The notes under the pieces: model-generated
The model's input: the letters and a program-made list of their open reading frames with translations, nothing else
Told to the model about the DNA's origin: nothing
The model's database searches: none
Translations under genes and position numbers: made by a program
NCBI GenBank assembly: GCA_016930155.1
Contig: JAFGHL010000093.1
Span: forward strand, 38,339-102,338
Length of the DNA: 64,000 bases
Reading direction: 5' to 3'
Source of the DNA: Dehalococcoidia bacterium
GTDB taxonomy: Bacteria; Chloroflexota; Dehalococcoidia; GIF9; UBA5629
Part shown: positions 1 through 64,000 of the stretch, one piece after another
Numbering within the stretch: the stretch's first letter is position 1
Layout of the letters: each line of letters begins with the position of its first letter

Positions 1-117
1 GTGGTAACCAAGCAGACCGGCTTTGACCTTAAGACAATCTATACGCTTTTCCCGAGTGGACTGGCCAAAGGCGGATGCAAAATTGCAGGGCTGCCTAAAC
101 CCACCGGCTGCGTTTAA
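1..117 (+). CDS. 3' end of an unidentified CDS entering from upstream (...LFPSGLAKGGCKIAGLPKPTGCV*)
   Basis: Frame 1 is open from nt 1 to TAA at 115-117. Only 38 aa are visible and no family is recognised. Confidence 0.3.
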   Translation: MVTKQTGFDLKTIYTLFPSGLAKGGCKIAGLPKPTGCV

Positions 118-162
118 TATATACCTGTTCCCCCTGTTTCAAGCAATCAATTTATTGAGGTC

Positions 163-1560
163 GTGGTGGTCAATAAGCATTTTATCGATGTAAGTTGTTG
201 CCGGCTATGTGGCACCTGCCTTTCCAGTTGTCCCGTTTTGAATTACAGCCCGGAGCTTGCGCGCGCTGCCAAAGACCGGTTAAACCGCGGACTCGACATT
301 GATGTGCTTGATAGATGCACCACCTGCTTTTCATGTAACTCATACTGCCCCAATGACTGCCACCCTTATGAGTTGATCCTGTTGCGCTGGCATGAACGCT
401 ATTTGAGGCTGGGCCTGCCGGCCATCGCCCGCATGGTAATACCAGGCGATCAATCTTCCATCTGGAGCCAGCTGTACCCATTGCTTCCCTCCGATGAGAA
501 AGATCAGATAAGAGAATGGCGGAGGATGGAGGGCAAGCATGGCAGAGATATCCTGCTGACCGGGTGCTTCAGCTCTTTTTCTCCCTTCCTGGCTGCTAAC
601 TCCGTGCTGAAAGGCCTGACGGCCTATGGGGACGAGCGCCTCTGGTGCAGTGGCGGGCATATCTACCAGCTCGGGTTGCTGGATGTTGTGAAGAAGGCCG
701 GCCTGCGAATCAAAAAGGTGCTTGAGGAGTTGAAGCCCCTCCGTGTAGTGACCATGATGGCCGCAGAACACGCAATGCTGACCCGCATACTGCCTGAGAA
801 ATTCGGTATCAATATAAACACCGATGTCATCACGCTGGAACAATGGCTGCTTCAACAATTACAATCAGGCAATCTGCCGCTGAGCTCACCCGTACAGCGG
901 CGCATCGCCATACATGACAACTGCTTCTCTAAAAGTGAGGGAGACAGCCTGTGGCGGGCAGTCAGGGAAATAGCATCGGGCTGCGGGGCTGATCTGGTGG
1001 AGATGCCGCATAATCGCCGGGACGCCCTGTGCTGCGGGTTCGGCGCCGCCGCCGGTAAATTCAGCCTGCTGGACCTGATCGAACATGGTTCCAAACGTCT
1101 GAAGGAAGCCGAGCAGGCGGGCGCAGATTGTCTGGTGACATACTGCTCGGCATGTTATTTCATCTTCTCCGTGGTGAAGGAGCTTTACGGCAGCAGGCTG
1201 GAATTATATCACCTGCTTGAGCTGATTGATCTGGCCCGGGGAGATAAACCGCTGCACCGCACACGACAGCGGGCCTTTCAGATCATCGCTATCATAACGG
1301 CCAATATACTGCGCATGACCTTTAACAGCGCCGCCCGCCGCCGCTTTCATATCGATCTGAGCCTGTTTGACCGTGAGTTGTCACAGGATGATACAGGCAC
1401 GGAACCAGCACGCCTCGTAAGGTTTTTCAATACCCTCTATAATAGTGCGGCCTTTCGTAATGCGGTAGTTCTCGGCATTCTGCACTTTACCGTCAGGACG
1501 ATTATATATTTTCGCAGGAGGTTGAGCCATGACAGATACGGGGAAATATCAGTTTCATGA
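163..1560 (+). CDS. HdrD/GlcF-like (Fe-S)-binding protein with a CCG domain
   Basis: Two CxxCxxCxxxCP motifs (CRLCGTCLSSCP, CTTCFSCNSYCP). C-terminal CCG-domain signature DALCCGFG...YCSACYF. GTG start preceded by GAGG. Confidence 0.75.
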   Translation: MVVNKHFIDVSCCRLCGTCLSSCPVLNYSPELARAAKDRLNRGLDIDVLDRCTTCFSCNSYCPNDCHPYELILLRWHERYLRLGLPAIARMVIPGDQSSIWSQLYPLLPSDEKDQIREWRRMEGKHGRDILLTGCFSSFSPFLAANSVLKGLTAYGDERLWCSGGHIYQLGLLDVVKKAGLRIKKVLEELKPLRVVTMMAAEHAMLTRILPEKFGININTDVITLEQWLLQQLQSGNLPLSSPVQRRIAIHDNCFSKSEGDSLWRAVREIASGCGADLVEMPHNRRDALCCGFGAAAGKFSLLDLIEHGSKRLKEAEQAGADCLVTYCSACYFIFSVVKELYGSRLELYHLLELIDLARGDKPLHRTRQRAFQIIAIITANILRMTFNSAARRRFHIDLSLFDRELSQDDTGTEPARLVRFFNTLYNSAAFRNAVVLGILHFTVRTIIYFRRRLSHDRYGEISVS

Positions 1561-2728
1561 TGTGGAGAACTGCCAGCTTTGCGGAGAATGCCTGTCGCGC
1601 TGTCCCGAGCTTAACCTGCCGTTAGAGGTTGCCAAACGGGAGAAACTGAAAATCAACCGGGGAGAGATAAGCCATCACATATCAAAGGCATGCACGGGTT
1701 GTTTCAACTGCGACGCATACTGCCCAAACCAGGCCAATCCCTGCGAGACCATCGTCCATCACTGGTGGGAAGTATACCACAGCCGCGGCCTGCCGGAACG
1801 GGCACGCTACTTTCAACCGCTGGAGCCATTGAATTTCCGCAGCTATGTTACGCAACGTCTGCCGGCGGATGAAAAGGCCAGGCTGGCAAGCTGGGATGAT
1901 ATCGCTCCCTGTGAGGAATTCATCTACCCGGGCTGTAATGTCTGCACCGTTCCCTACCTCACAGAAACATCGCTATTGCCTAAAATACCCATTCGCGGCG
2001 GCCTCTCCTGGTGCTGCGCTGAAACCTATTTCCGCACCGGATGTTACGACCTGGCGGAAGCCCAGGGCAAACGCATGCAGGCACGTTTTAAAGAAATGGG
2101 AGCTAAAAACATTCTCATGATGTGCACAGCCGGCACCTTTGTCTTCACCAAAGTAATGCCCGAGCGCCTGGGCATTAAATTCGATGCTAAATTCAAACCT
2201 CTTGTGCGCTACCTCTGGGAAGAGCTGCAGAGCGGCAGGATCAAGATCGAGCGCAAGCTCAATATGTCTGCTACGGTGCAAGACTCCTGTTATTCCAAGT
2301 TTCTGGAACCGGACTATATCGAGCTTCCGCGCAAGATTCTCCAACATATAGGTATCGAAGTGATTGAGATGCCTCGCAGCCGGGATAGAATGGTATGCTG
2401 CGGCATCGGCGCCGGCTTCAGCATTGAGAGTAGTTACAACACTATAGAACTGACACGCTCCACGCTGAAGAGATTGGGTGAGGCCAAACGGACAAATGCG
2501 GAAATACTCTGCGTTTATTGCGCGGGCTGCCTGCAAATGCTTGGCTCCGGTTCGCTGCTGTACCCGGGAGCCCCGCAGATATACCATCTGCTCGAACTGG
2601 TGCAGATGGCAGCCGGCGAGACGCCTCAGCGTCGAATCAGGCAGAGGGCCCTGACCATGTTCAGCGGGACGCTGGTCAACCAGGCGCCTAAATTATTATC
2701 ACGCTCACGTTTCAGGCCCACCATATAG
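1529..2728 (+). CDS. HdrD/GlcF-like (Fe-S)-binding protein with a CCG domain (paralog)
   Basis: CQLCGECLSRCP and CTGCFNCDAYCP motifs, RMVCCGIGAG and YCAGCLQM. AGGAGG RBS. Overlaps the upstream gene by 32 nt. Confidence 0.8.
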   Translation: MTDTGKYQFHDVENCQLCGECLSRCPELNLPLEVAKREKLKINRGEISHHISKACTGCFNCDAYCPNQANPCETIVHHWWEVYHSRGLPERARYFQPLEPLNFRSYVTQRLPADEKARLASWDDIAPCEEFIYPGCNVCTVPYLTETSLLPKIPIRGGLSWCCAETYFRTGCYDLAEAQGKRMQARFKEMGAKNILMMCTAGTFVFTKVMPERLGIKFDAKFKPLVRYLWEELQSGRIKIERKLNMSATVQDSCYSKFLEPDYIELPRKILQHIGIEVIEMPRSRDRMVCCGIGAGFSIESSYNTIELTRSTLKRLGEAKRTNAEILCVYCAGCLQMLGSGSLLYPGAPQIYHLLELVQMAAGETPQRRIRQRALTMFSGTLVNQAPKLLSRSRFRPTI

Positions 2729-2798
2729 CACAGCAACAAAGCGTATAATAGGCATAATAATAAATACATGAGTCCGGACACAGGAGGTTAGTAGCGCC

Positions 2799-3848
2799 AT
2801 GCTTCAGCTTCGATTCGACAAAGACAAATGCGCAAAGTGCAAATCCGTGCCTTGCCTCACCAAATGCCAGTATATCAAGCTTGACGCAAAAGAGGCCAAA
2901 CAACAATGGTCGAAAATAATTAATGGGGAAAATTCATTTGTACTTGAAGCCTGCACTACCTGCTACGCCTGTGAAGAATACTGCCCGCACGGCAATCATC
3001 CATTCTACATGATCGTTGACAGGCAGGAAGAAAAAGGGATACTGCCTGCTCCCCGGCCGATAATCACCATGTGGGTAAACCAGTGCCAGCCCGTCGGCAG
3101 ATACATGGTGGGCATGCTGCAGGAAAAGGCGCTGTCCTACTGCCTGCTGCCGCAATTCAACATGCTTGCTCACGGCAAGCTGTTCCAGGAAATCGAATAT
3201 TCCGTAATAGTCGGCCAGGAGTTTTTCTGCAACGCTGTTTTCCTGCACTACGCAAAACTGTCGCTTATAAGAGAAAGGTTGCCGATCATCATGGAGAATA
3301 TAAAAAAGCTGGGTATTAAGGAACTGGTCTGCCTTCATGACGAATGCTACGCGACCTATACTTCGATTGCGCCCGCCTACGGCATAGAAGTGCCATTTAA
3401 GCCGGTGCACTATTACGAATACCTGCTGGAACGACTGAACAAACTCCAATCGCAGGTTAAGCCTCTGAATCTGAAAGCGGCCTACCAGAGAAACTGCTCC
3501 ACCAGATTGATACCGCAGATTGATCATTTTGTTGATGATATCTTCAATACTATCGGCGTTGAAAGGGTCAAGCGGAAATACGACAGACAGACAGCGCTTT
3601 GCTGTGGCGAGATCTTCAGAATGGGCATGGGACCTGACCTGGCCGATGATGTCCAGAAAAGAAACATAGACGACATGCTGGAATCAGGCGCCGAATACGT
3701 TGTTTTCAATTGCCCCGCCTGCTGGGATTCGCTGGCGGACAAGGTGGCCACGCGTGGACTAAAGCCCATCCACATGATCGATCTTTGCAGGCTGGCCATA
3801 GGGGAGGAACAGGGCCTTCAGATGTTTAAAATGGAAGCAGGGGTGTAA
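2799..3848 (+). CDS. HdrD/GlcF-like (Fe-S)-binding protein with a CCG domain (paralog; variant first cluster motif)
   Basis: CAKCKSVPCLTKC and CTTCYACEEYCP, TALCCGEIF...NCPACW. AGGAGG RBS. Confidence 0.75.
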   Translation: MLQLRFDKDKCAKCKSVPCLTKCQYIKLDAKEAKQQWSKIINGENSFVLEACTTCYACEEYCPHGNHPFYMIVDRQEEKGILPAPRPIITMWVNQCQPVGRYMVGMLQEKALSYCLLPQFNMLAHGKLFQEIEYSVIVGQEFFCNAVFLHYAKLSLIRERLPIIMENIKKLGIKELVCLHDECYATYTSIAPAYGIEVPFKPVHYYEYLLERLNKLQSQVKPLNLKAAYQRNCSTRLIPQIDHFVDDIFNTIGVERVKRKYDRQTALCCGEIFRMGMGPDLADDVQKRNIDDMLESGAEYVVFNCPACWDSLADKVATRGLKPIHMIDLCRLAIGEEQGLQMFKMEAGV

Positions 3849-3853
3849 ATGCG

Positions 3854-5239
3854 ATGATAGATATATTACAGGAACTCTGCAAGATCACCGATAAAGACTA
3901 CATATCCAACAATCAAGAGGAGCTCTACCTCTACGGGCGGGACCCGGGCTTGATGCCGCCTCATGAGCCTGATTATGTTGTCATGCCGTCAACGGTTGAT
4001 GAGATACAGGCCATAGTCAGACTGGCAAACAGAGAGAAAATTCCGATTATCCCCAAAGGCGGCGGCCTTTCTCTTACAGGACTGGTTATCCCGCAAAAAG
4101 GCGGTATCCTGCTGGACATGAAGCGGATGGGGAAAATACTGGAAGTAAACGAGTCGGCAGGATATGTGATAGTGGAAGGCGGTACCACGCACGGCGCATT
4201 GAAAAGCTACCTGTTAAAGAATTATCCGCATCTTCGTCACAGCATACCTGATTCTCCCCCGATAACAACAATCACAGCGAACGCGGTAATACACGGCCAG
4301 GGGCGCCTTACGCAGCAACACGGATTCAACTCCGACATGGTCTGCGGCCTGGAGGTGGTGCTGCCCACAGGGGAAAAATGCAAAATCGGCTCCTGCGCAG
4401 TCTCGACATACTGGTTCTCCAAGGGACCGCCTCTGCCTGACCTGAGCAGCCTGTTTTTCGGCTGGTTTGGCACCACCGGCATCATCACCAAGCTGGCGCT
4501 GAGACTCTATCCCTGCAAGAAGATTCGAGATGCCATGCTTTTCCTCACCGATGAGGCTGAACTGGTGCCCGAAATCATGCGCAAACTTGGCCGCACTGAA
4601 ATGGTAGAAGACCTGGTGGTGACCGCACAGCCGATACCGCTCAGGTTCAGGGGCAATTATTATATACTTTTCTATATAACAGGCGATACTGAAGAGGAAT
4701 TGGATTTCAAAAAGAAAATGGCCTGGCGTGCGCTATGGGAATACTTCGAAAGGAGGGAAGGCGGGTTTGTTAGCCTGCCCCCTGAAATGAAAGCGCCCAT
4801 GCTGGCCATGCCTTCAAAAGACACTACCAGGTTTGCGGATGTCAGTAAAGGCGGTGGATTTGAATACAGCGGCCCTATAGCCCCCCTGGAAAAGTATCCC
4901 GCATACGTTAAAAAGCTGGCTGAACTGGCTAATAAATACGACCTTTTCTATTCATCAGCCGCCCGTATGATCGACGGCGGGCACTGCATGATGTTTTCCT
5001 TCTCTTACACTTTTAACCGGGCTGACCCGGATACGATGAAAAGGGCCAAGCAGGCGCTTGATGAAGCCGCTGATTTTGCCCTGGAAAACGGCGGGGTTAT
5101 GTGGAAACCTAATATCGATGAACAACAAATGACCATGGCTAAAATGGATCCCGAAACACTCAATTTAATGATGAAGATTAAACATTTACTGGATCCCAAC
5201 GGCATTATGAATCCCGGTAACTGGGAGGTGTCCCGATGA
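3854..5239 (+). CDS. FAD-linked oxidase (GlcD / D-lactate dehydrogenase family)
   Basis: 461 aa. N-terminal FAD-binding PCMH-type pattern (VVMPSTVDEIQAIVRLANREKIPIIPKGGGLSLTG) and the C-terminal tail typical of the family (LLDPNGIMNPG). Confidence 0.85.
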   Translation: MIDILQELCKITDKDYISNNQEELYLYGRDPGLMPPHEPDYVVMPSTVDEIQAIVRLANREKIPIIPKGGGLSLTGLVIPQKGGILLDMKRMGKILEVNESAGYVIVEGGTTHGALKSYLLKNYPHLRHSIPDSPPITTITANAVIHGQGRLTQQHGFNSDMVCGLEVVLPTGEKCKIGSCAVSTYWFSKGPPLPDLSSLFFGWFGTTGIITKLALRLYPCKKIRDAMLFLTDEAELVPEIMRKLGRTEMVEDLVVTAQPIPLRFRGNYYILFYITGDTEEELDFKKKMAWRALWEYFERREGGFVSLPPEMKAPMLAMPSKDTTRFADVSKGGGFEYSGPIAPLEKYPAYVKKLAELANKYDLFYSSAARMIDGGHCMMFSFSYTFNRADPDTMKRAKQALDEAADFALENGGVMWKPNIDEQQMTMAKMDPETLNLMMKIKHLLDPNGIMNPGNWEVSR

Positions 5240-6393
5240 AGAAATACCAGGCCCAGATTCACAGGTGCTTCAGGTGCGGTTACTGCAAATTTCCCACTGA
5301 CTACTCAGCGATAAATTGCCCGTCATATAACAGGTTCAGGTTCGATACCTATTCCACGGGCGGCAGGTTGTGGCTGACACACGCTTGGTTGAAAGGCGAG
5401 CTGCCATGGTCGGAGCACCTTGCCGAGATACTCTACGCATGTACCAACTGCAATAACTGCAGCGAGCAGTGCCCGATGAAGTTTGCTCCCGACATCGTAG
5501 AATGGATCATCGGCGCCAGGAGCGATATGGTGGAGCAGGGGAAAATCCCCGCCAGGGTCAAGCGCTTCCTTGAAGCTGTTTACAACTATGGTAACCCGTT
5601 TAAAAACCTGCGGAATGAACGCGCCGCCTGGGCAAATGGCGCCAGGCTTTATGAGAAAGGCGACGATTTCCTGCTGTATATAGGCTGCCTTGGCTCCTAT
5701 GACGAAAATGGCCAGAAAATGGCCAGAAATCTGGTCAGCTTACTGGAAACGGCAGGAATATCCTTCGGTATACTCGGCAACGATGAGGAGTGCTGCGGGA
5801 ATGAAGTATATTCGTTGGGAGAGACCGAGTTATTCAACACGCTGGCAAAAAAGAATATCGATAAATTCAGGGAATTAGATATAAAAAAGGTTATCACGCT
5901 ATGCCCGCATGGTTACAACATTATGAAGAACCGCTACCAGGACATGGGTTATACCTTCGAGGTTTATCACTTTACACAGGTACTGGACAGCCTGCTAAGA
6001 GATAAGCTGCTCAAGCCGGAGGCGGGCAGGTTAAAAGTAACATACCATGATCCCTGTTTTCTGGGCAGGCACAATAAAGTTTATGATCCCCCTCGCAGTG
6101 CCCTGCGAAGCCTGAATGGAATCGATCTCATCGAGATGGGCAGAAATAAGGCCGATGCCTTTTGTTGTGGAGGCGGCAGCGGTAATTTTGTGACCGATTA
6201 CCTGGCCGGGGGACAGGACAGCCCGGCAAGGACGCGCATAAGAGAGGCTGCGCAGTCCGGGGCAGATATTCTGGCGCTGGCCTGTCCCGGATGCATGGTG
6301 ATGTTTCAGGATGCACTGAAGGCTGAAAACCTCGAAGGCAAGCTGCAGATAAAGGATATTGCCGCAATCATCAGCGAATCACTGGCTCATTAA
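5236..6393 (+). CDS. GlcF-like Fe-S subunit with two CCG domains
   Basis: CTNCNNCSEQCP, EECCGNE and AFCCGGGSG...CPGCMVMF. ATGA start/stop overlap with the flavoprotein gene, which suggests translational coupling. Confidence 0.85.
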   Translation: MKKYQAQIHRCFRCGYCKFPTDYSAINCPSYNRFRFDTYSTGGRLWLTHAWLKGELPWSEHLAEILYACTNCNNCSEQCPMKFAPDIVEWIIGARSDMVEQGKIPARVKRFLEAVYNYGNPFKNLRNERAAWANGARLYEKGDDFLLYIGCLGSYDENGQKMARNLVSLLETAGISFGILGNDEECCGNEVYSLGETELFNTLAKKNIDKFRELDIKKVITLCPHGYNIMKNRYQDMGYTFEVYHFTQVLDSLLRDKLLKPEAGRLKVTYHDPCFLGRHNKVYDPPRSALRSLNGIDLIEMGRNKADAFCCGGGSGNFVTDYLAGGQDSPARTRIREAAQSGADILALACPGCMVMFQDALKAENLEGKLQIKDIAAIISESLAH

Positions 6394-6453
6394 CAGCCGC
6401 GAGAAACCGCATAGACCGGTTAATTGGATGAGATTGCTGCTTCCGGGTTATTA

Positions 6454-6681
6454 TTATTTCCTGATCGTGGAGATTTTAAGTAATTTATATAAGCCGCAAA
6501 ATCCGGTTATTCCTGTGATAAGTGCGATCAGGCCTAAAATGATCAGTACTATCATAGCCACCAATCCCCATGAACTCTGAAAATAGATTCCCAATCCGAT
6601 CAGGATAATTCCAAGTATTATCCTGATAACCCGGTCAACCGTGCCCTCATTCTTCTCCATAGCATCACCTTCCCTGCGCAA
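6454..6681 (-). CDS. DUF2892 (YgaP-like) small membrane protein
   Basis: 75 aa. Has VDRVIRIILGIILIGLGIY followed by a second TM helix ending CGLYKLL, the typical DUF2892 pattern. Confidence 0.7.
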   Translation of the reverse strand: MRREGDAMEKNEGTVDRVIRIILGIILIGLGIYFQSSWGLVAMIVLIILGLIALITGITGFCGLYKLLKISTIRK

Positions 6682-6726
6682 ATTCTACTATTGTCCGTAT
6701 GATTTTCAATTACAGAAGCAGGCTTT

Positions 6727-7023
6727 TCAAAACCGGCCCTGGTTGACTCTGGACCTGAGCCTCTCAATACGCCTATCGAGGCTATCTATTCTAAGCTTTA
6801 ATGCGTTAATCGACTGTGCCAAGTCTGAGCCTGAAACCGGCGCAAGTTCTGTTAAGGCTCCCCGGGGGCAGACATCGATACAGAGGCGGCAATGATTGCA
6901 TCGGTTATGGTCTATCTGAACCCCATCCCGGCTTAGAGAGATAGCTCCCGTCGAGCAGATCTGCTCACATAGCCCGCATCCCAGGCATAGGGATTTCCTG
7001 ACTTCGACTACTGTATTATTCAC
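6727..7023 (-). CDS. 2x[4Fe-4S] ferredoxin-domain protein with a C-terminal coiled-coil tail
   Basis: CLGCGLCEQIC and CNHCRLCIDVCP, then a heptad-like tail DLAQSINALKLRIDSLDRRIERLRSRV. Confidence 0.75.
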   Translation of the reverse strand: MNNTVVEVRKSLCLGCGLCEQICSTGAISLSRDGVQIDHNRCNHCRLCIDVCPRGALTELAPVSGSDLAQSINALKLRIDSLDRRIERLRSRVNQGRF

Positions 7024-7176
7024 TTTGGCTGATTACTCCTTGAACATGTTTTACCTCTGGTATGGCCAGGGCCTCAACCCGATGTAGCATGTCTCGATTT
7101 GTGATATGACATGATCTGACCTGAACATTTTCACCTGTATAAATAGTTATTTTAATAGAGCGCGAGTCACGTTACT

Positions 7177-7911
7177 TCATCTATTTGCCTGTTTCAGCAT
7201 TGTGAGCTGTTGAATTCCTTTGATCTGGCGGTAGGTAGCCCCTTCGCCCACACAGCGAAGAGCTAACTCCGAATCGATCACCCTGGTGCCGGATATGGCA
7301 TTAACACCGTAATCAAACAGAACGGGCGATAAGGGAGAAGTGTCACCAAGTATAACCACATAGGCTTTTCGACTGCACAGTTGTAAAAGCAGCTCCACCG
7401 TGTGATTGGTGAAGGCAGTGCCGGTAATGGCTACAACGTCAGCTTGCGGTATAATTTCTGCCGCCTGATCCTCTGTAAGATCACCCTCACCCGGATTTTT
7501 CTCAATAACCCAGAGCTCTTTAACAATTCCGCGCAGTTTAGGTATAAAAGGGAAGTGCCCTACAATAGCTACTCTTTTAGCTCTCCCTTCCTCAGCAATA
7601 ATATCTCGGGCATTGATGTTCAGGCAATTGTCCTCATCTATTTGCATGAGGGAGTTAATGGCAGCCATACCGATAGCCGCCTCAAGAATGCTTTGAGAAT
7701 GGGCCATCAACACCAGCTCTGATGCGCTCTTCGTCAACAACAGACCGCTGTCTTTTACAGAACCGTGTTCCTGTCGAAGCGCATCACGTGGCAGCGTCGC
7801 TGCCAGTCCGCAGTTCCTGGTAAGCACGGCGGTGTGAAACAAGCCCTGGCGTATATCTTTTACGCTCGCATCCGTATTCAAACCGGATATCAGCTCTTCA
7901 AGGATTTTCAT
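7177..7911 (-). CDS. DUF4213/DUF364 protein (putative metal-chelating Rossmann-like protein)
   Basis: 244 aa. The N-terminal DIRQGLFHTAVLTRNCGLA and central VAIVGHFPFIP patterns match my memory of DUF364 family proteins. Confidence 0.65.
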   Translation of the reverse strand: MKILEELISGLNTDASVKDIRQGLFHTAVLTRNCGLAATLPRDALRQEHGSVKDSGLLLTKSASELVLMAHSQSILEAAIGMAAINSLMQIDEDNCLNINARDIIAEEGRAKRVAIVGHFPFIPKLRGIVKELWVIEKNPGEGDLTEDQAAEIIPQADVVAITGTAFTNHTVELLLQLCSRKAYVVILGDTSPLSPVLFDYGVNAISGTRVIDSELALRCVGEGATYRQIKGIQQLTMLKQANR

Positions 7912-8063
7912 TAAGTTCTACTCCCCGCACCGGACACTATTCAGTATTTTTACCTTCTCCACTTATCCTGGCTCAGACCTGTTCATGATATTGAATAAAC
8001 CAATATGTGGCGCGAAAGATGCCCACCTATGGACAGTGTGGTTTCCTGCAGTATACCCCTGCT

Positions 8064-8091
8064 AATGTAATGAGCATATGCTCATTACATT
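8064..8091. promoter_or_regulatory. Perfect 28-nt palindrome AATGTAATGAGCATATGCTCATTACATT (operator O1)
   Basis: Read directly; each half is the exact reverse complement of the other. Shares the 16-nt core ATGAGCATATGCTCAT with the palindrome at 10150-10169. Confidence 0.8.
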
Positions 8092-8117
8092 GTAATGCCG
8101 GCAGATCAGCCTGTCAA
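8089..8117 (-). promoter_or_regulatory. Sigma70-type promoter TTGACA-17 nt-TACAAT reading toward the DUF364 gene
   Basis: On the minus strand the -35 TTGACA lies at 8117-8112, the spacer is 17 nt and the -10 TACAAT lies at 8094-8089. The -10 overlaps the outer arm of palindrome O1. Confidence 0.6.
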
Positions 8118-8178
8118 AAACGCTGCGATTTGTACCGCGGGAACCAAGTACCTGATTAATTGATGCCACACCATATTG

Positions 8179-8460
8179 TTATTCTCCGATATGTACTCGT
8201 CCCCAAATAGCCAGTGACCTTGCCAGCGAGTCGATCTCCTCCGGCTTTTTCGCCTTAGCCGCGGAAAAACAAAACCTGAAATAGTTATTTAATACCAGTG
8301 CTCCGACATTTTCAATTGCGGAACGTACGGCAGCCAACTGAGTTAATATGCTCTCACAATCACGGCCATCCTCGATCATTTTCTGCAAGCCGCGTGACTG
8401 CCCCTCGATTTTTTTGAGCCGATTAATTAACTCATCCCTGGATATCTCTTTTCTAACCAT
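8179..8460 (-). CDS. CsoR/RcnR-family (DUF156) metal- or persulfide-sensing repressor, of the CstR-like C...C type
   Basis: 93 aa. LINRLKKIEGQSRGLQKMIEDGRDCESILTQLAAVRSAIENV is the family signature. Cysteines at positions 35 and 64, with Tyr rather than His at position 60. Confidence 0.8.
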   Translation of the reverse strand: MVRKEISRDELINRLKKIEGQSRGLQKMIEDGRDCESILTQLAAVRSAIENVGALVLNNYFRFCFSAAKAKKPEEIDSLARSLAIWGRVHIGE

Positions 8461-8489
8461 AAAAACTCCGCCTTATCCTAAATACGTTT

Positions 8490-8518
8490 TTGCTTACTAT
8501 ACCCCGGTAGGGTATAAT
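8490..8518 (+). promoter_or_regulatory. Promoter TTGCTT-17 nt-TATAAT for the oxidoreductase gene
   Basis: -35 at 8490-8495 and -10 at 8513-8518, with a spacer of exactly 17 nt. Confidence 0.55.
8498..8516. promoter_or_regulatory. CsoR-type operator, inverted repeat TATACCC-5 nt-GGGTATA
   Basis: 7-nt perfect arms in the divergent csoR-like/oxidoreductase intergenic region, overlapping the spacer and the -10 of the promoter at 8490-8518. Confidence 0.65.
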
Positions 8519-8571
8519 TCCCGAAGCCCATTTATATCACTATTATATTATGAGAAGGAGCTAACTATAAA

Positions 8572-9924
8572 ATGGAGAGACACGAACTGGTTATAGTGGG
8601 AGGCAGCGCCGGTGGTATTCAGGCATCGATTTGTGCTCAGCGGCATCACGGCCTGAAAGACATCCTGGTTATACGCATTGAAGAAAAAACAATGGTTCCC
8701 TGCGGCATCCCCTATATCTATGGAACTTTAGGCGCTGTAGAGAAAAATATCATGCCCGCTTCCCTCCTCGGAGAAGCAACGCTGAAAATAGGAGAGGTCG
8801 TATCTATTGATCGCAAAGCAAAGACAGTTTCGCTTAAAGATGGTGAAAAAATAGGCTATGACAAGTTGGTTTTGGCCACTGGGTCTGATCCTATGAAACC
8901 GCCTATACCGGGCATAGATAAAAAGAATGTCTGGTTTGCCTGGAAAAATACCGACTACCTTGGAGACCTTGCACAGGCAATTGAAAATATTGGTGATATT
9001 GTTGTTATCGGCGGCGGGTTCATAGGGTTGGAATTTGCTGACGAGTGCCGCAAAAAAGGACATAAGATAACCGTGGTAGAAATGCTGGAGCATTGCTTGC
9101 AGCAGGTATGTAACTCCGACCTGTGTATCCGGGCAGAGGAAGCGCTGAAAGGAACCGGCGTGAATATTATTACTTCCAACGGAGTGAAATCGATTAACGG
9201 CAAGAGTAAAGTTGAGTCGGTAACTTTACAAAACGGAGATACTGTCAAATGCGACCTGGTGATCAACGGCATCGGTGTGATTCCCAACGTAAAACTGGCA
9301 AAAGACGCAGGGCTGGAAATCGGCCCAACGGGTAGTATCAAAGTTGATGAGTTCCAAAGAACCACTGATACCAATATCTTTGCGGTCGGCGACTGCGCCG
9401 AAAAATACTCTTTCTTCAATGGATTGCCCGTGCCTATCAGATTAGCTTCTGTAGCGACGCGAGAGGCCAAAATAGCCGCAGCCAACCTTTATCAGCCGCA
9501 ATGGCGCAATATTGGAACGATCGGCGTATTTTCAACAGTTGTAGCCAATACAGCCATGGCCATGGCAGGCTTAACCGATACCAAAGCCCGCGAGTTAGGC
9601 TATGATGTTATTGTCGGTGAAGCCCAGGCTGCTTCCAAACATCCCGGCACCATGCCCGATGCGCATCCTATGAAAGTACGTCTGGCCTTTGACCGCAGGT
9701 CAGGTAAAATACTGGGGGGCTGCGCCTGCTGTACTCAAAGCGTCGGTGAAGTAGTGAATTTAATCGCATCTGCTATAGTTAACGAAATGACCATGGAACA
9801 AATTGCCATGTTCCCCATGGGAACCCATCCATGGCTCACCGCTTCACCTCTGGTCTATCAATTTACCGATGCTGCCAGCAACGCAATTCACAATGTAAAA
9901 AATTCAGCGCGGGTACAAACATAA
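8572..9924 (+). CDS. Pyridine nucleotide-disulfide oxidoreductase of the CoA-disulfide reductase / NADH oxidase type (single active-site Cys)
   Basis: VIVGGSAGG FAD motif, the single redox Cys in TMVPCGIPY, a second dinucleotide motif VVIGGGFIGLE, and GDCA. AGGAG RBS. Confidence 0.8.
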   Translation: MERHELVIVGGSAGGIQASICAQRHHGLKDILVIRIEEKTMVPCGIPYIYGTLGAVEKNIMPASLLGEATLKIGEVVSIDRKAKTVSLKDGEKIGYDKLVLATGSDPMKPPIPGIDKKNVWFAWKNTDYLGDLAQAIENIGDIVVIGGGFIGLEFADECRKKGHKITVVEMLEHCLQQVCNSDLCIRAEEALKGTGVNIITSNGVKSINGKSKVESVTLQNGDTVKCDLVINGIGVIPNVKLAKDAGLEIGPTGSIKVDEFQRTTDTNIFAVGDCAEKYSFFNGLPVPIRLASVATREAKIAAANLYQPQWRNIGTIGVFSTVVANTAMAMAGLTDTKARELGYDVIVGEAQAASKHPGTMPDAHPMKVRLAFDRRSGKILGGCACCTQSVGEVVNLIASAIVNEMTMEQIAMFPMGTHPWLTASPLVYQFTDAASNAIHNVKNSARVQT

Positions 9925-10118
9925 TCGTTATTGCCATTAACATTTTGTGTGTCCGTCCTGATCATATGTCTGATTAAGGCAAGTAAAATCGCTGGTTTGC
10001 CGGTATTCTGATTTGTCCATGGCAGGCATCTCTTTATGCACTGCCTTCAGCAAATCAAGAATGCCCCTTGCCTGTCCGACTCTATATTCAAATCTGCTTG
10101 AAACACATTATCATCGAT

Positions 10119-10147
10119 TTGACACGGCTATTAAGTCGATCTATACT
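10119..10147 (+). promoter_or_regulatory. Sigma70-type promoter TTGACA-17 nt-TATACT for the DUF134 operon
   Basis: -35 at 10119-10124, a 17-nt spacer, and -10 at 10142-10147. Confidence 0.65.
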
Positions 10148-10149
10148 CA

Positions 10150-10169
10150 TTATGAGCATATGCTCATAA
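10150..10169. promoter_or_regulatory. Perfect 20-nt palindrome TTATGAGCATATGCTCATAA (operator O2)
   Basis: Read directly. Begins 3 nt after the -10 hexamer and ends 20 nt before the DUF134 start codon. Confidence 0.8.
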
Positions 10170-10188
10170 TAAAGAGGATAAAACTGAT

Positions 10189-10662
10189 ATGCCGAGGCCG
10201 ATAATATGCCGCCGCGTTACCTTCCTTCCGGGAGCTACTTACTTTAAACCGGCGGGAATACCCCTGCAATTCCTGCAAGAGGTGCGCCTGTCGCTTGAAG
10301 AAGCTGAGGCCATCCGGCTCAAGGACATTGAAAACATGGATCAGGAGCAGGCGTCACTTCACATGAACGTATCACGGCCTACCTACCAGCGGATATTGGA
10401 ATCGGCCAGGAAAAAGTTAGCTGATGCACTGTTGCATAGCAAGGCCATCAGGATCGAGGGCGGCAATGTCGAAATTATACCGCAGCGTTACGTTTGCGAA
10501 AACGGCCACCAGTGGGATGTGCCTCTTGAACAGGCCATGGCGGAACCGCTGCAGGCATGCCCTGTTTGCAATACCACCGCACCAGGTTTGCTGACAGAGA
10601 TTAATTTAACCCGAGGGCGCGGAAGAGGGGGCAGGTGTCATCGAGGAGGACCAAGTCGCTGA
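10189..10662 (+). CDS. DUF134 (UPF0251) predicted DNA-binding protein with a C-terminal Zn-ribbon-like segment and an RG-rich tail
   Basis: The N-terminus MPRPIICRRVTFLPGATYFKPAGIPL and LSLEEAEAIRLKDIENMDQEQASLHMNVSRPTYQRIL are the classic DUF134 pattern. CENGH...CPVC follows, and the tail is RGRGRGGRCHRGG. Confidence 0.8.
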   Translation: MPRPIICRRVTFLPGATYFKPAGIPLQFLQEVRLSLEEAEAIRLKDIENMDQEQASLHMNVSRPTYQRILESARKKLADALLHSKAIRIEGGNVEIIPQRYVCENGHQWDVPLEQAMAEPLQACPVCNTTAPGLLTEINLTRGRGRGGRCHRGGPSR

Positions 10663-10706
10663 AATGGTCGGTCAGCGTGTATTGAGAATGCAAAAGGAGG
10701 TGAACA

Positions 10707-10973
10707 ATGCCCTACGGAAGAGGCTACGGAATGAGAGGAGGTTTCAGAGGAGCCTATGCTGCGTGGCCGTATATCGGCCGCGGGCGTGGAGGCCTTCCCA
10801 GGTGCGGGTATTACTTCGATTACCCGACTTACTATATGCCCGCTTATCAGGCTGAAGCGCCCGCTACCGCAAATTATGATCTGGGCGACCTGAAAAACAC
10901 CGTGGCCACCTTGAAAGAAAGGCTGGCACGGATGCAGGCAACGATCAGCGAGATAGAACGGCAGAGGTCTTAA
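10707..10973 (+). CDS. DUF5320-like small RG/Y-rich protein with a C-terminal coiled coil
   Basis: MPYGRGYGMRGGFRG...GGLPRCGYY with the tail LKNTVATLKERLARMQATISEIERQ. AGGAGG RBS. Confidence 0.7.
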   Translation: MPYGRGYGMRGGFRGAYAAWPYIGRGRGGLPRCGYYFDYPTYYMPAYQAEAPATANYDLGDLKNTVATLKERLARMQATISEIERQRS

Positions 10974-11036
10974 CCAGCCCAAATATTTTCACTTCCCACT
11001 ATTTCCTGAAAAAATAAAACCAAAGGAGGGTTTAAA

Positions 11037-11297
11037 ATGCCAGGATTTGATGGAACCGGGCCAAGGGGTCTTGGCCCCATGACAGGTGGAGGAAGGGGTT
11101 TTTGCGTAACACCGGCAGGCAATGTCGGCGCCTACGGGCGCGGCTTTGCATCCCGCGGCTACGGACCGGCTTATGGGCCGGTTTACCAGGCGCCTGCCAA
11201 TCAGCAGGAAATCGATCAGATTAGAAACGATTTTAACCAGTTGTTAAATGAGCTTCAAAATCTGGAGGCAAGGATCAATCAAATGGAGAAACGTTAA
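11037..11297 (+). CDS. DUF5320 family protein
   Basis: Canonical N-terminus MPGFDGTGPRGLGPMTGGGRGFC and a coiled-coil tail LLNELQNLEARINQMEK. AGGAGG RBS. Confidence 0.8.
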   Translation: MPGFDGTGPRGLGPMTGGGRGFCVTPAGNVGAYGRGFASRGYGPAYGPVYQAPANQQEIDQIRNDFNQLLNELQNLEARINQMEKR

Positions 11298-11345
11298 CCC
11301 GGGTATTGCCGGACGGGCTAAATAGACAGATAAAGGGGGTAAAAC

Positions 11346-11711
11346 ATGAAATTAGCAGTGACCGCCACCGGACCCGGTCTTGATGCCGATGTCGATCCGC
11401 GCTTCGGCAGGTGCAAATACTTCATTTTCGTTAACCCGGATACGCTGGAGTTTAAAGCAGTGGATAACACACCCGCCGGTGGAGGCGCCGGGATCGCCGC
11501 AGGCCAGCTTTTGGCATCACATGGGGCACAGGTATTGCTCACCGGTGATTGTGGTCCCAATGCCTATCAGGTCCTATCGGCGGCCAATATTCAGGTGATA
11601 ACCGGCATATCCGGCAAGGTTATGGACGCGATTAATGCGTACAAAGCCGGCCAATTCAAGGCCATCAGCCAGCCCAGCGTCCAGCCTCACCACGGTTTAA
11701 CTACTAAATAA
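11346..11711 (+). CDS. NifX/NifB-C-terminal-like (dinitrogenase FeMo-cofactor binding domain) protein
   Basis: MKLAVTATG...VDPRFGRCKYFIFVN...GAQVLLTGDCGPNAYQVL is typical of COG1433 proteins. Confidence 0.8.
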   Translation: MKLAVTATGPGLDADVDPRFGRCKYFIFVNPDTLEFKAVDNTPAGGGAGIAAGQLLASHGAQVLLTGDCGPNAYQVLSAANIQVITGISGKVMDAINAYKAGQFKAISQPSVQPHHGLTTK

Positions 11712-11746
11712 TACAGAGCATTGACTATTAATAAAGGAGGTTTATC

Positions 11747-11992
11747 ATGCCCAGAGGAGATATGACAGGACCGCCAGCCGGAGGCGGCAGAGGTGGAGGT
11801 CGCGGCGCCGGCCAGGGTGGAGGAGGCAGGGGAATGAGAAGCGGCGGCAGGATGGGTGGCAACCGTCCCGGAGCAGGGCCGGGCGGAGATTGCGTTTGCC
11901 CGAGCTGCGGCGCAAGAGCGCCGCACCAGGTAGGCCAGCCCTGCTACAGCATTAAATGCCCTAAATGCGGCGCCGCCATGGCGAGAGCATAG
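11747..11992 (+). CDS. DUF5320-like G/R-rich protein with a C-terminal Zn ribbon instead of a coiled coil
   Basis: MPRGDMTGPPAGGGRGGGRGAGQGGGGRG..., then CVCPSCG...CPKCG. AGGAGG RBS. Confidence 0.7.
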   Translation: MPRGDMTGPPAGGGRGGGRGAGQGGGGRGMRSGGRMGGNRPGAGPGGDCVCPSCGARAPHQVGQPCYSIKCPKCGAAMARA

Positions 11993-12835
11993 ATGATTAT
12001 ATCGGTTGCCAGCGGCAAGGGGGGAACGGGCAAGACACTGGTTGCCACCAGCCTTGCCCTTTCCCTCGGCAATACGTGCAGGGTTCAGTTGCTCGATTGT
12101 GACGTCGAGGAGCCCAACGACCACCTGTTTATCAGGCCTGTTATTACCGACCGCGAGACGGTCTGCATACCCGTGCCGAAGGTTGACTACAACAGGTGTA
12201 CTTTTTGCGGCGACTGCGCACGAATCTGCGCCTATAAGGCCATCGCCGTAGTGCCCAAAAGCGTTCTCGTGTTTGATCAGCTCTGCCACGGCTGCGGCGC
12301 CTGCAGCTACCTCTGCCCCGAAAAGGCTATCACGGAAGAGGGGCACGAAATCGGAGTGGTTGAGTCCGGCCGGGCCAATGGCATAGCGTTCGTCCAGGGC
12401 AGGTTGACCGTCGGCGAGGCCATGGCTACGCCGGTAATACGACGGGTCAAGACCAGGATCGATCACGCCGCAACAGCCATACTGGATGTGTCACCGGGCA
12501 CCTCCTGCCCCGTGGTAGAGGCTGTGCGGGACAGCGATTACTGCCTGCTCGTTACCGAACCCACCCCCTTTGGTCTGCACGACCTTGAGCTGGCGGTGCT
12601 AACGGTCAAACAATTGGGCATTCCCTGCGGCGTGATCGTCAACCGCGCTGTACCGGGAGAAGATATGGTGCAGTCTTACTGCTCCCGTGAAAATATTCCC
12701 GTTCTGCTTGAGATACCACTGGACAGGGATATCGCTCGCCTTTATTCGAATGGACAAACTCTGGCAGAGGGCATGCCTCAGTGGCAGGACAGGTTTAAAG
12801 ACGTTTACACCAGTATTACAAGGAGCCGTACATGA
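11993..12835 (+). CDS. MinD/ParA-superfamily P-loop ATPase with an inserted 2x[4Fe-4S] ferredoxin domain (COG1149-like)
   Basis: Deviant Walker A SGKGGTGKT. CTFCGDCARIC and CHGCGACSYLCP. Confidence 0.85.
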   Translation: MIISVASGKGGTGKTLVATSLALSLGNTCRVQLLDCDVEEPNDHLFIRPVITDRETVCIPVPKVDYNRCTFCGDCARICAYKAIAVVPKSVLVFDQLCHGCGACSYLCPEKAITEEGHEIGVVESGRANGIAFVQGRLTVGEAMATPVIRRVKTRIDHAATAILDVSPGTSCPVVEAVRDSDYCLLVTEPTPFGLHDLELAVLTVKQLGIPCGVIVNRAVPGEDMVQSYCSRENIPVLLEIPLDRDIARLYSNGQTLAEGMPQWQDRFKDVYTSITRSRT

Positions 12836-13689
12836 AAGAAGTCGTTGTACTTAGCGGCAAAGGCGGAACTGGGAAGACAAGCATTACCGGCTGTTTCGCA
12901 GTCCTGGCGCGCAATAAAGTGCTGGCGGATTGCGATGTGGACGCGGCCGACCTGCATCTGTTACTCAACCCTGAGGTCAGGCGCACGGAGGAGTTCTGGA
13001 GCGGCCAAAGCGCCTGTATCGACGAAAATATCTGCAACGGCTGCGGCCTGTGCGAGGAGATATGCCGTTTCGATGCTATCAGGAACCTGAAAGTGGATCC
13101 CACCGCCTGTGAGGGTTGCGGCTTTTGCTCCCGCATCTGCCCGGTCGAGGCTATCAGCATGCTGAACAACCTTGCAGGACACTGGTATATCTCCGATACA
13201 AAGTACGGATCCCTGGTGCATGCGCGACTGGGCATAGCACAGGAGAACTCGGGCAAGCTGGTGGCGCTGGTCCGGCAGCAGGCCAGGCAGCTTGCAGAAT
13301 CAGCACAGCACACATCTATTATCACAGACGGCCCCCCGGGCATCGGCTGCCCGGTGATATCTTCACTGTCCGGCGCCGACCTGGCGCTGCTGGTGACTGA
13401 GCCGACCGTATCAGGCATCCACGACCTGGAGCGTGTCATCGATGTCTGCCGGCATTTTCAAGTGCCGGCCACAGTATGCGTTAATAAATATGACATCAAT
13501 GAGGAAAAAGCCTCTGAGATCAAGCGGTATTGCACGAACAACGGCATCCAGGTTGCCGGGGAGATACCCTTTGATACCAGTGTAAACCAGGCGGTTACAC
13601 TCGGCCTGCCGCTGGTGGAGTATAATGATGGGCCGGCGTCCCGCGCCGTCAAACAGCTCTGGAATAATTTGGAAAAGTTTTTTCAATAA
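12832..13689 (+). CDS. MinD/ParA-superfamily P-loop ATPase with an inserted ferredoxin domain (paralog)
   Basis: SGKGGTGKT, CNGCGLCEEIC and CEGCGFCSRICP. 4-nt overlap with the previous gene. Confidence 0.85.
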   Translation: MKEVVVLSGKGGTGKTSITGCFAVLARNKVLADCDVDAADLHLLLNPEVRRTEEFWSGQSACIDENICNGCGLCEEICRFDAIRNLKVDPTACEGCGFCSRICPVEAISMLNNLAGHWYISDTKYGSLVHARLGIAQENSGKLVALVRQQARQLAESAQHTSIITDGPPGIGCPVISSLSGADLALLVTEPTVSGIHDLERVIDVCRHFQVPATVCVNKYDINEEKASEIKRYCTNNGIQVAGEIPFDTSVNQAVTLGLPLVEYNDGPASRAVKQLWNNLEKFFQ

Positions 13690-13710
13690 ATTAATTTAGG
13701 GGAGCCATAT

Positions 13711-13956
13711 ATGCCTATTTATGACTATGCCTGCGCCGCCTGCGGTACCCGCTTTGAGCATATGCAATCGGGCGCGGAAATCAAAGGCCTTACCTGCCCC
13801 TCCTGCGGAAGCGGTTCCGTGAGCAAACTCATTTCCATCCCCGGTTTAATTAAAGCAGGCAGTGAACCGCGCGGGGGAAAGACTTGCTGCGGCCGGGAGG
13901 AACGCTGTGATAAGCCCCCATGCTCCAACGAGGGCAGTTGCTATCGCGGCCTTTAA
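13711..13956 (+). CDS. FmdB-family zinc-ribbon protein with a Cys-rich tail
   Basis: MPIYDYACAACGTRFE...CPSCGS is the FmdB signature. The tail is TCCGREERCDKPPCS. Confidence 0.8.
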   Translation: MPIYDYACAACGTRFEHMQSGAEIKGLTCPSCGSGSVSKLISIPGLIKAGSEPRGGKTCCGREERCDKPPCSNEGSCYRGL

Positions 13957-14052
13957 CCGTCTCACCTGAACAACAGTCTTTCATGATGATAGAATGCTGC
14001 TCTTTTATATTAAAGGCGCATAGCGATATCAAATAAACTTAGGAGATATATT

Positions 14053-14391
14053 ATGAAATTTGCCATACCGGTAAACAACGGCGTTCTATCGGCGCACTTC
14101 GGCCATTGCGAGCAATTTGCGCTGATCGAAGTTGATGAAAAAAATAAGAGCATACTTCACAAGGAATTGGTTGCCTCACCAGGGCATCAGCCGGGATTTT
14201 TGCCTCCGTGGCTGGCCAAGCAAGGTGTACAGGTGGTCATCGCCGGCGGCATGGGCGGCAGCGCCATATCTCTCTTTCAGCAAAACGGCATCAACGTACT
14301 GCTGGGAGCGCCGGCTATCGATCCTGAAAAAGTCGTGATCGACTATCTAAATGGCAACCTGGTGTCTGGCGACAACCGTTGCGACCATTAG
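14053..14391 (+). CDS. NifX/NifB-C-terminal-like cofactor-binding domain protein (paralog)
   Basis: MKFAIPV...SAHFGHCEQFALIEVD...GVQVVIAGGMG. Confidence 0.8.
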   Translation: MKFAIPVNNGVLSAHFGHCEQFALIEVDEKNKSILHKELVASPGHQPGFLPPWLAKQGVQVVIAGGMGGSAISLFQQNGINVLLGAPAIDPEKVVIDYLNGNLVSGDNRCDH

Positions 14392-14443
14392 TCTCGCTGC
14401 CAAAGAAGCACGCCCCTGAAAAAAATTAAACAGAAGGCATACA

Positions 14444-14896
14444 ATGCGCGTCAGCAGGGAAGAATATCAGCAGATACTTGAATCAGAGCTACACAAAACT
14501 TGCAGCGAGAAGACTGTAGACCATGCTCTAAAGCCAAGGAACATGGGTAGTATAGAGGTCGCCAGCGGTTACGCTTATATAACAGGCCCCTGTGGAGATA
14601 CCATGGAGATCTGGCTGAGCGTTGATAACCAGATCATAGAGCAAGCCACTTTCATAACTGATGGCTGCATAACCACCATAGCTGCAGGAAGCATGATCAC
14701 GGAGATGGCTAAAGGCAAGCCGGTGGAAGAAGCCATGCAGATCGGCCAGCAGGATATATTAAAGGCTTTAGACGGCCTGCCGGAGGAAAGCGAGCATTGT
14801 GCCCTGCTGGCGGCCAACACGCTCAAAGAAGCAATCCTGGATTATTATGAGTACAGCCGCGATAAGTGGAAACGCAATTATAAGAAACAATGGTAG
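14444..14896 (+). CDS. IscU/NifU-N-terminal-like Fe-S scaffold protein
   Basis: Three scaffold Cys in the conserved contexts GPCGDTM, DGCITT and EHCALLA. Confidence 0.8.
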   Translation: MRVSREEYQQILESELHKTCSEKTVDHALKPRNMGSIEVASGYAYITGPCGDTMEIWLSVDNQIIEQATFITDGCITTIAAGSMITEMAKGKPVEEAMQIGQQDILKALDGLPEESEHCALLAANTLKEAILDYYEYSRDKWKRNYKKQW

Positions 14897-14913
14897 CGTT
14901 TGATGTGTCGATT

Positions 14914-15038
14914 ATGTACGATCCGGTTCCATCATGGCGTTTGGGAAGGTCCCGCGGTATTGACATGGCGTACACCCGCTAAAAACCTGCTCCTTCGATT
15001 GCTTTTACTTCTCAGGTGATGCCCGGTCAAATCGTTAA
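14914..15038 (+). pseudogene. Relic of the 5' end of a radical SAM gene (frameshifted, with a degraded CxxxCxxC motif)
   Basis: MYDPVPSWRLGRSRGID at 14914-14964 matches the conserved GPVPSRRLGRSLGI N-terminus of a radical SAM family. A stop follows at 14980. A shifted frame then reads KTCSFDCFYFSG, where the third Cys of the motif is replaced by Phe, with a stop at 15036. Confidence 0.5.
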
Positions 15039-15177
15039 ATTCATCAGTGCGATCTCAAATAAGGAGGGATTTTTCCGGCTTCAAGCACGTTATTGAGCTC
15101 TACGAATCTGCAAAGGCGGTTGCACTACCACTAAATCAGCAGCAAACGAAACGCCGCAGACCGGAAGCGTATCAAAT

Positions 15178-15627
15178 ATGGACGGCATAAATCAGACATT
15201 TAATCGCAGGGAAATCCGCATTAACGACCTTTCTGCGTTTGTCTGCTTTTCACACATAGAGTACAATTCGATAATGCCGATGTCCATCCTGAGCGACTCT
15301 ATCGGCAAAATTAAGCAGGTGACGGTAACTGAAATGGAAAGGATCAACCTTGAGCCCAGTTATACTTCTAACGAGGTGCCGGGCAAGTGCTTGAAGTGCC
15401 TGGCGGAGAAAGAGCTGAACAACTGCCTTTTCGCGTTGCTCAGTGAGCAATCCAGCGATGAGGAACTGCAACAACGCTATGAGGCGCTGCTCTCACTGCT
15501 GCAATCTCCCGACTTTGAAATGTTGCGGAGCAAGGTTGAGAGACTGCTGTCCGAAGGCAAGCAGGTCAGGGTGAAGGTAGACCATGATGATGCAGGCAAC
15601 CTGCAGTATAAACTGATTATTGATTGA
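15178..15627 (+). CDS. Hypothetical protein whose C-terminal ~65 aa are paralogous to ORF 17177-17449 (start codon uncertain)
   Basis: ORF track. The C-terminus LLSEQSSDEELQQRYEALLSLLQSPDFEMLRSKVERLLSEGKQVRVKV aligns with MLSDAAGNEQLNQRLELLTIVLKEIDFKHLRLESEKYMVQGKKVKVIF. No clear RBS at any of the candidate ATGs. Confidence 0.45.
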   Translation: MDGINQTFNRREIRINDLSAFVCFSHIEYNSIMPMSILSDSIGKIKQVTVTEMERINLEPSYTSNEVPGKCLKCLAEKELNNCLFALLSEQSSDEELQQRYEALLSLLQSPDFEMLRSKVERLLSEGKQVRVKVDHDDAGNLQYKLIID

Positions 15628-15736
15628 AACAGGGCTAATAGAGTGAGAATGCATTCGTAGTATTTGCGGGGAGTAAGCTATCCAACCCACTAGACTGCTT
15701 ACATTGAACAAAATCATACATTGAGGAGAAAACGAT

Positions 15737-16753
15737 ATGATAACTGCGGAACAAGTAAAGGACAGGCTCGATGAGGTCATCATTCCTCACGTTATACGTA
15801 GCCTGACTTTAATGAATCTGATACGTGATATCACAATAACTGATGACTCGGTAAAAATCGCTCTGGCTTCAGCCGGACTGGATGAATATTCGCAGAAATG
15901 GATTACAGAAAAAATCGAAGAATCTTTGAAAGGCCTGCACGATATAAAAAACATCAGCATCGACTATATTGATTCCAAACCCCTTGATTTAAATAAAGTC
16001 GGCAGTGTAATAGCCGTAATGAGTGGCAAAGGCGGTGTAGGCAAGTCGCTGGTCAGCAGCATCACAGCCGTCGCACTGAGAAGGGAGGGATTTGAAGTCG
16101 GGATACTCGATGCTGATATTACCGGCGCCAGTATACCAAAGATGTTCGGTATAACGGAGCGGCCTGGAGGAAACGAGAGCGGCATATTGCCGGTAACGTC
16201 CAAATCAGGTATTGAGATCATGTCGATTAATCTTCTATTGCCCAGCGAAGATGAAGCTGTCATATGGCGCGGTCCGCTTATAGGCAAGGCCATCACGCAA
16301 TTCTGGGAAGAAGTTCTCTGGGGCCGTCTGGACTATTTAATTGTCGACCTGCCACCCGGCACTGCCGATGCCCCGCTTACCGTAATGCAATCACTGCCGA
16401 TCTCGGGTGTTATAGTCGTGTTTACGCCGCAGGATTTGACGGCTATGATCGTGAGGAAGGCGGTTAAGATGGCCAGGCAGATGAATAAAAAGATACTGGG
16501 TGTCGTCGAGAATATGAGCTACCTTTACGTCAAGGAGATCGATAAGAAAATTGAGCTTTTCGGAAAAAGCAGGGGAGAAGAAATGGCAACAGAGGCGGGG
16601 GCGCCGTTGCTGGGGAAAATACCGGTTGATCCCGATTTGGCCGCCCTTTGCGACGCCGGGCATATCGAGCAATACCAATCCGATCTCGTTGAGCAAATAG
16701 GCAAGTCGCTTCTGTCGTCACTCTCCTTGAAATCTTCCGAAACCGGGAGATAA
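15737..16753 (+). CDS. apbC: Mrp/NBP35 (ApbC) Fe-S cluster carrier ATPase with an N-terminal DUF59 domain
   Basis: VMSGKGGVGKS Walker A, DLPPGT, and the Mrp signature region VVENMSY. The N-terminal ~80 aa are DUF59-like. Confidence 0.85.
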   Translation: MITAEQVKDRLDEVIIPHVIRSLTLMNLIRDITITDDSVKIALASAGLDEYSQKWITEKIEESLKGLHDIKNISIDYIDSKPLDLNKVGSVIAVMSGKGGVGKSLVSSITAVALRREGFEVGILDADITGASIPKMFGITERPGGNESGILPVTSKSGIEIMSINLLLPSEDEAVIWRGPLIGKAITQFWEEVLWGRLDYLIVDLPPGTADAPLTVMQSLPISGVIVVFTPQDLTAMIVRKAVKMARQMNKKILGVVENMSYLYVKEIDKKIELFGKSRGEEMATEAGAPLLGKIPVDPDLAALCDAGHIEQYQSDLVEQIGKSLLSSLSLKSSETGR

Positions 16754-16766
16754 CACGACGGCAAAG

Positions 16767-17186
16767 ATGTCACAACAGGAAAATACCGACAAGAGTGATT
16801 GGCCTCCCGTTTTTTCGGCCGACGCCATTGAGCATATGGAACGCCCGCGAAATGTAGGCAGTTTAGCTCGTCCCGACGGCGTGGCCATTATCACCGGATC
16901 ATGTGGTGATACCATGGAATTCTGGCTCCGCATCAATAACGGTAGTATCAGCGATATCAAGTTCTGGACGGATGGCTGCGAGACCACTGTAGCAGCAGGC
17001 AGCATAACCACACTACTGGCAAAAGATAAGCCTGTTGGCGAAGCATTCAAGATAAATCAATATGACATCTTAGACGCTCTGGGCGGGCTGCCCGGGGGCA
17101 GTGAACACTGCGCAGCGCTGGCTGCCAAAACACTAAAAGCTGCGCTGTCAGATTACCTGGAGTTTAAAAACGATCCATGGCAATGA
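16767..17186 (+). CDS. IscU/NifU-N-terminal-like Fe-S scaffold protein (paralog)
   Basis: GSCGDTM, DGCETT and EHCAALA. Confidence 0.8.
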   Translation: MSQQENTDKSDWPPVFSADAIEHMERPRNVGSLARPDGVAIITGSCGDTMEFWLRINNGSISDIKFWTDGCETTVAAGSITTLLAKDKPVGEAFKINQYDILDALGGLPGGSEHCAALAAKTLKAALSDYLEFKNDPWQ

Positions 17187-17449
17187 TTGAATTGATACCC
17201 AGCCTGACACATTGTATTCATACTATCACCAAAAGGGAATATGAGGATACCCTCCGACAGATGTTATCAGACGCAGCCGGGAACGAGCAACTTAATCAAA
17301 GGCTGGAATTGCTCACAATCGTATTGAAAGAAATCGATTTCAAACATCTGCGTCTCGAGTCTGAAAAATACATGGTACAGGGCAAAAAGGTCAAAGTTAT
17401 TTTCTTCCTGGAAAACAATACTCCCGGATACGAAATACAGGTTCTATAA
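17177..17449 (+). CDS. Hypothetical 90-aa protein, paralog of the C-terminus of ORF 15178-15627
   Basis: Overlaps the IscU-like gene by 10 nt. Similarity to the other small ORF is listed above. Confidence 0.55.
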   Translation: MAMIELIPSLTHCIHTITKREYEDTLRQMLSDAAGNEQLNQRLELLTIVLKEIDFKHLRLESEKYMVQGKKVKVIFFLENNTPGYEIQVL

Positions 17450-17633
17450 TCAGTCGGATACTCTGATCCTACACATGGCACATCAAAATCCACATATAAC
17501 CTTATAATTCACGCCTGGTTGTGTCGTTTTCAAGTCCTCCGTCACCTGTTCAATACTCGCTGTCAAAAAAAGTATATAATAGCCCTGATAAATACGCGCC
17601 GAGAATCAGAATACGGCATAGCGATAACCACAA

Positions 17634-18221
17634 ATGGCTACGACTCAGATAAACAAAGTTCCGCGAAAAGAGCAAATAGTCAATGCTGCGAGGAAACTGG
17701 TCATAGAAGTCGGCAGCGAAAATGTTACAGTCAGGAGGATCGCCGAAGAAGTCGGGTTTACCGAGGCGGCGGTTTACCGGCATTTCAAAAGCAAAAGGGA
17801 CATCCTTTACCTGCTGGTTGAAAATATCGAGCGAAGTTTGCTCTTGGATCTAACGATCAAAATTGATCACCGCGGCGATGTGCTTGAGACTCTCCTTATG
17901 CGCCATCTTTCTGCAATTGAAATGCGGCGCGGCATATCTTTCCAGGTCATCGCGGAAATAATCAGCCTCGGTGACGGCAAATTGAACAGCCGCATATATG
18001 ACACCATTGTAATTTATATAGAAAAACTGAAAACGATATTGCAGAAAGAAATCAGCCGGGGTGAATTGCGGAAAGATGTAGATATCGAGGCAACAGCTTT
18101 CTTGATGTTCAGTGTTATGCAGGGAATATCCAATGTCTGGACCTTGAGCAATTACAGCTTCGACCCCAAGAAGAAGTTCAACGCAGTTCTTAAAACACTG
18201 AGAAAAGGACTGCAGGATTAA
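17634..18221 (+). CDS. TetR/AcrR family transcriptional regulator
   Basis: N-terminal HTH IVNAARKLVIEVGSENVTVRRIAEEVGFTEAAVYRHFKSKRDIL. Confidence 0.85.
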   Translation: MATTQINKVPRKEQIVNAARKLVIEVGSENVTVRRIAEEVGFTEAAVYRHFKSKRDILYLLVENIERSLLLDLTIKIDHRGDVLETLLMRHLSAIEMRRGISFQVIAEIISLGDGKLNSRIYDTIVIYIEKLKTILQKEISRGELRKDVDIEATAFLMFSVMQGISNVWTLSNYSFDPKKKFNAVLKTLRKGLQD

Positions 18222-18234
18222 AGAGATTTAGTGC

Positions 18235-19437
18235 ATGTCTGTCATAGAAGTATTCGGTCTGATTGGAGGTCTGCTTGTCCTGGGGTTTCTGGCGGACTTC
18301 CTTTTTAAGAAAACTTATTTCCCTGACATATTAATTCTTCTGGCGCTGGGTTTTCTGATAGGGCCTGTCCTCAAATGGGTTGATCCTGCTCAGATAGCGC
18401 CTTTTTCTCAGCTGATTGCCAGCCTGGCTCTGGTTGTCATTGTATTTAACGCCGGTGTAGAACTGGAATTTGCCAGGGTTATATCCAGCGCTCCTCGAAC
18501 GCTGATCCTAGTATTTCTTGGCGTGTCATTCAGCATGGTGGCCGTAGCTGCCCCGGCCTATTATCTACTGGGCTGGAAGCTAATGGACAGCATCCTCCTC
18601 GGAACTATCGTGGGGGGGACGAGCTCGGCCATAGTAATGCCGCTTATGAGCCGGGCCAGGGTGCCTGAACAGGTTTCTACCCTGCTGTATCTTGAGTCCG
18701 TATTTAACAGCCCGGTTATTATCGTGATAGCGCTGGTGCTACTGGAATCCATTGTAGCCGGGGAGGCAGGCATTTCGCTATCAACTGTCGGCGTAGGTAT
18801 AGTTACACAATTTCTTTTAGGGCTATCCGTGGGAATAATTGCAGGCTTGTTTTGGCTGTGGATACTGACGTTGCTGCAAAACGAAGACTACAACGATATT
18901 GTTACCCTGGCAATTGTATTTCTTCTTTATTATGCCGTTGAACAAATAAACGGCAGTGGTGTTATAGCCGCTCTGGTCTTCGGTTTAATTCTGGGAAACG
19001 GAGTAGCAGCAGGTAAAATGCTTAAACTGAAATGCACAGCTGAAGCTACCGGCATTATGAAGAAATTTACTGCTGAAATTTATTTCTTTATAAAAACGTT
19101 CTTCTTTATATATCTCGGGCTAATAATCTCCTTCAAAGATCCAATGTTGGTCATACTGGGCGTCGTTTTCTCACTGATATTGGTGCTGGCACGATATTTC
19201 GCAGTACTTCTCACCTCTATTGGTAATCATCCGCTGTTCTCACACAGGGGTATACTGGCGACAATGTTGGCCAGAGGGGAGTCGGCGGCTGTCCTCGTAC
19301 AGATAGTAATTGCCGCAGGTATAATAAATGCTGCCGTTTATCCCGATATGGTTATGTCCATTATTATTACTACGGTCATCATATCAGCTCTAAGTGTCCT
19401 TATTTATGGCAGAAACACAGATGAAGAAGCAACTTGA
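18235..19437 (+). CDS. Cation:proton antiporter (Na+/H+ exchanger family)
   Basis: 400 aa with roughly 11-12 hydrophobic segments. The N-terminus LADFLFKKTYFPDILILLALGFLIGP is typical of CPA-family exchangers. Confidence 0.75.
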   Translation: MSVIEVFGLIGGLLVLGFLADFLFKKTYFPDILILLALGFLIGPVLKWVDPAQIAPFSQLIASLALVVIVFNAGVELEFARVISSAPRTLILVFLGVSFSMVAVAAPAYYLLGWKLMDSILLGTIVGGTSSAIVMPLMSRARVPEQVSTLLYLESVFNSPVIIVIALVLLESIVAGEAGISLSTVGVGIVTQFLLGLSVGIIAGLFWLWILTLLQNEDYNDIVTLAIVFLLYYAVEQINGSGVIAALVFGLILGNGVAAGKMLKLKCTAEATGIMKKFTAEIYFFIKTFFFIYLGLIISFKDPMLVILGVVFSLILVLARYFAVLLTSIGNHPLFSHRGILATMLARGESAAVLVQIVIAAGIINAAVYPDMVMSIIITTVIISALSVLIYGRNTDEEAT

Positions 19438-19597
19438 TCAAATCCAACCTGAACCGATAATCCTACGCTATACAATATTGTCACTTACAGCCGAGGCACG
19501 GATTTGAAGAAAATTGTAAAATGTCCCTGGCTTAAATGCTGAAACCAATGTGCAGCAATAGAAAATTGATCACGTTGGAGAAAGGTCACTACATATA

Positions 19598-20860
19598 ATG
19601 CATGATGCAGCTCTTGTCATCGGATTAGTCGGAGTACTGATCTTTGCCGCCCATCTGTTCGAGGCGATATTCAGGCACACCAGGATACCGGATGTACTGC
19701 CCCTGGTGGTCATCGGCATCCTGCTGGGGCCCCTTTTAGGCATAGCCACGCCTACGAGTTTCGGTGCGGTTGGTCCCATCTTCACTGTAGTCACCTTCGT
19801 GTTAATCCTGTTCGAAGCAGGAACTGGCCTCAGCATTTCGTCTTTGCGGAAAACTTATAAAGAGACGTTAATACTGACTACAGTTACCTTCATATTGAAC
19901 GTGGCGCTGATCGGCGTTGCCGCCCATTATCTGACGGGATTGGGATGGGTCAGGTCATTTATTCTCGCATCGGTAGTAGGGGGAATATCGTCCGCCATTA
20001 TAGCGCCCATGCTGGGTCAACTTAATATGCAGGCAGATGGGAAGGCCGTACTGCTATTGGAATCATCGATTACCGATGTATTTTGTGTGATAGCTGCCCT
20101 CAGTTTTATTGACATTTCCGACCTTGGCGATATAACGCAGTTTGATATCGGGCTTGCGATGGGTAAGATGATTGCGTCATTTTTACTTGCTGCCATGATG
20201 GGCACCGTCGGAGCATTCGGCTGGTCATATATATTCAACAAAGTGCGTGGCCTGCAAAACTCGATGTTCACCACCGCGGCCATTGTTTTCGTTATCTTCG
20301 GCCTCGCTGAATGGCTGGGTTACAGCGGCGCGATAGCGGCCCTGGCCTTTGGCATCACGCTGGGAAACATCAGTTCATTGAGATTGCCCAAGCTTTATAG
20401 TGGTTTTAATACCGACTTCAGCGGCCTTAATATCTCGGAGAGAGCGTTCTTTGCTGAGCTGGTATTCATTCTTAAAACGTTTTTCTTCGTCTATATCGGT
20501 ATATCCCTGCAACTGGCGAACTGGTGGCTGATAGTGGTTGGACTTATTCTGACCGTCCTCATTTTCATAATACGCCCGCCGGTTGTGAAATTCACTGTGC
20601 ATAAATCCACGCCGGTGACGGATGCCTCGATGCTGGCGATTGTTATTCCCCGGGGACTGGCGGCGGCCGTCCTCGCGTCCATCCCTTTTCAACAGGGCAT
20701 GGAGGGCGGGGATATCATCCAGAATGTTGCGTATGCAATAATATTGGTCAGCATCATTATCACTTCTTTGCTCGTTTTACTCGTCGATAAAACCCGATTC
20801 AGCAGATTCTATGCCTGGTTTTTTTCCAATCTCGGAAAACAATCTAAAGCTGTTGATTAA
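19598..20860 (+). CDS. Cation:proton antiporter (paralog)
   Basis: 420 aa and polytopic. Clear similarity to the previous gene (LFEAIFRHTRIPDVLPLVVIGILLGP, LESSITDVF, FILKTFFFVYIG). Confidence 0.75.
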   Translation: MHDAALVIGLVGVLIFAAHLFEAIFRHTRIPDVLPLVVIGILLGPLLGIATPTSFGAVGPIFTVVTFVLILFEAGTGLSISSLRKTYKETLILTTVTFILNVALIGVAAHYLTGLGWVRSFILASVVGGISSAIIAPMLGQLNMQADGKAVLLLESSITDVFCVIAALSFIDISDLGDITQFDIGLAMGKMIASFLLAAMMGTVGAFGWSYIFNKVRGLQNSMFTTAAIVFVIFGLAEWLGYSGAIAALAFGITLGNISSLRLPKLYSGFNTDFSGLNISERAFFAELVFILKTFFFVYIGISLQLANWWLIVVGLILTVLIFIIRPPVVKFTVHKSTPVTDASMLAIVIPRGLAAAVLASIPFQQGMEGGDIIQNVAYAIILVSIIITSLLVLLVDKTRFSRFYAWFFSNLGKQSKAVD

Positions 20861-21148
20861 CCCGGGCGGTGGTGCAGTTACCGGGCAGAAATACGGCCGG
20901 TAACCCACCTGTTGAAAACAAAAATATATTTAATAGTGTAAAATAGTATGTAACCGTTCACTAACCTATTCCCGGATACAAAACGGATATACAGCTCCAT
21001 ACCGATGACCGGTAATCTACATCCAAATATCTTCCAACATCTATCCATGACAAAGCGTTGCGGCTGAAGCTCACAGGAAACGGCCTGGCGATAGCCGGGA
21101 AATGTGGATGAAATTGTAGTACTGATCAATTAGAAGGGGAGATGTCCC

Positions 21149-22621
21149 ATGTTTAAGCAAATTGATTTACAGAGACTGGTCAAAGAAAAGCTTGCCGATT
21201 ACGTTTTTGTCGTTGTTTCAAACAGGCAGCCCTACATACATACTTATGTCGGCGATAAAATCGAGTGCTCCGTGCCGGCCAGCGGCCTGACGACGGCACT
21301 TGACCCTGTCATGCAGGCTTGCGGGGGAATCTGGGTAGCTCACGGCAACGGAAACGCCGACAGGGAGGTGGTGGACAGCAAGAACAGGGTATCGGTCCCG
21401 CCTGAATCCGGCAGCTATAAACTCAAGCGTGTATGGTTGTCGGAGGAAGAGGTCGACAGGTATTACCTGGGTTTTTCGAACGAGGCCATGTGGCCGCTCT
21501 GCCATATAGTTTTCCAGCGTCCCAAATTTGATGACGAGGACTGGTATACTTATAAAAACGTCAACAGGCGTTTCGCCGATGCTGTTCTCGATGAAATAGG
21601 GAATCGTAAAGCTTTTGTCTTTATACAGGATTATCATCTCACACTTGTATCGCGGCTGATCAAAGCCAAAAATCCACGAGCCATCACCGCTCAATTCTGG
21701 CACATCCCCTGGCCCAACAGGGAGGCATTCAGGGTCTGTCCATGGCAAAATGAAATACTCTACGGGCTGCTCGGCAATGACCTGCTCGGTTTTCATATTG
21801 CGTACCATCGCCACAACTTCCTCGATACCGTAGACCGGGCACTGGAGTGCAGGATCGATAATGAGAAGTTCTCGGTCACCCACGGCAATCATACAACATA
21901 TGTCAGGCCGTTTCCCATCAGCGTGGATTTTGAGTCCATCACTGAAAGAAGCCAGGCGACTGAAGTTGAACGTGAGATGGCGGCCATTAAAAATAAATAC
22001 GGCATCACAGATGAGATAATCGGTATCGGCCTGGACAGGATCGATTACACCAAGGGCATACCGGAAAGGCTGATGGCCATCGATCAGCTGCTGACCAAAT
22101 ATCCCAAGTACAAGTTCAGCAAAAGAGTGGTCTTTTTTCAACTGGGTGAACCAAGCCGCCTGAAAATCAAGAAATACGAGGATCTTAATGTCGAGATCGA
22201 AAGGCTGATCGCCGATATTAACGGCAGGCATGAGACCGACGGGTGGCGGCCTATAATATATATTAAGGAGCATAAATCGCCCGTTACATTGCTGGCGTTT
22301 AACAGGCTTGCGCACTTCTGCCTTGTCAGCTCCCTCCATGATGGTATGAACCTGGTCGCGAAGGAGTTCATATCCAGCAGGTTGGATGGGGACGGTGTCC
22401 TTATTTTGAGCCGGTTTACCGGCGCATCCAGGGAGCTGGAGGATGCGCTCATGATTAACCCGTTTGCATTGGAAGAGCTCGCAGAAACCATTCAAGCAGC
22501 GATAGAGATGCCTGAAGAGCAGCGTCGTAAGAGGATGGATAGATTGCGCGAAAAAGTTCGCGAATACAATGTCTATCGATGGGCTGCCGATATTATCACG
22601 GCCATGGTAGATATTAAATAA
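21149..22621 (+). CDS. otsA: Alpha,alpha-trehalose-phosphate synthase (GT20)
   Basis: VVVSNRQPY, FSNEAMWPLCH, IQDYHL, HIPWP, LGVDRIDYTKGI-type (GLDRIDYTKGIPERL) and SLHDGMNLVAKE. Confidence 0.9.
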   Translation: MFKQIDLQRLVKEKLADYVFVVVSNRQPYIHTYVGDKIECSVPASGLTTALDPVMQACGGIWVAHGNGNADREVVDSKNRVSVPPESGSYKLKRVWLSEEEVDRYYLGFSNEAMWPLCHIVFQRPKFDDEDWYTYKNVNRRFADAVLDEIGNRKAFVFIQDYHLTLVSRLIKAKNPRAITAQFWHIPWPNREAFRVCPWQNEILYGLLGNDLLGFHIAYHRHNFLDTVDRALECRIDNEKFSVTHGNHTTYVRPFPISVDFESITERSQATEVEREMAAIKNKYGITDEIIGIGLDRIDYTKGIPERLMAIDQLLTKYPKYKFSKRVVFFQLGEPSRLKIKKYEDLNVEIERLIADINGRHETDGWRPIIYIKEHKSPVTLLAFNRLAHFCLVSSLHDGMNLVAKEFISSRLDGDGVLILSRFTGASRELEDALMINPFALEELAETIQAAIEMPEEQRRKRMDRLREKVREYNVYRWAADIITAMVDIK

Positions 22622-22636
22622 ATAGTCTCAGGATAA

Positions 22637-23437
22637 ATGGAATACCTTTTTAACGATTGGAACAGCATCTGGAAGCAGTTGAAGGCCGCGAAACATAAGG
22701 TGATTTTATTCGACTACGACGGCACATTGACACCGATAGTGGACCGGCCGGAGATTGCACGCCTGCCGGGTGAAGTTAAAGTTTTGCTGGAAAAATTGAC
22801 TCACAAGCAGGGCATAACAGTCGGTATTATCAGCGGACGGGCGATCTCGGATATACGGGAGAAGGTAGGCATAGACAGTATTATTTTCGCCGGAAATCAC
22901 GGTTTGGAGATCGAGGGGCCGGGCATAAGGTTTATCCATCCTCTGACCGATGAAATTGAATCGCTGATGCATGTTATAGGTATTGTTTTAACCAAGGCCC
23001 TGTCCAGAATAAGAGGAGCGATGGTCGAAGATAAAGGCCTGAGCCTCAGCGTTCATTACAGGCAGGTTGATTCCGAGCAACTGCCGCAGGTCGACGCCAT
23101 ATTTAACAATACCGTTGATATCGGCAGAAAGAGGGGCAAGATCAGGACTTCATCGGGGAAAAAAGTGCACGAGGTAAGACCCGCCGTACCCTGGAACAAA
23201 GGAAAGGCTGTGCAGATGATCATGGAGAAGTTCCTTCCTAAAAATGTGCGAGGTTCATATCTATCCATGTATGTCGGGGATGATTTAACGGATGAGGATG
23301 CTTTTCAGGCGATCAACAATGCAGGAGGGATATCGGTATTCGTTGGAGATGCCGGTCAAAAGTCCGCCGCCGCATATTATTTAAATGATACGTCAGAGGT
23401 AAGCAGTTTACTTGCTGAAGTACTTAAGATTGCGTAG
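22637..23437 (+). CDS. otsB: Trehalose-6-phosphate phosphatase (HAD family)
   Basis: The HAD motif I LFDYDGTL, ISGR, and the GDDLTDEDAF motif. Confidence 0.85.
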   Translation: MEYLFNDWNSIWKQLKAAKHKVILFDYDGTLTPIVDRPEIARLPGEVKVLLEKLTHKQGITVGIISGRAISDIREKVGIDSIIFAGNHGLEIEGPGIRFIHPLTDEIESLMHVIGIVLTKALSRIRGAMVEDKGLSLSVHYRQVDSEQLPQVDAIFNNTVDIGRKRGKIRTSSGKKVHEVRPAVPWNKGKAVQMIMEKFLPKNVRGSYLSMYVGDDLTDEDAFQAINNAGGISVFVGDAGQKSAAAYYLNDTSEVSSLLAEVLKIA

Positions 23438-23446
23438 GATAAAAAT

Positions 23447-24820
23447 ATGATTGAATGGTTTCAACAAAACTGGCTGCTTGTAGTGGTGCCGCTTGCGCTG
23501 TTTCTGGCCTTCTGTATTATCGGCTTGTGGGCGAGACGCGTTCTCTATTTCAATCTGGACAGGCACCTGACCAGATCGGGATGGGGTGGCCGGGATGTGC
23601 TTATTCAGACTTCACGCGGGCCTTTCTTCTTCTGGTTCGTTCTGCTCGGTTTATACGTTGCTATAGCATTCTCCAGCATCCAGGATGACCACAAGGCCCT
23701 GATCATCAAAATCATCGCCAGCGTATTCATTATCTCCATAATCTGGCTGCTTATCATCCTCAGCGAAAGGCTGCTGAGCATTTACCTGAGCGAATACAAA
23801 AGCGTAGAAAGGACTGCGAAACATGTGATGACCGCTCTGCGTTCAACGCTTATTATCATCGGATTATTGATACTGCTTGATTACTGGGGCTGGCCGCTCA
23901 CACCCTTAATACTGCTGATCGCCGTAGTCATGCTTGTAGTCATCATAGCCTCACGTGACGCGATACTGAATATTTTCTCGGGATTCGAGATCTCAGCCAG
24001 CCGTCTGGTTAAAGAGGGTGACTTTATTAAAATCGGCTCCGGCGACGCAGGCTATGTGACCGATATGGGATGGAGAAATCTAATCGTCAGGACACCCGAT
24101 CAACACACCATCGTAATACCGAATAGCAAGCTGGTCAGGGAAACCATCGTCAATTATGGCCGCCCGCTGAAAAAAACTGAGGAGCCGTTCCATTTCTATA
24201 CCAGGCTTAGTCTCAAGGAGCTGACCGGGCTGAAAGCAACGAATTTGATCGCACTGGTAAATATACTCAAGGCGGCGCCGGACTCTATAGTCTATTACCA
24301 CACGCATCATTTTCTGGAGGAGTTCCAGTACCTTACGCCTGAGCCCGCCAATGATTTCGCCTTATGGATCGGCGATGCGCTGGACAATCCTGTGTTGTCT
24401 GAAAAACTCGCCAATATCGACACCTTTGAGTTCACCAGCCTGGGCTCTTTAAAGGCCGCATTGATCTCGGTTATCGAGCAGTATATGGCAGAGAATCCGG
24501 ATATAAGGTTTACCCAGGCCGAGCGCGATTTTCATTTCATTAAAGTAGTCAACGTCATCGCGCCGACACCTTACTTCGCCTCCGACCTGCGCGAGTTCGT
24601 CGAGGTGCTGCGCAAGATTACTCTGGATTCGCTTTACTATCATGTATTCGAATCGAGGTTGAGGCTGCAAAGACGTTCCAACGATTTCTCCGTATGGATC
24701 AGGGACTCATTTGAGGAGGATGATCTTGCTGAGAAGATCGACAATCTCGTGCCTTATACTACAACCCTCGAGGGTTTAAGGTCAGTCATTATTCAGCTCA
24801 TCGAGAAACGAATTAAGTAG
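23447..24820 (+). CDS. MscS-type mechanosensitive channel fused to two tandem copies of a ~100-aa uncharacterised domain (DUF5752-like)
   Basis: TM helices followed by the MscS beta-domain (GDFIKIGSGDAGYVTDMGWRNLIVRTPDQHTIVIPNSKL). Two repeats follow, each with FHF...YYH...NDF.(L/V)WI...L.EK. Confidence 0.75.
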   Translation: MIEWFQQNWLLVVVPLALFLAFCIIGLWARRVLYFNLDRHLTRSGWGGRDVLIQTSRGPFFFWFVLLGLYVAIAFSSIQDDHKALIIKIIASVFIISIIWLLIILSERLLSIYLSEYKSVERTAKHVMTALRSTLIIIGLLILLDYWGWPLTPLILLIAVVMLVVIIASRDAILNIFSGFEISASRLVKEGDFIKIGSGDAGYVTDMGWRNLIVRTPDQHTIVIPNSKLVRETIVNYGRPLKKTEEPFHFYTRLSLKELTGLKATNLIALVNILKAAPDSIVYYHTHHFLEEFQYLTPEPANDFALWIGDALDNPVLSEKLANIDTFEFTSLGSLKAALISVIEQYMAENPDIRFTQAERDFHFIKVVNVIAPTPYFASDLREFVEVLRKITLDSLYYHVFESRLRLQRRSNDFSVWIRDSFEEDDLAEKIDNLVPYTTTLEGLRSVIIQLIEKRIK

Positions 24821-24828
24821 GAAACACC

Positions 24829-26076
24829 ATGAATGATACGGTAATCAGCCATTATAAGACCAGGTTAGAGGAGTACCAGCCGATCGTAGGCAGTAATATA
24901 ATCGATGAACTGAAGCTACTTGGTTCACACCTTGCCGGCAGGAAGGTACAAAACATCAATTCCACATTCTCCGGCGGCGGCGTGGCGGAGATACTGGCGC
25001 GTATCGTCCCGCTTCTGCAACAACTGGGCATCGATGCCACCTGGGATGTGATCCAGGGTGACGATGCATTTTTCAATGTTACCAAGAAATTCCACAACGC
25101 CCTGCACGGTAGGGATGAGAGCATCACCACGGACGACCTGGATATCTTCATGGAGACAAGTCGCAGGAACAACGAAAGCACGGCTTTAGATGCGGACATA
25201 TTCTATATCCATGATCCGCAACCCATCATGCTTATCGAGAGAAAAAAATCGCTGGGCGGCAAATGGATCTGGCGTTGTCATGTCGACGTTTCGCATCCGG
25301 ATAAAGTGGTGTGGAAATTCTTAAGAAAATATGTGGTTGGATACGATGCCACGGTATTCTCTTCCCCCGAATTTTCTCAGCAGTTGCCATCCCGGCAATA
25401 CATGATCTCCCCTTCCATCGATCCGCTGAGCGATAAAAACAGGGAGATATCGCAATCTGTAATTCAATCGGTACTGGACAAATACGGCCTGGACAACGGC
25501 AAGCCGATGGTGGTTCAAATATCCCGTTTTGATTATTTAAAAGACCCGCTGGGCGTTATACAGGCTTTCAGGATGGTCAGGAAAGGCATCGACTGCCAGT
25601 TGGTCCTGGCTGGAGGAACGGCCACCGACGATCCAGAGTCGACTCAGGTGCTGGAAGAAGTCAGGGAGAATGCCGGCAATGACCCGGATATCAAGATACT
25701 CCCCATCCCACCCGGCAGCGACCTTGAGATTAACGCTTTGCAGAGGGCCGCCACAGTGGTGTTTCAAAAATCGCTCAAAGAGGGCTTCGGCCTGACTATC
25801 AGCGAAGCGCTATGGAAAAGCAAGCCCGTGGTGGCGACCGCCGTGGGGGGAATACCGCAGCAGGTAAGAAACAAGGTAACAGGGCTTCTCTGCCATAGCG
25901 TCGACGGCGCGGCCTATGCTCTGAAGCAGTTGCTGAGCAATCCCGACTACGCCGCATGGCTGGGTAAAAACGGACATGAGCATGTGAAACAGAACTTCCT
26001 AATAACCCGGCATGTAAAAGAATACCTTCTTCTATTCTTAGCCGTGGATAATCCGTCAGAAATCATAAATCTGTAG
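24829..26076 (+). CDS. treT: Trehalose glycosyltransferring synthase TreT (GT4)
   Basis: INSTFSGGGVAEIL...FFNVTKKFHNALHG...HDPQP...WRCHVD...SPSIDPLSDKN...QISRFDYLKDP...SLKEGFGLTISEALWKSKPVV closely follows the archaeal TreT sequences I recall. Confidence 0.8.
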   Translation: MNDTVISHYKTRLEEYQPIVGSNIIDELKLLGSHLAGRKVQNINSTFSGGGVAEILARIVPLLQQLGIDATWDVIQGDDAFFNVTKKFHNALHGRDESITTDDLDIFMETSRRNNESTALDADIFYIHDPQPIMLIERKKSLGGKWIWRCHVDVSHPDKVVWKFLRKYVVGYDATVFSSPEFSQQLPSRQYMISPSIDPLSDKNREISQSVIQSVLDKYGLDNGKPMVVQISRFDYLKDPLGVIQAFRMVRKGIDCQLVLAGGTATDDPESTQVLEEVRENAGNDPDIKILPIPPGSDLEINALQRAATVVFQKSLKEGFGLTISEALWKSKPVVATAVGGIPQQVRNKVTGLLCHSVDGAAYALKQLLSNPDYAAWLGKNGHEHVKQNFLITRHVKEYLLLFLAVDNPSEIINL

Positions 26077-26210
26077 ATGTGCCGGCATAGCACAGCCAAA
26101 TATGACCAGCGATAGACGCCTCCGAGCGGAACTGGAATTATGGTCGATCCCATCGTCACGCAGTCTACAAACGTTATCCATTGACAACTCTGATATGCTT
26201 TTATAGCTGA

Positions 26211-26435
26211 GCGGAGGTTGTAGCCATAAACAACCCTGCCGAGCGAGAGGCGACTTACAAGTTTTTCGTGGAGCAGGCTTATGCCGTGGGCAAGGGCTTA
26301 AATATGGCATCGTATATGGAAATCGATGCAGTGATTGATCCCGCTGAGACACGCCGCTGGATAATGCGCAGCCTTAACTCGATTCAGGAAAAGACTCCTA
26401 AGAAATCCGCACGAACGTTTATCGACCCCTTGTAA
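26211..26435 (+). pseudogene. Orphan C-terminal fragment (74 aa) of an acyl-CoA carboxylase carboxyltransferase (PccB/MmdA-like)
   Basis: AEVVAINNPAEREATYKFFVEQAYAVGKGLNMASYMEIDAVIDPAETRRWIMRSLNSI...FIDPL* matches the conserved C-terminus (..iDxVIdPxeTR..). An in-frame TGA lies at 26208-26210, and I recognised no upstream carboxyltransferase sequence. Confidence 0.6.
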
Positions 26436-26439
26436 GCCT

Positions 26440-27633
26440 CTATTTAATCAGCCTGCGCGCCTCAGCCTCCACAGTCCTGTAAACATCTCTTAAAGGGACG
26501 CCCTTGCCGGCAGCTATCTTTTTGCATTCATCGTATTCAGGGGAGACACTGACAATTTCATCCTCGAAGCGTTTAACCTTTACCCTGACCTTGCCATAGC
26601 TCGATTCAAACTCGACGATATCGCGATCGGCGATGTGCCTGTACACAGGCCGGACCCTTATGCCCAGCGTTGACGTTTCGCGCATGATGGTTTCCGCCAG
26701 CTTCGACTCGGCATCAGCGGGGGAAAGCACGCTCATCATCACAGCCGGACGGTTCTTCTTCATCTGAATGTGTGTGAACCAGACATCCAGCGCGCCCTGC
26801 GCGAACAACCTCTCCATCACATAGTCGTAAATCTGCGGGTTCATATCGTCGATATTCGTCTCCAGCAGCACCATACTCTCATGACCGTTATGTTCAGACG
26901 ACTTCCCTATCCACAATCGCATGATATTGGGGTACTCATCTGCATTCATGCTGCCTGCGCCGTAGCCGACCTTTTCCAGGTTCAGCCCCGGCCGGCTAAA
27001 AGCAGCCAGCGTTGTTACGATTGCAGCGCCGGTGGGCGTCACCAGCTCCCTCCCCTGCATGGCAGCATGACAGGGTTTCACCACAGGCGCCTGCCTGCGG
27101 GCTATAAGTTCTATGGTAGCCGGCGCGGGCAAAGGCAGCGCGCCGTGGCGGCACTCGACCGAGCCTTCCGCCACAGGAAACGGCGACGCATAACTCCGAT
27201 TTATCCCCATTAGGCCCAACCCGATCACTGTTCCCACTATATCCACGATGGAATCCACCGATCCGATCTCGTGAAAGTGCACCAGCTCCAGCTTCGTCCC
27301 GTGGATTTTAGCCTCCACCTCTCCCATGTTACGAAAGATATCCAGCGCCTTTTTCTTTAATTCATCGCCCAGCCGGCTGCCTGCGATCAAATCCACTATA
27401 TCGCTGTAGGAGCGGTCGGGTTGCTTAACCCCTTCATCAAGTATGACCCTGGCCCATGTCGCTCTCAGGGCGCCTCTTTTGACCTTTTCAGCCGTGATCC
27501 TGTATCCCTCCAAAGGGAGCTTGGCCAGTTCTTTCTCAAGGTCCGCCCTGGGCAGCCCCGCATCCATCAATGCGCCCAGTATCATATCGCCGCTGCAGCC
27601 GGCGTAAAGGTCGAAATATGCTGTATTACCCAT
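26440..27633 (-). CDS. larC: Nickel-pincer cofactor biosynthesis protein LarC (nickel insertion; DUF111), uninterrupted
   Basis: N-terminus YFDLYAGCSGDMILGALMDAGL and HFHEIGSVDSIVDIVG. Confidence 0.9.
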   Translation of the reverse strand: MGNTAYFDLYAGCSGDMILGALMDAGLPRADLEKELAKLPLEGYRITAEKVKRGALRATWARVILDEGVKQPDRSYSDIVDLIAGSRLGDELKKKALDIFRNMGEVEAKIHGTKLELVHFHEIGSVDSIVDIVGTVIGLGLMGINRSYASPFPVAEGSVECRHGALPLPAPATIELIARRQAPVVKPCHAAMQGRELVTPTGAAIVTTLAAFSRPGLNLEKVGYGAGSMNADEYPNIMRLWIGKSSEHNGHESMVLLETNIDDMNPQIYDYVMERLFAQGALDVWFTHIQMKKNRPAVMMSVLSPADAESKLAETIMRETSTLGIRVRPVYRHIADRDIVEFESSYGKVRVKVKRFEDEIVSVSPEYDECKKIAAGKGVPLRDVYRTVEAEARRLIK

Positions 27634-27647
27634 TTGAATCCTTGCTT

Positions 27648-28481
27648 TCAGGCAGCCTGCCTGCTCATGCTTCCCATCTGGTAGCCTGTCAGATCGACGG
27701 TGATATGTTTGTAGCCGAGTTTCTTGAGAGCTTCGACGGCCGCCTGCCGGTTGTCCTTCTTTAACAGCGTAGCTAATCCTTTCTGATCGACCTCGATCCT
27801 GGCTATATTACGGTGGTGCCTCAGTCTGACATGCTCGATTCCCAGCCCTTTGATGAAGGCCTCTCCCGACGATACCTTACCTATCAGCTCGCGCGTGATG
27901 GGCATGCGATGGGGTATCCTGGTAGCAAGGCAGGCTATGGCCGGCTTCTTCCAGTTCGGCAGCCCCCTCTTTCTGGCCAGTGACCTGATCTCCTGCTTGG
28001 TCAGAAATGATTCCGCCAGCGGGCTGCGCACACCGAGCTCGGCTATGGCAACCAGGCCCGGACGAAAATCGCTGAGGTCATCGTAGTTGGTGCCATCGCA
28101 GACATATCTGATGTGCCTGGCGCGAGCCGTCTCATTCAAGATCCCAAGCATGTTCAACTTGCAATGGTAGCAACGGTCTTTGTTATTGACGGCAAAGTCC
28201 GGTATATCAAGCTGGTTGAACTCTACCACCATCAGCTTTAATCTGAGCCCGGACGCCAGCTTTTCAGCAGCATTGACCTCCCCGCCTTCCATCAGAGGCG
28301 ATTTGGCCAGCACGATCAGCACACTGCCTTTCAATATATCGGCGGCCGTTACAGCCAGGTACGTACTATCCACTCCCCCCGAATACGCTACAACAGCGGA
28401 ACCCATCCTGTCGATGATGCCCTCCAGATGGCCGACTTTGTCCGCGGTTTTGCTCTCAATATTCAATTTACGTGCTTTCAT
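27648..28481 (-). CDS. larE: LarE, an ATP-dependent sacrificial sulfur transferase (PP-loop ATPase)
   Basis: PP-loop VVAYSGGVDSTYL. The conserved Cys context in KKPAIACLATRIP. Confidence 0.85.
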   Translation of the reverse strand: MKARKLNIESKTADKVGHLEGIIDRMGSAVVAYSGGVDSTYLAVTAADILKGSVLIVLAKSPLMEGGEVNAAEKLASGLRLKLMVVEFNQLDIPDFAVNNKDRCYHCKLNMLGILNETARARHIRYVCDGTNYDDLSDFRPGLVAIAELGVRSPLAESFLTKQEIRSLARKRGLPNWKKPAIACLATRIPHRMPITRELIGKVSSGEAFIKGLGIEHVRLRHHRNIARIEVDQKGLATLLKKDNRQAAVEALKKLGYKHITVDLTGYQMGSMSRQAA

Positions 28482-29266
28482 CTATTGATCAGGCCGGCAA
28501 GATAGCCTGCATTGAATCCTCCATCGATATTGACCACGGCAATGCCCGGCGCGCAGCTGTTGAGCATGGTCAGCAACGGCGCAATGCCCTTGAAGCAGGC
28601 CCCGTAGCCGACGCTGGTGGGTACCGCTATGACGGGACAGGTCACCAGCCCGCCCAGCACTGCGGGAAGCACGCCATCCATACCGGCCACGGCGATGATC
28701 ACACTGGCGCTCCTGATCTGCTCCATATGATCGAAAAGACGGTGTATGCCGGCCACGCCTACATCGAAAATGCGCTCGACTTTATTGCCCATCATCTCGG
28801 CAGTGACTGCGGCCTCCTCGGCAACGGGTATATCCGCCGTACCTCCCGTTACAATCGTTATGCCCGGTTTGCCCGCCTTTTTCACCCTACTGTCTATGAT
28901 GACTGCGCGGGCGGCTGCGTTATATCTGGCGTCCGGCAAACTCTTCTTGACCGCCCTGAATGCATCGCCATCGACACGTGTAATCAACACCCTGCCCGAA
29001 TGCGCTGCCAGACTATTTGCAATGCTGACCAGTTGCTCACGGGTCTTGCCCGGCCCGAAGACTACCTCGGGAAAGCCCGTGCGCAGGCTGCGGTGGTGGT
29101 CGAGCTTGGCATGCATCATATCTTCGTAAGGCAGGACGCTTAGTTGACTGACTGCATCCTGCACAGACAACTCGCCAGACCTGACCTTCTTGAGCAAACC
29201 GGTCACCCATCGTTGACTAAACTTCTGTCCGCCCGACTTAGTCTCTTGATAATCGCCTTTTCTCAT
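28478..29266 (-). CDS. larB: LarB, a nicotinic acid adenine dinucleotide carboxylase/hydrolase (AIR-carboxylase-like)
   Basis: The C-terminal 262 aa of the 636-aa ORF. GITIVTGGTADIPVAEEA...IIAVAGMDGVLPAVLGGLV..PVIAVPTSVGYG. ATG at 29266-29264. Confidence 0.85.
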   Translation of the reverse strand: MRKGDYQETKSGGQKFSQRWVTGLLKKVRSGELSVQDAVSQLSVLPYEDMMHAKLDHHRSLRTGFPEVVFGPGKTREQLVSIANSLAAHSGRVLITRVDGDAFRAVKKSLPDARYNAAARAVIIDSRVKKAGKPGITIVTGGTADIPVAEEAAVTAEMMGNKVERIFDVGVAGIHRLFDHMEQIRSASVIIAVAGMDGVLPAVLGGLVTCPVIAVPTSVGYGACFKGIAPLLTMLNSCAPGIAVVNIDGGFNAGYLAGLINR

Positions 29267-29449
29267 CCATTTTCCCACGCAGAGCGTTATCGTAAGTATA
29301 ACGCAGCCAAAGATGCAGTACAATATGGACGCTGAAGCTGCGGTTAAACAATTTATACAAAAAGGTTGTTTTTTGTAACACCGTGGTTTAAAATGGTGGC
29401 GTCCGCCGCCTGCAAGGCCATCCGGCCAGGCGGATGAAGGGGGGTGAAA

Positions 29450-30793
29450 ATGAGCATACCTAAACTGAGCGACGAGAAGTATAAAGAAGTCATAGCTGCC
29501 TACGAGAAAAAGACCTCTAAATCCAAAAAACTGATCGAAGAATCCCGCAAATATATAGTACCCATGGGCGCACCCGCTTACATGATCTGGCACAGGCCCT
29601 ATCCTCTCTTTATCGACAACGCCAAAGGCTCCAGGCTGTACGACGTGGACGGCAATGAGTACATCGACATGTTCATAGACCAGGGCATTTCCTATATCGG
29701 ACATAAGGCGCCGGCCATCCGCAAGGCCATCGACAAGGCGCTGGATAAATACGGCTTCCACCTGGAGATGTGCGAGGAGCTTGCCACCAGGTGGGCGCAG
29801 AAGGTCATTCAGCATTATCCCTCCATCAAGAAGATCAAAATAGTCAACTCCGGCAACGAGGCCACCGAACTGGTCTGCCAGATCGCGAGGGCCTTCACCG
29901 GAAAAAACAAAATCATCAAATTCGCCGGACACCATCACGGCTGGAACGGCGTGCTGTCCTACGACGCGCTGGCGGCAGGATCGGGCACCCTTTTCACACT
30001 GGGCATACCCAACAACCACTGGGACAACCTGATCAACCTGCCGCCCAACGATATAGCTATCGTAGAGAAGGCTCTTCAGGATAACAAGGACGAGGTGGCG
30101 GCCGTCGTGCTGGAGCCGTTGGGCGCTTCCTCCGGGGCCAAGCCGCTCAACGAAGGTTTCCAGAAGCAATTGCGCGATCTCACGACAAAGTACAACGTGC
30201 TGCTGGCTTTCGACGAGGTGGCCACGAGCTTCAGAGTGGCCATCGGCGGCGCGCAGCAGGTGCTGGGTGTAACTCCGGACCTTACCTGCCTGGGCAAGCC
30301 GATCGGCGGCGGCCTTCCCATCGGAGCGGTGGGCGGGCGCGAGGACGTGATGTCGGTGGTGGGCGCGCTGGACCCCAGGGCCGAGCATTTCGGGCCGCTC
30401 TTCCCCATGGGCTCATTCTGCGCTCACCCGCTGGCCATGGCGGCCGGTATCGCCTTCATCGAGGAGCTCGAGAAAGGCAATTATATACAGAACTCCATCG
30501 ATCGAGCCGCCGACCTGGCCAGGCTGATCAACGAGGTAGCCGCCGGGCTCAAGATGGATGTCTCTGCCCATGCCATCTACAGTATCGTGCACTTCGGCCT
30601 TAACGGAAAGTTCGATATGAGCCAGGTATTGGAGGTCTACGAGTTCGACCTGATGATACGGCTGGCCCTGCTGCTGGGCGATCCGGGCCTGGTGGTGCTG
30701 CCCGGCCATGTTTATATGTCGGGCGTTATGACCGAGAAGGACATACAGAAAAGCCGTCAGGCTTTCGAGACGGCTTTCAGTATCTACAAATAG
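29450..30793 (+). CDS. Class III aminotransferase, a paralog of glutamate-1-semialdehyde aminomutase (HemL-like)
   Basis: IKFAGHHHGW and FDEVATSFRVAIGGAQ...DLTCLGKPIGGGLPIGAVGG, with the PLP lysine in LGK. Parallels the HemL encoded at 46014-47306. GTG at 29444 is an alternative start. Confidence 0.8.
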   Translation: MSIPKLSDEKYKEVIAAYEKKTSKSKKLIEESRKYIVPMGAPAYMIWHRPYPLFIDNAKGSRLYDVDGNEYIDMFIDQGISYIGHKAPAIRKAIDKALDKYGFHLEMCEELATRWAQKVIQHYPSIKKIKIVNSGNEATELVCQIARAFTGKNKIIKFAGHHHGWNGVLSYDALAAGSGTLFTLGIPNNHWDNLINLPPNDIAIVEKALQDNKDEVAAVVLEPLGASSGAKPLNEGFQKQLRDLTTKYNVLLAFDEVATSFRVAIGGAQQVLGVTPDLTCLGKPIGGGLPIGAVGGREDVMSVVGALDPRAEHFGPLFPMGSFCAHPLAMAAGIAFIEELEKGNYIQNSIDRAADLARLINEVAAGLKMDVSAHAIYSIVHFGLNGKFDMSQVLEVYEFDLMIRLALLLGDPGLVVLPGHVYMSGVMTEKDIQKSRQAFETAFSIYK

Positions 30794-30822
30794 TGACTAT
30801 AGAGACGTATTTTATCAGTCTG

Positions 30823-30850
30823 TTGACAGGGGTAACGGAAATTGTATAAT
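30823..30850 (+). promoter_or_regulatory. Promoter TTGACA-16 nt-TATAAT upstream of the APC permease gene
   Basis: Consensus hexamers read directly at 30823-30828 and 30845-30850. Confidence 0.55.
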
Positions 30851-30907
30851 GCCTTACCAGCTTTCATCCTAGGCTTATACAAATAAAACTGTTAGGAGAA
30901 GATAGGG

Positions 30908-32332
30908 ATGACAGAAGAAACACCGCAAGGTCAAGGCATACTCAGAAAAGAACTCACACTGGTGCTGCTGATCTTTCTCATGATCGGCCTCAACATAGGC
31001 GGCTCCCTGTTCACACTGACCAATGTCGCCGCGGGCCTGACCGGCCCATCGCTCATCATCGCGCAGATCATCTGCGCCATACCCGTTTTCCTGGCCATCA
31101 TACCCTACATGCTGCTGACCTCCATCGCGCCCAAGTCGGCGGCCAGCTACCAGTACGGCAAGCTCGCCTCCTATCCCATGGCAGTGGCGGGCGTGATCGT
31201 GCTGCTGGTGGCCATGCCGCTGGGCGGCCTGCCCCTGTTCGCCATCACCAACGGCCGCTTCATCATGATGCTGTTCCCGGATGCGCCCGCCATGGTGCCC
31301 GGCCTGGGCATATCGTGGGTGGTGCTGATCGCCATTATCACCATCACCATTTTTTACATCATCAACGTCGTGGGCATCAAGCCCTCTGCCTGGGTGCAGT
31401 TCGCCATGGTGTTCCTCCTGATCTCCGCCCTGCTGGCGTTCATTTTCGGAGGATTCCCCCAGATAGAATGGTCCAATTTTTCGAATATGTTCACGGGCAA
31501 CCTGAAATTCCCCGCTATGTCCCCCGTGCTGGGGCAGACGGTCGGCGTGATAGCGGCGGCGGCCATATGCTATACGCTGCTGGCCGGCGGTCTGTTCGGC
31601 ATCGAGCTGGGCGACGAGGTTAAAAAGGCCGGCGTCACCATACCGCGAGGATTGCTCATCGCCATCATCGGCGCTTTCGCCCTGACCTGGCTGGTCGAGA
31701 TTGTCGCCATCGGCGTCATGAACTGGGAACAGCTTGCCGCATCCAAGGACCTGGGCGCCGCGTGCAAACTGATCTTCGGCGCCAATTCGTTCTGGTTCTA
31801 TTACTTCATCATCGGCGGCGCCGTGATGGCCTGTATCTCCACCGTGCATGCTGTAATGACTATCGCCGGACGCTACGTCATGGCCTACGCCAATGACGGC
31901 TTCTTCCCCAGGTTCTTGGCCGATATCAACAAGCGCTGGGGCACGCCCCACTGGGGACTCACGCTGCCCTGGGCGCTGTGCGTGATCATGCTCTTGCTGG
32001 CCGGCGAAAGCCTCGGCATCTACGGGGCCATGCTCAACTTCGGCATGCTGTGGATGGTCACACTGGTATTGATCGCGGCTGCCCGGCTGCACAAGACGCA
32101 TCCCGAGGAGTTCAAGCTGTCGCAATTCAAGTTTAAACCGGGCCTGGTCTCCTTCGCTGCCATCACCGCCGCAGTTCTTAATATAATATTCATGCTGCTG
32201 CTGGTGGTCTTCCTGCTGATGCAGAAGGTCACCTGGCCGATCATACTGTTCGTTATCGCCATCATCGTCGGGCTGGGACTCTACTATATCCAGAAAGCGA
32301 GAAAGAAGGTCAAGCCGGCGACGCTTTTATAA
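30908..32332 (+). CDS. APC-superfamily amino acid/polyamine permease
   Basis: 474 aa, about 12 TM segments, and an N-terminal pattern typical of the APC family (LRKELTLVLLIFLMIGLNIGGSLF). Confidence 0.8.
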   Translation: MTEETPQGQGILRKELTLVLLIFLMIGLNIGGSLFTLTNVAAGLTGPSLIIAQIICAIPVFLAIIPYMLLTSIAPKSAASYQYGKLASYPMAVAGVIVLLVAMPLGGLPLFAITNGRFIMMLFPDAPAMVPGLGISWVVLIAIITITIFYIINVVGIKPSAWVQFAMVFLLISALLAFIFGGFPQIEWSNFSNMFTGNLKFPAMSPVLGQTVGVIAAAAICYTLLAGGLFGIELGDEVKKAGVTIPRGLLIAIIGAFALTWLVEIVAIGVMNWEQLAASKDLGAACKLIFGANSFWFYYFIIGGAVMACISTVHAVMTIAGRYVMAYANDGFFPRFLADINKRWGTPHWGLTLPWALCVIMLLLAGESLGIYGAMLNFGMLWMVTLVLIAAARLHKTHPEEFKLSQFKFKPGLVSFAAITAAVLNIIFMLLLVVFLLMQKVTWPIILFVIAIIVGLGLYYIQKARKKVKPATLL

Positions 32333-32362
32333 TCCGGTTTGAAATGGAGCAGCCAGGAAAAA

Positions 32363-33334
32363 ATGCCCGGAACTAAACGTATTGCCGTCATCGGGGCGGG
32401 CGTAATGGGCCCGGGTATCGCCATATCTTTCTCCCGCCACGGTTTCCCCGTTGCGCTGGCCGACATAGATCCCGCGGCCCTTGAGCGCGCAGAAACGAGC
32501 ATCCATTCAATGGCCTGTTTGTTCAATAGCAGTCCTGCTGCGGATAAAGACGGCGGTAAAGATATCGCGGCCGGGATAAGCCTGACTACATCGATAGAGG
32601 AGGCCACCACCAAAGCCGACTTTATCCTTGAGGCTGTCAAGGAGGAGCTGTCCGTTAAAAGCCGCGTGTTCGCCGAACTGGAGAAGGTCTGCCCGCCGCA
32701 CGCCATTCTGGCCAGTAACTCCTCGACGCTCTCCATCGATAGCATAGCGGAAAAGGTCTCTCATAAGGAGCGGACTATCCTGACACACTTTGTCAACCCG
32801 CCCGAGGTCATGCCCGTCGTGGAGGTGGCGCGCGGCAGCGCTACTTCGAATAAAACATACGCGGATACCGTAAACCTGATAAAGTTAATCGGCAAGAATG
32901 CTATTATCTGCGACAAGGTGGTACCCGGCTATCTGGTCAACTCGTTCAACATGGCCATCATGGCTGCAGCGCTCGATTTTCTGGGGAACGGGGTGGCCAC
33001 ACTGGAGGAGATCGATTTCGCCTTTACCCGCGGCCTGGGCCCGCGCCTGTCTATAATGGGACCTTTCAAGACCATGGACCTGATCGGCCTGGACCTGATC
33101 TGGCAGGCCGTTCTCAGCTTTGATCCCAACGCCCACAGCGATCCGCGCGCAGCACGCCTCCGCGAACTGGTGCAGGCAGGCCATTTCGGCATGAAAACGG
33201 GCAGGGGATTCTACGATTACGGCGGGCGCAGCCGTGACGAAGTAATGCAGGAGATCGATCGTCAACTTTTAGAGATCGTGACAAACCGTCCCGCCGGGAC
33301 GAAAGGAGGTACTCACACCCATGGGATTCAATAA
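32363..33334 (+). CDS. 3-hydroxyacyl-CoA dehydrogenase-family NAD-dependent dehydrogenase
   Basis: RIAVIGAGVMGPGIA Rossmann motif, SNSSTLSI, HFVNPP and the C-terminal GMKTGRGFYDY. TTG at 32339 is an alternative start. Confidence 0.8.
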   Translation: MPGTKRIAVIGAGVMGPGIAISFSRHGFPVALADIDPAALERAETSIHSMACLFNSSPAADKDGGKDIAAGISLTTSIEEATTKADFILEAVKEELSVKSRVFAELEKVCPPHAILASNSSTLSIDSIAEKVSHKERTILTHFVNPPEVMPVVEVARGSATSNKTYADTVNLIKLIGKNAIICDKVVPGYLVNSFNMAIMAAALDFLGNGVATLEEIDFAFTRGLGPRLSIMGPFKTMDLIGLDLIWQAVLSFDPNAHSDPRAARLRELVQAGHFGMKTGRGFYDYGGRSRDEVMQEIDRQLLEIVTNRPAGTKGGTHTHGIQ

Positions 33335-34355
33335 TATTTTAGTGGTCGGCGGCGGCGCCATCGGCGGCATCACCGCAGCGCTGCTGACCAAACAGGGATT
33401 GAACATTATAGTGCTGGACGCCGACAAAGAGCACGTCAAGCGGATGAACAGCGGCCTGGAGATAAGTGGCTTCAGAGAGACGACCGTTCCGGTCAAGGCC
33501 ATGCTGCCCGGCGACTTCGTCGGCGCACAAAACGCGGGCTGGGCCGATATCGTCCTGCTGGCGGTCAAGGGACTGCATACTGAAAATGCGCTGAAATCCG
33601 TATTACCTGTGATATCAAAGACTGCCCCGGTCGTATCGCTGCAGAACGGCATCAACGAGGAGACCATCTCCAAAGTCGTGGGCGTTGAACGCACCATCGC
33701 CTGCAGCATCACCTGGGGAAGCACCAACAAAGGGCCGGGCCAGCTAATGCAGACAACCGACGGCGGGTTCATCATCGGACAATGGCCGACCGGCAAAAGC
33801 AAGATCGTGGATGAAACAGCTACGCTGCTCTCTAAAGCATTCACCACCGAGGTTTCCGATAATATCATCGGGGACCGCTGGACCAAGCTGCTGATCACCG
33901 TCTCACTGACCGGGGTAGGCACCACGGCCGGGCTGACTTACGGAGGTGTGATAGAAAACGAGTCGGCCCGCAAGGTGGCGCTGACTGTGATCACCGAGAC
34001 CTACGACGTGGGCATCAAGGCGGGAGTCAAGTTCGCCGACCTGATGGGCGTGTCACCGTCCATCGTACTGGTGCGCAACAGGGAGGACTTTGAGAAGGCG
34101 TCCCAGTTGATGGAGATCGGGTTCGCCAACCATAAGGCCACCAAGCCATCCATGTGGCAGGATATCGAAAAAGGGCGCAAGACCGAAGTGGATTTCGTCA
34201 ACGGCTACGTGGTCAGGAAGGGCAAAGAGGTCGGTTTGAAAACGCCGGCCAACGAGCTGGTGACCAGAGTAATAAAGGAGATAGAGGACGGCAAAAGAAA
34301 ACCCTCCCTGGAGAATATCAAAGAATTCAACGGCATCACGGCTTATATTAAATAA
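33321..34355 (+). CDS. Ketopantoate reductase (PanE/ApbA) family oxidoreductase
   Basis: ILVVGGGAIGG, LLAVKGLHT, QNGI and the PSMWQDIEKGRKTEVDFVNG signature. AGGAGG RBS. Confidence 0.8.
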   Translation: MGFNNILVVGGGAIGGITAALLTKQGLNIIVLDADKEHVKRMNSGLEISGFRETTVPVKAMLPGDFVGAQNAGWADIVLLAVKGLHTENALKSVLPVISKTAPVVSLQNGINEETISKVVGVERTIACSITWGSTNKGPGQLMQTTDGGFIIGQWPTGKSKIVDETATLLSKAFTTEVSDNIIGDRWTKLLITVSLTGVGTTAGLTYGGVIENESARKVALTVITETYDVGIKAGVKFADLMGVSPSIVLVRNREDFEKASQLMEIGFANHKATKPSMWQDIEKGRKTEVDFVNGYVVRKGKEVGLKTPANELVTRVIKEIEDGKRKPSLENIKEFNGITAYIK

Positions 34356-34379
34356 ATGCATTAAGGAGGTATTTCATTC

Positions 34380-35303
34380 ATGGCAAAAAAGTTGATCATC
34401 CAGGTGGCGCCTTTCGGATCAAACACTCTACACGAAAATACACCAAACCTTCCCAACCTCGGCAAAAGGACGCCTTACCTGCCGATTACGCCTGAAGAGG
34501 TCGCAGAGGAGGCTCTTCGCTCATATAATGCGGGTGCAACCCTGTGTCATATCCATGCCAGGGACCCCGTACACATGCTGGCCACTCCTGATATCAAGGT
34601 CTGGGGTGACGTGGTGGCGCGCATACGGGAGAAGTGCCCGATATTAATCGAGGCCGGCGGCGGCATCGGCGCCTGGGTAGATACGACCACATGGCAGATC
34701 ATCCCGGCGTCCGAAGAACAGAAACTGGCACTGCTGGACATCAAGCCCGAGCCTGACATGCTTACGCTCAATATGGGCACGTTTGATATGTCGGTCGGCA
34801 AGTACGGTTTTTCCACTTTCAGCAATACCCCACCCTTCCAGAGGAAGATCATCAAGGGCATCCTGGAAAGGGGCTGGGGCATGGAACTGGAGATCTGGGA
34901 CGTAAGCCACCTGTACAATACCATGGCCCTGTGCGAGGAGGGGATATTCGACAAAGATATGGTCTTCCACATCGATTACCCTCTGGGTGTAGCCGGCGGC
35001 CAGCCCGCTACAGCCAAACAGCTTATGTATATCTCGGAAGAGGGCAAGAGGATGTTCCCCAATTCCAAGTGGCAGGCCCTGGGCATCGGCAAGGATGAAT
35101 TCCCCATGATCACGATGGCCATGCTGCTGGGCGCCGACAGCGTCCGGGTGGGCCTCGAAGATAACATCTATATTTCGCATGGCGAACTGGCTAAATCCAA
35201 CGCTGAACTGGTGGAAAAAGCGGTCAGAATCGCCCGCGAGCTGGATTTCGAGATCGCTACCGTGGAAGAAGCCAGGGAATTGCTTCACCTCAAGAAAAAA
35301 TAA
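34380..35303 (+). CDS. BKACE-family beta-keto acid cleavage enzyme (3-keto-5-aminohexanoate cleavage enzyme-like, DUF849)
   Basis: Zn-ligand motif CHIHARD, and VRVGLEDNIY. Length 307 aa. AGGAGG RBS. Confidence 0.85.
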   Translation: MAKKLIIQVAPFGSNTLHENTPNLPNLGKRTPYLPITPEEVAEEALRSYNAGATLCHIHARDPVHMLATPDIKVWGDVVARIREKCPILIEAGGGIGAWVDTTTWQIIPASEEQKLALLDIKPEPDMLTLNMGTFDMSVGKYGFSTFSNTPPFQRKIIKGILERGWGMELEIWDVSHLYNTMALCEEGIFDKDMVFHIDYPLGVAGGQPATAKQLMYISEEGKRMFPNSKWQALGIGKDEFPMITMAMLLGADSVRVGLEDNIYISHGELAKSNAELVEKAVRIARELDFEIATVEEARELLHLKKK

Positions 35304-35323
35304 ATAGAGATCGGAGGAGCAGG

Positions 35324-36619
35324 ATGGATAGTAAGCCAGCTATAAAGCGGTACCAGTTATCGTCATCTTCCCGGATGTACATATTCGTCCTGCTCTTCCT
35401 GCTTTATTTCTTCGACTACGTAGACCGCACCGTGGTCACCTCCCTCTTCCCCTTTATACAGAGAGACTGGGGCATCTCTGACGCTGAGTGCGGCATGCTG
35501 GTTTCAGCCGTCTACTGGTCCATCCTAATCTTCACCTTCCCCGTTTCCGTACTGGTAGACCGCTGGAGCCGCAAGAAGACTATTGGGTTAATGGCCGTGT
35601 TCTGGAGTCTGGCCACGGCGGCCTGCGCCTTCATGCCCAACTTCAAAGCACTCTTCGGCGCAAGGACCGCCATCGGCGTCGGCGAGGCGGGCTACGCCCC
35701 GGGCGGGTCCGCCATGATATCAGGGCTTTATCCCGAGGAGAAGCGTGCCCGCATGTTCGGCATCTGGAACGCCTCCATACCGCTGGGCAGCGCCGTAGGC
35801 ATCGCCCTGGGCGGCATCATCGCCAAGTCACTGGGATGGCAACACGCCTTCGGCCTGGTGGCCATACCCGGCCTGATCGTGGCCATCATGTTTTTCTTCG
35901 TAAAAGACTACAAAACCGTGGAACTGGTCAAAACGGTGGACGAAAGCAAGGGCGCAGGCAAGAAGAAAATGAGCTTCGGCGATATCAGCAGGGAGTTCCT
36001 TCAAACTCCGAGCCTGTGGTTCACATACCTTGGATTCGCCGCCGTCGTATTTGTAACCACCTCGATCATCACCTGGCTGCCGACCTACTTTTATCGTGCG
36101 GGTGGTATCGCTGAGGATCAGGCCGGCCTGCGTGCCAGCGCGATCATGGCGCTGGCAATCATCGGCGCGCCGCTGGGCGGCTTCCTGGCCGATCTATGGT
36201 ATAAGAAAGACCTGAGGGCCCGGCTGCTGTTCTGTGCCATATCCATCCTGATCACGGCAGTATTCGTTTATCTGGCGTTTTCATTTTTCGAAGGGATGTA
36301 CCAGTACCTCATGCTGCTGCTGGTAGGTATCGCCATCACCAGCTTCATCCCTGCCGCGCTGGCCGTCTGCCAGGACGTGGTGCACGCCGGGCTGCGCGCT
36401 ACTTCCGTGGCCCTGGCGGTTGTCATCCAGCACCTGCTGGGCTCATCGCTTGGCCCCATAGTAACAGGGGCTTTTTCCGACGCCTACGGCATACACACGG
36501 CCATGACATTTTTGCCCATTTACCTGATCGTCGCCGCAGCTCTCTTCTTCGCCGGCTCTTTCTTCTACAAGAAAGACTACGCCAAGGTGGAGAAAATAGA
36601 ACTCCAGATGGAATCCTGA
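35324..36619 (+). CDS. MFS transporter
   Basis: 431 aa with 12 predicted TM segments. MFS loop 2-3 motif LVDRWSRKKT. Confidence 0.8.
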   Translation: MDSKPAIKRYQLSSSSRMYIFVLLFLLYFFDYVDRTVVTSLFPFIQRDWGISDAECGMLVSAVYWSILIFTFPVSVLVDRWSRKKTIGLMAVFWSLATAACAFMPNFKALFGARTAIGVGEAGYAPGGSAMISGLYPEEKRARMFGIWNASIPLGSAVGIALGGIIAKSLGWQHAFGLVAIPGLIVAIMFFFVKDYKTVELVKTVDESKGAGKKKMSFGDISREFLQTPSLWFTYLGFAAVVFVTTSIITWLPTYFYRAGGIAEDQAGLRASAIMALAIIGAPLGGFLADLWYKKDLRARLLFCAISILITAVFVYLAFSFFEGMYQYLMLLLVGIAITSFIPAALAVCQDVVHAGLRATSVALAVVIQHLLGSSLGPIVTGAFSDAYGIHTAMTFLPIYLIVAAALFFAGSFFYKKDYAKVEKIELQMES

Positions 36620-36673
36620 TTTCATCTCCGGGTTGACTGCACCGGCGCCATCGCTAATCTCCACACTCTTCAG

Positions 36674-36705
36674 ATTATATAGAATATTGCATATTTCTAT
36701 ATAAT
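36674..36705. promoter_or_regulatory. AT-rich inverted repeat ATTATATAGAA-10 nt-TTCTATATAAT upstream of the regulator/heme operon
   Basis: Perfect 11-nt arms read directly, about 60 nt upstream of the ATG at 36763. Confidence 0.55.
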
Positions 36706-36762
36706 TCTATACCATATATTTTCAGGCGTTTGCATTCCACGCAGATATCAAGAGCGGTTACA

Positions 36763-37401
36763 ATGAAGAATAAAGACCTGATCAGCATCAGCGAAGCCAG
36801 CCAGATACTCGGTGTCAATGAAGCTACGTTGCGTCAGTGGACGGATGAGGGCAAGCTCAATGCGTTCGTGACGCCGGGCGGACACAGGCGCTACTCGAAA
36901 TCCGACCTGCGAAACCTCACACGCTCCGGCCAAAAAGTACTGGGCATCAAAGACCTGGTGAACGAGCTGGAAGATACAACGCCCCGTCACAGGGAGATTG
37001 CGCGCGGATTCTTCGAAAGGTCGCCACAAATAATAAAACCCTGCCGGGAACACCAGCAGCAGCTGGCCGAACTGGGCCGCCATTTGCTCAACCTGACAGC
37101 CAGATACGTTAGCGAGCCGGCCAGAAGGGCGGAATGCCTATCCGCAGCCCGCGATACGGGCAGAAGTTTCGGACGCCTGCTGGCTGAAATGGGTATGCCG
37201 CTGACCGAGACGACGGAGGCTTTTCTCATGCATCGTGAGTTGATCATGCAGGCAGCAGCCGGCCTTGCCGGAAAGCGCCAGGCCCGCGGAGGGCGCATCG
37301 CAGAGGCCATACCGCTTGCCAACCGTTTGATCGACGTAACTCTTGTAGCCATGATAGACGAACACCAGAAGAATGCAGGTAAAGGAGCAGGCCGCTTATG
37401 A
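36763..37401 (+). CDS. MerR/excisionase-type HTH regulator with an all-helical C-terminal sensor-like domain
   Basis: ISISEASQILGVNEATLRQWTDEGKLNAFVTPGGHRRYSKSDL (HTH_17/MerR-like). The stop overlaps the next gene as ATGA. TTG at 36730 is an alternative start. Confidence 0.7.
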   Translation: MKNKDLISISEASQILGVNEATLRQWTDEGKLNAFVTPGGHRRYSKSDLRNLTRSGQKVLGIKDLVNELEDTTPRHREIARGFFERSPQIIKPCREHQQQLAELGRHLLNLTARYVSEPARRAECLSAARDTGRSFGRLLAEMGMPLTETTEAFLMHRELIMQAAAGLAGKRQARGGRIAEAIPLANRLIDVTLVAMIDEHQKNAGKGAGRL

Positions 37402-38570
37402 TATCAATATCCCGCCTGCTCTGCGGCGCCGTAAGCCCCGGCGACAGCCTGCGCTACCCGGACTCCGCACAGGCCCATAAGGGCGCTGCAGAGCCCGGAC
37501 CGGTGGTCGTCTGGAACTGCACCCGCCAGTGTAACCTGCACTGCATCCACTGCTACGCCGGCGCCGGCAGTCGGGCGGAAGCACCCTCCATGAACACGAA
37601 GCAGGGCATGCAGTTTATCGATGACCTGGTTGAATTCAAGGTGCCGGTTATCCTCTTCTCGGGCGGGGAACCCCTGTTGAGAGACGACCTTTTCGATCTG
37701 GCCGGATATGCAGTAAGCCGTGGCCTGCGCATTGCTCTTTCCACCAACGGCACACTCATCAACGGGCCAGCCGCAGATAGGATCGAGAGAATAGGTTTCG
37801 CAGAGGTGGGCATCAGCATTGACGGCACAAGTTCAACCAACGACCGATTCCGTGGCAGGGACGGCGCCTACCGGCAGGCCCTCGAAGGCATACGCGCATG
37901 CGTGGCCAGGGGCATCAGGGTATCCCTCAGGCTGACTATAACCAGGTATAACCACATCGAAATACCCGACATCTTCTCGCTAATAGAACAGGAGAACATA
38001 AACCGTGTCTGTTTCTATCACCTGGCATATTCCGGGCGGGGCAACAGCCTCAGGGAACAGGACCTCCCTCACTCTCAAAAGCGCCGGGTTGTGGACATGA
38101 TCTGTGAACGTACACTCGATATGCACAGGAGGGGACACCCCATTGAGGTATTAACGGTGGGCAACCACGCGGACGGAGTATACCTGTACCTGAGGGCGCG
38201 TGAGCAAGGGCATAAGGATGCCGCACGAATACGGGATTTGCTTAAAATGAACGGGGGCAATAACTCGGGGATAAGAATAGGGGCCGTTGATGATAAGGGA
38301 GACGTGCACCCGGACCAGTTCTGGCAGAGCTATTCACCCGGCAACATTTTGCAACGTAAGTTCGGCGACATCTGGATGGACCTGTCACAGCCCGTAATGA
38401 AGGGCCTGAAAAACCGCAAGCATCTGCTCAAAGGGCGCTGTGCCCGCTGTGCATATCTCGACCTGTGCAACGGCAACCTGCGCGTGCGCGCCGAGGCCGT
38501 GCATGGAGATATATGGGCCGAAGATCCGGCCTGTTACCTGAGCGACAGAGAGATCGGTTTAATAAAATGA
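37398..38570 (+). CDS. Radical SAM/SPASM enzyme of the alternative heme pathway (AhbC/AhbD, NirJ family; tentatively NirJ2/AhbD-like)
   Basis: CNLHCIHCY radical SAM motif, ILFSGGEPLL, and a C-terminal Cys cluster CARCAYLDLCNG. Gene context with ahbAB. Confidence 0.75.
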   Translation: MISISRLLCGAVSPGDSLRYPDSAQAHKGAAEPGPVVVWNCTRQCNLHCIHCYAGAGSRAEAPSMNTKQGMQFIDDLVEFKVPVILFSGGEPLLRDDLFDLAGYAVSRGLRIALSTNGTLINGPAADRIERIGFAEVGISIDGTSSTNDRFRGRDGAYRQALEGIRACVARGIRVSLRLTITRYNHIEIPDIFSLIEQENINRVCFYHLAYSGRGNSLREQDLPHSQKRRVVDMICERTLDMHRRGHPIEVLTVGNHADGVYLYLRAREQGHKDAARIRDLLKMNGGNNSGIRIGAVDDKGDVHPDQFWQSYSPGNILQRKFGDIWMDLSQPVMKGLKNRKHLLKGRCARCAYLDLCNGNLRVRAEAVHGDIWAEDPACYLSDREIGLIK

Positions 38571-39691
38571 GTCACGACCATTTAAATTCGACTTTAATCC
38601 AACCGCGGCTGCAGCTCGTGGCATGGGAGATCACGCGCTCATGCAACCTGCATTGCGCGCACTGCCGCGCATCGTCCTCCGCAGACGAGTACGCGGGTGA
38701 ACTAACCACTCAGGAGGCGTTCCGCCTGATCGACCAGATAAACGAGGCAGGCAACCCCATCATCATTCTCACAGGAGGGGAGCCACTGGCGCGCGCCGAC
38801 GTGTATTCCCTGGCCGAATATGCAAAACGTAAGGGTCTGCGTGTGGTCATGGGCACCAACGGGACACTGGTCACACCGCAGGTCGCAGCCCGGCTGAAAG
38901 CCTCTGGCCTCTCTCGCATCTCGGTCAGCCTGGATTTTCCCACAGCGGAGATGCAGGATAAATTTCGCGGGCAGCGGGGTGCGTTTGAGGCAGCCGTGGC
39001 GGGTATCCGCAACATCCGCGAGGCCGGCATGGAGCTCCAGATCAACTGCACGCTGACCAGACTGAATATCGCCTATCTGAACGATCTGCTTTGCCTGGCG
39101 CTGCATGAGGGGGCGGTAGCCTTCCACCCCTTTTTCCTGGTGCCCACGGGCAGGGGCAAGGGGCTGAGCGATGTCGAACTCAGCGCCGGGGAATACGAGA
39201 GCGCCTTAAACTGGATATACGATAAACAACTTGAACTGGGGGATAAAATATTCTTCAAACCGACTGACGCGCCGCATTACCTGCGCATATTGAGACAACG
39301 CGGCGGAAACGAAGCTTTGCTATCAGGCCCTTCACCTGCAGCGCGCCGTCGCCACGGGGGTGAAGATTCTATCAGCCGCGGATGTATGGCCGGTACCGGA
39401 TTCTGCTTTATATCTCACACAGGCCGGGTGCAGGGGTGCGGCTACCTGGATCTCGAGGCAGGCAATATCAGAAATCAGCCGTTCGGCGATATCTGGCGCG
39501 ATTCTCCGCTGTTCAAGCAGCTACGCGACCTCAGCGCCATCAAAGGGAAGTGCGGGGCCTGTGAATACAAACAGATCTGCGGCGGCTGCCGGGCCCGCGC
39601 TCTGGAGACCACGGGCGATCACCTGGAGTCCGAGCCGTATTGTATTTATCAGCCGCGCGGCGCAACAGGAGAACGCGTAAATGCCGGATAG
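38567..39691 (+). CDS. Radical SAM/SPASM enzyme of the alternative heme pathway (AhbC/AhbD, NirJ family; tentatively NirJ1/AhbC-like)
   Basis: CNLHCAHCR, IILTGGEPLA, and the C-terminal CGACEYKQICGGCRARA. The internal ATG at 38567 overlaps the previous stop as ATGA. Confidence 0.75.
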   Translation: MSHDHLNSTLIQPRLQLVAWEITRSCNLHCAHCRASSSADEYAGELTTQEAFRLIDQINEAGNPIIILTGGEPLARADVYSLAEYAKRKGLRVVMGTNGTLVTPQVAARLKASGLSRISVSLDFPTAEMQDKFRGQRGAFEAAVAGIRNIREAGMELQINCTLTRLNIAYLNDLLCLALHEGAVAFHPFFLVPTGRGKGLSDVELSAGEYESALNWIYDKQLELGDKIFFKPTDAPHYLRILRQRGGNEALLSGPSPAARRRHGGEDSISRGCMAGTGFCFISHTGRVQGCGYLDLEAGNIRNQPFGDIWRDSPLFKQLRDLSAIKGKCGACEYKQICGGCRARALETTGDHLESEPYCIYQPRGATGERVNAG

Positions 39692-40667
39692 CGCGCATGT
39701 AACTCCCGAAAACAGGCTGCTTGGCATGCTCCAATCGGGCTTCCCCCTGTGCAGGGAACCATACGATGAAATGGGTGCCGGGCTGGGAATAAGCGGCGAT
39801 GCCGTGATCATAAGAATAGTCAATTTAAAGAAGCAGGGTATCGTACGCCAGATCAGCCCGGTGCTGGATGCCAGAAAACTGGGTTTCCAGAGTACGCTGA
39901 TTGCCATGAAGGTGGATTCATCCCACACAAAAAGCGCTGAAGATTACCTGATGGCACATTCCGGCATAAGCCACGGTTATGAGAGGGAGCACGAATTCAA
40001 TATCTGGGTGACACTGTCTGTGCCCCCGCGAGCAGATTTGCAGGCGGAGGTTACGAACATCTCTGCCGGTTCCCATGCGCGGGAAACAATCGCCCTGCCG
40101 GCCGTTAAGGTATTCAAGCTGAGGACCAATTTCAGCCATAATGAAGATACTTCAGAGGAAGAGGATGTTCTGAGCGGGAACGGACTGCCCGTCAGGGCCC
40201 GATTATCAAAGGCCGACAAACAGATCATCAACGGTCTTCAGCATGACCTGCCGCTGAGCGCCGACCCTTTTACTCCGCTGGCGCGCAGCCTGGGGATGGA
40301 CGTAGATGAAATGCTGGCGCACAGCCGCGCGCTGCTGCGCCGCGGCATAATAAGGCGCTATGGCGCTTCCATCAACCACCGCAATGCCGGATACCGGGCC
40401 AACGCCATGACGTGCTGGTATGCCCCGGCCGGCAGGGTGGATGAGTTGGGACGACTGCTGGCTTCGGACAGGCATGTCAGCCATTGCTATGAGAGGCTGA
40501 CTATTAAGCCCTGGCATTATAACCTGTTCGCCATGGTGCACAGCCGTGATAAGGCGGCCTGCCTTCAAATAATCGAAAGGATGGCGGCAGTAACTGGACT
40601 CACAAAATACGTTGTGCTGTTCAGCATAAAAGAGTTTAAAAAGACGAGAATACTGTACAGAGTTTAA
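39681..40667 (+). CDS. ahbAB: Siroheme decarboxylase, fused AhbA/AhbB (NirD/L/G/H-like, two Lrp/AsnC-type halves)
   Basis: 328 aa with two repeats of the LQ.(G/D).PL...P(Y/F) ... GI(V/I)R(Q/R) pattern (LQSGFPLCREPY...GIVRQISPV and LQHDLPLSADPF...GIIRRYGAS). Confidence 0.75.
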   Translation: MPDSAHVTPENRLLGMLQSGFPLCREPYDEMGAGLGISGDAVIIRIVNLKKQGIVRQISPVLDARKLGFQSTLIAMKVDSSHTKSAEDYLMAHSGISHGYEREHEFNIWVTLSVPPRADLQAEVTNISAGSHARETIALPAVKVFKLRTNFSHNEDTSEEEDVLSGNGLPVRARLSKADKQIINGLQHDLPLSADPFTPLARSLGMDVDEMLAHSRALLRRGIIRRYGASINHRNAGYRANAMTCWYAPAGRVDELGRLLASDRHVSHCYERLTIKPWHYNLFAMVHSRDKAACLQIIERMAAVTGLTKYVVLFSIKEFKKTRILYRV

Positions 40668-40671
40668 CCAA

Positions 40672-41313
40672 ATGATGGCGGCGTATTATCCGGTTTACCT
40701 CAACCTTCAGGGCAGGAGATGCCTTATCGCCGGAGGGGGCCAGGTAGCTTTGCGCAAGGCTGCCGCGATGCTGGAACACGGCGCCGAGGTAACAATCGTC
40801 AGCCCCCGGCTTTGCACAGGTCTGCGCAAGCTTGCGCATGAGGGCAAGATACAAGCTGTCAACAGGCCCTATCGCGCCGGAGATCTGAAGGGCGTATCTA
40901 TCGCCATCGTAGCCACCAGCAATCGCAGAATAAACCGCAGCGCAGCGGAAGATGCTAAAAAACACAGGGTGCCGGTCAACGTGGTGGATGACCCTGTGTT
41001 GTCGGATTTCATAGTCCCGTCCATCTTGCGCAGGGGTGATCTTTCCATCGCTGTCTCAACCTCCGCTAGAAGCCCGGCGCTGGCGCGCAAAATCCGCAGC
41101 AGGCTGGAAAACTCATTCGACAAAGAATATGCCCCACTGGTTGCTATAATCGATGAGGTCCGCCGCCATGTTAAGAGACAGGGATTGAAGGTAAGCAGCA
41201 GCGATTGGCAACAGGCTATTGATATTGACTCTATGATCGGGCTCATCAGGCAAGGGCGAGGGCAAGAGGCGGGGGAAGACCTGATACAGAAACTAAGGAA
41301 ATGCGCAAAATGA
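40672..41313 (+). CDS. sirC: Precorrin-2 dehydrogenase / sirohydrochlorin ferrochelatase (SirC/Met8/CysG-N-like)
   Basis: YPVYLNLQGRRCLIAGGGQVALRK, VNVVDDP..SDFIVPSI.RGDL.IAVST.G.SPALAR. Confidence 0.8.
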   Translation: MMAAYYPVYLNLQGRRCLIAGGGQVALRKAAAMLEHGAEVTIVSPRLCTGLRKLAHEGKIQAVNRPYRAGDLKGVSIAIVATSNRRINRSAAEDAKKHRVPVNVVDDPVLSDFIVPSILRRGDLSIAVSTSARSPALARKIRSRLENSFDKEYAPLVAIIDEVRRHVKRQGLKVSSSDWQQAIDIDSMIGLIRQGRGQEAGEDLIQKLRKCAK

Positions 41314-41334
41314 TCTCACAGGCGGAAGTTACCC

Positions 41335-42591
41335 ATGCATGTTAGTCTGGTCGGCATAAACCACCGCACGGCGCCTATTGAAATGCGTGAAAAAGCCGCT
41401 ATCGGCCCGGACAGCCTGCACGCATATCTTCATCTTCTGCGACGGCATCTACAACACGGTGTCATTCTCTCAACCTGCAACCGCACAGAGGTATATTCCA
41501 CGGGTAGCCGGGCCGGAGATGTTGATCAGGCCTGCGTCGATTTCCTGGGCAATAGCATGGGTCTGACGGAGAGCGCCACCACCTGTTTCTACGTGATGAG
41601 CGACCGGGTCGCCCTCGAACATCTTTTCGATGTGTCCTGCGGCCTGGATTCAATGATAATCGGTGAATATGAAGTACTGGGCCAGGTGAGTCAGGCGCTG
41701 GAGGCGGCGGAGAAGTCGGGTACGGTCAACCTGCCATTGAGACGTATTTTTGAGAGCGCGATAAGGACCGGCAGGCGGGCCCGCAACGAGACGGGTATCA
41801 GCAGAAATCCTCTGTCCATCAGCTCTATAGCGGTCAACAAAGCCCTGGATATCGTGGATGATATCGGCAGATGTAAGATTGTTATCATAGGGGCGGGCGA
41901 GGCAGGCAGGCTTGCGTTGAGGGTGGCCAGCGGCAGGGGCGCCGCCGATATGGCGGTGGTCAGCAGAACGCTGGAGCGCGCCGTACGGATAACAGGCACT
42001 TGTGGAGGACGTCCCGTCGGCCCTGATAAGCTGGCGGTGGAGTTGCGCGACGCCGACATCGTTATCGCCTGCGCGGCATCGCCCCACCCGGTGCTCCACC
42101 ACAGGCAGGTAAGCGATGTTATGAACACGAGGCCGCAACGACCCCTGATCATCATTGATATCGCCCTGCCCCGCAATGTCGAGCCGGACGTCGGCAGCAT
42201 ATACAACGTGCATCTATACAATATAGACGACCTTAATAAGCTCGCCGATAACCATCGCCAGGAAAGGGAAGCGGAGGCGGCGGCCGTCAAAGAGATCATA
42301 GCGGAAGAGGCCGAAATACTTATGAACTGGTTGCTGGCGTACAGCGCCCGCCCGGCTATCAAGTCCCTCATGGTCAGGGCCGAGAAAATCCGCGCGGCGC
42401 AATACCACAATTCCATAAAGAAAATGGCGTCATTATCGGAGGAAGAGAAACAACATATCGACCTGCTCACCAGGTCGATCGTGGACAAGATATTGAGGTA
42501 CCCGATACTGTACCTCAAGGAAGGCGGGGACGCAGACCGGATGAAATCAATCAACCGCATTTTTGGATTGGACGATGGTAAGGAACTGTGA
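41335..42591 (+). CDS. hemA: Glutamyl-tRNA reductase
   Basis: VGINHRTAPIEMREK, STCNRTEVY, GEYEVLGQV and IIGAGEAG. Confidence 0.9.
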   Translation: MHVSLVGINHRTAPIEMREKAAIGPDSLHAYLHLLRRHLQHGVILSTCNRTEVYSTGSRAGDVDQACVDFLGNSMGLTESATTCFYVMSDRVALEHLFDVSCGLDSMIIGEYEVLGQVSQALEAAEKSGTVNLPLRRIFESAIRTGRRARNETGISRNPLSISSIAVNKALDIVDDIGRCKIVIIGAGEAGRLALRVASGRGAADMAVVSRTLERAVRITGTCGGRPVGPDKLAVELRDADIVIACAASPHPVLHHRQVSDVMNTRPQRPLIIIDIALPRNVEPDVGSIYNVHLYNIDDLNKLADNHRQEREAEAAAVKEIIAEEAEILMNWLLAYSARPAIKSLMVRAEKIRAAQYHNSIKKMASLSEEEKQHIDLLTRSIVDKILRYPILYLKEGGDADRMKSINRIFGLDDGKEL

Positions 42592-43508
42592 ATAATAAAA
42601 TTGTGATCGGCTCCCGGGGAAGCAGGCTGGCCATGATACAGGCGGAGTCGGTAGCTCGTGAGATCAAGCAGGTTTGCCCCGGGATCGAGATCGAGATCGT
42701 CAAGATTGTGACAGAGGGCGACCGCAACCGCAGCTTGAGCATCGACCCGACCGGCGACATCGGTATATTCGTCAAAGCGCTGGAGGAAGCTCTGCTGAAC
42801 CGCAGCATAGATATAGCCGTGCACAGCCTCAAGGACCTGCCGACCATTCTGCCGCAGCAATTATGCCTGGCCGCCGTGACTGAGAGGCTGGACCCACGAG
42901 ATGCAATGGTCGCCTGTTCACCGCTGGCTGACCTGTATCCCGGCTCTAAAATAGGCACCGGAAGCCTGCGACGTGCTGCGCAGCTCAAACACTTACGCCC
43001 GGACCTGGTGGTCTGCGGCATACGAGGAAATGTGGATAGCCGCCTGCGCCGTGTGAGCTCCGGTCAACTGCAGGGTGTGATCGTCGCCGCAGCAGCGCTG
43101 CTCAGGCTTGGGTTGAGTGGTAAAATAACCGGGTACCTTCCCCTGGAATCATTCCTGCCGGCCGCCGGTCAGGGCGCACTGGCTATAGAGGCCAGGGAGG
43201 GCGACGGAAGAGTGGAGGAGATCATCGGACCGATCAACCATTTGCCCACCTGGCGGGCGATAACTGCTGAACGGGCTTTTGTGCATACAGTTGAGGGAGG
43301 CTGCCGCGCGCCCATTGCAGCTCTGGCCACAGAGCATGGTGATATCATGCAGATTCAGGCCATGGTATCGGACAGGGAAGGGGATGTAATAATGAGAGAC
43401 ACGTATCAGGGTCCGGCAAATCTGCCCCAGGAAGCCGGCGAAAAGCTGGCGCGAAGGATGCTGAAGGCAGGCGCCGCCGGCCTGATAAAGGATGCGAGAT
43501 GCCGCTGA
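42588..43508 (+). CDS. hemC: Hydroxymethylbilane synthase (porphobilinogen deaminase)
   Basis: IGSRGSRLAMIQA, DIAVHSLKDLP, RGNVDSRL and AAGQGALAIE. GTG start overlapping the hemA stop. Confidence 0.9.
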   Translation: MNNKIVIGSRGSRLAMIQAESVAREIKQVCPGIEIEIVKIVTEGDRNRSLSIDPTGDIGIFVKALEEALLNRSIDIAVHSLKDLPTILPQQLCLAAVTERLDPRDAMVACSPLADLYPGSKIGTGSLRRAAQLKHLRPDLVVCGIRGNVDSRLRRVSSGQLQGVIVAAAALLRLGLSGKITGYLPLESFLPAAGQGALAIEAREGDGRVEEIIGPINHLPTWRAITAERAFVHTVEGGCRAPIAALATEHGDIMQIQAMVSDREGDVIMRDTYQGPANLPQEAGEKLARRMLKAGAAGLIKDARCR

Positions 43509-45025
43509 AGAAAGGCAAGGTCTACCTGGTTGGTGCAGGCCCGGGCGATCCAGGTCTGTTTACCCTCAAGGGAGTTGAGTGCATGGCCGGGGCGGATGTG
43601 GTCGTCTACGATCACCTGATCAACAACTTAATCCTTGATCATGCGCCGGCGGCGGCTGAAAAAACCTATGTCGGCAAGAGAGGCGGAAGTTACCATGTCG
43701 GACAGGATGAGATCAGTCAGCTTCTGGTGAGGCTGGCTCGTGGCGGAAAGACGGTGGTGCGCCTTAAAGGGGGCGACCCGTATATCCTGGGCAGAGGAAG
43801 CGAAGAGGCCGCAGCGTTGGGGGCCGCAGGTATCGCCTTTGAAGTGGTGCCAGGCATCTCATCTGCGGTAGCTGTGCCGGCCTATGCCGGAATTCCGGTT
43901 ACCCAGCGAGGGCTTTCATCCTCACTCACCATAGTCACCGGCCACGAGGATCCCACCAAGCACGGTTCCCATATCCGCTGGGACATGCTGGCAAAAATGA
44001 GCGGCACGCTTGTTATTTTAATGGGAATGCAAAACCTGCACCTGATTACAGCGCTCCTCTTAAAATACGGTATGAAGCCGGTTACCCCGGTGGCCGTCAT
44101 CAGAGACGGCACACTGCCGACGCAGTTCACAATAACCGGCACACTGAAAAATATCGCGCAAAAGGCCGCAAAGGCCGGCTTGACTGCGCCGGCCGTAGTC
44201 GTCATCGGCCGCGTGGTAGAGATGCGCCGGGACTTGCGCTGGTTCGAGATGTTCCCCCTTTTCGGCAAACGTGTGCTGGTCACGCGTGCAGGCATCCAGG
44301 CGGGCGGCCTGGAAAGGCTGCTCATACAGCACGGCGCACAGCCCGTGCGTTTCTCATCCATCCAGATATGTCCTATCAGAGCAAAGCACAAACTGGACCG
44401 CAGCATCTCACATTTGCACGAATACGACTGGCTGGCCTTCACCAGCGCCAACGGAGTCCAGGCATTTTTCCATCGCATGAGTGAGATGCAGACAGATTCC
44501 CGCGCTCTGGCCGGCCTCAGGATAGGCGCCATCGGGCCGATGACAGCGAGGGCGCTCAATGCGTACGGTATCACGGCGGACTACATCCCCGCAGTCCATA
44601 CCGGGAAGGGTTTCCTCAGGGATTTGACTGAAGCTGATATTAACGGAAAACGCTTCCTGCTGCCGCGCGCCGACATAGCCGACGATGAGCTTACACAAGG
44701 TCTGAGAAAGCTGGGTGCGCGCGTTGACGATATAGCCGTCTATCATACCATCAGTCCCCGCCGAAACCTGGCACGGTTGAAAGATCTGCTGTTGCCCGGC
44801 AACCTCGATGTAATCATGTTTACCAGCTCATCGACCGTGACAAACCTGCTGGTGGGACTTAGCGATAAAGAGATCAAGCAGATCGAAGCTAAAATAGCCT
44901 GCATAGGCCCCAAGACTGCGGCGACAGCGAAAAAATCAGGATTAAAAGTGGATATCCTCGCCAAGGAACAGACAATGGCGGGATTAATTGAAGCCTTGGA
45001 AAAACACTTCCGCAAGGAGGCCTGA
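43499..45025 (+). CDS. cobA/hemD: Fused uroporphyrinogen-III C-methyltransferase / uroporphyrinogen-III synthase
   Basis: The N-terminal half carries VYLVGAGPGDPGL.T.KG, VVRLKGGDPYILGRG and VPGISS. The C-terminal ~250 aa is HemD-like (VLVTR...FTSANGV...FTSSSTV). Confidence 0.9.
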   Translation: MPLKKGKVYLVGAGPGDPGLFTLKGVECMAGADVVVYDHLINNLILDHAPAAAEKTYVGKRGGSYHVGQDEISQLLVRLARGGKTVVRLKGGDPYILGRGSEEAAALGAAGIAFEVVPGISSAVAVPAYAGIPVTQRGLSSSLTIVTGHEDPTKHGSHIRWDMLAKMSGTLVILMGMQNLHLITALLLKYGMKPVTPVAVIRDGTLPTQFTITGTLKNIAQKAAKAGLTAPAVVVIGRVVEMRRDLRWFEMFPLFGKRVLVTRAGIQAGGLERLLIQHGAQPVRFSSIQICPIRAKHKLDRSISHLHEYDWLAFTSANGVQAFFHRMSEMQTDSRALAGLRIGAIGPMTARALNAYGITADYIPAVHTGKGFLRDLTEADINGKRFLLPRADIADDELTQGLRKLGARVDDIAVYHTISPRRNLARLKDLLLPGNLDVIMFTSSSTVTNLLVGLSDKEIKQIEAKIACIGPKTAATAKKSGLKVDILAKEQTMAGLIEALEKHFRKEA

Positions 45026-46003
45026 ATGTCCGTATTTCCGGAATTACGTATGCGCAGACTGAGAAAAAGCCCGGCGCTGAGGTCGCTGGTGAGGGAAAGC
45101 CAGCTGGATGCCGGCGACCTCGTCTTCCCTCTGTTCGTCGTGGAAGGCAAAGCTATAAAGAGGGAGATCGATGCCATGCCCGGTATCTTCCATTTCTCCG
45201 TGGACAGGCTGGCCGCCGAGGTCGATGAATTGGTCCGGCTTAAAGTGCCCGCAGTGCTGCTATTCGGCGTGGTAGATAAGAAGGACGAGAGAGGCTCGGC
45301 CGCCCTTGATCCGAAAGGCGTTGTTCAGCGGGCCGTGCTGACCATAAAGAAAGCCGCCCCGCAGATGATAGTGATCACCGATATTTGCCTGTGTGAGTAC
45401 ACCGACCACGGGCATTGCGGACTCATAGCCGACGGAGATGTCGATAATGACAACACACTGCCGCTGCTGGCCGCGATGGCCCTTTCCCATGCTTCCTCCG
45501 GTGCTGATATGGTTGCCCCTTCAGACATGATGGACGGGCGGGTTATGACTATTAGAAAAGCGCTGGATGCCAACGGTTTCAGCCGCATACCGATATTGTC
45601 TTACGCGGCCAAATACGCCTCCGCCTTTTACGGGCCCTTCCGGGAGGCGGTGGGCTCAGCTCCCCGGTTCGGTGATCGCAGGTCCTACCAGATGGACCCT
45701 CCCAACGTGCGTGAGGCGCTCAGAGAGATAGAAGAGGACATCAAGGAGGGCGCCGATATCGTCATGGTCAAACCGGCGCTGGCGTACCTCGACGTTATCC
45801 GCCGGGCGCGGGACAGTTTCAATTGCCCGCTGGCTGCCTATAATGTGAGCGGCGAATATGCCATGGTCAAAGCCGCCGCCTCACGCGGATGGATCGATGG
45901 GAAAAAGGTCACTCTGGAGATACTCGGCTCCATCAAAAGGGCGGGAGCGGATATTATCATCAGCTACCATGCCAGGGAAGCCGCTGCATGGCTTGCCGCA
46001 TAG
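45026..46003 (+). CDS. hemB: Porphobilinogen synthase (delta-aminolevulinate dehydratase)
   Basis: RMRRLR, FPLFV, the Zn-site Cys pattern DICLCEYTDHGHCG, and MVKPALAYLD. Confidence 0.9.
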   Translation: MSVFPELRMRRLRKSPALRSLVRESQLDAGDLVFPLFVVEGKAIKREIDAMPGIFHFSVDRLAAEVDELVRLKVPAVLLFGVVDKKDERGSAALDPKGVVQRAVLTIKKAAPQMIVITDICLCEYTDHGHCGLIADGDVDNDNTLPLLAAMALSHASSGADMVAPSDMMDGRVMTIRKALDANGFSRIPILSYAAKYASAFYGPFREAVGSAPRFGDRRSYQMDPPNVREALREIEEDIKEGADIVMVKPALAYLDVIRRARDSFNCPLAAYNVSGEYAMVKAAASRGWIDGKKVTLEILGSIKRAGADIIISYHAREAAAWLAA

Positions 46004-46013
46004 ATATAATGAG

Positions 46014-47306
46014 ATGAGGACAACTAAAAATTCTGAGCGCCTGTTCAAACTTGCCCGGCGCTACCTGCCGGGAGGTGTGGACAGCCCGGTCAGGGCCTTT
46101 GGAGCCGTTGAAAGCATACCCCGCTTCATAGTTGAGGGCAACGGCTCAAAAATCCGTGATGCCGACGGCAACAGCTATATCGACTATGTCTGTTCCTGGG
46201 GTCCGCTGATACTGGGGCACGCAGAGCGGCGCATAGTCGAAGCATTGAGACACGCGGCGGGAAAGGGCACGAGCTTCGGAGCTGTCACGGAACTGGAGAC
46301 GCGGCTGGCTGCGATGATATGCAAAGCCTTGCCCTCAATGGAGATGGTGCGTTTCGTCAGCTCGGGTACCGAGGCAGCCATGAGCGCCATCCGCCTGGCC
46401 CGCGCTTTCACCGGCAGGGACAGGATCATCAAGTTCGCCGGATGCTATCACGGGCACTGCGATAGCCTGCTGGTCAGCGGCGGCTCCGGCATGGCCACGC
46501 TCGGCATACCTGACTCTCCCGGCGTGACAGCATCCACTGCCCGGGATACGCTGGTGGCCGGCTACAACGATCTGGACTCGGTGCGCAGGCTGTTCGCCGG
46601 GTATCCGGACAGTGTCGCCGCCGTTATAGTTGAGCCCATAGCCGCCAATATGGGTCTGGTGCATCCCGCCAGTGGCTTCCTTAGCGGCCTGCAGCGCCTG
46701 GCCAGGGCAAATGGAGCGCTGCTCATCTTCGATGAGGTCATAACCGGTTTTAGAGTAGCCTACGGCGGCGCCCAGCAGCTTTATAAAATAAGGCCGGATC
46801 TCACCTGCCTGGGGAAAATCATCGGAGGTGGCCTGCCGGTGGGCGCCTACGGGGGACGGCGTGACATCATGCAGATGGTTGCGCCGTCTGGAAAGGTTTA
46901 CCAGGCGGGCACACTCTCCGGCAACCCGCTGGCCGTGACTGCCGGTATAACCACACTCGAGATACTGAGAGACCCGTCCATCTATAAGCAGCTTGAGGAT
47001 AAGGGAGATCTCCTGCAGGAAGGGCTGGCCGCCTCCGCCTGCGACGCTTGCATGCCGCTGTCCATAGCACGCCAGGGATCTCTGCTCACCGTATTTTTCA
47101 GCGCACAGGCCATCACGGATTATACCGCCGCCCGCAGCTGCGACACGGCCGTCTTCGGGCGTTTCTTCAGGGGAATGCTGGAGCAGGGTATCTACTGGCC
47201 GCCCTCCCAGTTCGAAGCAGCCTTCCTGTCGCTGGCCCACAGCCGACAGGACATCTCCGTCACAGTCAAAGCAGCGCGACAGGTCCTCAAACAGATACAG
47301 GATTAA
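46014..47306 (+). CDS. hemL: Glutamate-1-semialdehyde 2,1-aminomutase
   Basis: LPGGVDSPVRAF, SWGPLILGH, FAGCYHGH, DEVITGFRV and LGKIIGGGLPVGAYGG. The internal ATG at 46014 lies just after the hemB stop. Confidence 0.9.
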   Translation: MRTTKNSERLFKLARRYLPGGVDSPVRAFGAVESIPRFIVEGNGSKIRDADGNSYIDYVCSWGPLILGHAERRIVEALRHAAGKGTSFGAVTELETRLAAMICKALPSMEMVRFVSSGTEAAMSAIRLARAFTGRDRIIKFAGCYHGHCDSLLVSGGSGMATLGIPDSPGVTASTARDTLVAGYNDLDSVRRLFAGYPDSVAAVIVEPIAANMGLVHPASGFLSGLQRLARANGALLIFDEVITGFRVAYGGAQQLYKIRPDLTCLGKIIGGGLPVGAYGGRRDIMQMVAPSGKVYQAGTLSGNPLAVTAGITTLEILRDPSIYKQLEDKGDLLQEGLAASACDACMPLSIARQGSLLTVFFSAQAITDYTAARSCDTAVFGRFFRGMLEQGIYWPPSQFEAAFLSLAHSRQDISVTVKAARQVLKQIQD

Positions 47307-47308
47307 GA

Positions 47309-47701
47309 CTATTTAATGGCGATAGCCTCTACCTTGAGCTGGAAATTGCCGGGCACCTCTTTGACGGCCACACAGGTGCGTGCGGGCGGCTGCTCGGTGA
47401 AGTACCTTGCATAGACCTCATTCAATTTGGCAAAATCGTTCATATCGCGCATAAAAACGGTCACCTTCACCACCTTCGCCAGGCTGCTGCCCACCGATTC
47501 CAGAGACCGTTTCATGTTCTCCATGACGATTTCGGTGGCCTTGCCGATATCATCCGTGATAATAAGTCCCTTCTCCAGATCCATGGGATCGATGCCCGTA
47601 AGAAAGAGGAATCCACCGGCCTCGACAATGTGTGAATAGGGCCCCGCTTTCAGCAGGAAATCATTATCCATGCACTTCTTTTGCAAAGCAGTTACCTCCA
47701 C
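47309..47701 (-). CDS. ridA: RidA/YjgF/UK114-family reactive-intermediate deaminase
   Basis: GPYSHIVEAGGFLFLTG...ARTCVAVKEVP...VEAIAI. The start is uncertain (GTG at 47701, or ATG 30 nt downstream). Confidence 0.8.
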   Translation of the reverse strand: MEVTALQKKCMDNDFLLKAGPYSHIVEAGGFLFLTGIDPMDLEKGLIITDDIGKATEIVMENMKRSLESVGSSLAKVVKVTVFMRDMNDFAKLNEVYARYFTEQPPARTCVAVKEVPGNFQLKVEAIAIK

Positions 47702-47745
47702 TTAAATCAGTAGTCAAATGTTACAAGTTATGTTAATATCATACC

Positions 47746-48342
47746 ATGTCTGAATACAACCAGACCGAGGAGAAGATCGTTGACGCCGCCCTGTACGTTC
47801 TCCTTGCTCACGGCATCAAGAAAACCACTATCGAGGATGTTGCGGCGCGCTGCGGACTGACGCGGGCCACCGTGTACCGCTACTTTAAAGACAAGAGGCG
47901 CCTGATAAGGGCCAGCATTCTGCACATGGTGAGCGTGCTTGACGAGGCGCTGGGCAGCATGGACAAACACAGGTACTACGATACCGAGAAATCCGCCACG
48001 CTGATCAAGGAGGCGGTGTCTCTAATGCCCAAAGGGGACATTTCCACACGCATTATCGAGCTCAAGCAGCTTTATCCGGAGATATTCGCAGAGTACCAGA
48101 TCGCTCGTCTGGCCTCGATCCGGGGGATATACAGGCGTGTTTTTAACGCGGCTAAGCGGGAGGGACTGATCACCCCTTCTGAGACAGACTGGAACCTGGT
48201 GCAGACGATTCTTTCAGAGGCGACGCTCTACGTTGCCGAGAGCCCGCTGGTGCTGTCGTACGGCACGTCGGTGGGACACATATACTCGGCCGTGCTGGAT
48301 ATCATGCTCTACGGCATCATGGGCAGGCGCAAGAAACGTTAA
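47746..48342 (+). CDS. TetR/AcrR family transcriptional regulator
   Basis: HTH region IVDAALYVLLAHGIKKTTIEDVAARCGLTRATVYRYFKDKRRL. Confidence 0.85.
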   Translation: MSEYNQTEEKIVDAALYVLLAHGIKKTTIEDVAARCGLTRATVYRYFKDKRRLIRASILHMVSVLDEALGSMDKHRYYDTEKSATLIKEAVSLMPKGDISTRIIELKQLYPEIFAEYQIARLASIRGIYRRVFNAAKREGLITPSETDWNLVQTILSEATLYVAESPLVLSYGTSVGHIYSAVLDIMLYGIMGRRKKR

Positions 48343-48346
48343 CCGT

Positions 48347-49567
48347 TTAACGTCTGCGTGTGCCCGCTGCCCGCTGCGGCTGCGTTCTTCGCCCCCCGAA
48401 ACCGGAGCGGCGTTGGCTTCCTTCCTCAGATACTGCGGGGACCGGAGCATCGTAATCGAAACCCTGAAGCTTGCGACGTTCCAGCGGTGTTTTGAGCACC
48501 TTCTCTATCTCTTTAACCAGGTCGGCGTCAGCGGCGGTCACGAATGTCAGTGCATCACCCTTCTGATCAATGCGTCCGGTGCGCCCGATGCGATGTGTGT
48601 AGGCATCCACGCTTTCCGGCATATCAACGTTGATAACGTGCGAGATGCTCAGCACGTCTATTCCACGCGCCGCGATGTCCGTGGCCACCAGTATCTTAAC
48701 CGTGCCGTCGCGGAAGTCGTCCAGCGCCGCCTGACGCCTGTTTTGCGCCAGGTCGCCGTGCAAAGCCGTAGCCCTGAAGCCCGACCTTTTCAATTGCAGT
48801 GCAACGCGATCGGCGCGGTGCTTGGTGCGGGTGAAGACCAGCACCGAGTCGGTCTCGAAACTGCGCAGCACTGCGCTCAACAACTTTATTTTAAGGTGCT
48901 GTTTCACGGGATAGATGCTGTGCGACACGGTATCAGCCGGAGCAGCATGCCCGATCTGCACTGTAACAGGAATTCGCAAAGCCTCCTGCACCAGCCTGCG
49001 TATGTCGGGTGGCATGGTTGCGGAGAAAAGCATGGTCTGCCTGGGCCTGACAAGGCACCTTAAGATGCTCCTGATATCGGGTAGAAAACCCATATCGAAC
49101 ATGCGGTCGGCTTCGTCAATGACCAGCATCTCAACGAAGGAAAGGTCTATAGTGCTTTTCCATATATGGTCGAGCAGGCGGCCCGGGCAGGCAACTATGA
49201 TATCGACGCCGCTGCGCAGCCTGCGTATCTGCTGTTCCATGCCCACACCTCCGTAAATGGAGATGCTCTTCAGGCCGGTGTACTGTCCCAGCGCATCGAT
49301 GGCCTCGCAAGTTTGTTCGGCCAGCTCCCGCGTGGGCGAGATGACCGCGGCGCCGATGCGCCCGCGCGGCAGTTTCAGCAGACGGTCCATCACCGGCAGC
49401 AGGAAGGCTGCCGTTTTGCCTGTGCCGGTCTGCGCCAGCCCAATGATGTCACGCCCCTGCATGATGGGAGGTATAGCCTGTATCTGTATGGGTGTAGGCT
49501 CGGTATAACCCTGTGCCCGTACACCCTGCATAATGTTTGGATCAAGATTGAAATTTTCGAAACTCAA
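48347..49567 (-). CDS. DEAD-box ATP-dependent RNA helicase (RhlE-like) with an RG-rich tail
   Basis: Q-motif GYTEPTPIQ, AQTGTGKT, PTRELA, DEAD (VIDEADRM), SAT, ARGID and HRIGRTGR. Confidence 0.9.
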   Translation of the reverse strand: MSFENFNLDPNIMQGVRAQGYTEPTPIQIQAIPPIMQGRDIIGLAQTGTGKTAAFLLPVMDRLLKLPRGRIGAAVISPTRELAEQTCEAIDALGQYTGLKSISIYGGVGMEQQIRRLRSGVDIIVACPGRLLDHIWKSTIDLSFVEMLVIDEADRMFDMGFLPDIRSILRCLVRPRQTMLFSATMPPDIRRLVQEALRIPVTVQIGHAAPADTVSHSIYPVKQHLKIKLLSAVLRSFETDSVLVFTRTKHRADRVALQLKRSGFRATALHGDLAQNRRQAALDDFRDGTVKILVATDIAARGIDVLSISHVINVDMPESVDAYTHRIGRTGRIDQKGDALTFVTAADADLVKEIEKVLKTPLERRKLQGFDYDAPVPAVSEEGSQRRSGFGGRRTQPQRAAGTRRR

Positions 49568-49616
49568 TGAATGCCCTCTTTAAATAGTCTATTTAGCGGG
49601 GTTCGGGCCATCCGAG

Positions 49617-49658
49617 GCTTGTGATAATTCTGGAAGGATTATAATAAGCTTGTGATAA
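49617..49658. repeat. Two direct copies of GCTTGTGATAA spaced 31 nt start to start
   Basis: Copies at 49617-49627 and 49648-49658, in the divergent helicase/diguanylate cyclase intergenic region. Confidence 0.6.
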
Positions 49659-49803
49659 CCTAAACTTGAACTATTGATCTATTATACAATAAAGATTGAC
49701 AAACAACCTAATAAATACTAAATTGAAATTGCAGGCCGCCTTGGGGGAACATATCCGCAATATGTCGTAACGGATCAGCTTCTAAGAATATACGGAGGTA
49801 TCT

Positions 49804-50808
49804 ATGCCGGAAGAAGAGGCCAAAACCAAGAAACAACTTATCGCTGAATTGCAGAAACTACGCAAGCAGATCAACCAGCTTAAAGCTCTGGAAAGCGAAT
49901 TCAAAGCCATCGAGAAGGAACTGAGGAACTCCGAGCATCAATACAAACAGCTATTTGAGCATGCGCAGCACGGGATTGTGATACTGGATGCGGATACGGG
50001 GCACATTCAGCGCGCCAATCCCCACCTGTTAAAGATGCTGGGCTATTCGCATGATGATCTGCTGGGAAAAAACCTGTGGGACATCGAGGCGTTCATAGAT
50101 ACCGAGAAAAGCAGAGCCGCGGCGCACCATCTGAAACAGAAGGACCACTTGCGCTATGAGGATTTCCCTCTGGAGACGAGAAACGGGCGGCGGCTGGATG
50201 TGGAGATAGAATCCACCGTATGTAAGATCAATGACAACCGCGTCGTCCACTGCAATATCCGCGATACGTCGGAGCGAAAGCGCCTGGAGCGGGAATTACG
50301 GCTGGTAGCCACACACGACGCGATGACCGGGCTGCCCAACAGGACGCTCTTCCGCGACCGTGCGCAGTTAGCAGTATTACATGCTCAGCGCCGGAAAAGG
50401 AAAGTGGCCATACTGTCGCTTGACCTCGATAAGTTCAACACTGTGAACGAAACCATGGGCAACGCGGTGGGAGATAATTTATTGAAGGCCGCCGCCGATC
50501 GCATGACGGCTTTGCTGCGTAAGAGCGACACAGTGGCGCGCGTGGGCGGAGATGAGTTCGCAATGGTAATACCTGAGATCGATGATGTCGGCAGTGTGGA
50601 CAAGGTCAACCACAAGATTGTAGACGCCTTCAGACATCATTTCCTGGTAAACGGCCACAAAATACTGGTCACCATCAGCATCGGCACAGCTGTATTTCCC
50701 GATGATGGAAGGGATATCGATACGCTGATAAATTGCGCCGACAAGTGCATGTACTACGTGCGCTCAAATGGCTGCAACAACTACAAGATATCCTCAGGCC
50801 AGAAGTGA
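49804..50808 (+). CDS. Diguanylate cyclase with an N-terminal coiled coil, a PAS domain and a GGDEF domain carrying an I-site
   Basis: The PAS-like region begins around YKQLFEHAQHGIVILD. GGDEF domain contains THDAMTGLPNR and RVGGDEFAM, with RKSD (RxxD) five residues upstream of GGDEF. Confidence 0.85.
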   Translation: MPEEEAKTKKQLIAELQKLRKQINQLKALESEFKAIEKELRNSEHQYKQLFEHAQHGIVILDADTGHIQRANPHLLKMLGYSHDDLLGKNLWDIEAFIDTEKSRAAAHHLKQKDHLRYEDFPLETRNGRRLDVEIESTVCKINDNRVVHCNIRDTSERKRLERELRLVATHDAMTGLPNRTLFRDRAQLAVLHAQRRKRKVAILSLDLDKFNTVNETMGNAVGDNLLKAAADRMTALLRKSDTVARVGGDEFAMVIPEIDDVGSVDKVNHKIVDAFRHHFLVNGHKILVTISIGTAVFPDDGRDIDTLINCADKCMYYVRSNGCNNYKISSGQK

Positions 50809-50829
50809 GTTCCTCCCATTTTCACCTGA

Positions 50830-51945
50830 TCAGACCTGCGGCATAACATCACGGATATCTCCAAAACAGGTCCCCACCGACCTGGCCGAGACTATTAAAG
50901 CGTCGCCGACGGGCACACGCCTCTGTCCGCGCGCAACTTCCTCCAGAGACACTTCCACCAGGTCGTTGCCCTTAACCCCAACCATCTGGCCGAAGCGGCC
51001 TTCCATCAGCATATCCACAGCCTTCGTACCCAACCTGGTGGCGAGCACCCTGTCGAAGGGAGTGGGCACGCCACCCCGCTGCAGGTGGCCAAGGACAACC
51101 GTACGTGTTTCAATCCCCGTCTCAGCTTCAATTTCAGATCCCAGCACAAAGCCAATACCGCCGAGTCGTATCGGATCCGTGCTTTCCTTGACGATCCGCT
51201 GAACCACCTTTTCCCCTCCCTTGGGCCTGGCGCCCTCAGAGATAACCGTGATGGTAAATCTCTTGCCCCGGCAGTCTCTGTCATTCACTTTTTCAGCGAT
51301 GATATCGAGGTCATAGGGGATCTCAGGGATAAGTATAACGTCCGCCCCGCTGGCGATACCTGCTTGCAGAGCGATCCAGCCGGCGTTGCGCCCCATCACT
51401 TCCACGATCATCACACGGTGATGCGACTGCGCGGTGGTGCGCACACGGTCCAGCCCTTCCGTGGCAACGTACACTGCAGAATCGAAGCCGAATGTGATAT
51501 CCGTGCCCCTAATATCATTATCGATGGTCTTGGGTATGCCGATCACAGGCAGTCCGTCCTTATACAACCTGTTAGCTATGCTCAGAGTGCCGTCGCCGCC
51601 GATACACACCAGGCATTCAACCTCCAGACGGACGAAATTATCAATAACGGCCTGCGACAAATCCTTGAACTCCAGGGAGCCCTCTTTTTTAACCGGACAC
51701 CTGTAGGGGTTAGCTTTATTGGATGTGCCCAGTATGGTTCCGCCCAAATTGATAATGCCGGACACATCCTCGTAATGTAGTATCCGGTGCCGGTTGTGCA
51801 GCAACCCCTCGTAACCATCCGATATCCCCACCACTTCCAGCCCCAGCTCGAGCATGGCCTTCTTGGCCACTGCGCGGATAACAGCGTTTATTCCCGGGCA
51901 ATCACCTCCACCCGTCAGGATGGCTATTTTGCTTTTTTTTGCCAC
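50830..51945 (-). CDS. pfkA: 6-phosphofructokinase (PfkA family)
   Basis: IAILTGGGDCPGINAVIR, CIGGDGTLS and IGIPKTIDNDI. Confidence 0.9.
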   Translation of the reverse strand: MAKKSKIAILTGGGDCPGINAVIRAVAKKAMLELGLEVVGISDGYEGLLHNRHRILHYEDVSGIINLGGTILGTSNKANPYRCPVKKEGSLEFKDLSQAVIDNFVRLEVECLVCIGGDGTLSIANRLYKDGLPVIGIPKTIDNDIRGTDITFGFDSAVYVATEGLDRVRTTAQSHHRVMIVEVMGRNAGWIALQAGIASGADVILIPEIPYDLDIIAEKVNDRDCRGKRFTITVISEGARPKGGEKVVQRIVKESTDPIRLGGIGFVLGSEIEAETGIETRTVVLGHLQRGGVPTPFDRVLATRLGTKAVDMLMEGRFGQMVGVKGNDLVEVSLEEVARGQRRVPVGDALIVSARSVGTCFGDIRDVMPQV

Positions 51946-51965
51946 AGATTAATATCCCGGATTGC

Positions 51966-52154
51966 TTACTTCTTTCCGCAGGATTGGGCGCTGAACATTG
52001 TCAGCAATATCCCAAGCCCGAGCGCCGCAAGCGCCACCGGGCAGGGCAGCGGCCAGCCGAATAAAGGATTGGGAATTCCGGCAGCCATCAGAACGGCATC
52101 GAGTATGAGCAGGAAACCGGCGATGATCAGCAATATTTTACCAGCTTTAAACAT
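51966..52154 (-). CDS. Small hypothetical membrane protein (2 TM segments)
   Basis: 62-aa ORF ending 20 nt upstream of pfk on the same strand. A G-rich RBS-like GGGGGTG precedes the ATG. Confidence 0.45.
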   Translation of the reverse strand: MFKAGKILLIIAGFLLILDAVLMAAGIPNPLFGWPLPCPVALAALGLGILLTMFSAQSCGKK

Positions 52155-52304
52155 ACAGCACCCCCCATGTTGATTTGCCTTATCATTAGAGTATCACGTT
52201 GGAAATTCACAGTCCATATCAAAGGTTGTACAATCTAAATACGGGACTGAAAAATATGATAGCGTCAACGGTTTCAACAGTCATTAAAGCAAAGGAGGTG
52301 CGCT

Positions 52305-52721
52305 ATGTCAGGTAAATTTGCACTTACCCTCGGCGGATGGGTGCTTGGCCTTATCATTTCAGCCATAGTCATTGTCCTGGCCGCTGCATTGCTCGGCGGA
52401 TACCTGTGGGGCAACGGCAGCGGATATCAGTCAGGCTACGACCGGGGAAAAATCGATGGAGACAAGGCCGGTTTCACCAGGGGATACGAGAACGGGCAAA
52501 AAATCGGATATGACCTGGGATTCCAAGCCGGCGACAAAGCGGGATATGACAAGGGAAACAAGGCCGGCTATGACGAAGGCTATACCAAGGGCAAGGACCA
52601 GGGCTATCAGGAAGGAGAAACGACTGGATACAATAAGGGGCTGCGGGAAGGATACAATTCCTGCATAACACCCTATTATTACTATCCCTGGTACTTCAGA
52701 GGCGGGCCCTTTTATTATTGA
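52305..52721 (+). CDS. Membrane-anchored protein with 22 consecutive GX3 repeats and a Tyr/Pro-rich C-terminus
   Basis: N-terminal TM segment (LGGWVLGLIISAIVIVLAAALLGG), then Gly at every 4th residue from G32 to G116. AGGAGG RBS. Confidence 0.7.
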   Translation: MSGKFALTLGGWVLGLIISAIVIVLAAALLGGYLWGNGSGYQSGYDRGKIDGDKAGFTRGYENGQKIGYDLGFQAGDKAGYDKGNKAGYDEGYTKGKDQGYQEGETTGYNKGLREGYNSCITPYYYYPWYFRGGPFYY

Positions 52722-52757
52722 TGACGAAAGGATTTTGATATTCGGAAACGCGACGGG

Positions 52758-53495
52758 GTGTTGTCCAACAGGCTGCTGCTGGTCTGTATCATAGTCGCCC
52801 TGATCCTGCTGGCAGCAATAGCCGCGGCTACTGTTTTTTTTAAAGATGCGGCCGCTGTGCAGTGGATCTTCAGGGCTGCGGATATCGTTCTTCACATCGA
52901 TATTTACCTTGAGGCGCTTATTCAGCAGTATGGCCCTTTTGTCTATGGCCTGCTGTTCCTCGTCATATTCTGCGAGACAGGCCTGGTGGTTACGCCCTTC
53001 CTCCCCGGGGATTCGTTGCTTTTCGCGGTGGGCGGATTTGCAGCGCTCGGCGCGCTGAATTTATGGTTATTGATTCTGTTGATGTGGCTGGCCGCCGCGC
53101 TTGGTGACAGCTTCAATTACTTCATTGGCAACCGTATCGGTGAACAGGTCTATATCAGGGACTATAAATATATCAAGAGGGAATATATCGACCGGACTCA
53201 CGCTTTTTTTGAAAAATACGGCGGCTGGGCCATAGTGCTGGCCCGATTTGCACCGATCCTCCGAACTTTCACTCCTTTCGTGGCAGGCGTCGGCAAAATG
53301 AACTACCCCAGGTTCCTTTTCTACAATGTAACGGGCGGCCTGTTATGGGTAACGGTCTTTATATTGTGCGGCTACTTCTTCGGCAACCTGCCTTTCGTGC
53401 GAGATAACTTCTCCATTTTTATACTGGCCATAATCGTCGTCTCTCTGATCCCGGCGGCAGTTGAACTTTTCAAACACTGGAGGGCCAACCGCTGA
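52758..53495 (+). CDS. DedA/VTT-domain membrane protein with an extra N-terminal TM segment
   Basis: LHIDIYLEALIQQYGPFVYGLLFLVIFCETGLVVTPFLPGDSLLF closely follows E. coli DedA-family proteins. Confidence 0.85.
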   Translation: MLSNRLLLVCIIVALILLAAIAAATVFFKDAAAVQWIFRAADIVLHIDIYLEALIQQYGPFVYGLLFLVIFCETGLVVTPFLPGDSLLFAVGGFAALGALNLWLLILLMWLAAALGDSFNYFIGNRIGEQVYIRDYKYIKREYIDRTHAFFEKYGGWAIVLARFAPILRTFTPFVAGVGKMNYPRFLFYNVTGGLLWVTVFILCGYFFGNLPFVRDNFSIFILAIIVVSLIPAAVELFKHWRANR

Positions 53496-53587
53496 AGCCG
53501 CTCAAGTGGTACAAAGAGCTGTCGGCCCATAAAAGCAGGCTGGCAACGGGCGCATTTCTGCTGGAAGGTCCGCGCGCCGTCGACCAG

Positions 53588-54235
53588 GTGGTCGAAAGCA
53601 GTCCCGGCAGTATATTGGAGATACTGTACACAGGGGATCCGCCCTCCGGCTATGGTCGCTATGCGCTGCGATGTCTGACACCCGCCCAGATGAAATCCAT
53701 CAGTTCCACCGTCGTATCTCAGGGAATCACAGCGGTGGTACAGCTTCCGCCTGATACATATTCCGATAGGCTGCCCTTTGATGCCGGTAATAGAATCCTG
53801 CTGCTGGAGGATATACAGGATCCCGGCAACATGGGCACTCTTATCCGCACTGCGGCTGCTTTCGATTACTCGGGAATTATACTGACCGGGAAATGCGCCG
53901 ATCCCTTCTCTCCCAAGTGCATACAATCTACAGCGGGAACTGCCCTGTCTCTCTGGATCAGGAGGACATCTGCTTATCTCGACATCGTAGACGATCTGAG
54001 GAAGGGAGGATATATCCTGGCGGCGGCCGATCTGCGGGGAACGCAGGTACCTTCGATACTGAAAGAGCCTGACAGGCTGGTGCTTGCGCTGGGCAACGAG
54101 GCGGCGGGACTGTCAGAAGCGCTGCTCAAGAAGGCCTATTATAGAGTGCGAATACCCATAGCCGGTACGAAGGCGGAGTCCCTGAATGTCGCCGTCTGCG
54201 GCGCCATATGTATGTATTTAAGCAGCCTTGAATAA
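53588..54235 (+). CDS. TrmH/SpoU-family RNA 2'-O-methyltransferase (the true N-terminus probably lies upstream; see findings)
   Basis: LLLEDIQDPGNMGTLIRTAAAF, LALGNEAAGLS and ESLNVAVCGAICMY. Confidence 0.8.
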   Translation: MVESSPGSILEILYTGDPPSGYGRYALRCLTPAQMKSISSTVVSQGITAVVQLPPDTYSDRLPFDAGNRILLLEDIQDPGNMGTLIRTAAAFDYSGIILTGKCADPFSPKCIQSTAGTALSLWIRRTSAYLDIVDDLRKGGYILAAADLRGTQVPSILKEPDRLVLALGNEAAGLSEALLKKAYYRVRIPIAGTKAESLNVAVCGAICMYLSSLE

Positions 54236-54357
54236 CAGCCCTCAAAAAGACTAAGAGAACCTTTTACTACTTCTTCAACAGGTCGGCGATGATCATACGG
54301 CAATGAACTTCTCTGCCATCCTCTGTATCTGTTTGTTCGAAATATTCAGCCTCCACC

Positions 54358-54765
54358 TCAGGGTGTTTTTTGATGAAGGATTACGTAGAAAGGCATTTTC
54401 TTTTGTTTCCAGTACTGCGCCGAAGAATCGAATATTCGCTCCGCCGTCTGCGCTTCGGATGGGTTCTTTACGGCGAAAGATCGATGGTTTTTCAACAAAA
54501 TAACGTATCCCGCGGCCGGCCTCCACGACATGTCCGTCAGGCAGTCGCTGAACGCGTCCCAGTTCATGCCAAAATATGAAGGAAAGCCGAGTGCTGCAGC
54601 TGTCGTTTTGAGAAAGCCCCGTTTATCCTTCACCCCTTTTAAATCAACCTCCGCAAATTCCAGGCCACCGGCCCGGGCGGCATCGCGGATATCGGCGTCG
54701 GCAGCCGGAGCCAGGTAAACTCCCGAGTTCAAATACGTACTGAATATGACTTCCCAGTCTTCCAT
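54358..54765 (-). CDS. Barstar-family ribonuclease inhibitor (extended C-terminus)
   Basis: FLKTTAAALGFPSYFGMNWDAFSDCLTDMSW matches the barstar pattern (..fP.yfG.N.DAl.D.L.D). Lies 4 nt downstream of the RNase gene. Confidence 0.75.
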   Translation of the reverse strand: MEDWEVIFSTYLNSGVYLAPAADADIRDAARAGGLEFAEVDLKGVKDKRGFLKTTAAALGFPSYFGMNWDAFSDCLTDMSWRPAAGYVILLKNHRSFAVKNPSEAQTAERIFDSSAQYWKQKKMPFYVILHQKTP

Positions 54766-54768
54766 TCC

Positions 54769-55227
54769 TCACTCCTGTATCAGCTTGAATGATCTGTAGT
54801 GATCATCCGTATAATAGTATTCCCCGCTAACGCCCGCGACAATGCGTCGCGCGCCCCGGTCGTGCGAGCCCGGCGTGATAACCGTGTACTCGTGGTAGTA
54901 TCCGCCCGATTTGGCCGGCAGCAGCCCCTCGTAGTTGCTGAATACCGTGCCGTCCTTGGAATAGGGGAAGGGGCCCCCGCTCTTGATCAGCGCCAGCGTG
55001 GTCCTGCCTTCGGGAGGCAGGTCGGCGACGGAGATTACTTCTATACCGGTGGGTATATTATCCTGGTTTCCGGTTGCGGCAGTGGTTGCCTGCTCAAGGG
55101 GAGATGCGGGCTGTGCGCAGTTGAAAAGGGCATTGTTACCGCTTAATAAATTGAAGAGCAAGTAAGCCGCGGCAAGGACGGCCAGATAAAGAATGACCTG
55201 TTTCCAGGACGCTGGTTTGATCCCCAT
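54769..55227 (-). CDS. Secreted guanyl-specific ribonuclease of the RNase Sa/barnase (N1/T1) family
   Basis: N-terminal signal/anchor. GGPFPYSKDGTVFSNYEGLLPAKSGGYYHEYTVITPGSHDRGARRIV...YYTDDHYRSFKLI is near-collinear with RNase Sa, including the catalytic E (HEYTV), R and H (DHY). Confidence 0.85.
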   Translation of the reverse strand: MGIKPASWKQVILYLAVLAAAYLLFNLLSGNNALFNCAQPASPLEQATTAATGNQDNIPTGIEVISVADLPPEGRTTLALIKSGGPFPYSKDGTVFSNYEGLLPAKSGGYYHEYTVITPGSHDRGARRIVAGVSGEYYYTDDHYRSFKLIQE

Positions 55228-55298
55228 ACGGAAAGTATATTACAGATATAAATATTTCTGAAAGCGCGGCTTAGTTATTTAGATATCAGCTGTCTGAT

Positions 55299-55550
55299 TT
55301 ACTGGCCTTTCAGCAGGCTCTCCCATATCCTCACGATGGAATTAATGCGGTGCTCGTTCTGTTTGATATATTCCTCTACATCATCGCTCAGCCTCCACAG
55401 GGAGTATACAATCGCCGGAATCACCAGAAAGATCCCAACAAAGTGCAGAACGAACTTGTCATTGGCAAAACAATCATGAATAAAAAGCACCAGCATCACG
55501 AGCAATCCCAACGCCAGATAAATATTGCCCAACAATTTGAGTAACTTCAT
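55299..55550 (-). CDS. Small hypothetical membrane protein (2 TM segments plus a helical tail)
   Basis: 83-aa ORF with a perfect AGGAGG 5 nt (spacer GACGGC... read on the minus strand) upstream of the ATG. Lies upstream of the RNase gene on the same strand. Confidence 0.55.
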   Translation of the reverse strand: MKLLKLLGNIYLALGLLVMLVLFIHDCFANDKFVLHFVGIFLVIPAIVYSLWRLSDDVEEYIKQNEHRINSIVRIWESLLKGQ

Positions 55551-55732
55551 GCCGTCCTCCTCAGGATAGGGTGCTCGAATACCAACCCGGCAGCACTTCC
55601 GACAAATTCAGTATACTCCACTGTTTTTTTCTTTCCAAATCAAATATAAAATGGTCTCGCGGATACTCGTCAGGCCTGTGGTGGTCAACCATATCTGTTA
55701 CGGCAATCATCCATATAAAATGATATATTATT

Positions 55733-56020
55733 GTGAGCATGGGTGAAGAGATGGCGAGGACTTCGGATAGATATCCCGGTGTGGAATGGATCGGGGATAC
55801 GGGCGCCTTTATAACTATAGATGAAAATAGATGCACGGGATGTGGAAACTGTATAAAGGTTTGCCTGGGCCGCTGTTTCGAGATGGAAAAGAAGCTGGCC
55901 CGGATCAAAAGCCTGGCTGAATGCATGGAATGCGCTTCCTGCTGGTATGTCTGCGGGGAAGAGGCGATAAGTTTCCGCTGGCCTCCGGGCGGCACCGGAT
56001 ACAGGAGCGACTGGGGTTAG
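55733..56020 (+). CDS. FixX-like ferredoxin-like protein
   Basis: CTGCGNCIKVC and CMECASCWYVC, with the C-terminal FRWPPGGTGYRSDWG resembling the FixX tail (W.yP.GG.G..yr.G). Start uncertain (GTG 55733, ATG 55739 or ATG 55751). Confidence 0.7.
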   Translation: MSMGEEMARTSDRYPGVEWIGDTGAFITIDENRCTGCGNCIKVCLGRCFEMEKKLARIKSLAECMECASCWYVCGEEAISFRWPPGGTGYRSDWG

Positions 56021-56021
56021 G

Positions 56022-57710
56022 ATGACTCAACGGGAATACGATGTTATTGTAATCGGGGCGGGGTTTGGTGGACCCGTAGCGGCCAAAAAGTGTGCCGACG
56101 CCGGCCTGAGAACACTCATGCTGGAAAGGTCGGAGAACCCCGGGGAAAAAGTTATCTCCGGCCTCACCATTCCTATCTACGGCTTCTTATTCGGCCCCGC
56201 TTTCATACGGGACGGCAATCCGCCTGTGGAGAGGCCGGTGGACGGTATCAGGAACTACGTTATTTATGACGTGAAAAGCGGGGATATCGAGGTTCTCGAA
56301 CTGAGGATACCCCGGCCTCTTTCTCCCATCATCGCGTTCGGCTACAATGCGTACTGCAAGCCATTCTGCGCCTGGGAAGCGGAACAGGCCGTTAAAGCCG
56401 GGGCTGAACTGCTGACCAGCACTACTGCGGTGGACGTTATTAAAAACAACGGGCGTATCGCAGGTATTGTAACTGAAAGAGGTGAAGAGCTAAGGTCGAG
56501 TATTGTGATCAACTGCGAGGGATCGCAGGGCATACTGGCGATCAAGGCCGGTGTCAGAGATAAATATCCTCCCCGGACGATCTCACTGGCCGATACATAT
56601 GATTACGAGTGCCCCAAAGAGGTTATTGACAGCGTTTTTGGACACAGCCTGCGGTTCTGCTGGGGATTCGATGAGCAGAAGTTAGCTCCACCACTGGGCC
56701 ACGGCAACGGGCTGATGGCCTGGCCCTATAAGAACAGCATTCACTGGATGCAGGACCAGTGTCTGGCGCTGGATGACGGACAGGTGCCTAACCTGAGGCG
56801 GTTATTTGATGAGTACCACGAGAATATCACCACGCAGCTTCCCTGGTGGAGAGACGAGATAGCGCCCCGGGTCAGGTTGCGGGCCAGGATGTGGGAGGGA
56901 TTCGGAATATACGTCGGACTGGACGATAAGCTGCGCAACATACCAAACTATACCGACGGAATGATTCTTGCAGGAGATGTGGCCGGGCTGGAGAGCACAG
57001 GGCTGTGCGACGGGGTGCCGACCGCCTGGTTCTCGGCGGATATCGCCGCGGATACAGCCGTTGAGGCCATTAAGGCCAACGACACGTCAGCCGCCTTTCT
57101 GGAGAGATACAACCGCAGGATTCGAGCGCACGGCATTATCCAGTGGGCGATCACCTGTAACGGCAGGTGGAACCTGCGTAAAGCACAGGAAAGCCATGAC
57201 CGCAAGGACTTGAAGCGAAGGATCAATTACCAGTTCGGACCGGGAATTCTGACACATGCCGGCACTCCTCTTGTCAAGAGCATTTTGAATGCCATCAGAA
57301 TAGACCCCTTTGTATTAAAGAAATGGGCCAGGATGTTTCTGAGGTACTACTACAACTGGGCAAATGATTGCGCGAGCCCGGCTGCGCCGGCTGAGGATCA
57401 TAAAAAGAAGACAAACCTGAGTCTGGACCTGATAATTCTGGACGCTCTGATGATACTGTTCAGCCCGCTCAACTGGATACTGGCCTGCCTGCTGGGGCCA
57501 CTGTCCGGTGCGGTAAACCCCCTGATTAAATTCTTCCTCCCGGTGATCGAGATCGCATTACGTGCAGGCGTCAAAATGGAGCCGCTGTTTAAACCTCTAT
57601 CCCAGTGGACGATCGATTATGTTAAGCGGGCGGAGCCTGCGATGCTGATCAGCGGCTCTTCTGAACAGTCTCCAGGACAACCTCGTAAATCTCGAGCTTC
57701 TCTTTCTTGA
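56022..57710 (+). CDS. FixC/ETF-QO-like FAD-dependent oxidoreductase with a ~130-aa hydrophobic C-terminal extension
   Basis: YDVIVIGAGFGGPVAAKKCADAGL..LMLER FAD motif, and GDVAG. The C-terminus contains LSLDLIILDALMILFSPLNWILACLLGPL. Confidence 0.75.
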   Translation: MTQREYDVIVIGAGFGGPVAAKKCADAGLRTLMLERSENPGEKVISGLTIPIYGFLFGPAFIRDGNPPVERPVDGIRNYVIYDVKSGDIEVLELRIPRPLSPIIAFGYNAYCKPFCAWEAEQAVKAGAELLTSTTAVDVIKNNGRIAGIVTERGEELRSSIVINCEGSQGILAIKAGVRDKYPPRTISLADTYDYECPKEVIDSVFGHSLRFCWGFDEQKLAPPLGHGNGLMAWPYKNSIHWMQDQCLALDDGQVPNLRRLFDEYHENITTQLPWWRDEIAPRVRLRARMWEGFGIYVGLDDKLRNIPNYTDGMILAGDVAGLESTGLCDGVPTAWFSADIAADTAVEAIKANDTSAAFLERYNRRIRAHGIIQWAITCNGRWNLRKAQESHDRKDLKRRINYQFGPGILTHAGTPLVKSILNAIRIDPFVLKKWARMFLRYYYNWANDCASPAAPAEDHKKKTNLSLDLIILDALMILFSPLNWILACLLGPLSGAVNPLIKFFLPVIEIALRAGVKMEPLFKPLSQWTIDYVKRAEPAMLISGSSEQSPGQPRKSRASLS

Positions 57711-57828
57711 GCAGGTCTTCGATCTTCTTCTTGATGACCAGCGCCTTCTCCATAGACTTGCTTTGTTCCTCGTCCGGAAAAGTCGCCTGTACTTTGAGAT
57801 AAGCGGTATTTAACCGTGCGTGTGGCAT
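57649..57828 (-). CDS. Unlisted 59-aa K/E-rich hypothetical protein (MPHARLNTAYLKVQATFPDEEQSKSMEKALVIKKKIEDLLKKEKLEIYEVVLETVQKSR)
   Basis: My own translation. AAAGGAGGAAAG Shine-Dalgarno ends about 8 nt before the ATG at 57828-57826. Lies 41 nt downstream of the glpX stop on the same strand. One residue below the ORF-track cutoff. Confidence 0.5.
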   Translation of the reverse strand: MPHARLNTAYLKVQATFPDEEQSKSMEKALVIKKKIEDLLKKEKLEIYEVVLETVQKSR

Positions 57829-57869
57829 TTAAACTTTCCTCCTTTTGATCAGCACCGACTGAACATCTT

Positions 57870-58871
57870 TCAATGTACTTCAAAGAAACTGAGTTTGTCC
57901 AGTCGATCGAAGTTGTGCTGGGCGTCGATCCAGCGCACCGTGCCGGAGCGGCAGCGCATGGCAATGGACTGCGTCCGCGCCCCTCCGCTGAAATAGCGCA
58001 CCCCTTTGAGCAGTTCACCGCTGCTGATGCCGGTGGCGGCGAAAAAGACATCATCGCTGTCTATGAGGTCCTGCGTCTTATAAACCTTGTCGATATCTAT
58101 TCCGGCGGCCAGGGCCGCCTCTTTCTCACCGCTGTCGCGCATCCATGCCTTGCATTGAATGGCGCCCCCGATGCAGTGAATTGCGGCGGCCGAGAGAACC
58201 CCCTCAGGTGTGCCGCCGATGCCCATCAGGACATCGACCTCTCTCTCCGGCAGAGCCGCATCTATGCTGGCTGCGATATCGCCGTCGGTGATCAGTTTAA
58301 CCCTGGCGCCGGCGCTTCTGATCTCCGATATCAATCGCTCATGGCGCGGCCTGTCCAGTACTACAACAGTCAGCTCGGATATCTTCCTTCTCTTGGCGAC
58401 GGCAATGTTCTTCAGATTATTGGATACGGGCGCGTTTATATCAATGCAATCTTTAGCCTCGGGGCCGGTCACGATCTTATCCATATAAACGAATTGCCTG
58501 GGCCAGTGTATTGTGCCCCTGGCGGAAAGCGCCACGACGGCGATGGCGCCGGGCAGGCCCCTGGCAACCAGGTTGGTACCGTCCACAGGATCCACGGCGA
58601 TGTCCACCTTCAGACCCGACCCACCGCCTATATGCTCGCCTATGTACAGCATGGGAGCATGGTCCTTCTCCCCTTCCCCTATGATCACGATCCCGTCCAT
58701 ATGCACATAGCCCAGCACGTAACGCATGGCATTTACTGCGGTCGCATCGACAATCGTTTTATCGCCCCTGCCCAGGTAGCGCGCCGAAGCCAGGGCGGCG
58801 GCCTCGGTGACGCGCACCAGCTCCATAGCGATGTTGCGTTCGATCGGTATATTTGAATGCCCGGATTTCAT
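57870..58871 (-). CDS. glpX: Class II fructose-1,6-bisphosphatase (GlpX)
   Basis: LVRVTEAAALASARYLGRGDK, GEGEKDHAPMLYIGE, DPVDGT and GIGGTPEGVLSAAA. The ATG at 58871 has GGGGAGG 9 nt upstream and is preferred over GTG at 58880. Confidence 0.9.
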   Translation of the reverse strand: MKSGHSNIPIERNIAMELVRVTEAAALASARYLGRGDKTIVDATAVNAMRYVLGYVHMDGIVIIGEGEKDHAPMLYIGEHIGGGSGLKVDIAVDPVDGTNLVARGLPGAIAVVALSARGTIHWPRQFVYMDKIVTGPEAKDCIDINAPVSNNLKNIAVAKRRKISELTVVVLDRPRHERLISEIRSAGARVKLITDGDIAASIDAALPEREVDVLMGIGGTPEGVLSAAAIHCIGGAIQCKAWMRDSGEKEAALAAGIDIDKVYKTQDLIDSDDVFFAATGISSGELLKGVRYFSGGARTQSIAMRCRSGTVRWIDAQHNFDRLDKLSFFEVH

Positions 58872-59074
58872 ACTGCACAACCTCCCCTTCCAATAAGACT
58901 ATTACATTGTCCATGAGTTCGTCAATGCAATTTATGGTTCGGCGCCGGTGAGAGGCAAACGATATCGTGTTAAATTTGAAATTTTATGTTAAGTATCGTA
59001 TAATTTAATTACGGCTACAAGTTCAGAAAAGCTCTGCTTGCAAATATCGTCCGCGTTAGGGAAGGAGTAACTCC

Positions 59075-59353
59075 ATGGCATCCAATCAATTTGCAGATAT
59101 CAGCAAGGATCTGTTCAATCAGATCAAATTCATTGAAAGCAGAGTGAAGGACGATTCATTTAAAGACGCGGTCAAGCTGCTGGCGACTGCTGAAAAAACC
59201 TGTGAACATCTCGAGTCCCTGATGACACCGGACAACCAGTTACAAACACATATAATCAGTAACCGCCGGCTTGAGATAGGCTGGCTGCATGACAACATTC
59301 AACAGGGCCTGCAGAAGAAGAAAAAGCCGGCAAAGAAGCGCGCCTCTAAATAG
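59075..59353 (+). CDS. Hypothetical helical protein with a Lys-rich tail
   Basis: 92-aa ORF with a GAAGGAG RBS, followed by a clean terminator. Confidence 0.55.
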   Translation: MASNQFADISKDLFNQIKFIESRVKDDSFKDAVKLLATAEKTCEHLESLMTPDNQLQTHIISNRRLEIGWLHDNIQQGLQKKKKPAKKRASK

Positions 59354-59390
59354 AAAGCGGTACTTTTTAAAAACTCCATTTAACCAAGAA

Positions 59391-59434
59391 AGCACACACT
59401 GTCCCGGTCTTCGGCCCGTGTGTGCTCTTTTATT
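59391..59434 (+). terminator. Rho-independent terminator
   Basis: Stem AGCACACAC (59391-59399) pairs with GTGTGTGCT (59418-59426), followed by CTTTTATT. Confidence 0.7.
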
Positions 59435-59550
59435 GCCTGCCTGACATACATAATCCAAACTGGCCCCCGGATATCCGGTTTACCTGTTTCCTGCTCAAAC
59501 ACGATACAATAATAAAAGTTGAAATAGTATGGATAGAGGAGAAGCGTTAT

Positions 59551-59928
59551 ATGGAAAAGAAAGTCCACAATGTTGAAGGGCAGGCAAAAGCCGGCCCGTA
59601 TTCCCACGCGGTTGAGGCCGGCGGGTTTATCTTTGTGTCGGGCACGGGCCCCGTCGATCTCGAACGAAGCCTTTTCGAGCTTGAAGACGTGAAAAAAGCC
59701 ACCGTTATTACCCTCGATAACATACGTAGAATTCTAAAAACCGCCGGCAGCGACTTGGACAAAGTGGTCAAGGCCAACGTATATCTGCGCGACATGGCCG
59801 ATTTCAACCTGATGAACGAAGTTTACGCGACTTATTTCCCCGATAATCAGCCGGCCAGGACCTGCATCGCAGCCAAACAACTGCCCGCCAACATACCAGT
59901 CGAGATCGAGGTTATCGCCATCAAATAA
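59551..59928 (+). CDS. ridA: RidA/YjgF-family protein (second paralog)
   Basis: AGPYSHAVEAGGFIFVSG...ARTCIAAKQLP...IEVIAIK. The internal ATG at 59551 has a GAGGAG RBS. The upstream part of the listed ORF looks non-coding. Confidence 0.85.
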   Translation: MEKKVHNVEGQAKAGPYSHAVEAGGFIFVSGTGPVDLERSLFELEDVKKATVITLDNIRRILKTAGSDLDKVVKANVYLRDMADFNLMNEVYATYFPDNQPARTCIAAKQLPANIPVEIEVIAIK

Positions 59929-59977
59929 TCGCTTTTTAAACGACTACGCTTAATGGCCGAGAGCGCAACAGGGTGCT

Positions 59978-62215
59978 TTAGTCATTCTTTAGACCAAACA
60001 GGCGCATCCCGAGTTCCTCGTCCAATCTATCAGGGTGCCCCTGGGGATGAGGGGGGTGCGCGAACGCGTCTTTATAGGTATTCCTTGCCAGCGTTTTACC
60101 TGCTACATCCTCAAGCTGCAATATCACATTATAATGCGCCTTCGCTTCCAGCTTAAAGGAAAAATCGCAAACTCTTATCGCGCTGTCGCTGCCGACATCG
60201 ATAGTCTTCGATCCCTCCATCAAACTATTCCCATCATCGTCGCACACAGTCCATTTCAGAACACATTTGGGGAAAGCCTGCAGCAGGTCGTTCACCACCC
60301 AGATGGCCACCGGTTCGATCTTATACTCCATAAAGACTCCAAGCGGTTGACTGCTTTCCTCGAATGCCCTGAGGCCTTCCTTGGGCAATCCCCACCAGTC
60401 ATATACACCGAAAAAGCTCTGCGGCAACATATCAGTGAACATAAACTGGAAATACCCGCCGCACGGGTTATATTTCTGCATTCGGTAGTGTTCAATAAAG
60501 TACTTTAACAGCCTGTACTGATAATACTGCAGCTCTTTTATGTATTCCCCTGGATTTTCCAACTTGATGAATTTTGCGAACGGTTTGGGCATTTTATAAA
60601 GATTTTCGATACATGCCGGCGCATCGAATCCGAACTCGATATTAAGTTTTTCAGTGGTGCCGAAAATATCGGTATAATGCGTTTCGGCCCCGTCCATCGA
60701 GCCATAATAGTTGTGGCTGTCGCCGCTTTCGGGATCATCGTCGTACCACGAACCTTTTATGTACGGCCGTGTGGGATCGAGTTTTTTGATCGCCTCTACA
60801 AGCTGCGGCCCGGGGATTACATTCATCAGCGAAACGGGCCTCTCCAGGTTGGGAAACATGCCTTTTCTAACCCCGATCATCCATACGTCCGGTTCATTTA
60901 TCACTCCCCAGCATATAATGGACGCATAGTTACGCAGGTTGACGATCATATCACCGACAACTTTGACCGCCCTGTCTTTGAATTCCTCGGTCGTGGGTAT
61001 AGCCCACCTAAGGTCTGAATCCTGCATTATAGCTATTCCCAGCTCATCGCACAGGTCATAAAGCTCAGGCCTGGCGACGTGGATATGAATCCTGATTGCA
61101 TTGCATCCCGCGTCCTTTATTGCTTTCAGATCACGCAGGTAATGCTCCCTGTTCACTCTCGAAATATATACGTCCGGAAAATATGTTGTCCCTCTAATAT
61201 ACAATTTATTTCCATTCAAAATGAACGCAACTTCTTTTTCGGTCCGTACAATACCTATTTCTCTGATGCCGAATCTATATTTCCGGCGCTCCAGACAGTT
61301 TTTTCCAGACCAAATCTCAATCACTGCACCATACAGATCGGGATTTCCCCGGTCCCAGGTATTCCAGAGCCTTGGATTTTCCAGGTTGATGCTGAGTTTA
61401 TGTTCGGATATACCTGGCCCCGGTTTAACCTGTTTTTCAACGGATTCCACCTGTAAACCCGTGGATTCATCCATAATTCTGCAGCGTAAGACCACGGAGC
61501 TATCCTTCTCCTGTGCCGTAATCGGGATATTAATATCTACTTTTGCCTGCCCTTTTTTACTCATGATTTGCGTTCGGATACAGGGCTTGTCATGAAAGCG
61601 TATTCCATCATGAGAAATCAGCTTCACTTCCCTCCAGATGCCCACCGGGTTGATGTCCCTCTGGATACATGCCAGGGTGTGTTCGTAAGTACCTTTGATC
61701 ATATTCCTGATAACCGTAAGCCCGTTGAAGTAAATCCCTAAATCCATTCCGCTATCGCGTACAATGAGAGTTTCCGTATCCCAGGGTGACCATACCCTGA
61801 CCACCAGCAAATTTACCCCATCGCGCTTCAAATAATCCCCGACCTCGAATTCAAATGGAGACGAATATCCCTCATGCTCACCCAGCAGATGACCGTTAAG
61901 CCAGACCCTGCAGTAATAATCCACACCTTCAAAACGAAGAACCGTGTACTTTCCATTCATATCTTCCGGCACGACGAATTCTTTTTTATACCACCATGGA
62001 GCATTATTGAACTGCCTCAGTTCCCTGCCGTAATTGGGATTGTTGGCGAAAAGCAATTGGAGATGCTCGAGGCGGTCAATAGGCTGCCAGGCCGAGAATC
62101 CCTGCATTACTCCTGAAACCGGGTCCCAATTCACCTGATGTGCGCCCAGTTTTTCGCCCATATCAAGAACATCCTGCAATACATACCATCCCCTGGCAAA
62201 ATTCAGCTCTTTCAT
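59978..62215 (-). CDS. Glycoside hydrolase family 2 (beta-mannosidase / exo-beta-glucosaminidase-like), with no signal peptide
   Basis: 745 aa. FEGVDYYCRVWLNGHLLGEHEGYSSPFEFEV (sugar-binding domain) and CNAIRIHIHVARPELYDLCDELGIAIMQD...WGVINEP (TIM barrel with the acid/base NE). Confidence 0.8.
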   Translation of the reverse strand: MKELNFARGWYVLQDVLDMGEKLGAHQVNWDPVSGVMQGFSAWQPIDRLEHLQLLFANNPNYGRELRQFNNAPWWYKKEFVVPEDMNGKYTVLRFEGVDYYCRVWLNGHLLGEHEGYSSPFEFEVGDYLKRDGVNLLVVRVWSPWDTETLIVRDSGMDLGIYFNGLTVIRNMIKGTYEHTLACIQRDINPVGIWREVKLISHDGIRFHDKPCIRTQIMSKKGQAKVDINIPITAQEKDSSVVLRCRIMDESTGLQVESVEKQVKPGPGISEHKLSINLENPRLWNTWDRGNPDLYGAVIEIWSGKNCLERRKYRFGIREIGIVRTEKEVAFILNGNKLYIRGTTYFPDVYISRVNREHYLRDLKAIKDAGCNAIRIHIHVARPELYDLCDELGIAIMQDSDLRWAIPTTEEFKDRAVKVVGDMIVNLRNYASIICWGVINEPDVWMIGVRKGMFPNLERPVSLMNVIPGPQLVEAIKKLDPTRPYIKGSWYDDDPESGDSHNYYGSMDGAETHYTDIFGTTEKLNIEFGFDAPACIENLYKMPKPFAKFIKLENPGEYIKELQYYQYRLLKYFIEHYRMQKYNPCGGYFQFMFTDMLPQSFFGVYDWWGLPKEGLRAFEESSQPLGVFMEYKIEPVAIWVVNDLLQAFPKCVLKWTVCDDDGNSLMEGSKTIDVGSDSAIRVCDFSFKLEAKAHYNVILQLEDVAGKTLARNTYKDAFAHPPHPQGHPDRLDEELGMRLFGLKND

Positions 62216-62480
62216 AACAATCCACCTCCAAATATTACGGCTCGTAGAATGAATCGTAATTTATACATGATATTGTTTCGAACGACTTAAATCCAGAATC
62301 TGTATTCTCGCACGTTTGTTCCTATGTATAAACTCAGTTATCTACCTCACTATTTTGAATGACCTGTGGTCAATAATGTTATGTACAACTCTAATTAAAA
62401 ATTCCGTATACCGGCGGCTTGACAGCCTCCAAAAAGACACAGGCGCACTACGATGATAAAATTGCTGTAAATTCAGTATA

Positions 62481-63176
62481 GTGGCAACGATAGGGACTTT
62501 GGGGGCAGCCGCTTTGAAAGAAGACCTGAAATTAAACGACTTTAGAAACATCTTTCTTGCTGGACGTGAAACGCTGACTGCCAACCGCAACTATCTGTGT
62601 GAACTCGATTCCGTGATAGGCGACGGCGATCACGGTATAACCATTTCCTCCGGATTCGAAAAGATCGTTAAAACAATCGAAGGCAGGGATTTCACCGATA
62701 GCGCCGAACTGCTTAAGGCCGCCGGGGCCAGCTTTATGTCCACGGTAGGCGGAACCACGGGCCCGATCTTCGGTTATCTTTTTATCGAAATGGGCAATAA
62801 ACTCAAGGAAATTTCAAAGGGAGAAACCATCACCGTCGGGACTGATGAGTTTTATATTATGGCTGAAGCGGCGATGGAGAAGATAATGAAGCTCGGGGGA
62901 GCCAAGCCGGGCGATAAAACCATGATCGATGCATTATATCCTGCTGTAAACTCTCTTCAGCAGTCCGTTAAAGAAAGACTGGCGTTAGGGCAAGCGTTCA
63001 GCTTGATGGCTGAGGCAGCTTTGTCAGGGGCGCAGTCCACTAAAAATCTAATAGCCGGTAAGGGCAGGGCAAGATATGCGGGGGAAAGAGCGATCGGTTA
63101 TCAAGATGCAGGCGCCACATCGCTGTACCTGATATTAAATGAATTCAATAAATATGTTAATAGCTTCTATTCATAA
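62481..63176 (+). CDS. dhaL: Dihydroxyacetone kinase, ADP-binding subunit DhaL
   Basis: LCELDSVIGDGDHGITISSGF and GGTTGPIFG. Non-ATG start (GTG 62481 or TTG 62514). Confidence 0.85.
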   Translation: MATIGTLGAAALKEDLKLNDFRNIFLAGRETLTANRNYLCELDSVIGDGDHGITISSGFEKIVKTIEGRDFTDSAELLKAAGASFMSTVGGTTGPIFGYLFIEMGNKLKEISKGETITVGTDEFYIMAEAAMEKIMKLGGAKPGDKTMIDALYPAVNSLQQSVKERLALGQAFSLMAEAALSGAQSTKNLIAGKGRARYAGERAIGYQDAGATSLYLILNEFNKYVNSFYS

Positions 63177-63193
63177 AAAAAAGAGGCGGAATA

Positions 63194-64000
63194 ATGGTTA
63201 AAAAACTTATAAATAATCCTGACAATATAGTTAATGAGCTCATAGAAGGTTTTGTACTGATCAATGCCTCCAAGGTCAAAAGAATAGGCAACTCAACGGC
63301 TGTAGCAAGGATAGACGCTCCGATTAAAGGCAAGGTCGGAATAGTCATCGGCGGGGGAGCCGGACACGAGCCATTATTTCTCGAATACATAGGAGAAGGA
63401 ATGGCCGACGCGGAGGCACACGGGCAGATATTCGCAGCGCCAGCTCCCGACATCGTAATGGATGCCATAAGGGCTGCCGACGGAGGCAGGGGCGTCATCC
63501 TGCTTTACAACAATTATGCCGGAGACGTACTGAACTTCGGCATTGCTCAGGATATGGCCAGGGAAGAAGGCATCGAAATTGAAACAGTACTTATAAATGA
63601 TGAGATCTCCTCGGCGCCGCTTGAAAGAATGGAAGACAGGAGAGGAACAACCTCTGACCATGTAATTATTAAAATCGCAGGCGCTGCTTCATCTGCCGGA
63701 TTGGATTTGCCGGGCCTGGTCAAGCTTCTCAGAAAAGCGATATTCAATTCACGTTCGTTGGGCGTTTCATTATCCGCATGCTCGCTTCCCCAGACAGGAC
63801 TGGCAACATTCTCACTGGAAGAGGGAAAAATCGAGTTCGGCATGGGACTTCATGGTGAAGCAGGAGTGAAGAAAGTCGATTATATGAGTGCCGATGCAAC
63901 AACAAAAACCATACTCGACTATTTGATCGATGATCTCCCATACAAATCGGGCGATGAGGTTATTGTCGTATTAAACGGCTACGGCTCCACCACCAGGATG
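63194..64000 (+). CDS. dhaK: Dihydroxyacetone kinase, dihydroxyacetone-binding subunit DhaK (5' partial, runs off the window)
   Basis: My own translation: MVKKLINNPDNIVNELIEGF...GGGAGHEPLF...NYAGDVLNF...GMGLHGEAG. Open to nt 64000. GAGG RBS. Confidence 0.85.
   Translation, partial: MVKKLINNPDNIVNELIEGFVLINASKVKRIGNSTAVARIDAPIKGKVGIVIGGGAGHEPLFLEYIGEGMADAEAHGQIFAAPAPDIVMDAIRAADGGRGVILLYNNYAGDVLNFGIAQDMAREEGIEIETVLINDEISSAPLERMEDRRGTTSDHVIIKIAGAASSAGLDLPGLVKLLRKAIFNSRSLGVSLSACSLPQTGLATFSLEEGKIEFGMGLHGEAGVKKVDYMSADATTKTILDYLIDDLPYKSGDEVIVVLNGYGSTTRM

Follow-up and report, generated by a model that had tools for sequence, protein, structure and literature searches.

An expanded version of the orange protein complex locus in a Dehalococcoidia genome, probably encoding a cluster-handling machine

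Results

Gene content of the locus

The window analyzed here is a 64-kb stretch from a Dehalococcoidia metagenome-assembled genome (MAG). Domains were assigned from Pfam and NCBIfam profile matches, together with residues read directly in the translations. An earlier note on this DNA had listed 19 genes at the locus; all 19 are intact ORFs in the positions it gave, with domains essentially as it described them. The genes and other features are as follows.

6454–6681, minus: YgaP-like TM (DUF2892) small membrane protein (Pfam PF11127, 76 bits)
6727–7023, minus: 2x[4Fe-4S] ferredoxin with C-terminal helical tail (Fer4 families; eight Cys, two CX2CX2CX3C motifs)
7177–7911, minus: DUF4213+DUF364 ("putative heavy-metal chelation") protein (Pfam, 129 and 61 bits)
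8070–8085, no strand: operator 1, exact palindrome ATGAGCATATGCTCAT, 3 nt 3' of the -10 box of the minus-strand DUF364 promoter
8089–8117, minus: sigma-70-like promoter TTGACA-17-TACAAT of the DUF364–ferredoxin operon (11/12 match)
8179–8460, minus: CsoR-family repressor, CstR-like type (PF02583, 89 bits; C35, C64)
8499–8515, no strand: CsoR-type operator-like palindrome ATACCCCGGTAGGGTAT, sole exact match in the window
8572–9924, plus: CoADR/NADH-oxidase-like flavoprotein disulfide reductase (Pyr_redox_2, 206 bits)
10119–10147, plus: sigma-70-like promoter TTGACA-17-TATACT of the DUF134–orp operon (11/12 match)
10152–10167, no strand: operator 2, exact palindrome ATGAGCATATGCTCAT, 4 nt past the -10 box and 22 nt 5' of the DUF134 ATG
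10189–10662, plus: DUF134 protein (PF02001, 76.6 bits; Sigma70_r4_2, E 5.5e-5)
10707–10973, plus: G/R/Y-rich small protein with C-terminal helix, DUF5320-like (PF17253, 24.2 bits, cut-off 27)
11037–11297, plus: DUF5320 small protein (PF17253, 57.6 bits), G/R-rich N-terminus, coiled-coil-like C-terminus
11346–11711, plus: Orange Protein (Orp8) homologue, single NifX-like (IPR003731) domain (PF02579 Nitro_FeMo-Co, 80 bits)
11747–11992, plus: six-Cys Gly-Arg-rich small protein (MPRGDxTGP; CxCPxCG...H...PC...CPKCG; motifs read directly)
11993–12835, plus: Orp3/Orp4-type MinD-family ATPase, first paralogue (CbiA/MinD with inserted 2x[4Fe-4S] domain, two Fer4 motifs)
12832–13689, plus: Orp3/Orp4-type ATPase, second paralogue (CbiA/MinD with two Fer4 motifs inserted)
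13711–13956, plus: FmdB-type CxxC...CxxC zinc ribbon with Cys-rich tail (PF09723, 59.8 bits; TIGR02605)
14053–14391, plus: stand-alone Di-Nase domain (Nitro_FeMo-Co; NF041136 positions 265–365, 125.7 bits)
14444–14896, plus: IscU/NifU_N scaffold 1 (PF01592, 102.6 bits; CGD, DGC and HC motifs all found)
14905–15178, plus: radical-SAM pseudogene remnant (found in the window by tblastn with the L081 radical-SAM protein as query)
15334–15627, plus: AF_2379-family (PF27306) small protein 1, 83% identical to its L081 orthologue
15737–16753, plus: DUF59 + Mrp/NBP35 ATPase (PF10609, 295 bits)
16767–17186, plus: IscU/NifU_N scaffold 2 (NifU_N), 53% identical to scaffold 1
17177–17449, plus: AF_2379-family (PF27306) small protein 2, 10-nt overlap with scaffold 2

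On the minus strand, the ferredoxin gene lies downstream of the DUF364 gene, and DUF364 homologues are found on the same strand as the ATPase gene and <6 kb from it in 11 of 80 related loci. DUF2892 is a boundary gene whose part in the system is doubtful; it has a promoter-like site of its own (6709–6682), and in L081, the closest syntenic relative, it stands beside a CCG-domain gene, though the ferredoxin and DUF364 genes are missing there. The CsoR-like/CoADR-like pair, which the earlier note had counted in the supercluster, is instead a separately regulated insertion outside it, because it has its own operator (inside the divergent intergenic region) and a terminator-like site after the CoADR-like gene (9991–10004), and is absent from L081. 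The repressor carries Tyr60 where the copper-ligand His would stand, as read directly. The CoADR-like protein has one redox Cys (Cys44) and no rhodanese domain; assignment as a TIGR03385 equivalog was rejected (240.6 bits versus a cut-off of 578.8).

Regulatory sites and DUF134

The 16-bp palindrome ATGAGCATATGCTCAT has just two exact copies in the 64 kb, each beside a -10 box. It follows the -10 box of both the DUF134 and the DUF364–ferredoxin operon and recurs near DUF134 and orp genes elsewhere (below), which probably places the two operons in a single regulon. The long plus-strand set is driven from the near-consensus sigma-70 promoter at 10119; its intergenic gaps are mostly short, the exception being an ~440-bp stretch containing the radical-SAM remnant, and no plus-strand terminator-like sites were found within 10189–17449. 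Across 1.1 Mb of related loci, the palindrome occurs 8 times at ≤1 mismatch and 11 times at ≤2, against analytic expectations of ~0.01 and ~0.3, respectively. At ≤3 mismatches, ~22 of 28 sites precede DUF134 or orp genes by ≤150 bp (hand count). The palindrome recurs 5' of such genes in other phyla, and its variants are symmetric and compensatory (GG/CC in L081, GA/TC in L009, AA/TT in L056).

The DUF134 protein joins an HTH of the sigma-70 region 4 type to a Cys/His ribbon and also has a G/R-rich tail, and its orthologues lie on the same strand as the ATPase gene and <6 kb from it in 21 of 80 loci. We predict that it is the autoregulated regulator of the cluster; its position and co-occurrence suggest that it may bind the palindrome. 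The proposal that the module has its own regulator agrees with this pairing of DUF134 with a conserved operator.

Core proteins and their Desulfovibrio counterparts

The orange protein (ORP) complex of Desulfovibrio, investigated since 2011, is anaerobe-specific and possibly of archaeal origin (PMC6345978, PMC8359166). [quoted passage not shown] The core genes of the present locus are orthologous in kind to Orp3/Orp4, Orp8 and Orp9/MrpORP. The COG1149-type ATPases Orp3 and Orp4 correspond to the two paralogous MinD-class ATPases, each with two [4Fe-4S] motifs, and Orp8, the Orange Protein with its NifX fold, to the 11346–11711 product, whose top PDB match is 2WFB (D. gigas ORP, E 1.5e-20). Orp9 (MrpORP) is one protein in Desulfovibrio, whereas here the NCBIfam MrpORP model (NF041136) is covered in two pieces by two genes, one for a DUF59-Mrp protein (positions 2–236, 311 bits versus a cut-off of 450) and one for a free Di-Nase domain equivalent to the MrpORP C-terminal domain. 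The latter carries SAHFGHCE and RCDH (read directly), where the literature gives CXHFGHCE and CDH (PMC6345978). The Mrp/NBP35 gene with DUF59 is present as the earlier note described it, but its product has one Cys in total and no CXXC motif (motif region ENMSYLYVKEIDKKIELFG). Such a protein cannot bind the canonical bridging cluster, which counts against a carrier role; that role is our assumption. The split MrpORP and the loss of the CXXC ligands from Mrp are peculiar to this locus and the loci nearest to it.

The two ATPases are 31% identical, and their genes overlap by 4 nt. Beyond the eight ferredoxin Cys, the first has C36 (DCDVEEPN) and C172 (PGxxCP), kept in 81 of 82 orthologues, and the second has C173, kept in all 78; in both proteins the extra Cys lie at switch I/II and are conserved across phyla. 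The core fold of the first resembles MinD, ApbC, NifH, Cfd1 and HypB, MinD being the best structural match. This match is what one would expect if the MinD-family ATPases (Orp3/Orp4 type and Mrp) served to place the complex at the pole or septum, with the metal clusters acting only as redox sensors. Desulfovibrio orp/OrpR mutants have morphological defects, and MrpORP-GFP sits at one pole (PMC6345978, PMC8359166); the ORP authors still favor a link, whether direct or not, to cell division, which counts against a cluster-handling role (PMC8359166). However, they themselves term the link hypothetical (PMC8359166), the neighboring genes encode Fe-S scaffolds and carriers (two IscU, Mrp, two NifX-like) and not division proteins, and no MinC/MinE or FtsZ-related genes were seen in the loci summarized. 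We thus consider a positioning function improbable.

Additions to the core

To this core the locus adds two IscU-type scaffolds, AF_2379-family proteins, and small proteins rich in Gly/Arg or in Cys. Scaffold 1 scores 120.9 against TIGR03419 (cut-off 187.9). The two "small ORFs" of the earlier note are present and are paralogues within PF27306, "AF_2379" (34% identity, E 8e-13). For the first, the most likely start is 15334 and not 15178, with GTG 15319 as an alternative; 14905–15178 is the radical-SAM remnant. The AlphaFold model of the second (pLDDT 92) matched nothing among PDB folds. The remnant keeps only residues ~1–35 and 205–257 of the intact L081 orthologue. Other features peculiar to this locus and its nearest kin are the two IscU-like scaffolds with an AF_2379-family protein after each, the radical-SAM remnant between them, and DUF134 in place of OrpR.

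Three separate G/R-rich proteins are encoded in the window. Two DUF5320 genes had been claimed, of which 11037–11297 stands and 10707–10973 falls below the cut-off; the supposed DUF5320-Zn-ribbon protein (11747–11992) has no significant Pfam match of its own and resembles DUF5320 only in its MPRGDxTGP N-terminus, although some homologues bear that label. This six-Cys protein has at least 1,888 homologous clusters, and its gene usually lies immediately 5' of the first ATPase gene; in L067 and L074 it forms one chain with a NifX-like domain. We regard it as a candidate for the counterpart of Orp5, a small Fe-S protein.

These proteins bring to mind iron-sulfide storage or detoxification, in which NifX-fold and cationic G/R/Y-rich proteins would seed and enclose a polymer, either thioferrate-like (FeS2-)n or FeS, in the manner of Pyrococcus IssA, and the ATPases and IscU/Mrp would mobilize it into clusters as required. 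In IssA, Fe and S are bound by the IPR003731 domain, and the cationic tail, rich in Gly, Arg and aromatic residues, is proposed to bind and wrap anionic thioferrate (PMC5524996). The L067 and L074 fusions fit this idea, as do the CoADR-like genes adjoining orp genes in L017, L019 and L039 and the high constitutive expression of the AF2378–AF2380 homologues in A. fulgidus (PMC3949148). [quoted passage not shown] Nothing in the present data separates storage from trafficking; we consider storage unlikely, though it deserves some weight.

That Mo-Cu cluster, [S2MoS2CuS2MoS2]3-, found in purified Orange Protein of D. gigas and D. alaskensis according to work cited in PMC6345978, is not Fe-S and is thus evidence against an Fe-S role. 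It points to thiometallate handling, whether sequestration of thiomolybdate and Cu in sulfidic habitats or supply of enzymes with Mo/W cofactors. A CsoR-family regulator gene lies next door, the A. fulgidus authors suggested a molybdopterin-enzyme role (PMC3949148), and among NCBIfam models the L081 radical-SAM protein scores highest against a tungsten-cofactor oxidoreductase maturase. Yet this match is far under its cut-off (44.9 versus 380 bits), the CsoR-like protein lacks the copper-ligand His and is missing in the closest relative, and no Mo/W transport or molybdopterin genes were found in the cluster or the 64-kb window. Thiometallate handling seems very unlikely here.

Neighborhood across genomes

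With the ATPase as anchor, we compared 80 loci outside this genome, spanning more than 15 bacterial and archaeal phyla. All 80 have the same modular neighborhood with families on the same strand, in agreement with the predicted conserved co-directional neighborhood across anaerobic bacteria and archaea. The ATPase pair is found in 79, NifX-like genes in ~71 and the FmdB zinc ribbon in 29; Mrp, IscU, DUF134, DUF5320, the Cys-rich small protein, FmdB and DUF364 recur on the same strand. L081 additionally encodes a peroxiredoxin, an MBL-fold protein and a third NifX-like protein, and its radical-SAM gene is intact, but it lacks DUF364/ferredoxin and CsoR/CoADR. Since accessory genes vary even among close relatives, the 11-kb "supercluster" is a mosaic built about a core rather than a fixed pathway.

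This variability, and the CsoR/CoADR unit with its own operator and terminator-like site, could suggest that independent operons lie together by chance, with no common function. But because 80 loci elsewhere, in two domains of life, carry the same families on one strand, the gene set exceeds chance. Fusions of components (MrpORP itself, NifX-like with the Cys-rich protein, AF_2379 with a radical SAM domain) and the operator common to two operons argue the same way. Chance adjacency is largely refuted for the core and, overall, scarcely credible.

Discussion

The locus is probably an expanded Dehalococcoidia version of the orp locus, a cluster-handling machine specific to anaerobes. The interpretation in the earlier note is partly supported. 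A link to Fe-S trafficking agrees with the published transfer of clusters from MrpORP to Orp3/Orp4/Orp8 (PMC6345978), and genes for cysteine desulfurase, IscA and SufBCD are indeed absent from the cluster and the long ORFs of the window. The system is not novel or uncharacterized, however: the core is the ORP cluster already described in Desulfovibrio (PMC6345978, PMC8359166), here in expanded form. A self-contained, sulfide-dependent pathway is not deducible from 64 kb of one genome.

How might such a machine work? We imagine that a DUF134 dimer (HTH plus Cys/His ribbon) would sit on ATGrrCATATGyyCAT and repress or gate both operons, the task that in Desulfovibrio falls to OrpR, an Fe-S-containing sigma-54 activator. 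The IscU-like proteins would assemble simple clusters, which the Mrp ATPase without CXXC and the Di-Nase domain would hand to an Orp3/Orp4 heterodimer. Through ATP-dependent movements of switch I/II, where the conserved extra Cys lie, and with electrons from its ferredoxin inserts, the heterodimer could load, remodel or release a cluster on the NifX-fold Orange Protein for some client. The cationic G/R-rich small proteins might stabilize an anionic sulfide cluster or polymer, and the CsoR-like/CoADR-like pair may be a thiol/persulfide module under its own control that was inserted where the two operons meet.

It is likely that the machinery of this locus handles Fe-S or other metal-sulfide clusters. 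The genes themselves appear to be under the control of DUF134, a previously uncharacterized family, acting at a conserved palindrome.

Gene content and boundaries of the cluster

Every gene named in the earlier note was found in the ORF list and in Pfam and NCBIfam scans of the window.

Features of the cluster (window coordinates, strand, description)
6454–6681, minus, YgaP-like transmembrane/DUF2892 protein
6727–7023, minus, 2x[4Fe-4S] ferredoxin
7177–7911, minus, DUF4213+DUF364 protein
8179–8460, minus, CsoR-family repressor (PF02583, 89 bits)
8572–9924, plus, CoADR/Nox-like flavoprotein
10189–10662, plus, DUF134 protein
10707–10973, plus, DUF5320-like protein, sub-threshold (24.2 versus 27 bits)
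11037–11297, plus, DUF5320 protein
11346–11711, plus, NifX-like protein of Orange Protein type (PF02579, 80 bits; 2WFB)
11747–11992, plus, Gly/Arg-rich six-Cys protein
11993–12835, plus, MinD/CbiA ATPase 1, ferredoxin motifs inserted
12832–13689, plus, MinD/CbiA ATPase 2, ferredoxin motifs inserted
13711–13956, plus, FmdB ribbon protein, nine Cys
14053–14391, plus, second NifX-like protein (Di-Nase)
14444–14896, plus, IscU-like protein 1
14905–15178, radical-SAM gene remnant, between IscU1 and the first AF_2379-family gene
Between the radical-SAM remnant and DUF59-Mrp, plus, first small ORF, AF_2379 family
15737–16753, plus, DUF59-Mrp (PF10609, 295 bits)
16767–17186, plus, IscU-like protein 2
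17177–17449, plus, second small ORF, AF_2379 family

The genes on both flanks are unrelated (HdrD-like CCG proteins and an FAD oxidase upstream; TetR, Na+/H+ exchangers, and trehalose genes downstream), and the boundaries drawn earlier are therefore right. A degraded radical-SAM gene at 14905–15178 accounts for the "gap" of ~440 bp and shows that the 15178 ORF was given a spurious N-terminal extension. Of the orthologue in L081, the closest syntenic relative, where the gene is intact (6348–7121), only the first ~35 and last ~53 codons survive. A reading of the radical-SAM and NifX-like genes of L081 as a split NifB was rejected: the best NCBIfam matches are weak and generic, and nifB matches the NifX-like part only.

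The G+C content is 53–57% across the orp core (window 10001–14000) and 46–49% in the 6–10 kb and 14–20 kb flanks, a rise that fits either lateral acquisition of the core or its Gly/Arg/Pro-rich coding content. Elsewhere in the window, four consecutive HdrD-like CCG-domain Fe-S proteins with a GlcD-like FAD oxidase embedded among them (163–6393) may constitute a lactate/glycolate-type dehydrogenase module with multiplied CCG subunits. On the minus strand at 26440–30388, a LarC-type nickel-insertion protein, a 636-aa protein with an AIR-carboxylase (LarB-like) domain at its C terminus, and an unannotated 277-aa ORF lie side by side; they probably serve the nickel-pincer cofactor, the LarB fusion being unusually long. 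The tetrapyrrole cluster at 37398–47306, which encodes two radical-SAM proteins, a NirDL-like siroheme decarboxylase, a precorrin-2 dehydrogenase-like protein, HemA, HemC, CobA-HemD, HemB, and HemL, is a siroheme-dependent (Ahb) heme route.

The core encodes the ORP system

The protein at 11346–11711 is a single-domain IPR003731 homologue of Orange Protein (Orp8); among solved structures, it is best matched (E 1.5e-20) by 2WFB, Orange Protein (ORP) from Desulfovibrio gigas. The NCBIfam model for MrpORP, NF041136, was matched in two pieces by two separate genes, the Mrp gene (model positions 2–236, 311 bits) and the second NifX-like gene (positions 265–365, 125.7 bits), each under the cutoff of 450. 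[quoted passage not shown] MrpORP as a single polypeptide, in which an Mrp/NBP35 protein with CXXC is joined to the Di-Nase domain, is absent; its parts lie in two genes, and there is no CXXC.

In the D. vulgaris ORP complex, Orp3 and Orp4 are paralogous ATPases with two [4Fe-4S] motifs each, Orp5 is a small Fe-S protein, Orp8 is Orange Protein, and Orp9 is MrpORP; Orp3, Orp4, and Orp8 co-purify, and clusters are transferred to them from MrpORP in vitro (PMC6345978). The Orange Protein of the known complex holds a Mo-Cu-S cluster. The 2WFB match, the two NF041136 pieces, and the Di-Nase motifs therefore place the COG1149 ATPases and NifX-like proteins, which the earlier note had called uncharacterized, within this named and partly characterized system. 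Two small Cys-rich proteins, one with six Cys (11747–11992) and one, FmdB, with nine (13711–13956), are candidates for the counterpart of the small [2Fe-2S]-binding protein Orp5 (DVU2105/Dde_3197); we conjecture that it may be the former.

The Orp3/Orp4-type ATPases

The two adjacent MinD-type ATPases are paralogues of 31% identity, each with two CX2CX2CX3C motifs, whose eight ferredoxin Cys are invariant in 82 orthologues of the first and 78 of the second. The first has in addition C36 (DCDVEEPN, in the switch I region) and C172 (PGxxCP, switch II), kept in 81 of its 82 orthologues, and the second has C173, kept in all 78. Neither sequence nor fold comparison found the ferredoxin insert in a solved structure; no solved full-length relative of the Orp3/4-type ATPase was found by sequence, and by fold only generic SIMIBI ATPases matched. 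The modeled ATPase core (pLDDT 87) is nearest to MinD, ApbC, NifH, Cfd1, and the ATPase-type HypB, and in several of these a metal or cluster sits at a dimer interface under nucleotide control. The extra Cys may, by analogy, make up a site between the subunits that is gated by ATP.

The resemblance to NifH and its NifX, NafY, and NifB-NifX carriers extends to a dimeric ATPase of the SIMIBI class, Cys in the switch regions, and cluster carriers of NifX fold, and in the model NifH is among the top structural matches of the core. Unlike the nitrogenase system, however, the window contains no NifDK, NifEN, or intact NifB, only the degraded generic radical-SAM gene, and no nif genes were found in it; the ferredoxin insert, moreover, is unique to the Orp3/4 type.

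Conservation of the neighborhood

A search for related loci, with the ATPase as anchor and each species represented by one genome, gave 80 loci at identities of 48–67%. The bacterial loci come from Dehalococcoidia, Desulfobacterota, Omnitrophota, Ignavibacteria, Planctomycetota, Clostridia/Syntrophomonadaceae, Leptospirales, WOR-3, Zixibacteria, and Aminicenantes, and the archaeal loci from Bathyarchaeia, Methanocellaceae, Methanohalophilus, Methanophagales, Thorarchaeota, Altiarchaeota, and Thermoplasmatota. Locus ORFs were matched to the window proteins by conservative single-sequence phmmer, and families were counted as same-strand genes at most 6 kb from the anchor; since short contigs are frequent, the counts are lower bounds. 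The second ATPase is present in at least 79 of the 80 loci and the Orange Protein type in at least 71, followed by the Di-Nase type (at least 45), Mrp (at least 38), the six-Cys G/R protein (at least 34), FmdB (at least 29), IscU and DUF5320 (at least 28 each), DUF134 (at least 21), DUF364 (at least 11), and the CoADR-like gene (at least 4). Thus, the neighborhood consists of a conserved core to which accessories are added from a recurring pool. It is conserved beyond the source genome, whereas confinement to that genome would, by the earlier note, have refuted the proposal. An iterated HMM family table of the loci was discarded, since the profiles of Orp3, Orp4, and Mrp had run together and those of the G/R-rich DUF5320 proteins had drifted.

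L081 (1–20267) comes from an 81.9-kb contig (JGI 3300029288). It is flanked by the same genes as the window cluster, but its accessory set differs: a peroxiredoxin follows DUF134, the radical-SAM gene is intact, there is a third NifX-like gene, an MBL-fold hydrolase stands where the window has IscU2, and the DUF364/ferredoxin and CsoR/CoADR genes are absent.

A predicted regulator and its predicted operator

The plus-strand gene set begins at a near-consensus promoter, TTGACA-17-TATACT (10119–10147), and a perfect palindrome, ATGAGCATATGCTCAT, lies at 10152–10167, four bases past this promoter and 22 nt before the DUF134 ATG. The 16-mer has one other copy in the 64 kb, at 8070–8085, three bases after the −10 box of a minus-strand promoter (TTGACA-17-TACAAT) ahead of DUF364; a degenerate pattern with 2 mismatches found no further copies within the cluster. 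In 1.1 Mb of related loci, there are 8 operator-like sites with at most one mismatch and 11 with at most two, against calculated chance expectations of about 0.01 and 0.3, and about 22 of the 28 sites with at most three mismatches (hand count) lie within 150 bp upstream of DUF134 or orp genes. Such sites occur in Ignavibacteria (L024 and L053), Zixibacteria (L040), and Desulfobacterota (L014, L017, L025, L031, L056, and L075). Variants that preserve the dyad symmetry are ATGGGCATATGCCCAT in L081 (679–694), ATGGACATATGTCCAT in L009, and ATGAACATATGTTCAA in L056, and an archaeal variant, GTGTGCATATGCACAT, is found in L055. We predict from these sequences that ATGrrCATATGyyCAT is the DUF134 operator.

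The DUF134 protein has a sigma-70 region-4-like HTH, to which the bacterial forms add a C-terminal Cys/His ribbon and a G/R tail. In two related loci (L001 and L007), the gene directly after DUF134, in the same orientation, is DUF364, and the ORF calls of the two overlap in a third (L012). We infer that DUF134 is an autoregulated regulator of the cluster, substituting for OrpR, and that its regulon in the source genome includes the DUF364-ferredoxin operon. In D. vulgaris, the orp genes are arranged as two divergent operons that depend on sigma-54 and are activated by OrpR (PMC6345978). No such control was found here; the cluster contains no EBP gene and has instead near-consensus sigma-70-type promoters, the palindromic operator, and DUF134. 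The earlier proposal that the cluster has its own regulator is supported by DUF134 and its conserved predicted operator. Our search found no functional literature on DUF134, UPF0251, DUF5320, COG1149, or AF_2379.

Two observations concern the arrangement of these sites. In several phyla, DUF134 and orp operons have the palindrome directly after their −10 boxes. In the window, a leader of ~160 nt (7912–8069) separates the operator from the DUF364 start codon; no Rfam match to a riboswitch or other RNA element was found in this leader or anywhere in the window.

The CsoR-like/CoADR-like pair

The CsoR-like repressor, of CsoR/DUF156 fold, has C35 and C64, with Tyr60 replacing the copper-ligand His, and is CstR-like, as first described. 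The divergent intergenic region between its gene and the CoADR-like gene contains a different operator-like palindrome, ATACCCCGGTAGGGTAT (8499–8515), and a terminator-like hairpin follows the reductase gene (9991–10004). Because of this palindrome, the hairpin, and the absence of both genes from L081, we regard the pair as an insertion under separate regulation, related to the cluster by its theme of thiol and persulfide redox. CoADR-like genes adjoin orp genes in three Desulfobacterota loci (L017, L019, and L039). CstR-type sensors are de-repressed by persulfide or sulfide and control genes of sulfide detoxification. The pair shares with CstR/CoA-persulfide reductase modules the CsoR fold, in which two Cys are present and the His is missing, a divergent promoter with a GC-rich palindrome, and a neighboring single-Cys pyridine-nucleotide disulfide reductase. 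It differs from them in that the reductase lacks a rhodanese domain and cstA, cstB, and sqr genes are absent, and the reductase scores far under the CoADR equivalog cutoffs.

Mrp, IscU, and AF_2379-family proteins

In the window Mrp, C305 is the only Cys, and the sequence at the position of the Mrp/NBP35 CXXC motif is ENMSYLYVKEIDKKIELFG. The motif is likewise lost in 10 Dehalococcoidia-type Mrp orthologues (L001–L013) and is retained in 30 Mrp homologues of other lineages and in a second, canonical Mrp of L008. The residues that replace it are conserved across the Dehalococcoidia-type loci, which argues that the CXXC-less Mrp is a functional variant rather than a product of decay. In keeping with Mrp/NBP35/ApbC and Nbp35-Cfd1 carriers, the protein retains the deviant Walker A sequence GKGGVGKS, matches PF10609, and has an N-terminal DUF59, as do many bacterial and plant homologues; unlike them, it lacks the CXXC that ligates the bridging [4Fe-4S] cluster, a defining feature of Mrp proteins that carry Fe-S clusters. 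It probably works as an ATPase together with the IscU and Di-Nase proteins encoded next to it.

The two IscU-like proteins are 53% identical, and both have the three cluster-ligand Cys of a scaffold (C50, C75, and C119 in IscU1; C46, C71, and C115 in IscU2), with the expected Asp and His, in the motifs GxCGD, DGC, and EHC, although neither score (120.9 and 102.1) reaches the NCBIfam equivalog cutoff of 187.9.

The two small ORFs of the cluster belong to Pfam PF27306, "AF_2379," a small family with 236 representatives at E ≤ 1e-3 among 1.84 billion. Its namesake, going by name and gene number, presumably sits between the NifX gene AF2378 and the CbiA gene AF2380 of A. fulgidus. AF2378 and AF2380 are constitutively highly expressed (PMC3949148). 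The AlphaFold model of an AF_2379-family protein is confident (pLDDT 92) and has a beta-alpha3-beta2 fold with no significant match in the PDB (best E 0.3, TM 0.3). In P0213, a 331-aa protein from the representative-sequence search, an AF_2379-family domain (4–90) is fused to a radical-SAM domain (124–258), which links PF27306 to a radical-SAM enzyme.

Gly/Arg-rich proteins and IssA

The six-Cys G/R-rich protein (11747–11992) has at least 1,888 homologous clusters, nearly all annotated "hypothetical." Together with the other Gly/Arg(/Tyr)-rich proteins of the window, it recalls by analogy the cationic tail of IssA from Pyrococcus furiosus (IPR003731 with a cationic Gly/aromatic tail), which has been proposed to wrap anionic thioferrate (PMC5524996). 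Common to both are NifX-fold proteins in an Fe/S context and cationic Gly/Arg/aromatic-rich sequences encoded beside them. The differences are that the G/R-rich segments of the window are separate small proteins, two of them with Cys-rich ribbons, and that ATPases and scaffolds accompany them. The window NifX-like proteins (121 and 112 aa) are tail-less, and an IssA-style Gly/aromatic tail on the same protein is absent; fusion is seen only in two related loci (L067, 9370–9984, and L074, 509–1072), where a NifX-like domain is joined through a G/R-rich linker to the six-Cys ribbon encoded separately in the window (11747–11992). The layout of these fusions resembles IssA. Similarity between the C terminus of the window ferredoxin and a DUF5320 helix was not significant.

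Discussion

The locus is, we think, quite likely an ORP system that acts in the trafficking or remodeling of clusters, a judgment that covers both its identity and its general role. Cluster storage, positioning within the cell, and handling of thiometallates are rival roles for the same proteins; we favor trafficking or remodeling. The earlier interpretation is partly right, in that the metallocluster system is conserved, has a regulator of its own, and lies near no desulfurase gene. Its claim of novelty was overstated, because the system is the known ORP complex; what is new here is a variant architecture and a testable regulator-operator pair, not a new kind of system.

The closest points of comparison are the orp operons of D. 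vulgaris Hildenborough (Orp3, DVU2103; Orp4, DVU2104; Orp5, DVU2105; OrpR, DVU2106; Orp8, DVU2108; and Orp9, or MrpORP, DVU2109) and D. alaskensis G20. The window shares with them a paralogous pair of MinD-type ATPases (two [4Fe-4S] ferredoxin motifs in each), an Orange Protein homologue consisting of a single NifX-fold domain, small Cys-rich proteins, an Mrp/NBP35 ATPase and a Di-Nase domain with HFGHCE and CDH motifs, restriction to anaerobes, and a dedicated regulator encoded in the cluster. In contrast to the two divergent sigma-54 operons of Desulfovibrio, however, the window has one long co-directional operon, in which DUF134 and a sigma-70-type promoter/operator replace OrpR, IHF, and sigma-54. 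MrpORP is split into separate genes, the Mrp part having an N-terminal DUF59 and no CXXC. The window also adds two IscU-like scaffolds, two AF_2379-family proteins, three G/R-rich proteins, and an FmdB ribbon, and a DUF364-ferredoxin operon falls in the same predicted regulon. The ORP system has been suggested to be possibly archaeal in origin and spread by horizontal transfer (PMC8359166).

These features could be joined in a single, more speculative reading, in which DUF134 is the ancestral ORP regulator and the Dehalococcoidia variant is a desulfurase-independent, sulfide-fed Fe-S line; that both hold, and are linked, we consider rather unlikely. DUF134, common to bacteria and, in divergent form, to archaea, would then bind ATGrrCATATGyyCAT, and its Cys/His ribbon might sense Fe-S or redox status. 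The Dehalococcoidia variant would be a line for both assembly and delivery of Fe-S clusters, fed by sulfide and needing no desulfurase, where the cysteine-less Mrp ATPase, IscU scaffolds, free Di-Nase protein, and AF_2379-family partners would charge the machine formed by Orp3, Orp4, and Orange Protein. Were this true, functions would be assigned at once to DUF134, DUF5320, PF27306, and the COG1149 ATPases.

Strict anaerobes contain Fe-S and complex metal-sulfide cofactors in very large numbers, and many of them lack parts of the ISC and SUF systems. Few anaerobe-specific candidates for building or distributing such cofactors are available; the ORP complex is one, and 15 years of work on it have centered on a single genus. 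The ORP core occurs in more than 15 phyla, with DUF134, DUF5320, AF_2379, DUF364, FmdB, IscU, and Mrp as recurring accessory families. A natural Mrp variant without cluster ligands sets the role of ATPase apart from that of carrier, and the predicted operator ties DUF134 to the ORP system and offers an experimental handle on its signal and its full regulon.

Follow-up and report, generated by a model that had tools for sequence, protein, structure and literature searches.

We identify a palindromic DNA site, present twice in a 64-kb window (the whole stretch of Dehalococcoidia DNA analysed here), that is probably the operator of a DUF134 (UPF0251) protein. The protein encoded at 10189-10662 would bind TTATGAGCATATGCTCATAA and repress two near-consensus promoters, that of its own operon and that of a divergent DUF364 unit. 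The original prediction held that the palindrome marks a small regulon with DUF134 as its likely binder, and this reading gains comparative support from the linkage of the site to DUF134 across phyla, its overlap with promoters, the covariation of DUF134 residue 67 with an operator base, and the presence of DUF364 inside DUF134 operons of relatives.

DUF134 is a sizeable family that has so far lacked a function: none was given in the literature searched for DUF134, UPF0251, COG1342, PF02001, the operator motif or MJ0401, nor is one given by NCBIfam. A precise 20-bp operator, a defined promoter geometry and a specificity residue together make DUF134 a testable transcription factor. The regulon so defined comprises NifX-like proteins, MinD-ferredoxin ATPases, DUF5320, Mrp, NifU and DUF364, a metal-cluster gene set that many anaerobic bacteria possess. 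Additionally, the operator can be used to trace regulon members through whole genomes of uncultured anaerobes (Dehalococcoidia, for instance), in the hunt for the inducing signal, and in reporters.

Two palindromes behind near-consensus promoters

O1 (8064-8091) is a perfect 28-nt palindrome, AATGTAATGAGCATATGCTCATTACATT, whose arms (8064-8077 and 8078-8091) are 100% complementary and gap-free in an inverted-repeat check, and O2 (10150-10169) is a perfect palindrome of 20 bp, TTATGAGCATATGCTCATAA, which matches the family consensus exactly. They have the 16-mer ATGAGCATATGCTCAT in common (8070-8085 in O1, 10152-10167 in O2), and the putative functional core of O1 is the 20-bp site at 8068-8087, TAATGAGCATATGCTCATTA. 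With a weight matrix derived from 63 independent sites, O1 scores 30.5 bits and O2 35.9 bits, and nowhere else in the window is a score of 8 bits reached. Likewise, no third copy of the 16-mer was found in the 64 kb with up to three mismatches allowed. Both perfect palindromes and the lack of a third full copy had been claimed beforehand, and all three claims hold. By our own arithmetic, which assumes uniform base composition, two exact copies of the 16-mer would be expected in 64 kb about 3e-5 times; this expectation, together with the same placement in both near-consensus promoters, excludes a chance origin of the pair. Recent duplication of one promoter was ruled out by eye, as the 17-nt spacers of the two promoters differ. 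A CsoR-like box in the O1 leader, TATACCCC at 8052-8059, which repeats a half-site at 8498-8505, was also considered and set aside, since its three matches against 1.46 expected are not significant.

The predicted sigma-70 promoter of the DUF364 unit lies on the minus strand (8117..8089: TTGACA at 8117-8112, a 17-nt spacer and TACAAT at 8094-8089), and that of the DUF134 operon on the plus strand (10119..10147: TTGACA at 10119-10124, a 17-nt spacer and TATACT at 10142-10147). These are the two near-consensus promoters originally proposed, and they come out as the best two in a promoter scan of 6500-11500, each with 11/12 consensus matches. O1 and O2 lie 2-4 nt behind their promoters. The full 28-nt O1 overlaps the -10 hexamer by 3 nt and O2 starts 2 nt after the -10 hexamer of the DUF134 promoter, in keeping with the expectation that both palindromes begin at or within 3 nt of this element. 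Measured from the end of the predicted -10 hexamer, the palindrome centre is 11 nt away in O1 and 12 nt away in O2. The DUF134 ATG follows at 10189, 19 nt beyond the end of O2, with an AAGAGGA ribosome-binding site between them.

Genes under the two sites

The O1 unit as a whole (6454..7911, minus strand) consists of a DUF364+DUF4213 gene (7177-7911), a 4Fe-4S ferredoxin gene (6727-7023) and a gene for a YgaP-like/DUF2892 membrane protein (6454-6681). O2 precedes, on the plus strand, the gene for the candidate repressor, a DUF134/UPF0251 protein of 157 aa (10189-10662). Pfam matches underlie these assignments, and they confirm every gene identity first proposed (DUF364, ferredoxin, DUF2892 and DUF134).

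The same-strand genes downstream of DUF134 (10707..16753) begin with two DUF5320 genes (10707-10973 and 11037-11297), a NifX-like (Nitro_FeMo-Co) gene (11346-11711) and an 81-aa ORF (11747-11992). They continue with two MinD/CbiA ATPases with ferredoxin inserts (CbiA/ParA + Fer4; 11993-12835 and 12832-13689), an FmdB zinc ribbon (13711-13956), a second NifX-like (Nitro_FeMo-Co) gene (14053-14391), NifU_N (14444-14896), a 149-aa protein of no assigned family (15178-15627) and Mrp/NBP35 (ParA/NUBPL + FeS_assembly_P; 15737-16753), with families again assigned by Pfam. No plus-strand terminator-like site was found downstream of DUF134 before 18420. Metagenome relatives have the same gene order after the operator as in 10707..16753. 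In relatives, DUF364 directly follows DUF134 inside one operon, which explains why the separated DUF364 unit here has its own operator copy.

The site accompanies DUF134 across phyla

The site was compared across about 200 further genomes and metagenomes, with archaeal DUF134 loci set aside, and the outcome points to DUF134 as the protein that would bind it and shut off the two promoters. The family motif is the 20-bp palindrome TTATGRRCAT|ATGYYCATAA. A scan for the exact 16-mer in one genome per species (596 Gb) returned at least 119 matching loci. Among the matches listed, 64 of the 119 loci carry the site 14-80 nt upstream of a DUF134 start, spread over about 16 phylum-level lineages, and four more of the 119 have it before NifX, MinD-ferredoxin or zinc-ribbon genes. 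Lineages with the site include Chloroflexota, Ignavibacteriota, Bacteroidota, Planctomycetota, Zixibacteria, Caldisericota, Spirochaetota, Omnitrophota, Desulfobacterota, Verrucomicrobiota, Acidobacteriota and Bacillota. By our own arithmetic, a 16-mer should turn up by chance about 140 times in 596 Gb, so that about 45 of the 119 listed matches are probably unrelated. An identical 16-mer kept over about 16 phylum-level lineages represents unusually strong conservation for a bacterial operator.

A motif-independent sample of 80 metagenome loci was drawn with the DUF134 protein profile, and the best 16-mer within 200 nt upstream was scored. It had no mismatch in 19 loci, one in 9, two in 11 and three in 8, so that 47 of the 79 loci scored have the palindrome with at most three mismatches just upstream of DUF134. 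The site is present as well in two further protein-selected loci from another clade, and about one-fifth of the protein-selected DUF134 loci have no recognisable site within 200 nt. Scanning 1.3 Mb of loci with the weight matrix yielded 187 sites of at least 18 bits, against none in shuffled sequence, and 134 of the 187 precede DUF134. At two loci (L181 and L198) DUF134 is the last gene of the operon and the operator is still at the operon start, showing that operator position follows the operon.

Promoter geometry is also conserved. A promoter with at least 9/12 matches lies within 70 nt of 92 of the 133 operators upstream of DUF134, compared with 9 of 172 control positions chosen at random. 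At 69 of the 92 promoter-bearing loci the palindrome is centred 12-13 nt past the -10 end, and the layout of the window's DUF134 promoter and O2 recurs in 54 of 85 homologous loci. In a second class, the operator fills the 16-18-nt spacer between -35 and -10, with its CATAAT arm doubling as the -10 hexamer. Either position would block RNA polymerase. No over-long spacer of the MerR type (19-20 bp) was encountered, the spacers being 17 nt in the window and 16-18 nt in the homologous loci.

A predicted DNA-binding fold with a covarying residue

The candidate repressor matches the Pfam DUF134 family (PF02001) at 76.6 bits against a cutoff of 27, over residues 3-96, and its only other Pfam match, to Sigma70_r4_2, is sub-threshold (23.2 bits against a cutoff of 25.7). 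All 2421 homologues carrying a source name are labelled DUF134 or UPF0251, and the family numbers 3775 clusters (50% identity) at E <= 1e-3, or 1653 at E <= 1e-10. A single-chain AlphaFold2 model (overall pLDDT 67.7, confident for the HTH core only) predicts a sigma-70-region-4-like HTH with helices at 36-47, 52-58 and 63-82 (pLDDT 85-94). The recognition motif is S62-R63-P-T65-Y-Q67-R68, invariant residues having been taken from a family alignment, and the C-terminus carries a Cys3His ribbon (C103, H107, C124 and C127) followed by an Arg/Gly-rich tail.

Foldseek returned no full-length structural analogue; the HTH alone finds matches, none of them with E < 1e-3. The closest solved relative is the HTH of Bacillus subtilis DeoR, of the SorC family (profile E-value 1.9e-6), whose DNA-binding domain (PDB 7bhy) superposes on that of DUF134 at 0.7 A over 40 residues with 38% identity (Foldseek). 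The two share the recognition motif iSRpT-x-R, and DeoR is bound to operator DNA in PDB 7bhy and 8r7y. However, the similarity is limited to about 40 residues, and the C-terminal SorC sugar-phosphate-binding domain of DeoR is absent from DUF134. Region 4 of ECF sigma factors has the same three-helix DNA-binding unit (Foldseek rmsd 0.5-0.9 A to 2h27, 3hug and 6dxo), and the LuxR/GerE-type HTH of GerE (1fse) also matches. Unlike ECF sigma factors, DUF134 has no sigma region 2, and its predicted target is a palindrome downstream of -10 rather than a -35 element.

Of all DUF134 columns, that of residue 67 in the recognition helix carries the most information on operator positions 4-5. Loci with Q or G at this residue have G/G at half-site position 5 in 31 cases and A/A in none, whereas those with H have A/A in 16 cases and G/G in none (Fisher p = 7e-13, a value that ignores kinship of loci). 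H- and Q-type proteins are interleaved, and nearest neighbours up to 85% identical differ in operator class. The window conforms to this pattern, with Q67 in its DUF134 protein and G at base 5 of its operators.

Repression and its alternatives

These data suggest a mechanism in which a DUF134 dimer would place one sigma-70-region-4-like HTH on each half-site, TTATGAGCAT, with Q67 reading G at half-site position 5. The preferred operator sequence would be ATGAGCAT with Q67 and ATGAACAT with H67. Operators centred 11-12 nt after the -10 hexamer would cover about -5 to +15 of a near-consensus promoter, and thus bound DUF134 would block RNA polymerase. O2 would control DUF134's own operon, with its DUF5320, NifX-like, MinD-ferredoxin ATPase, zinc ribbon, NifU and Mrp genes, and O1 the divergent DUF364-ferredoxin-DUF2892 unit.

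From the position of the sites we infer repression rather than activation. It is unlikely, although the least improbable of the alternatives, that DUF134 binds the palindrome as an activator, a dual regulator or a factor contacting RNA polymerase. The 12-13-nt spacing to -10 is unusually rigid across phyla, which is more typical of elements that cooperate with RNA polymerase, and the fold matches sigma region 4. However, the site lies over the predicted start region or occupies a -35/-10 spacer of the optimal 17 nt. The binding sites of known activators are situated upstream of -35 or overlap it, and MerR-type activators need spacers of 19-20 nt. Both window promoters, at 11/12 consensus, should need no activation, and the second operator that occurs 28-41 nt further downstream in some DUF134 loci fits roadblock or cooperative repression.

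We consider it somewhat less probable still that the palindrome is bound by another transcription factor encoded outside the window, such as an ArsR/SmtB-type metal sensor, and that DUF134 is merely co-regulated. ArsR/SmtB proteins are likewise small autoregulated repressors with a perfect or imperfect palindrome over their own promoter, and the identical core ATGAGCATATGCTCAT precedes ArsR-family (HTH_5) genes in no fewer than five genomes unrelated to one another (L020, L065, L081, L085 and L087). Thus, ArsR-type proteins can use this sequence, and it is not exclusive to DUF134. Yet the flanks at ArsR-linked sites are mostly ATAT rather than TTAT...ATAA, although ATAT flanks also occur at L076, before a DUF5320 gene. 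DUF134 is moreover the sole gene family adjoining the site in all 134 high-scoring loci, over about 16 phylum-level lineages, and its recognition helix contains the residue that covaries with the operator. ArsR proteins differ from it in fold, having a winged helix (HTH_5) where DUF134 has a sigma-region-4-like HTH and no HTH_5 match. The window contains neither an ArsR homologue nor a second DUF134, and a tblastn search of it with five ArsR proteins gave nothing below E = 0.1, which led us to reject a nearby-encoded binder of this type.

It seems very improbable that the palindrome instead acts as RNA, with the transcript folding into a 5'-terminal hairpin that influences its stability or serves as a protein-binding site. 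The site is self-complementary, and many variants, for example ATGGACATATGTCCAT, change both arms symmetrically and keep the pairing. However, with 11-12 nt from the end of the -10 hexamer to the centre, transcription is predicted to start within the left arm, which would leave the hairpin incomplete. Another clade has the palindrome between -35 and -10, outside the transcript, and the conservation across phyla extends to the sequence itself, beyond mere pairing. Additionally, no Rfam match was found in the whole window at gathering thresholds, and the predicted fold of the 178-nt O1 leader is no more stable than that of shuffled sequence (z-score 0.40). A DUF134 repressor remains our preferred reading.

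Relation to ORP clusters and the possible signal

In its predicted domain content, the gene set downstream of DUF134 resembles an orange-protein (ORP) cluster. The ORP family includes Orp3/4-type MinD ATPases with two ferredoxin motifs and Orp5/8-type Nitro_FeMo-Co proteins (PMC6345978). The ORP operons of Desulfovibrio vulgaris Hildenborough are under OrpR/sigma-54 control (PMC8359166, PMC3897727, PMC6345978). Like ORP, the window has MinD-type ATPases with two [4Fe-4S] ferredoxin motifs (Orp3/4), a NifX-like 'Di-Nase' (Orp5/8) and an Mrp/NBP35 carrier, Pfam placing CbiA/ParA + Fer4 at 11993-12835 and 12832-13689 and Nitro_FeMo-Co at 11346-11711 and 14053-14391. The protein at 15737-16753 has no Nitro_FeMo-Co domain by Pfam and so is not a MrpORP, in which Mrp/NBP35 is fused to the Di-Nase; the NifX-like and MinD-type proteins match the NCBIfam MrpORP model partially, far below its cutoff.

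Both systems also have two divergent units, one regulator, and that regulator encoded at the locus. They differ in the type of control, with sigma-54 and the OrpR activator in ORP, and in the window sigma-70-like promoters and a small DUF134 HTH whose site position implies repression. OrpR, a sigma-54 enhancer-binding activator, carries an Fe-S PAS sensor and is reported to be restricted to delta-Proteobacteria, and regulation of ORP has hitherto been known only there, via OrpR (PMC8359166). No enhancer-binding-protein gene was found by Pfam among the genes scanned at 3854-16753.

For the signal, metal, sulfide or redox was suggested originally, which is a guess. The partner gene met most constantly encodes a NifX-like cluster-binding protein, which points to a metal-sulfur cluster signal, and the likeliest candidate in our view, also a guess, is how such a cluster is loaded or its redox state. 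Cluster state may be sensed via the C-terminal Cys3His ribbon, the NifX-like partner or both. No family-wide conserved residue hinting at a sensor function was found in the DUF134 family. More speculatively, DUF134 might be the ancestral, cross-phylum master repressor of the ORP/NifX-like metal-cluster system of anaerobes, with a simple recognition code in which residue 67 reads half-site base 5, and with the state of an Fe-S or Mo-S cluster sensed via the NifX-like partner, not by its own DNA-binding domain. We hold this extension tentatively, as rather doubtful; if true, it would represent a two-protein metallocluster switch of an undescribed kind. Short DUF134 forms exist that consist of the HTH only. 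The architectures found combine the HTH and an N-terminal beta arm with the Cys3His ribbon, with a NifX-like domain, or with nothing further, and the NifX-like protein, a near-constant partner of DUF134, is sometimes fused to it.

Candidate operators, predicted promoters and gene content of the window

Two perfect palindromes, the candidate operators O1 (8064-8091, AATGTAATGAGCATATGCTCATTACATT) and O2 (10150-10169, TTATGAGCATATGCTCATAA), were read from the sequence between 7900 and 10400, and have in common the 16-mer ATGAGCATATGCTCAT (8070-8085 in O1, 10152-10167 in O2). An inverted-repeat finder resolved O1 into two 14-nt arms with zero gap, and no further match to the 16-mer was found in the 64-kb window with up to three mismatches allowed. 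Both palindromes follow promoters predicted by consensus at 11/12 positions, TTGACA-17-TACAAT before O1 (8117..8089, minus strand) and TTGACA-17-TATACT before O2 (10119..10147, plus strand), which were the top two promoters in a scan of 6500-11500. Thus, the original prediction of two palindromes with a common core, near-consensus promoters at both and no third copy in the window was upheld throughout. Terminator-like hairpins lie just upstream of the O1-side (8138-8125, minus strand) and O2-side (9991-10004, plus strand) promoters, so that the two units look insulated from their neighbours. Recent duplication of one promoter is ruled out, because the two spacers are unlike in sequence.

Pfam matches agreed with the gene labels assigned earlier. 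Behind O1, on the minus strand, are genes for a DUF364+DUF4213 protein (7177-7911), a 4Fe-4S ferredoxin (6727-7023) and a YgaP-like/DUF2892 membrane protein (6454-6681). Behind O2, on the plus strand, DUF134 (10189-10662), which also has a weak Sigma70_r4_2 match, is followed by two DUF5320 proteins, a NifX-like Nitro_FeMo-Co protein, two MinD/CbiA ATPases with ferredoxin inserts, an FmdB zinc ribbon, a second NifX-like protein, NifU_N, a 149-aa protein without assignment and, last, Mrp/NBP35. A promoter-like TTGACT-16-TATCAT (10/12) without an operator also occurs inside this operon (11721-11748), just before an 81-aa open reading frame (11747-11992, no Pfam match) and the MinD-ferredoxin genes.

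The make-up of the genes behind O2 resembles the orange protein (ORP) cluster of Desulfovibrio, where the MinD-ferredoxin type is represented by Orp3/4, the NifX-like 'Di-Nase' type by Orp5/8 and the Mrp-type carrier by MrpORP (PMC6345978). The canonical order in Dehalococcoidia-like relatives is operator, DUF134, (DUF364), DUF5320, NifX, two MinD-ferredoxin genes, zinc ribbon, 149-aa-type protein, NifX, Mrp and NifU; in the window, DUF364 has moved with the ferredoxin and DUF2892 genes into a divergent unit having its own predicted promoter and operator. At one of the numbered comparison loci (L125), the window's left-hand neighbours, an FAD oxidase and a CCG protein, directly adjoin the operator.

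The palindrome accompanies DUF134 across phyla

One genome per species (596 Gb) was searched for exact copies of the 16-mer, which yielded at least 119 loci. Among the 119 matches listed, 64 lie 14-80 nt upstream of a DUF134 start (tblastn with window proteins), and 4 more precede NifX-like, MinD-ferredoxin or zinc-ribbon genes. Judged by record titles, the 64 DUF134-linked matches listed span about 16 phylum-level lineages, including Dehalococcoidia, Ignavibacteriota, Bacteroidota, Planctomycetota, Zixibacteria, Sumerlaeota, Caldisericota, Spirochaetota, Omnitrophota, Desulfobacterota, Verrucomicrobiota, Acidobacteriota, Aminicenantes, Bacillota and Myxococcota. By arithmetic, about 140 chance matches are expected in 596 Gb, and the other ~50 listed are thus plausibly unrelated. 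The association with DUF134 itself cannot be chance, as a site placed at random would land within 80 nt of one given gene with a probability of the order of 1e-5.

A motif-independent sample was obtained with a profile of 33 DUF134 N-terminal domains (alignment A1), which selected 80 metagenome loci by protein similarity alone and is biased toward relatives of the window's protein. In the 200 nt upstream of the gene, the closest 16-mer matched exactly in 19 of 79 loci and deviated at 1 position in 9, at 2 in 11, at 3 in 8 and at 4 in 13; most variants were symmetric (such as ATGGACATATGTCCAT and ATGGGCATATGCCCAT). A symmetrised weight matrix from 63 sites of this sample has as its consensus the 20-bp palindrome T-T-A-T-G-R-R-C-A-T | A-T-G-Y-Y-C-A-T-A-A, which O2 matches exactly (35.9 bits; O1, 30.5 bits). 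Across 199 loci (1.3 Mb) it found 187 sites of at least 18 bits, versus 0 in shuffled sequence, and 134 of the 187 precede DUF134. The site was also present at both of two further proteins of a different clade, picked by protein search and traced to their contigs.

Sites not adjacent to DUF134 precede genes for NifX-like proteins, DUF5320, Mrp, MinD-ferredoxin, FmdB ribbon, DUF59 Fe-S assembly, RACo-like and ModA/WtpA-type binding proteins. A NifX-like gene follows within 3.5 kb on the same strand in 47/54 (87%) of the operator-DUF134 loci long enough to judge. No other partner is as constant, which makes this one a candidate for a sensor or co-regulator role. Additionally, DUF134 is fused to a NifX-like (Nitro_FeMo-Co) domain in seven proteins (L017, L053, L060, L064, L066, L077 and L086).

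DUF134 as the candidate binder

We consider DUF134 itself the likely binder of the palindrome, on evidence drawn from comparative sequence data. It is the sole family adjoining the site in all 134 high-scoring loci, and in L181 and L198 it is the last gene of the operon, yet the operator stands at the operon start. S62, R63, T65 and R68 are invariant in A1; in the closer relatives of alignment A2, the invariant residues are S62, T65, Q67 and R68, with R63 almost invariant. Of all protein columns, residue 67, in the recognition helix, is the best predictor of operator positions 4-5. In the protein-selected set, 31 loci with Q/G67 have G at position 5 of each half-site and 0 have A/A; with H67, 16 loci have A/A and 0 have G/G (Fisher p = 7e-13, a statistic that ignores phylogeny). 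A67 tends to pair with T at this position. The H and Q proteins are interleaved in sequence space: pairs within the H class share a mean identity of 0.75, against 0.70 for pairs across the two classes, and even closest neighbours with as much as 85% identity fall into different operator classes. The operator switch thus tracks residue 67 and not overall divergence. The window fits this covariation, having Q67 with ATGAGCAT.

An AlphaFold2 model gave pLDDT 85-94 for the helix-turn-helix core (helices 36-47, 52-58 and 63-82) and weaker values elsewhere. This core superimposes on the DNA-binding domain of Bacillus subtilis DeoR in its operator complex (7bhy) at 0.7 Å over 40 residues with 38% identity, and also matches ECF sigma region 4; no full-length structural analogue was found by Foldseek or PDB profile search. 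The Arg/Gly-rich (RGG-like) DUF134 C-terminal tail (10597-10662) and N-terminal parts of the DUF5320 proteins (10707-10790 and 11037-11150) form a separate observation; Methanosarcina mazei DUF134 and DUF5320 proteins have been flagged with a putative G-quadruplex-binding motif (PMC7565180).

The core sequence also has a second setting. The 16-mer, usually ATAT-flanked, also precedes ArsR-family (Pfam HTH_5) genes by 15-33 nt in Bacillaceae, Opitutaceae, Acidobacteriota and Burkholderiales (L020, L065, L081, L085, L087 and L101). Thus, an unrelated repressor family appears to use the same core in other genomes.

Site geometry argues for repression

A predicted sigma-70 promoter (at least 9/12) lies within 70 nt of 92 of 133 operators upstream of DUF134, versus 9 of 172 random control positions. 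The palindrome is centred 12-13 nt past the -10 hexamer in 69 of these 92; the corresponding distances in the window are 12 nt (O2) and 11 nt (O1). With centres 11-13 nt after the predicted -10, the 20-bp site would cover roughly -5 to +15, with the expected start in its left arm. Such a palindrome could be read as an RNA hairpin. In a second class of loci (L200-L203, L048, L074, L075, L108 and others), the palindrome sits within the 16-18-nt spacer between the predicted -35 and -10, its CATAAT arm serving as the -10; there it is not transcribed, and the RNA-hairpin reading is therefore discarded. Rfam had zero matches in the window, and the O1 leader showed no unusual fold. The predicted geometry thus favours repression over action as an RNA element. 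Several loci (L151, L158-L160, L162, L164, L169, L171, L174, L177 and L184) have tandem palindromes upstream of DUF134, spaced 28-41 nt centre to centre, the second of which is more degenerate and within the leader; this arrangement suggests cooperative binding and repression, or a roadblock.

The proposed mechanism is the classical one in which a small helix-turn-helix repressor controls its own gene through a palindromic operator lying over the promoter; what is new is the assignment of a putative operator and regulator role to DUF134. Neither DUF134 function nor the motif is described in the full-text literature searched, although RegPrecise and subscription papers might cover either. NCBIfam gives only 'hypothetical protein', and source names of homologues are 'DUF134 domain-containing' or 'predicted DNA-binding protein'. 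OrpR, the sigma-54-dependent activator of the ORP cluster, is reported as restricted to delta-Proteobacteria (PMC8359166), and ORP regulation in other groups thus lacks description.

The module between O1 and O2

The module separating the two operators is unrelated. It comprises a CsoR/RcnR-family repressor gene (8179-8460, minus strand) and, divergent from it, a CoA-disulfide-reductase-like flavoprotein gene (8572-9924, plus strand). C35, Y60 and C64 are present in the repressor, which lacks a histidine at the usual position; we take it to resemble CstR, a two-cysteine persulfide sensor. An inverted repeat between the two genes (8498-8516, TATACCC-N5-GGGTATA, 7-5-7), overlapping a TATAAT (8513-8518), is probably this repressor's own operator. 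Its left half (8498-8505), TATACCCC, recurs at 8052-8059, directly behind O1 in the DUF364 leader, a recurrence that is not significant (3 matches in the window versus 1.46 expected). CoA-disulfide-reductase homologues recur near DUF134 loci (L197, L007, L086 and L200): that of L197 is 72% identical and just upstream of the operator, and that of L200 (5377-7086) carries a rhodanese domain and lies downstream of DUF134-NifX-zinc ribbon.

Possible signal

A Cys3His ribbon (C103, H107, C124 and C127), named MJ0401 in a newer Pfam model, is invariant in the window's DUF134 subfamily (A2). In other members the helix-turn-helix is followed by four cysteines, by a NifX-like domain or by nothing, and no cysteine is conserved family-wide in A1. 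That the DNA-binding domain is constant while the C-terminal modules vary suggests sensing outside the helix-turn-helix, and the NifX-like partner suggests itself as the most consistent sensor candidate. In Desulfovibrio, OrpR uses an Fe-S cluster to activate the orp operons only when the redox potential is low (PMC8359166); by analogy, our best guess is that the signal would be metal-sulfur-cluster or redox in nature. Molybdenum-related neighbours, seen in isolated cases, hint at a link to this metal: in L201-L203 (1-3870), genes for an ABC transporter, MobB and MoeA adjoin and diverge from DUF134-NifX, and a high-scoring site (577) in L099 precedes an SBP_bac_11 (ModA/WtpA-type) binding protein gene.

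Follow-up and report, generated by a model that had tools for sequence, protein, structure and literature searches.

Small Arg/Gly-rich proteins encoded downstream of a DUF134 regulator gene, together with NifX-like proteins and MinD-type ATPases, in a Dehalococcoidia bacterium

Described systems and the layout of the locus

Iron and sulfide storage and traffic in strict anaerobes is a poorly understood field, and many strict anaerobes lack ferritin-type chemistry that is sensible without oxygen. To our knowledge, IssA is the sole sulfide-based iron store described, and it is known from one archaeon. IssA (SipA, PF2025) of Pyrococcus furiosus is an iron-sulfur storage protein forming thioferrate-protein nanoparticles, in which thioferrate binding was assigned to the cationic Gly/aromatic tail (PMC5524996). 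According to Vaccaro et al., such tails are recognized by a pI of 9 or higher, a Cys count below 5 and a Gly content of 20% or more among the 40 C-terminal residues. The second system of relevance is the orange protein (ORP) complex of Desulfovibrio vulgaris Hildenborough, encoded by the orp operons (PMC6345978, PMC3897727).

The window, i.e., the whole stretch of 64,000 nucleotides of contig JAFGHL010000093.1 analyzed here, contains a gene cluster in which the gene of a DUF134 regulator is followed by three small ORFs, designated sA, sB and sC. The cluster comprises the following features (positions in the window):

10119–10147, + strand: promoter-like site TTGACA-17-TATACT, 11 of 12 consensus matches, upstream of the DUF134 gene
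10189–10662, + strand: DUF134 regulator with HTH core, C..H..CPxC ribbon-like motif and RG tail (10606–10662); PF02001, 76.6 bits
10707–10973, + strand: sA, 88 aa, treated as a divergent DUF5320 protein
11037–11297, + strand: sB, 86 aa, canonical DUF5320 protein
11346–11711, + strand: NifXl1, tail-less NifX-like (Nitro_FeMo-Co, 'Di-Nase') protein; PF02579, 80.3 bits
11747–11992, + strand: sC, 81 aa; the stop codon abuts the start of ATPase 1
11993–12835, + strand: ATPase 1, MinD/ParA-family P-loop protein with an inserted 2x[4Fe-4S] ferredoxin domain (Orp3/Orp4 type); matches to PF01656, PF10609 and Fer4 families
12832–13689, + strand: ATPase 2, MinD/ParA family with 2x[4Fe-4S] insert; 4-nt overlap with ATPase 1
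13711–13956, + strand: FmdB zinc ribbon, downstream part of the conserved set
14053–14391, + strand: NifXl2, resembling the MrpORP C-terminal domain; 125.7 bits on the C-terminal part of NF041136 MrpORP
14444–14896, + strand: NifU/IscU-like scaffold, downstream part of the conserved set
15737–16753, + strand: Mrp/NBP35, downstream part of the conserved set
6727–7023, − strand: by its sequence, 2x[4Fe-4S] ferredoxin with C-terminal helix

The promoter-like site is likely the start of a single transcript reaching at least position 13689; no terminator-like site was found on the + strand from 10189 to 13700. The original prediction had described an RG-rich end of the regulator, the Arg/Gly-rich beginnings of the three ORFs, their coiled-coil or zinc-ribbon ends and strong ribosome-binding sites, and all four sequence features were found at the positions given; the ribosome-binding sites, from which high expression was surmised, are AAGGAGG, located 6–7 nt upstream of ATG in sA, sB and sC. 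Genes of a CsoR/CstR-like repressor and of a CoA-disulfide-reductase-like protein adjoin the cluster, and the reductase-like gene recurs in relatives.

The cluster shares with the ORP system a pair of MinD-type ATPases of the Orp3/Orp4 type, each with a 2x[4Fe-4S] insert, NifX-like proteins consisting of one domain as in Orp8 (NifXl1 and NifXl2), and an Mrp/NBP35 carrier together with a domain similar to the C-terminus of MrpORP, although MrpORP is here split into Mrp and NifXl2. The ORP genes form two divergent operons dependent on sigma-54 and the enhancer-binding OrpR, whereas here the genes are co-directional, the promoter is sigma-70-like and the DUF134 gene is the first; no gene of the OrpR type was found among the cluster genes scanned against Pfam and NCBIfam. 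Moreover, no DUF5320-type proteins are reported in the published description of the five-protein ORP complex.

Arms and tails of the small proteins

Protein sB, starting with MPGFDGTGPRGLGPMTGGGRGFC, matches the DUF5320 family profile PF17253 with 57.6 bits (E=3e-15, profile positions 1–93), above the gathering cut-off of 27 bits, and has the architecture of the family, namely, the head MPxxDGTGP..G.GP.TG.G.G.C, a low-complexity linker and a C-terminal helix. Its 23-residue head, MPGFDGTGPRG(L/M)GPMTGGGRGFC, is near-invariant, contains one Cys and is followed by a variable Gly/Tyr/Pro/Arg linker and the helix. Residue C23 is invariant in 14 aligned sequences, and the full head motif with Cys is present in 97 of 108 orthologues. 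In the AlphaFold model, residues 1–53 are unstructured, while residues 54–85 form a helix with pLDDT of about 84.

The N-terminal part of sA, MPYGRGYGMRGGFRG...GRGRGGLPRCGYY, belongs to a Gly/Arg/aromatic arm (residues 1–56, net charge +4, 23% F/W/Y) with the invariant block WPY.GRGRGGLPRC(G/S)Y, which contains one Cys; a C-terminal heptad helix follows the arm. Residue C33 is invariant in the alignment of the sA family, and GLPRC was found in 45 of 62 orthologues. PF17253, suggested in the original prediction as the family to search for, was the right one to test; it gave 24.2 bits with sA (profile positions 17–99), just below the cut-off, and did not detect sC of the window. Since alignments of sA and sB were matched by hhalign with 99.5% (E=7e-23, 83 columns), sA was treated as a divergent DUF5320 member, sharing the helix with the family and differing from the family head in its Cys block.

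Protein sC begins with MPRGDMTGPPAGGGRGGGRG... and ends with ...DCVCPSCG...H...PCY...CPKCG. Its arm (residues 1–47) consists of MPRGDxTGP and a Gly/Arg tract with net charge +6 and 64% G+R, and the C-terminal part is a zinc ribbon, C-x-C-P-x-C-G...H...P-C-Y...C-P-x-C-G, in which six Cys and one His are invariant in the alignment. The AlphaFold model gives pLDDT below 50 for residues 1–45 and beta-hairpins with pLDDT of 85–89 for residues 46–80; Foldseek retrieved generic zinc ribbons only. Most of its 1,915 relatives are unannotated, and PF17253 is flagged on 6 of the best 120. The hhalign match of sC to sB covers the head only (53% over 19 residues); sC shares with DUF5320 the start of the head, has no helix, and its ribbon lies outside the model. 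Judged by these comparisons, sC lies outside DUF5320 and combines a related arm with a different body.

A fourth type of arm protein, designated sD and having a (G-aromatic-G-R)n tail, was found in relatives. The suggestion of a module swap was borne out, as the MPxxDxTGP...GRG arm is combined with a coiled-coil tail in sB, a zinc ribbon in sC and the repeat tail in sD. Disordered arms joined to a folded or helical tail are predicted for sB and sC, and coiled coils, also expected from the start, agree with the AlphaFold helix in sB and with hydrophobic residues at 8 of 9 heptad a/d positions (0.89) in each of sA and sB. The lone conserved Cys attributed to every arm was found in sA and sB, but not in sC, which has six Cys, nor in the DUF134 tail, where Cys is not conserved. 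The three arms have pI of 9.5–12 and G+R content of 30–64%; aromatic residues make up 23% in sA, 13% in sB and 0% in sC, with one Cys each in sA and sB. The sB arm is only mildly cationic, with a charge of +3 over 53 residues.

When the six-frame ORFs of the whole genome with a length of 60 aa or more (10,848) were ranked by RG/GR density in a 30-residue window, sA, sC and the DUF134 tail each fell within the first ten. Long spurious frames arise from GC-rich repeats, an example being the antisense ORF of 259 aa at 11687–12466, and sA, sB and sC could in principle be untranslated, chance frames in Gly-codon-rich DNA. Against this, dN/dS values computed with orthologues of the same genus indicate purifying selection (0.16–0.39 for sA, 0.21–0.27 for sB and 0.10–0.14 for sC, i.e., 0.10–0.39 overall, vs. 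0.07–0.14 for the neighboring NifX-like gene), thousands of homologues have invariant residues, ribosome-binding sites are of the consensus type, and gene order is kept across about 50 loci. The chance-frame explanation is refuted in practice, and its probability is negligible.

Conservation of the cluster and its fusions

The gene order DUF134-(sD)-sA-sB-NifXl1-(FmdB)-sC-ATPase1-ATPase2 was found in 15 loci of relatives and 34 metagenome loci. The small proteins with Arg/Gly-rich arms belong to a widespread gene set of anaerobes. The view that such proteins are rare in bacteria was not supported, since sC by itself has over 1,900 relatives, counted as clusters at 90% identity, and fused forms occur in thousands; likewise, three in tandem, regarded as striking in the original prediction, is nothing unusual, because this gene cluster regularly contains 3–5 such genes in tandem.

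The NifXl1 gene lies directly 3' of sB in 34 of 38 loci, and NifXl1 is the probable partner of sA and sB. NifXl1 of the window has no tail, while 44 of 75 orthologues contain a (G-M-G-R)n repeat and a DUF5320-type helix, both matching the family; none of these 44 fused tails contains Cys. A paralogue in the same genome, C37, consists of a NifX-like domain, (GRGMG)n and a DUF5320 helix, and its gene adjoins another sB with no ATPase nearby. Homologues of C37 number 6,932, and PF02579 and PF17253 occur together in about 110 of the best 120.

The DUF134 regulator ends with ...TRGRGRGGRCHRGGPSR, three residues beyond the string quoted in the original prediction. The RG-rich tail is kept in 38 of 44 cluster orthologues, and such tails were found in 46 of the best 150 DUF134 representatives. 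Cys is present in the tail in only 16 of the 44 cluster orthologues and in 15 of the 46 RG-tailed proteins among the best 150 representatives. Hence, the expectation that Cys and the RG tract are conserved in orthologous clusters stood for sB and, with GLPRC in the majority of orthologues, for sA, but failed for the Cys of the regulator tail. Eight of ten long DUF134 representatives examined are fusions of DUF134 with Nitro_FeMo-Co, and one fusion of DUF134 with an sC-type ribbon was found among long representatives.

The sample for co-occurrence analysis consisted of 151 genomes of the phylum, 14 of them DUF5320-positive. DUF5320 was accompanied by the ATPase in 13 of these 14 genomes (Fisher p=3.8e-15) and by the Di-Nase domain in all 14 (p=1.2e-8). 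In agreement with the proposal that copy number co-varies with the adjacent ATPases, more copies are present where ATPases are more numerous (Spearman 0.71, n=13). At the level of loci, 31 have both sC and ATPase, four have neither, three have ATPase without sC and none has sC alone (p=4.7e-4); the distance from the sC stop to the ATPase 1 start mostly ranges from −4 to +9 nt.

Comparison with IssA and competing explanations

IssA and this cluster have in common a NifX-like domain (IPR003731/PF02579) and appear to share a disordered cationic Gly/Arg/aromatic segment with one Cys. In IssA, the domain and the tail form one polypeptide, whereas sA, sB and sC have no PF02579 domain, which is supplied by the adjacent NifXl1 gene, itself without a tail in the window; the arms here are encoded by separate genes and are joined to an oligomerizing helix or a zinc ribbon. 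Taken literally, the criteria of Vaccaro et al. do not apply, since the arms of sA, sB and sC are N-terminal and located on separate chains. IssA has no counterpart of the sequence-invariant 23-residue head of sB, and no MinD-ferredoxin ATPases, present in this cluster, were seen in the IssA loci fetched. Thioferrate has been demonstrated in Pyrococcus only.

The orthologues of IssA in Thermococci consist of a Di-Nase domain, a Pro-rich linker and GWGRGRGRGFGRGWGRGGRGWGARLGYC... with one Cys. The G-aromatic-G-R repeat is common to IssA tails, sD tails and many DUF134 tails. The hhalign matches of the IssA tail to sD (96%, 28 columns) and to sA (43%) rest on a low-complexity repeat, so that their significance is inflated and homology is unproven; PF17253 gave an insignificant 15.3 bits (E=0.045) with the tail of one of three IssA orthologues. 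The domains of IssA score 55–63 bits on the NifXl1-group HMM vs. 32–37 bits on the NifXl2-group HMM. Further products of the Thermococci IssA operons are a small arm protein, 'MPRGMGRG...', and another Di-Nase protein, whose tail is (GRGMG)n, and one IssA locus contains DUF134 (86.6 bits) with an N-terminal MPRGMGWGRGRG arm. True DUF5320 was found in 2 of 41 genomes of the sampled order of Thermococci, where the fetched IssA orthologues bear their own tail.

It is proposed that the operon, controlled by DUF134, handles metal and sulfur and that sA, sB and sC are its conserved small subunits. Most likely, they would help the NifX-like carriers and MinD-type ATPases to hold or pass on inorganic iron-sulfur material, as the IssA tail does. 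The more specific explanation, that they are separately encoded arms of the IssA type in a cluster combining ORP-type ATPases with an IssA-type carrier, is adopted tentatively, with confidence slightly short of even. The flexible, cationic Gly/Arg/aromatic (or Met) arms, which in sA and sB end in one invariant thiolate, would be counterparts of the C-terminal tail of IssA and would cap or wrap anionic inorganic Fe-S species (thioferrate-like or thiometallate) held by NifXl1. The C-terminal helices of sA and sB, patterned like the helix of tailed NifXl1 orthologues and of the neighboring ferredoxin, could zip the arms into a hetero-oligomer. Protein sC, whose translation is coupled to that of ATPase 1 and which does not occur without ATPases, may dock its arm onto the MinD-type Fe-S ATPases, which would load or unload the cluster. 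The DUF134 regulator may read the state of the same ligand, since it bears the same kind of arm and is elsewhere fused to a whole NifX-like domain or an sC-type ribbon.

Three functions had been offered for the arms, and the fusions with NifX-like domains and the resemblance to IssA favor the cluster- or metal-handling arm as the best supported of them. The mild charge of the sB arm speaks against the explanation by IssA-type arms, and the near-invariance of the sB head points to a defined contact surface for a protein or ligand, unlike the loose electrostatic wrapping suggested for IssA. Because the fused tails contain no Cys, the thiolate is unneeded for whatever the repeat itself does, and the coexistence of tailed NifXl1 and free arms in many loci indicates that the arms do not merely substitute for a tail that has been lost.

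The small proteins, and sC in particular, might alternatively be partner or activator peptides of the MinD/ParA-type ATPases, comparable to ParG, the ParB N-terminus and MinE, with the flexible Arg arm stimulating hydrolysis in the dimer and the folded or oligomerizing tail serving as an anchor. ParG consists of a disordered cationic arm and a small folded domain, an architecture which sC appears to share, and in all these cases a small protein whose N-terminal arm is flexible and bears Arg is encoded beside a deviant Walker-A ATPase. The abutting or overlapping sC and ATPase 1 genes in nearly all loci, the lack of sC in loci without ATPases (31 vs. 0) and the relation of DUF5320 to the ATPases in occurrence (13 of 14 genomes) and copy number (rho=0.71) agree with such a role. 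However, proteins of the sA and sB types adjoin NifX-like proteins without a nearby ATPase (C37; loci L047 and L005), the fusions join the NifX-like domain and not the ATPases, and sC is absent from three ATPase-bearing loci. Sequence searches gave no similarity to any known activator; sC resembles ParG, the ParB peptide and MinE in neither sequence nor fold, its arm is far more Gly-rich, and the cluster has no context of DNA segregation or division. An activator role is considered unlikely.

The RG arms could also be nucleic-acid binders of the RGG-box type, with sA–sC acting as co-regulators or as RNA/DNA chaperones together with the DUF134 repressor, whose tail would contact DNA. The arms are cationic (pI 9.5–12), a tail of this kind is found on the DNA-binding DUF134 protein in 38 of 44 orthologues, one DUF134 is fused to an sC-type ribbon, and a DUF134 protein and a DUF5320 protein of Methanosarcina mazei were flagged, by motif alone, in a survey of archaeal G-quadruplex-binding motifs (PMC7565180). 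The similarity to eukaryotic RGG/RG proteins (FUS, nucleolin tails), i.e., RG/RGG repeats among aromatics and predicted disorder, is compositional only; here, there is no RNA-binding domain, and the invariant Cys and Met- or aromatic-rich repeats, atypical of RGG boxes, occur in a prokaryotic metal-cluster context. The conserved neighborhood contains no nucleic-acid-related genes, the fusions are to a metal-cluster-binding domain, the sB arm has only five Arg, and the same repeat in IssA was assigned to an inorganic polyanion (PMC5524996), so that this function is quite improbable. Very doubtful is the role of a persulfide sulfur carrier, in which the single Cys on a swinging arm would deliver sulfane sulfur from a sulfide or polysulfide source to NifU/Mrp scaffolds in the manner of SufE or the TusA loop, the RG tract being a flexible spacer only. 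The absence of Cys from fused tails, the strongly conserved G-x-G-R periodicity, superfluous in a spacer, and the lack of a rhodanese, TusA-type or cysteine desulfurase partner in the conserved set speak against it, in spite of the invariant Cys in each of sA and sB, the adjacent genes of a CstR-like repressor and CoA-disulfide-reductase-like protein, and the NifU-like and Mrp scaffolds in the same cluster.

Within the explanation by IssA-type arms, the free arms (sA, sB and sD of relatives), the NifX-like carrier and the two redox-active MinD-type ATPases could assemble and take apart an iron-sulfide store in bacteria, in the form of a thioferrate-like polymer or a condensate of protein and mineral corresponding to the IssA particles of Pyrococcus, with sC coupling the ATPases to the store. 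The DUF134 repressor would then read the fill state directly, since it bears the same arm or, in fusions, the whole NifX-like domain. Such a store is a speculative possibility with a low probability. Thousands of anaerobic bacteria and archaea possess this gene set, in which an IssA-type carrier, ORP-type ATPases and a dedicated regulator are connected by one shared, portable Gly/Arg arm. Should an inorganic Fe-S polyanion be the ligand of the arms, sulfide-based iron storage would be extended to bacteria, the uncharacterized families DUF5320 and DUF134 would obtain a function, and a prokaryotic RG-rich disordered protein would have mineral, not RNA, as its polyanion partner. In the full-text literature search, the name DUF5320 appeared only in two unrelated papers, and no experiment on any DUF5320 protein was found.

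The helix of the ferredoxin encoded at 6727–7023 has the pattern L..L..(Q/R)(I/L)..L..R(I/L)..L, the same as in the tails of sA and sB, and genes of its homologues are located between DUF134 and sA in several loci. The ferredoxin is a possible member of the same coiled-coil assembly as sA and sB.

Operon organization and reality of the small genes

Seven closely spaced genes are transcribed in one direction at 10189-13689. These include sA, sB and sC, three small proteins with Gly/Arg arms encoded 3' of the DUF134 regulator, and NifXl1, one of the two NifX-like (PF02579, Nitro_FeMo-Co) proteins of the cluster.

Genes of the operon at 10189-13689
10189-10662, + strand, DUF134 regulator, C-terminal end TRGRGRGGRCHRGGPSR
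10707-10973, + strand, sA, 88 aa
11037-11297, + strand, sB, 86 aa
11346-11711, + strand, NifXl1, NifX-like protein without a tail
11747-11992, + strand, sC, 81 aa
11993-12835, + strand, MinD-type ATPase 1 with an inserted 2x[4Fe-4S] domain
12832-13689, + strand, MinD-type ATPase 2 with an inserted 2x[4Fe-4S] domain

Genes for an FmdB zinc ribbon, the second NifX-like protein NifXl2, a NifU-like scaffold and Mrp/NBP35 are located 3' of ATPase 2. A promoter-like site close to the consensus was found at 10119-10147, and AAGGAGG lies 6-7 nt 5' of the ATG in each of sA, sB and sC. The scan of the operon region detected no terminator on the + strand 5' of 13700, and the Rfam scan of 9900-12200 matched no families, indicating no riboswitch or leader there.

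Within the operon, a promoter-like site, TTGACT-16-TATCAT (10/12 matches), is present at 11721-11748, with the end of its second hexamer on the start codon of sC. It may serve the ATPase genes as an internal promoter, or the match may be due to chance. An antisense ORF at 11687-12466 (- strand; 259 aa, Ala/Gly/Pro-rich), overlaps sC and the beginning of the ATPase 1 gene; opposite such Gly-rich coding DNA, the frame is most likely spurious. Genes for a CsoR/CstR-like repressor and a CoA-disulfide-reductase-like protein are located at 8179-9924, just 5' of the operon, and several relatives (L038, L041, L051 and L090) likewise have CoADR-like genes next to the cluster, which fits a link with reactive sulfur.

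In comparisons with orthologues of five congeneric genomes, dN/dS was 0.16-0.39 for sA, 0.21-0.27 for sB, 0.10-0.14 for sC and 0.07-0.14 for NifXl1. These values, together with conservation, exclude chance ORFs; by this sequence evidence, sA, sB and sC are real genes. Among the 10,848 six-frame ORFs of the genome, sA, sC and the DUF134 tail belong to the top ten in RG/GR density, while the first rank is held by a related protein from C37, another contig of the same genome. Against one relative (L043), dS was 0.20-0.25 for sA and sB and 1.0-1.8 for DUF134, NifXl1 and sC; accordingly, the sA-sB cassette (10707-11297) looks to have been exchanged recently between members of the genus.

Family membership and conserved neighbourhood

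The original prediction linked the small proteins to PF17253 (DUF5320). This held for sB, which matched over its full length with 57.6 bits, whereas sA scored 24.2 bits, under the cut-off of 27, and sC gave no match to the Pfam HMM. Profile-profile comparison joined sA to sB (99.5%); the likeness of sC to sB was limited to the first 19 residues (MPRGDxTGP.G.GP.TG; 53%). Relatives of sC number 1,915, nearly all without annotation, with names from Dehalococcoidia, Chloroflexi and Syntrophobacterales; in the 20 of these that were aligned, the arm has fixed Gly/Arg/Met positions and the C-x-C-P-x-C...H...P-C...C-x-x-C block is invariant. No significant matches were found in the PDB sequence search with sB or the sC profile, and full-text literature searches returned 'DUF5320' only in two unrelated papers and nothing relevant for 'DUF134'.

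Motifs were counted in 100-plus sequences from related loci. Conservation of the Cys and the RG tract was borne out for sB, with a complete head including Cys in 97/108, and for sA, with GLPRC kept in 45/62; in DUF134 the RG-rich tail is present in 38/44, but the tail Cys in just 16/44. Among the best 150 DUF134 representatives at 50% identity, 46 carry an RG tail. The lone Cys ascribed to each protein does not apply to sC, which instead contains a multi-Cys/His block (complete in 51/55). A fourth arm type, sD, occurs in relatives, without a copy in this window; its head, MPFGDGTGPMG.GPMTGR.AGFC, is followed by (G-F/Y/W-G-R)n and a last residue W.

RGG-type proteins had been considered rare in bacteria, and three in tandem striking; however, the neighbourhood is conserved rather than unusual. 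DUF5320 matches were found in 24/40 genomes of relatives, often as 3-7 tandem copies, and Methanosarcina acetivorans and Thermotoga maritima, among the control genomes, also exceed the Pfam cut-off for the family. The order DUF134-(DUF364)-(sD)-sA-sB-NifXl1-(FmdB)-sC-ATPase1-ATPase2-FmdB-NifXl2-Mrp/NifU is kept in 15 loci of relatives and in 34 metagenome loci (4 kb or longer). Among 151 genomes of the phylum, 14 encode DUF5320 and 16 the ATPase; both occur in 13, adjacent every time (p=3.8e-15), and a NifX-like domain accompanies DUF5320 in 14/14. DUF5320 copies are more numerous where there are more ATPases (rho=0.71, n=13). NifXl1 directly follows sB in 34/38 loci. Both sC and the ATPases are present in 31 loci, neither in 4, and sC without ATPases in none; the distance from the sC stop to the ATPase 1 start is -4 to +9 nt in most loci. 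From this linkage we infer the NifX-like protein to be the partner of sA and sB, and ATPase 1 that of sC.

Predicted structure and comparison with IssA

AlphaFold2 models based on family alignments agree with the disordered segments and helical tails originally proposed: sB is predicted to be unstructured at 1-53 with a single helix at 54-85 (pLDDT about 84), and a/d positions are hydrophobic at 8/9 in the sA and sB helices. In the sC model, residues 1-45 are disordered and a beta-hairpin knuckle at 46-80 is confident (pLDDT 85-89); Foldseek against the PDB returned generic zinc ribbons only (E 0.4 or worse). The arms are cationic, with net charges of +4 (sA), +3 (sB) and +6 (sC). Small 2x[4Fe-4S] ferredoxins having a C-terminal helix with the Leu/Ile spacing of the sA/sB tails are encoded in the window at 6727-7023 (- strand), at L041 14539-14841 and at L052 1002-1265; several metagenome loci have a ferredoxin gene of this kind positioned between DUF134 and sA.

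IssA, the iron-sulfur store protein of Pyrococcus furiosus, consists of a NifX-like domain and a disordered cationic Gly/aromatic-rich tail with the only Cys of the protein; wrapping of anionic thioferrate by the tail is its authors' proposal (PMC5524996). The published IssA PCR primer gave 0 matches in an exact search of genome contigs; its degenerate form recovered four Thermococci orthologues, P. furiosus itself not being among the contigs found. The Thermococci tails (...GWGRGRGRGFGRGWGRGGRGWGARLGYCPW...GWW) share the G-aromatic-G-R repeat with sD tails and many DUF134 tails. Comparison of sD with the IssA tail by hhalign gave 96% over 28 columns; since the repeat is of low complexity and PF17253 gives scarcely any match to the IssA tail, shared chemistry is established, and homology is not. 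Pairwise BLASTP did not separate NifXl1 and NifXl2 as matches of IssA (26.2 and 25.8 bits); group HMMs placed IssA domains closer to the NifXl1 group.

In Thermococci, a conserved 70-76-aa protein with an RG-head arm and a membrane helix, matching no Pfam family, is encoded directly 3' of IssA at L007 4877-5089 and L009 2654-2884 (head MPRGMGRG...GRG) and at L008 1347-1559 (MLRGFGR...); its gene is followed by that of another NifX-like protein, which has a (GRGMG)n tail. In a Thermococcus DUF134 (L007 263-610, - strand; 86.6 bits), the RG arm, MPRGMGWGRGRG / MPRGMGWGRGRGRRR, is at the N-terminus, not the C-terminus; some 3.7 kb separate this gene and the IssA operon. FeoAB is present at another Thermococci IssA locus, and true DUF5320 is rare in the order (2/41 genomes).

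Domain fusions and interpretation of the arms

Contig C37 encodes a 228-aa protein comprising a NifXl1-type domain, (GRGMG)n and a DUF5320 helix. About 110 of the best 120 of its 6,932 homologues contain both PF02579 and PF17253, their tails consisting of G-M-G-R/G repeats in variable number. DUF134 is fused to a whole Nitro_FeMo-Co domain in 8/10 long representatives examined (P0316, P0321, P0248, P0251, P0256, P0328, P0330 and P0361) and, in the sole case of P0376, to an sC-type Cys/His ribbon that follows an RG/Cys stretch. These fusions suggest that the regulator may sense the ligand of the fused domain.

The best-supported reading is that sA, sB and sC would be separately encoded IssA-type arms, in an operon uniting an IssA-type carrier with ATPases of the type of the Desulfovibrio vulgaris orange protein complex (ORP; PMC6345978); a family assignment of DVU2105 / DVU2107 was not found in the literature searched. 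Caveats to this reading are the lack of Cys in the fused tails and the presence of free arms and tailed carriers side by side in many loci. The near-invariant sB head suggests a specific interface and not loose electrostatic wrapping. A serious rival for sC is a role as partner of the ATPase, given its linkage with those genes. The cationic arms may possibly bind nucleic acid, and a persulfide relay by the arms is also possible. A eukaryote-like RNA-binding protein was rejected on the basis of the context and fusions, which are those of metal-cluster genes. A RiPP precursor or bacteriocin was likewise rejected: there are no maturation genes, and each tail is a conserved helix or ribbon.

The fusion locus on C37 (L005 7952-8971, - strand) is the second DUF5320 locus of the genome, and an sB paralogue (89 aa) directly precedes the fusion. 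No MinD-type ATPase is encoded nearby, and the surrounding genes encode thioredoxin-like proteins, a thioredoxin-reductase-like protein and a Fur-family regulator.
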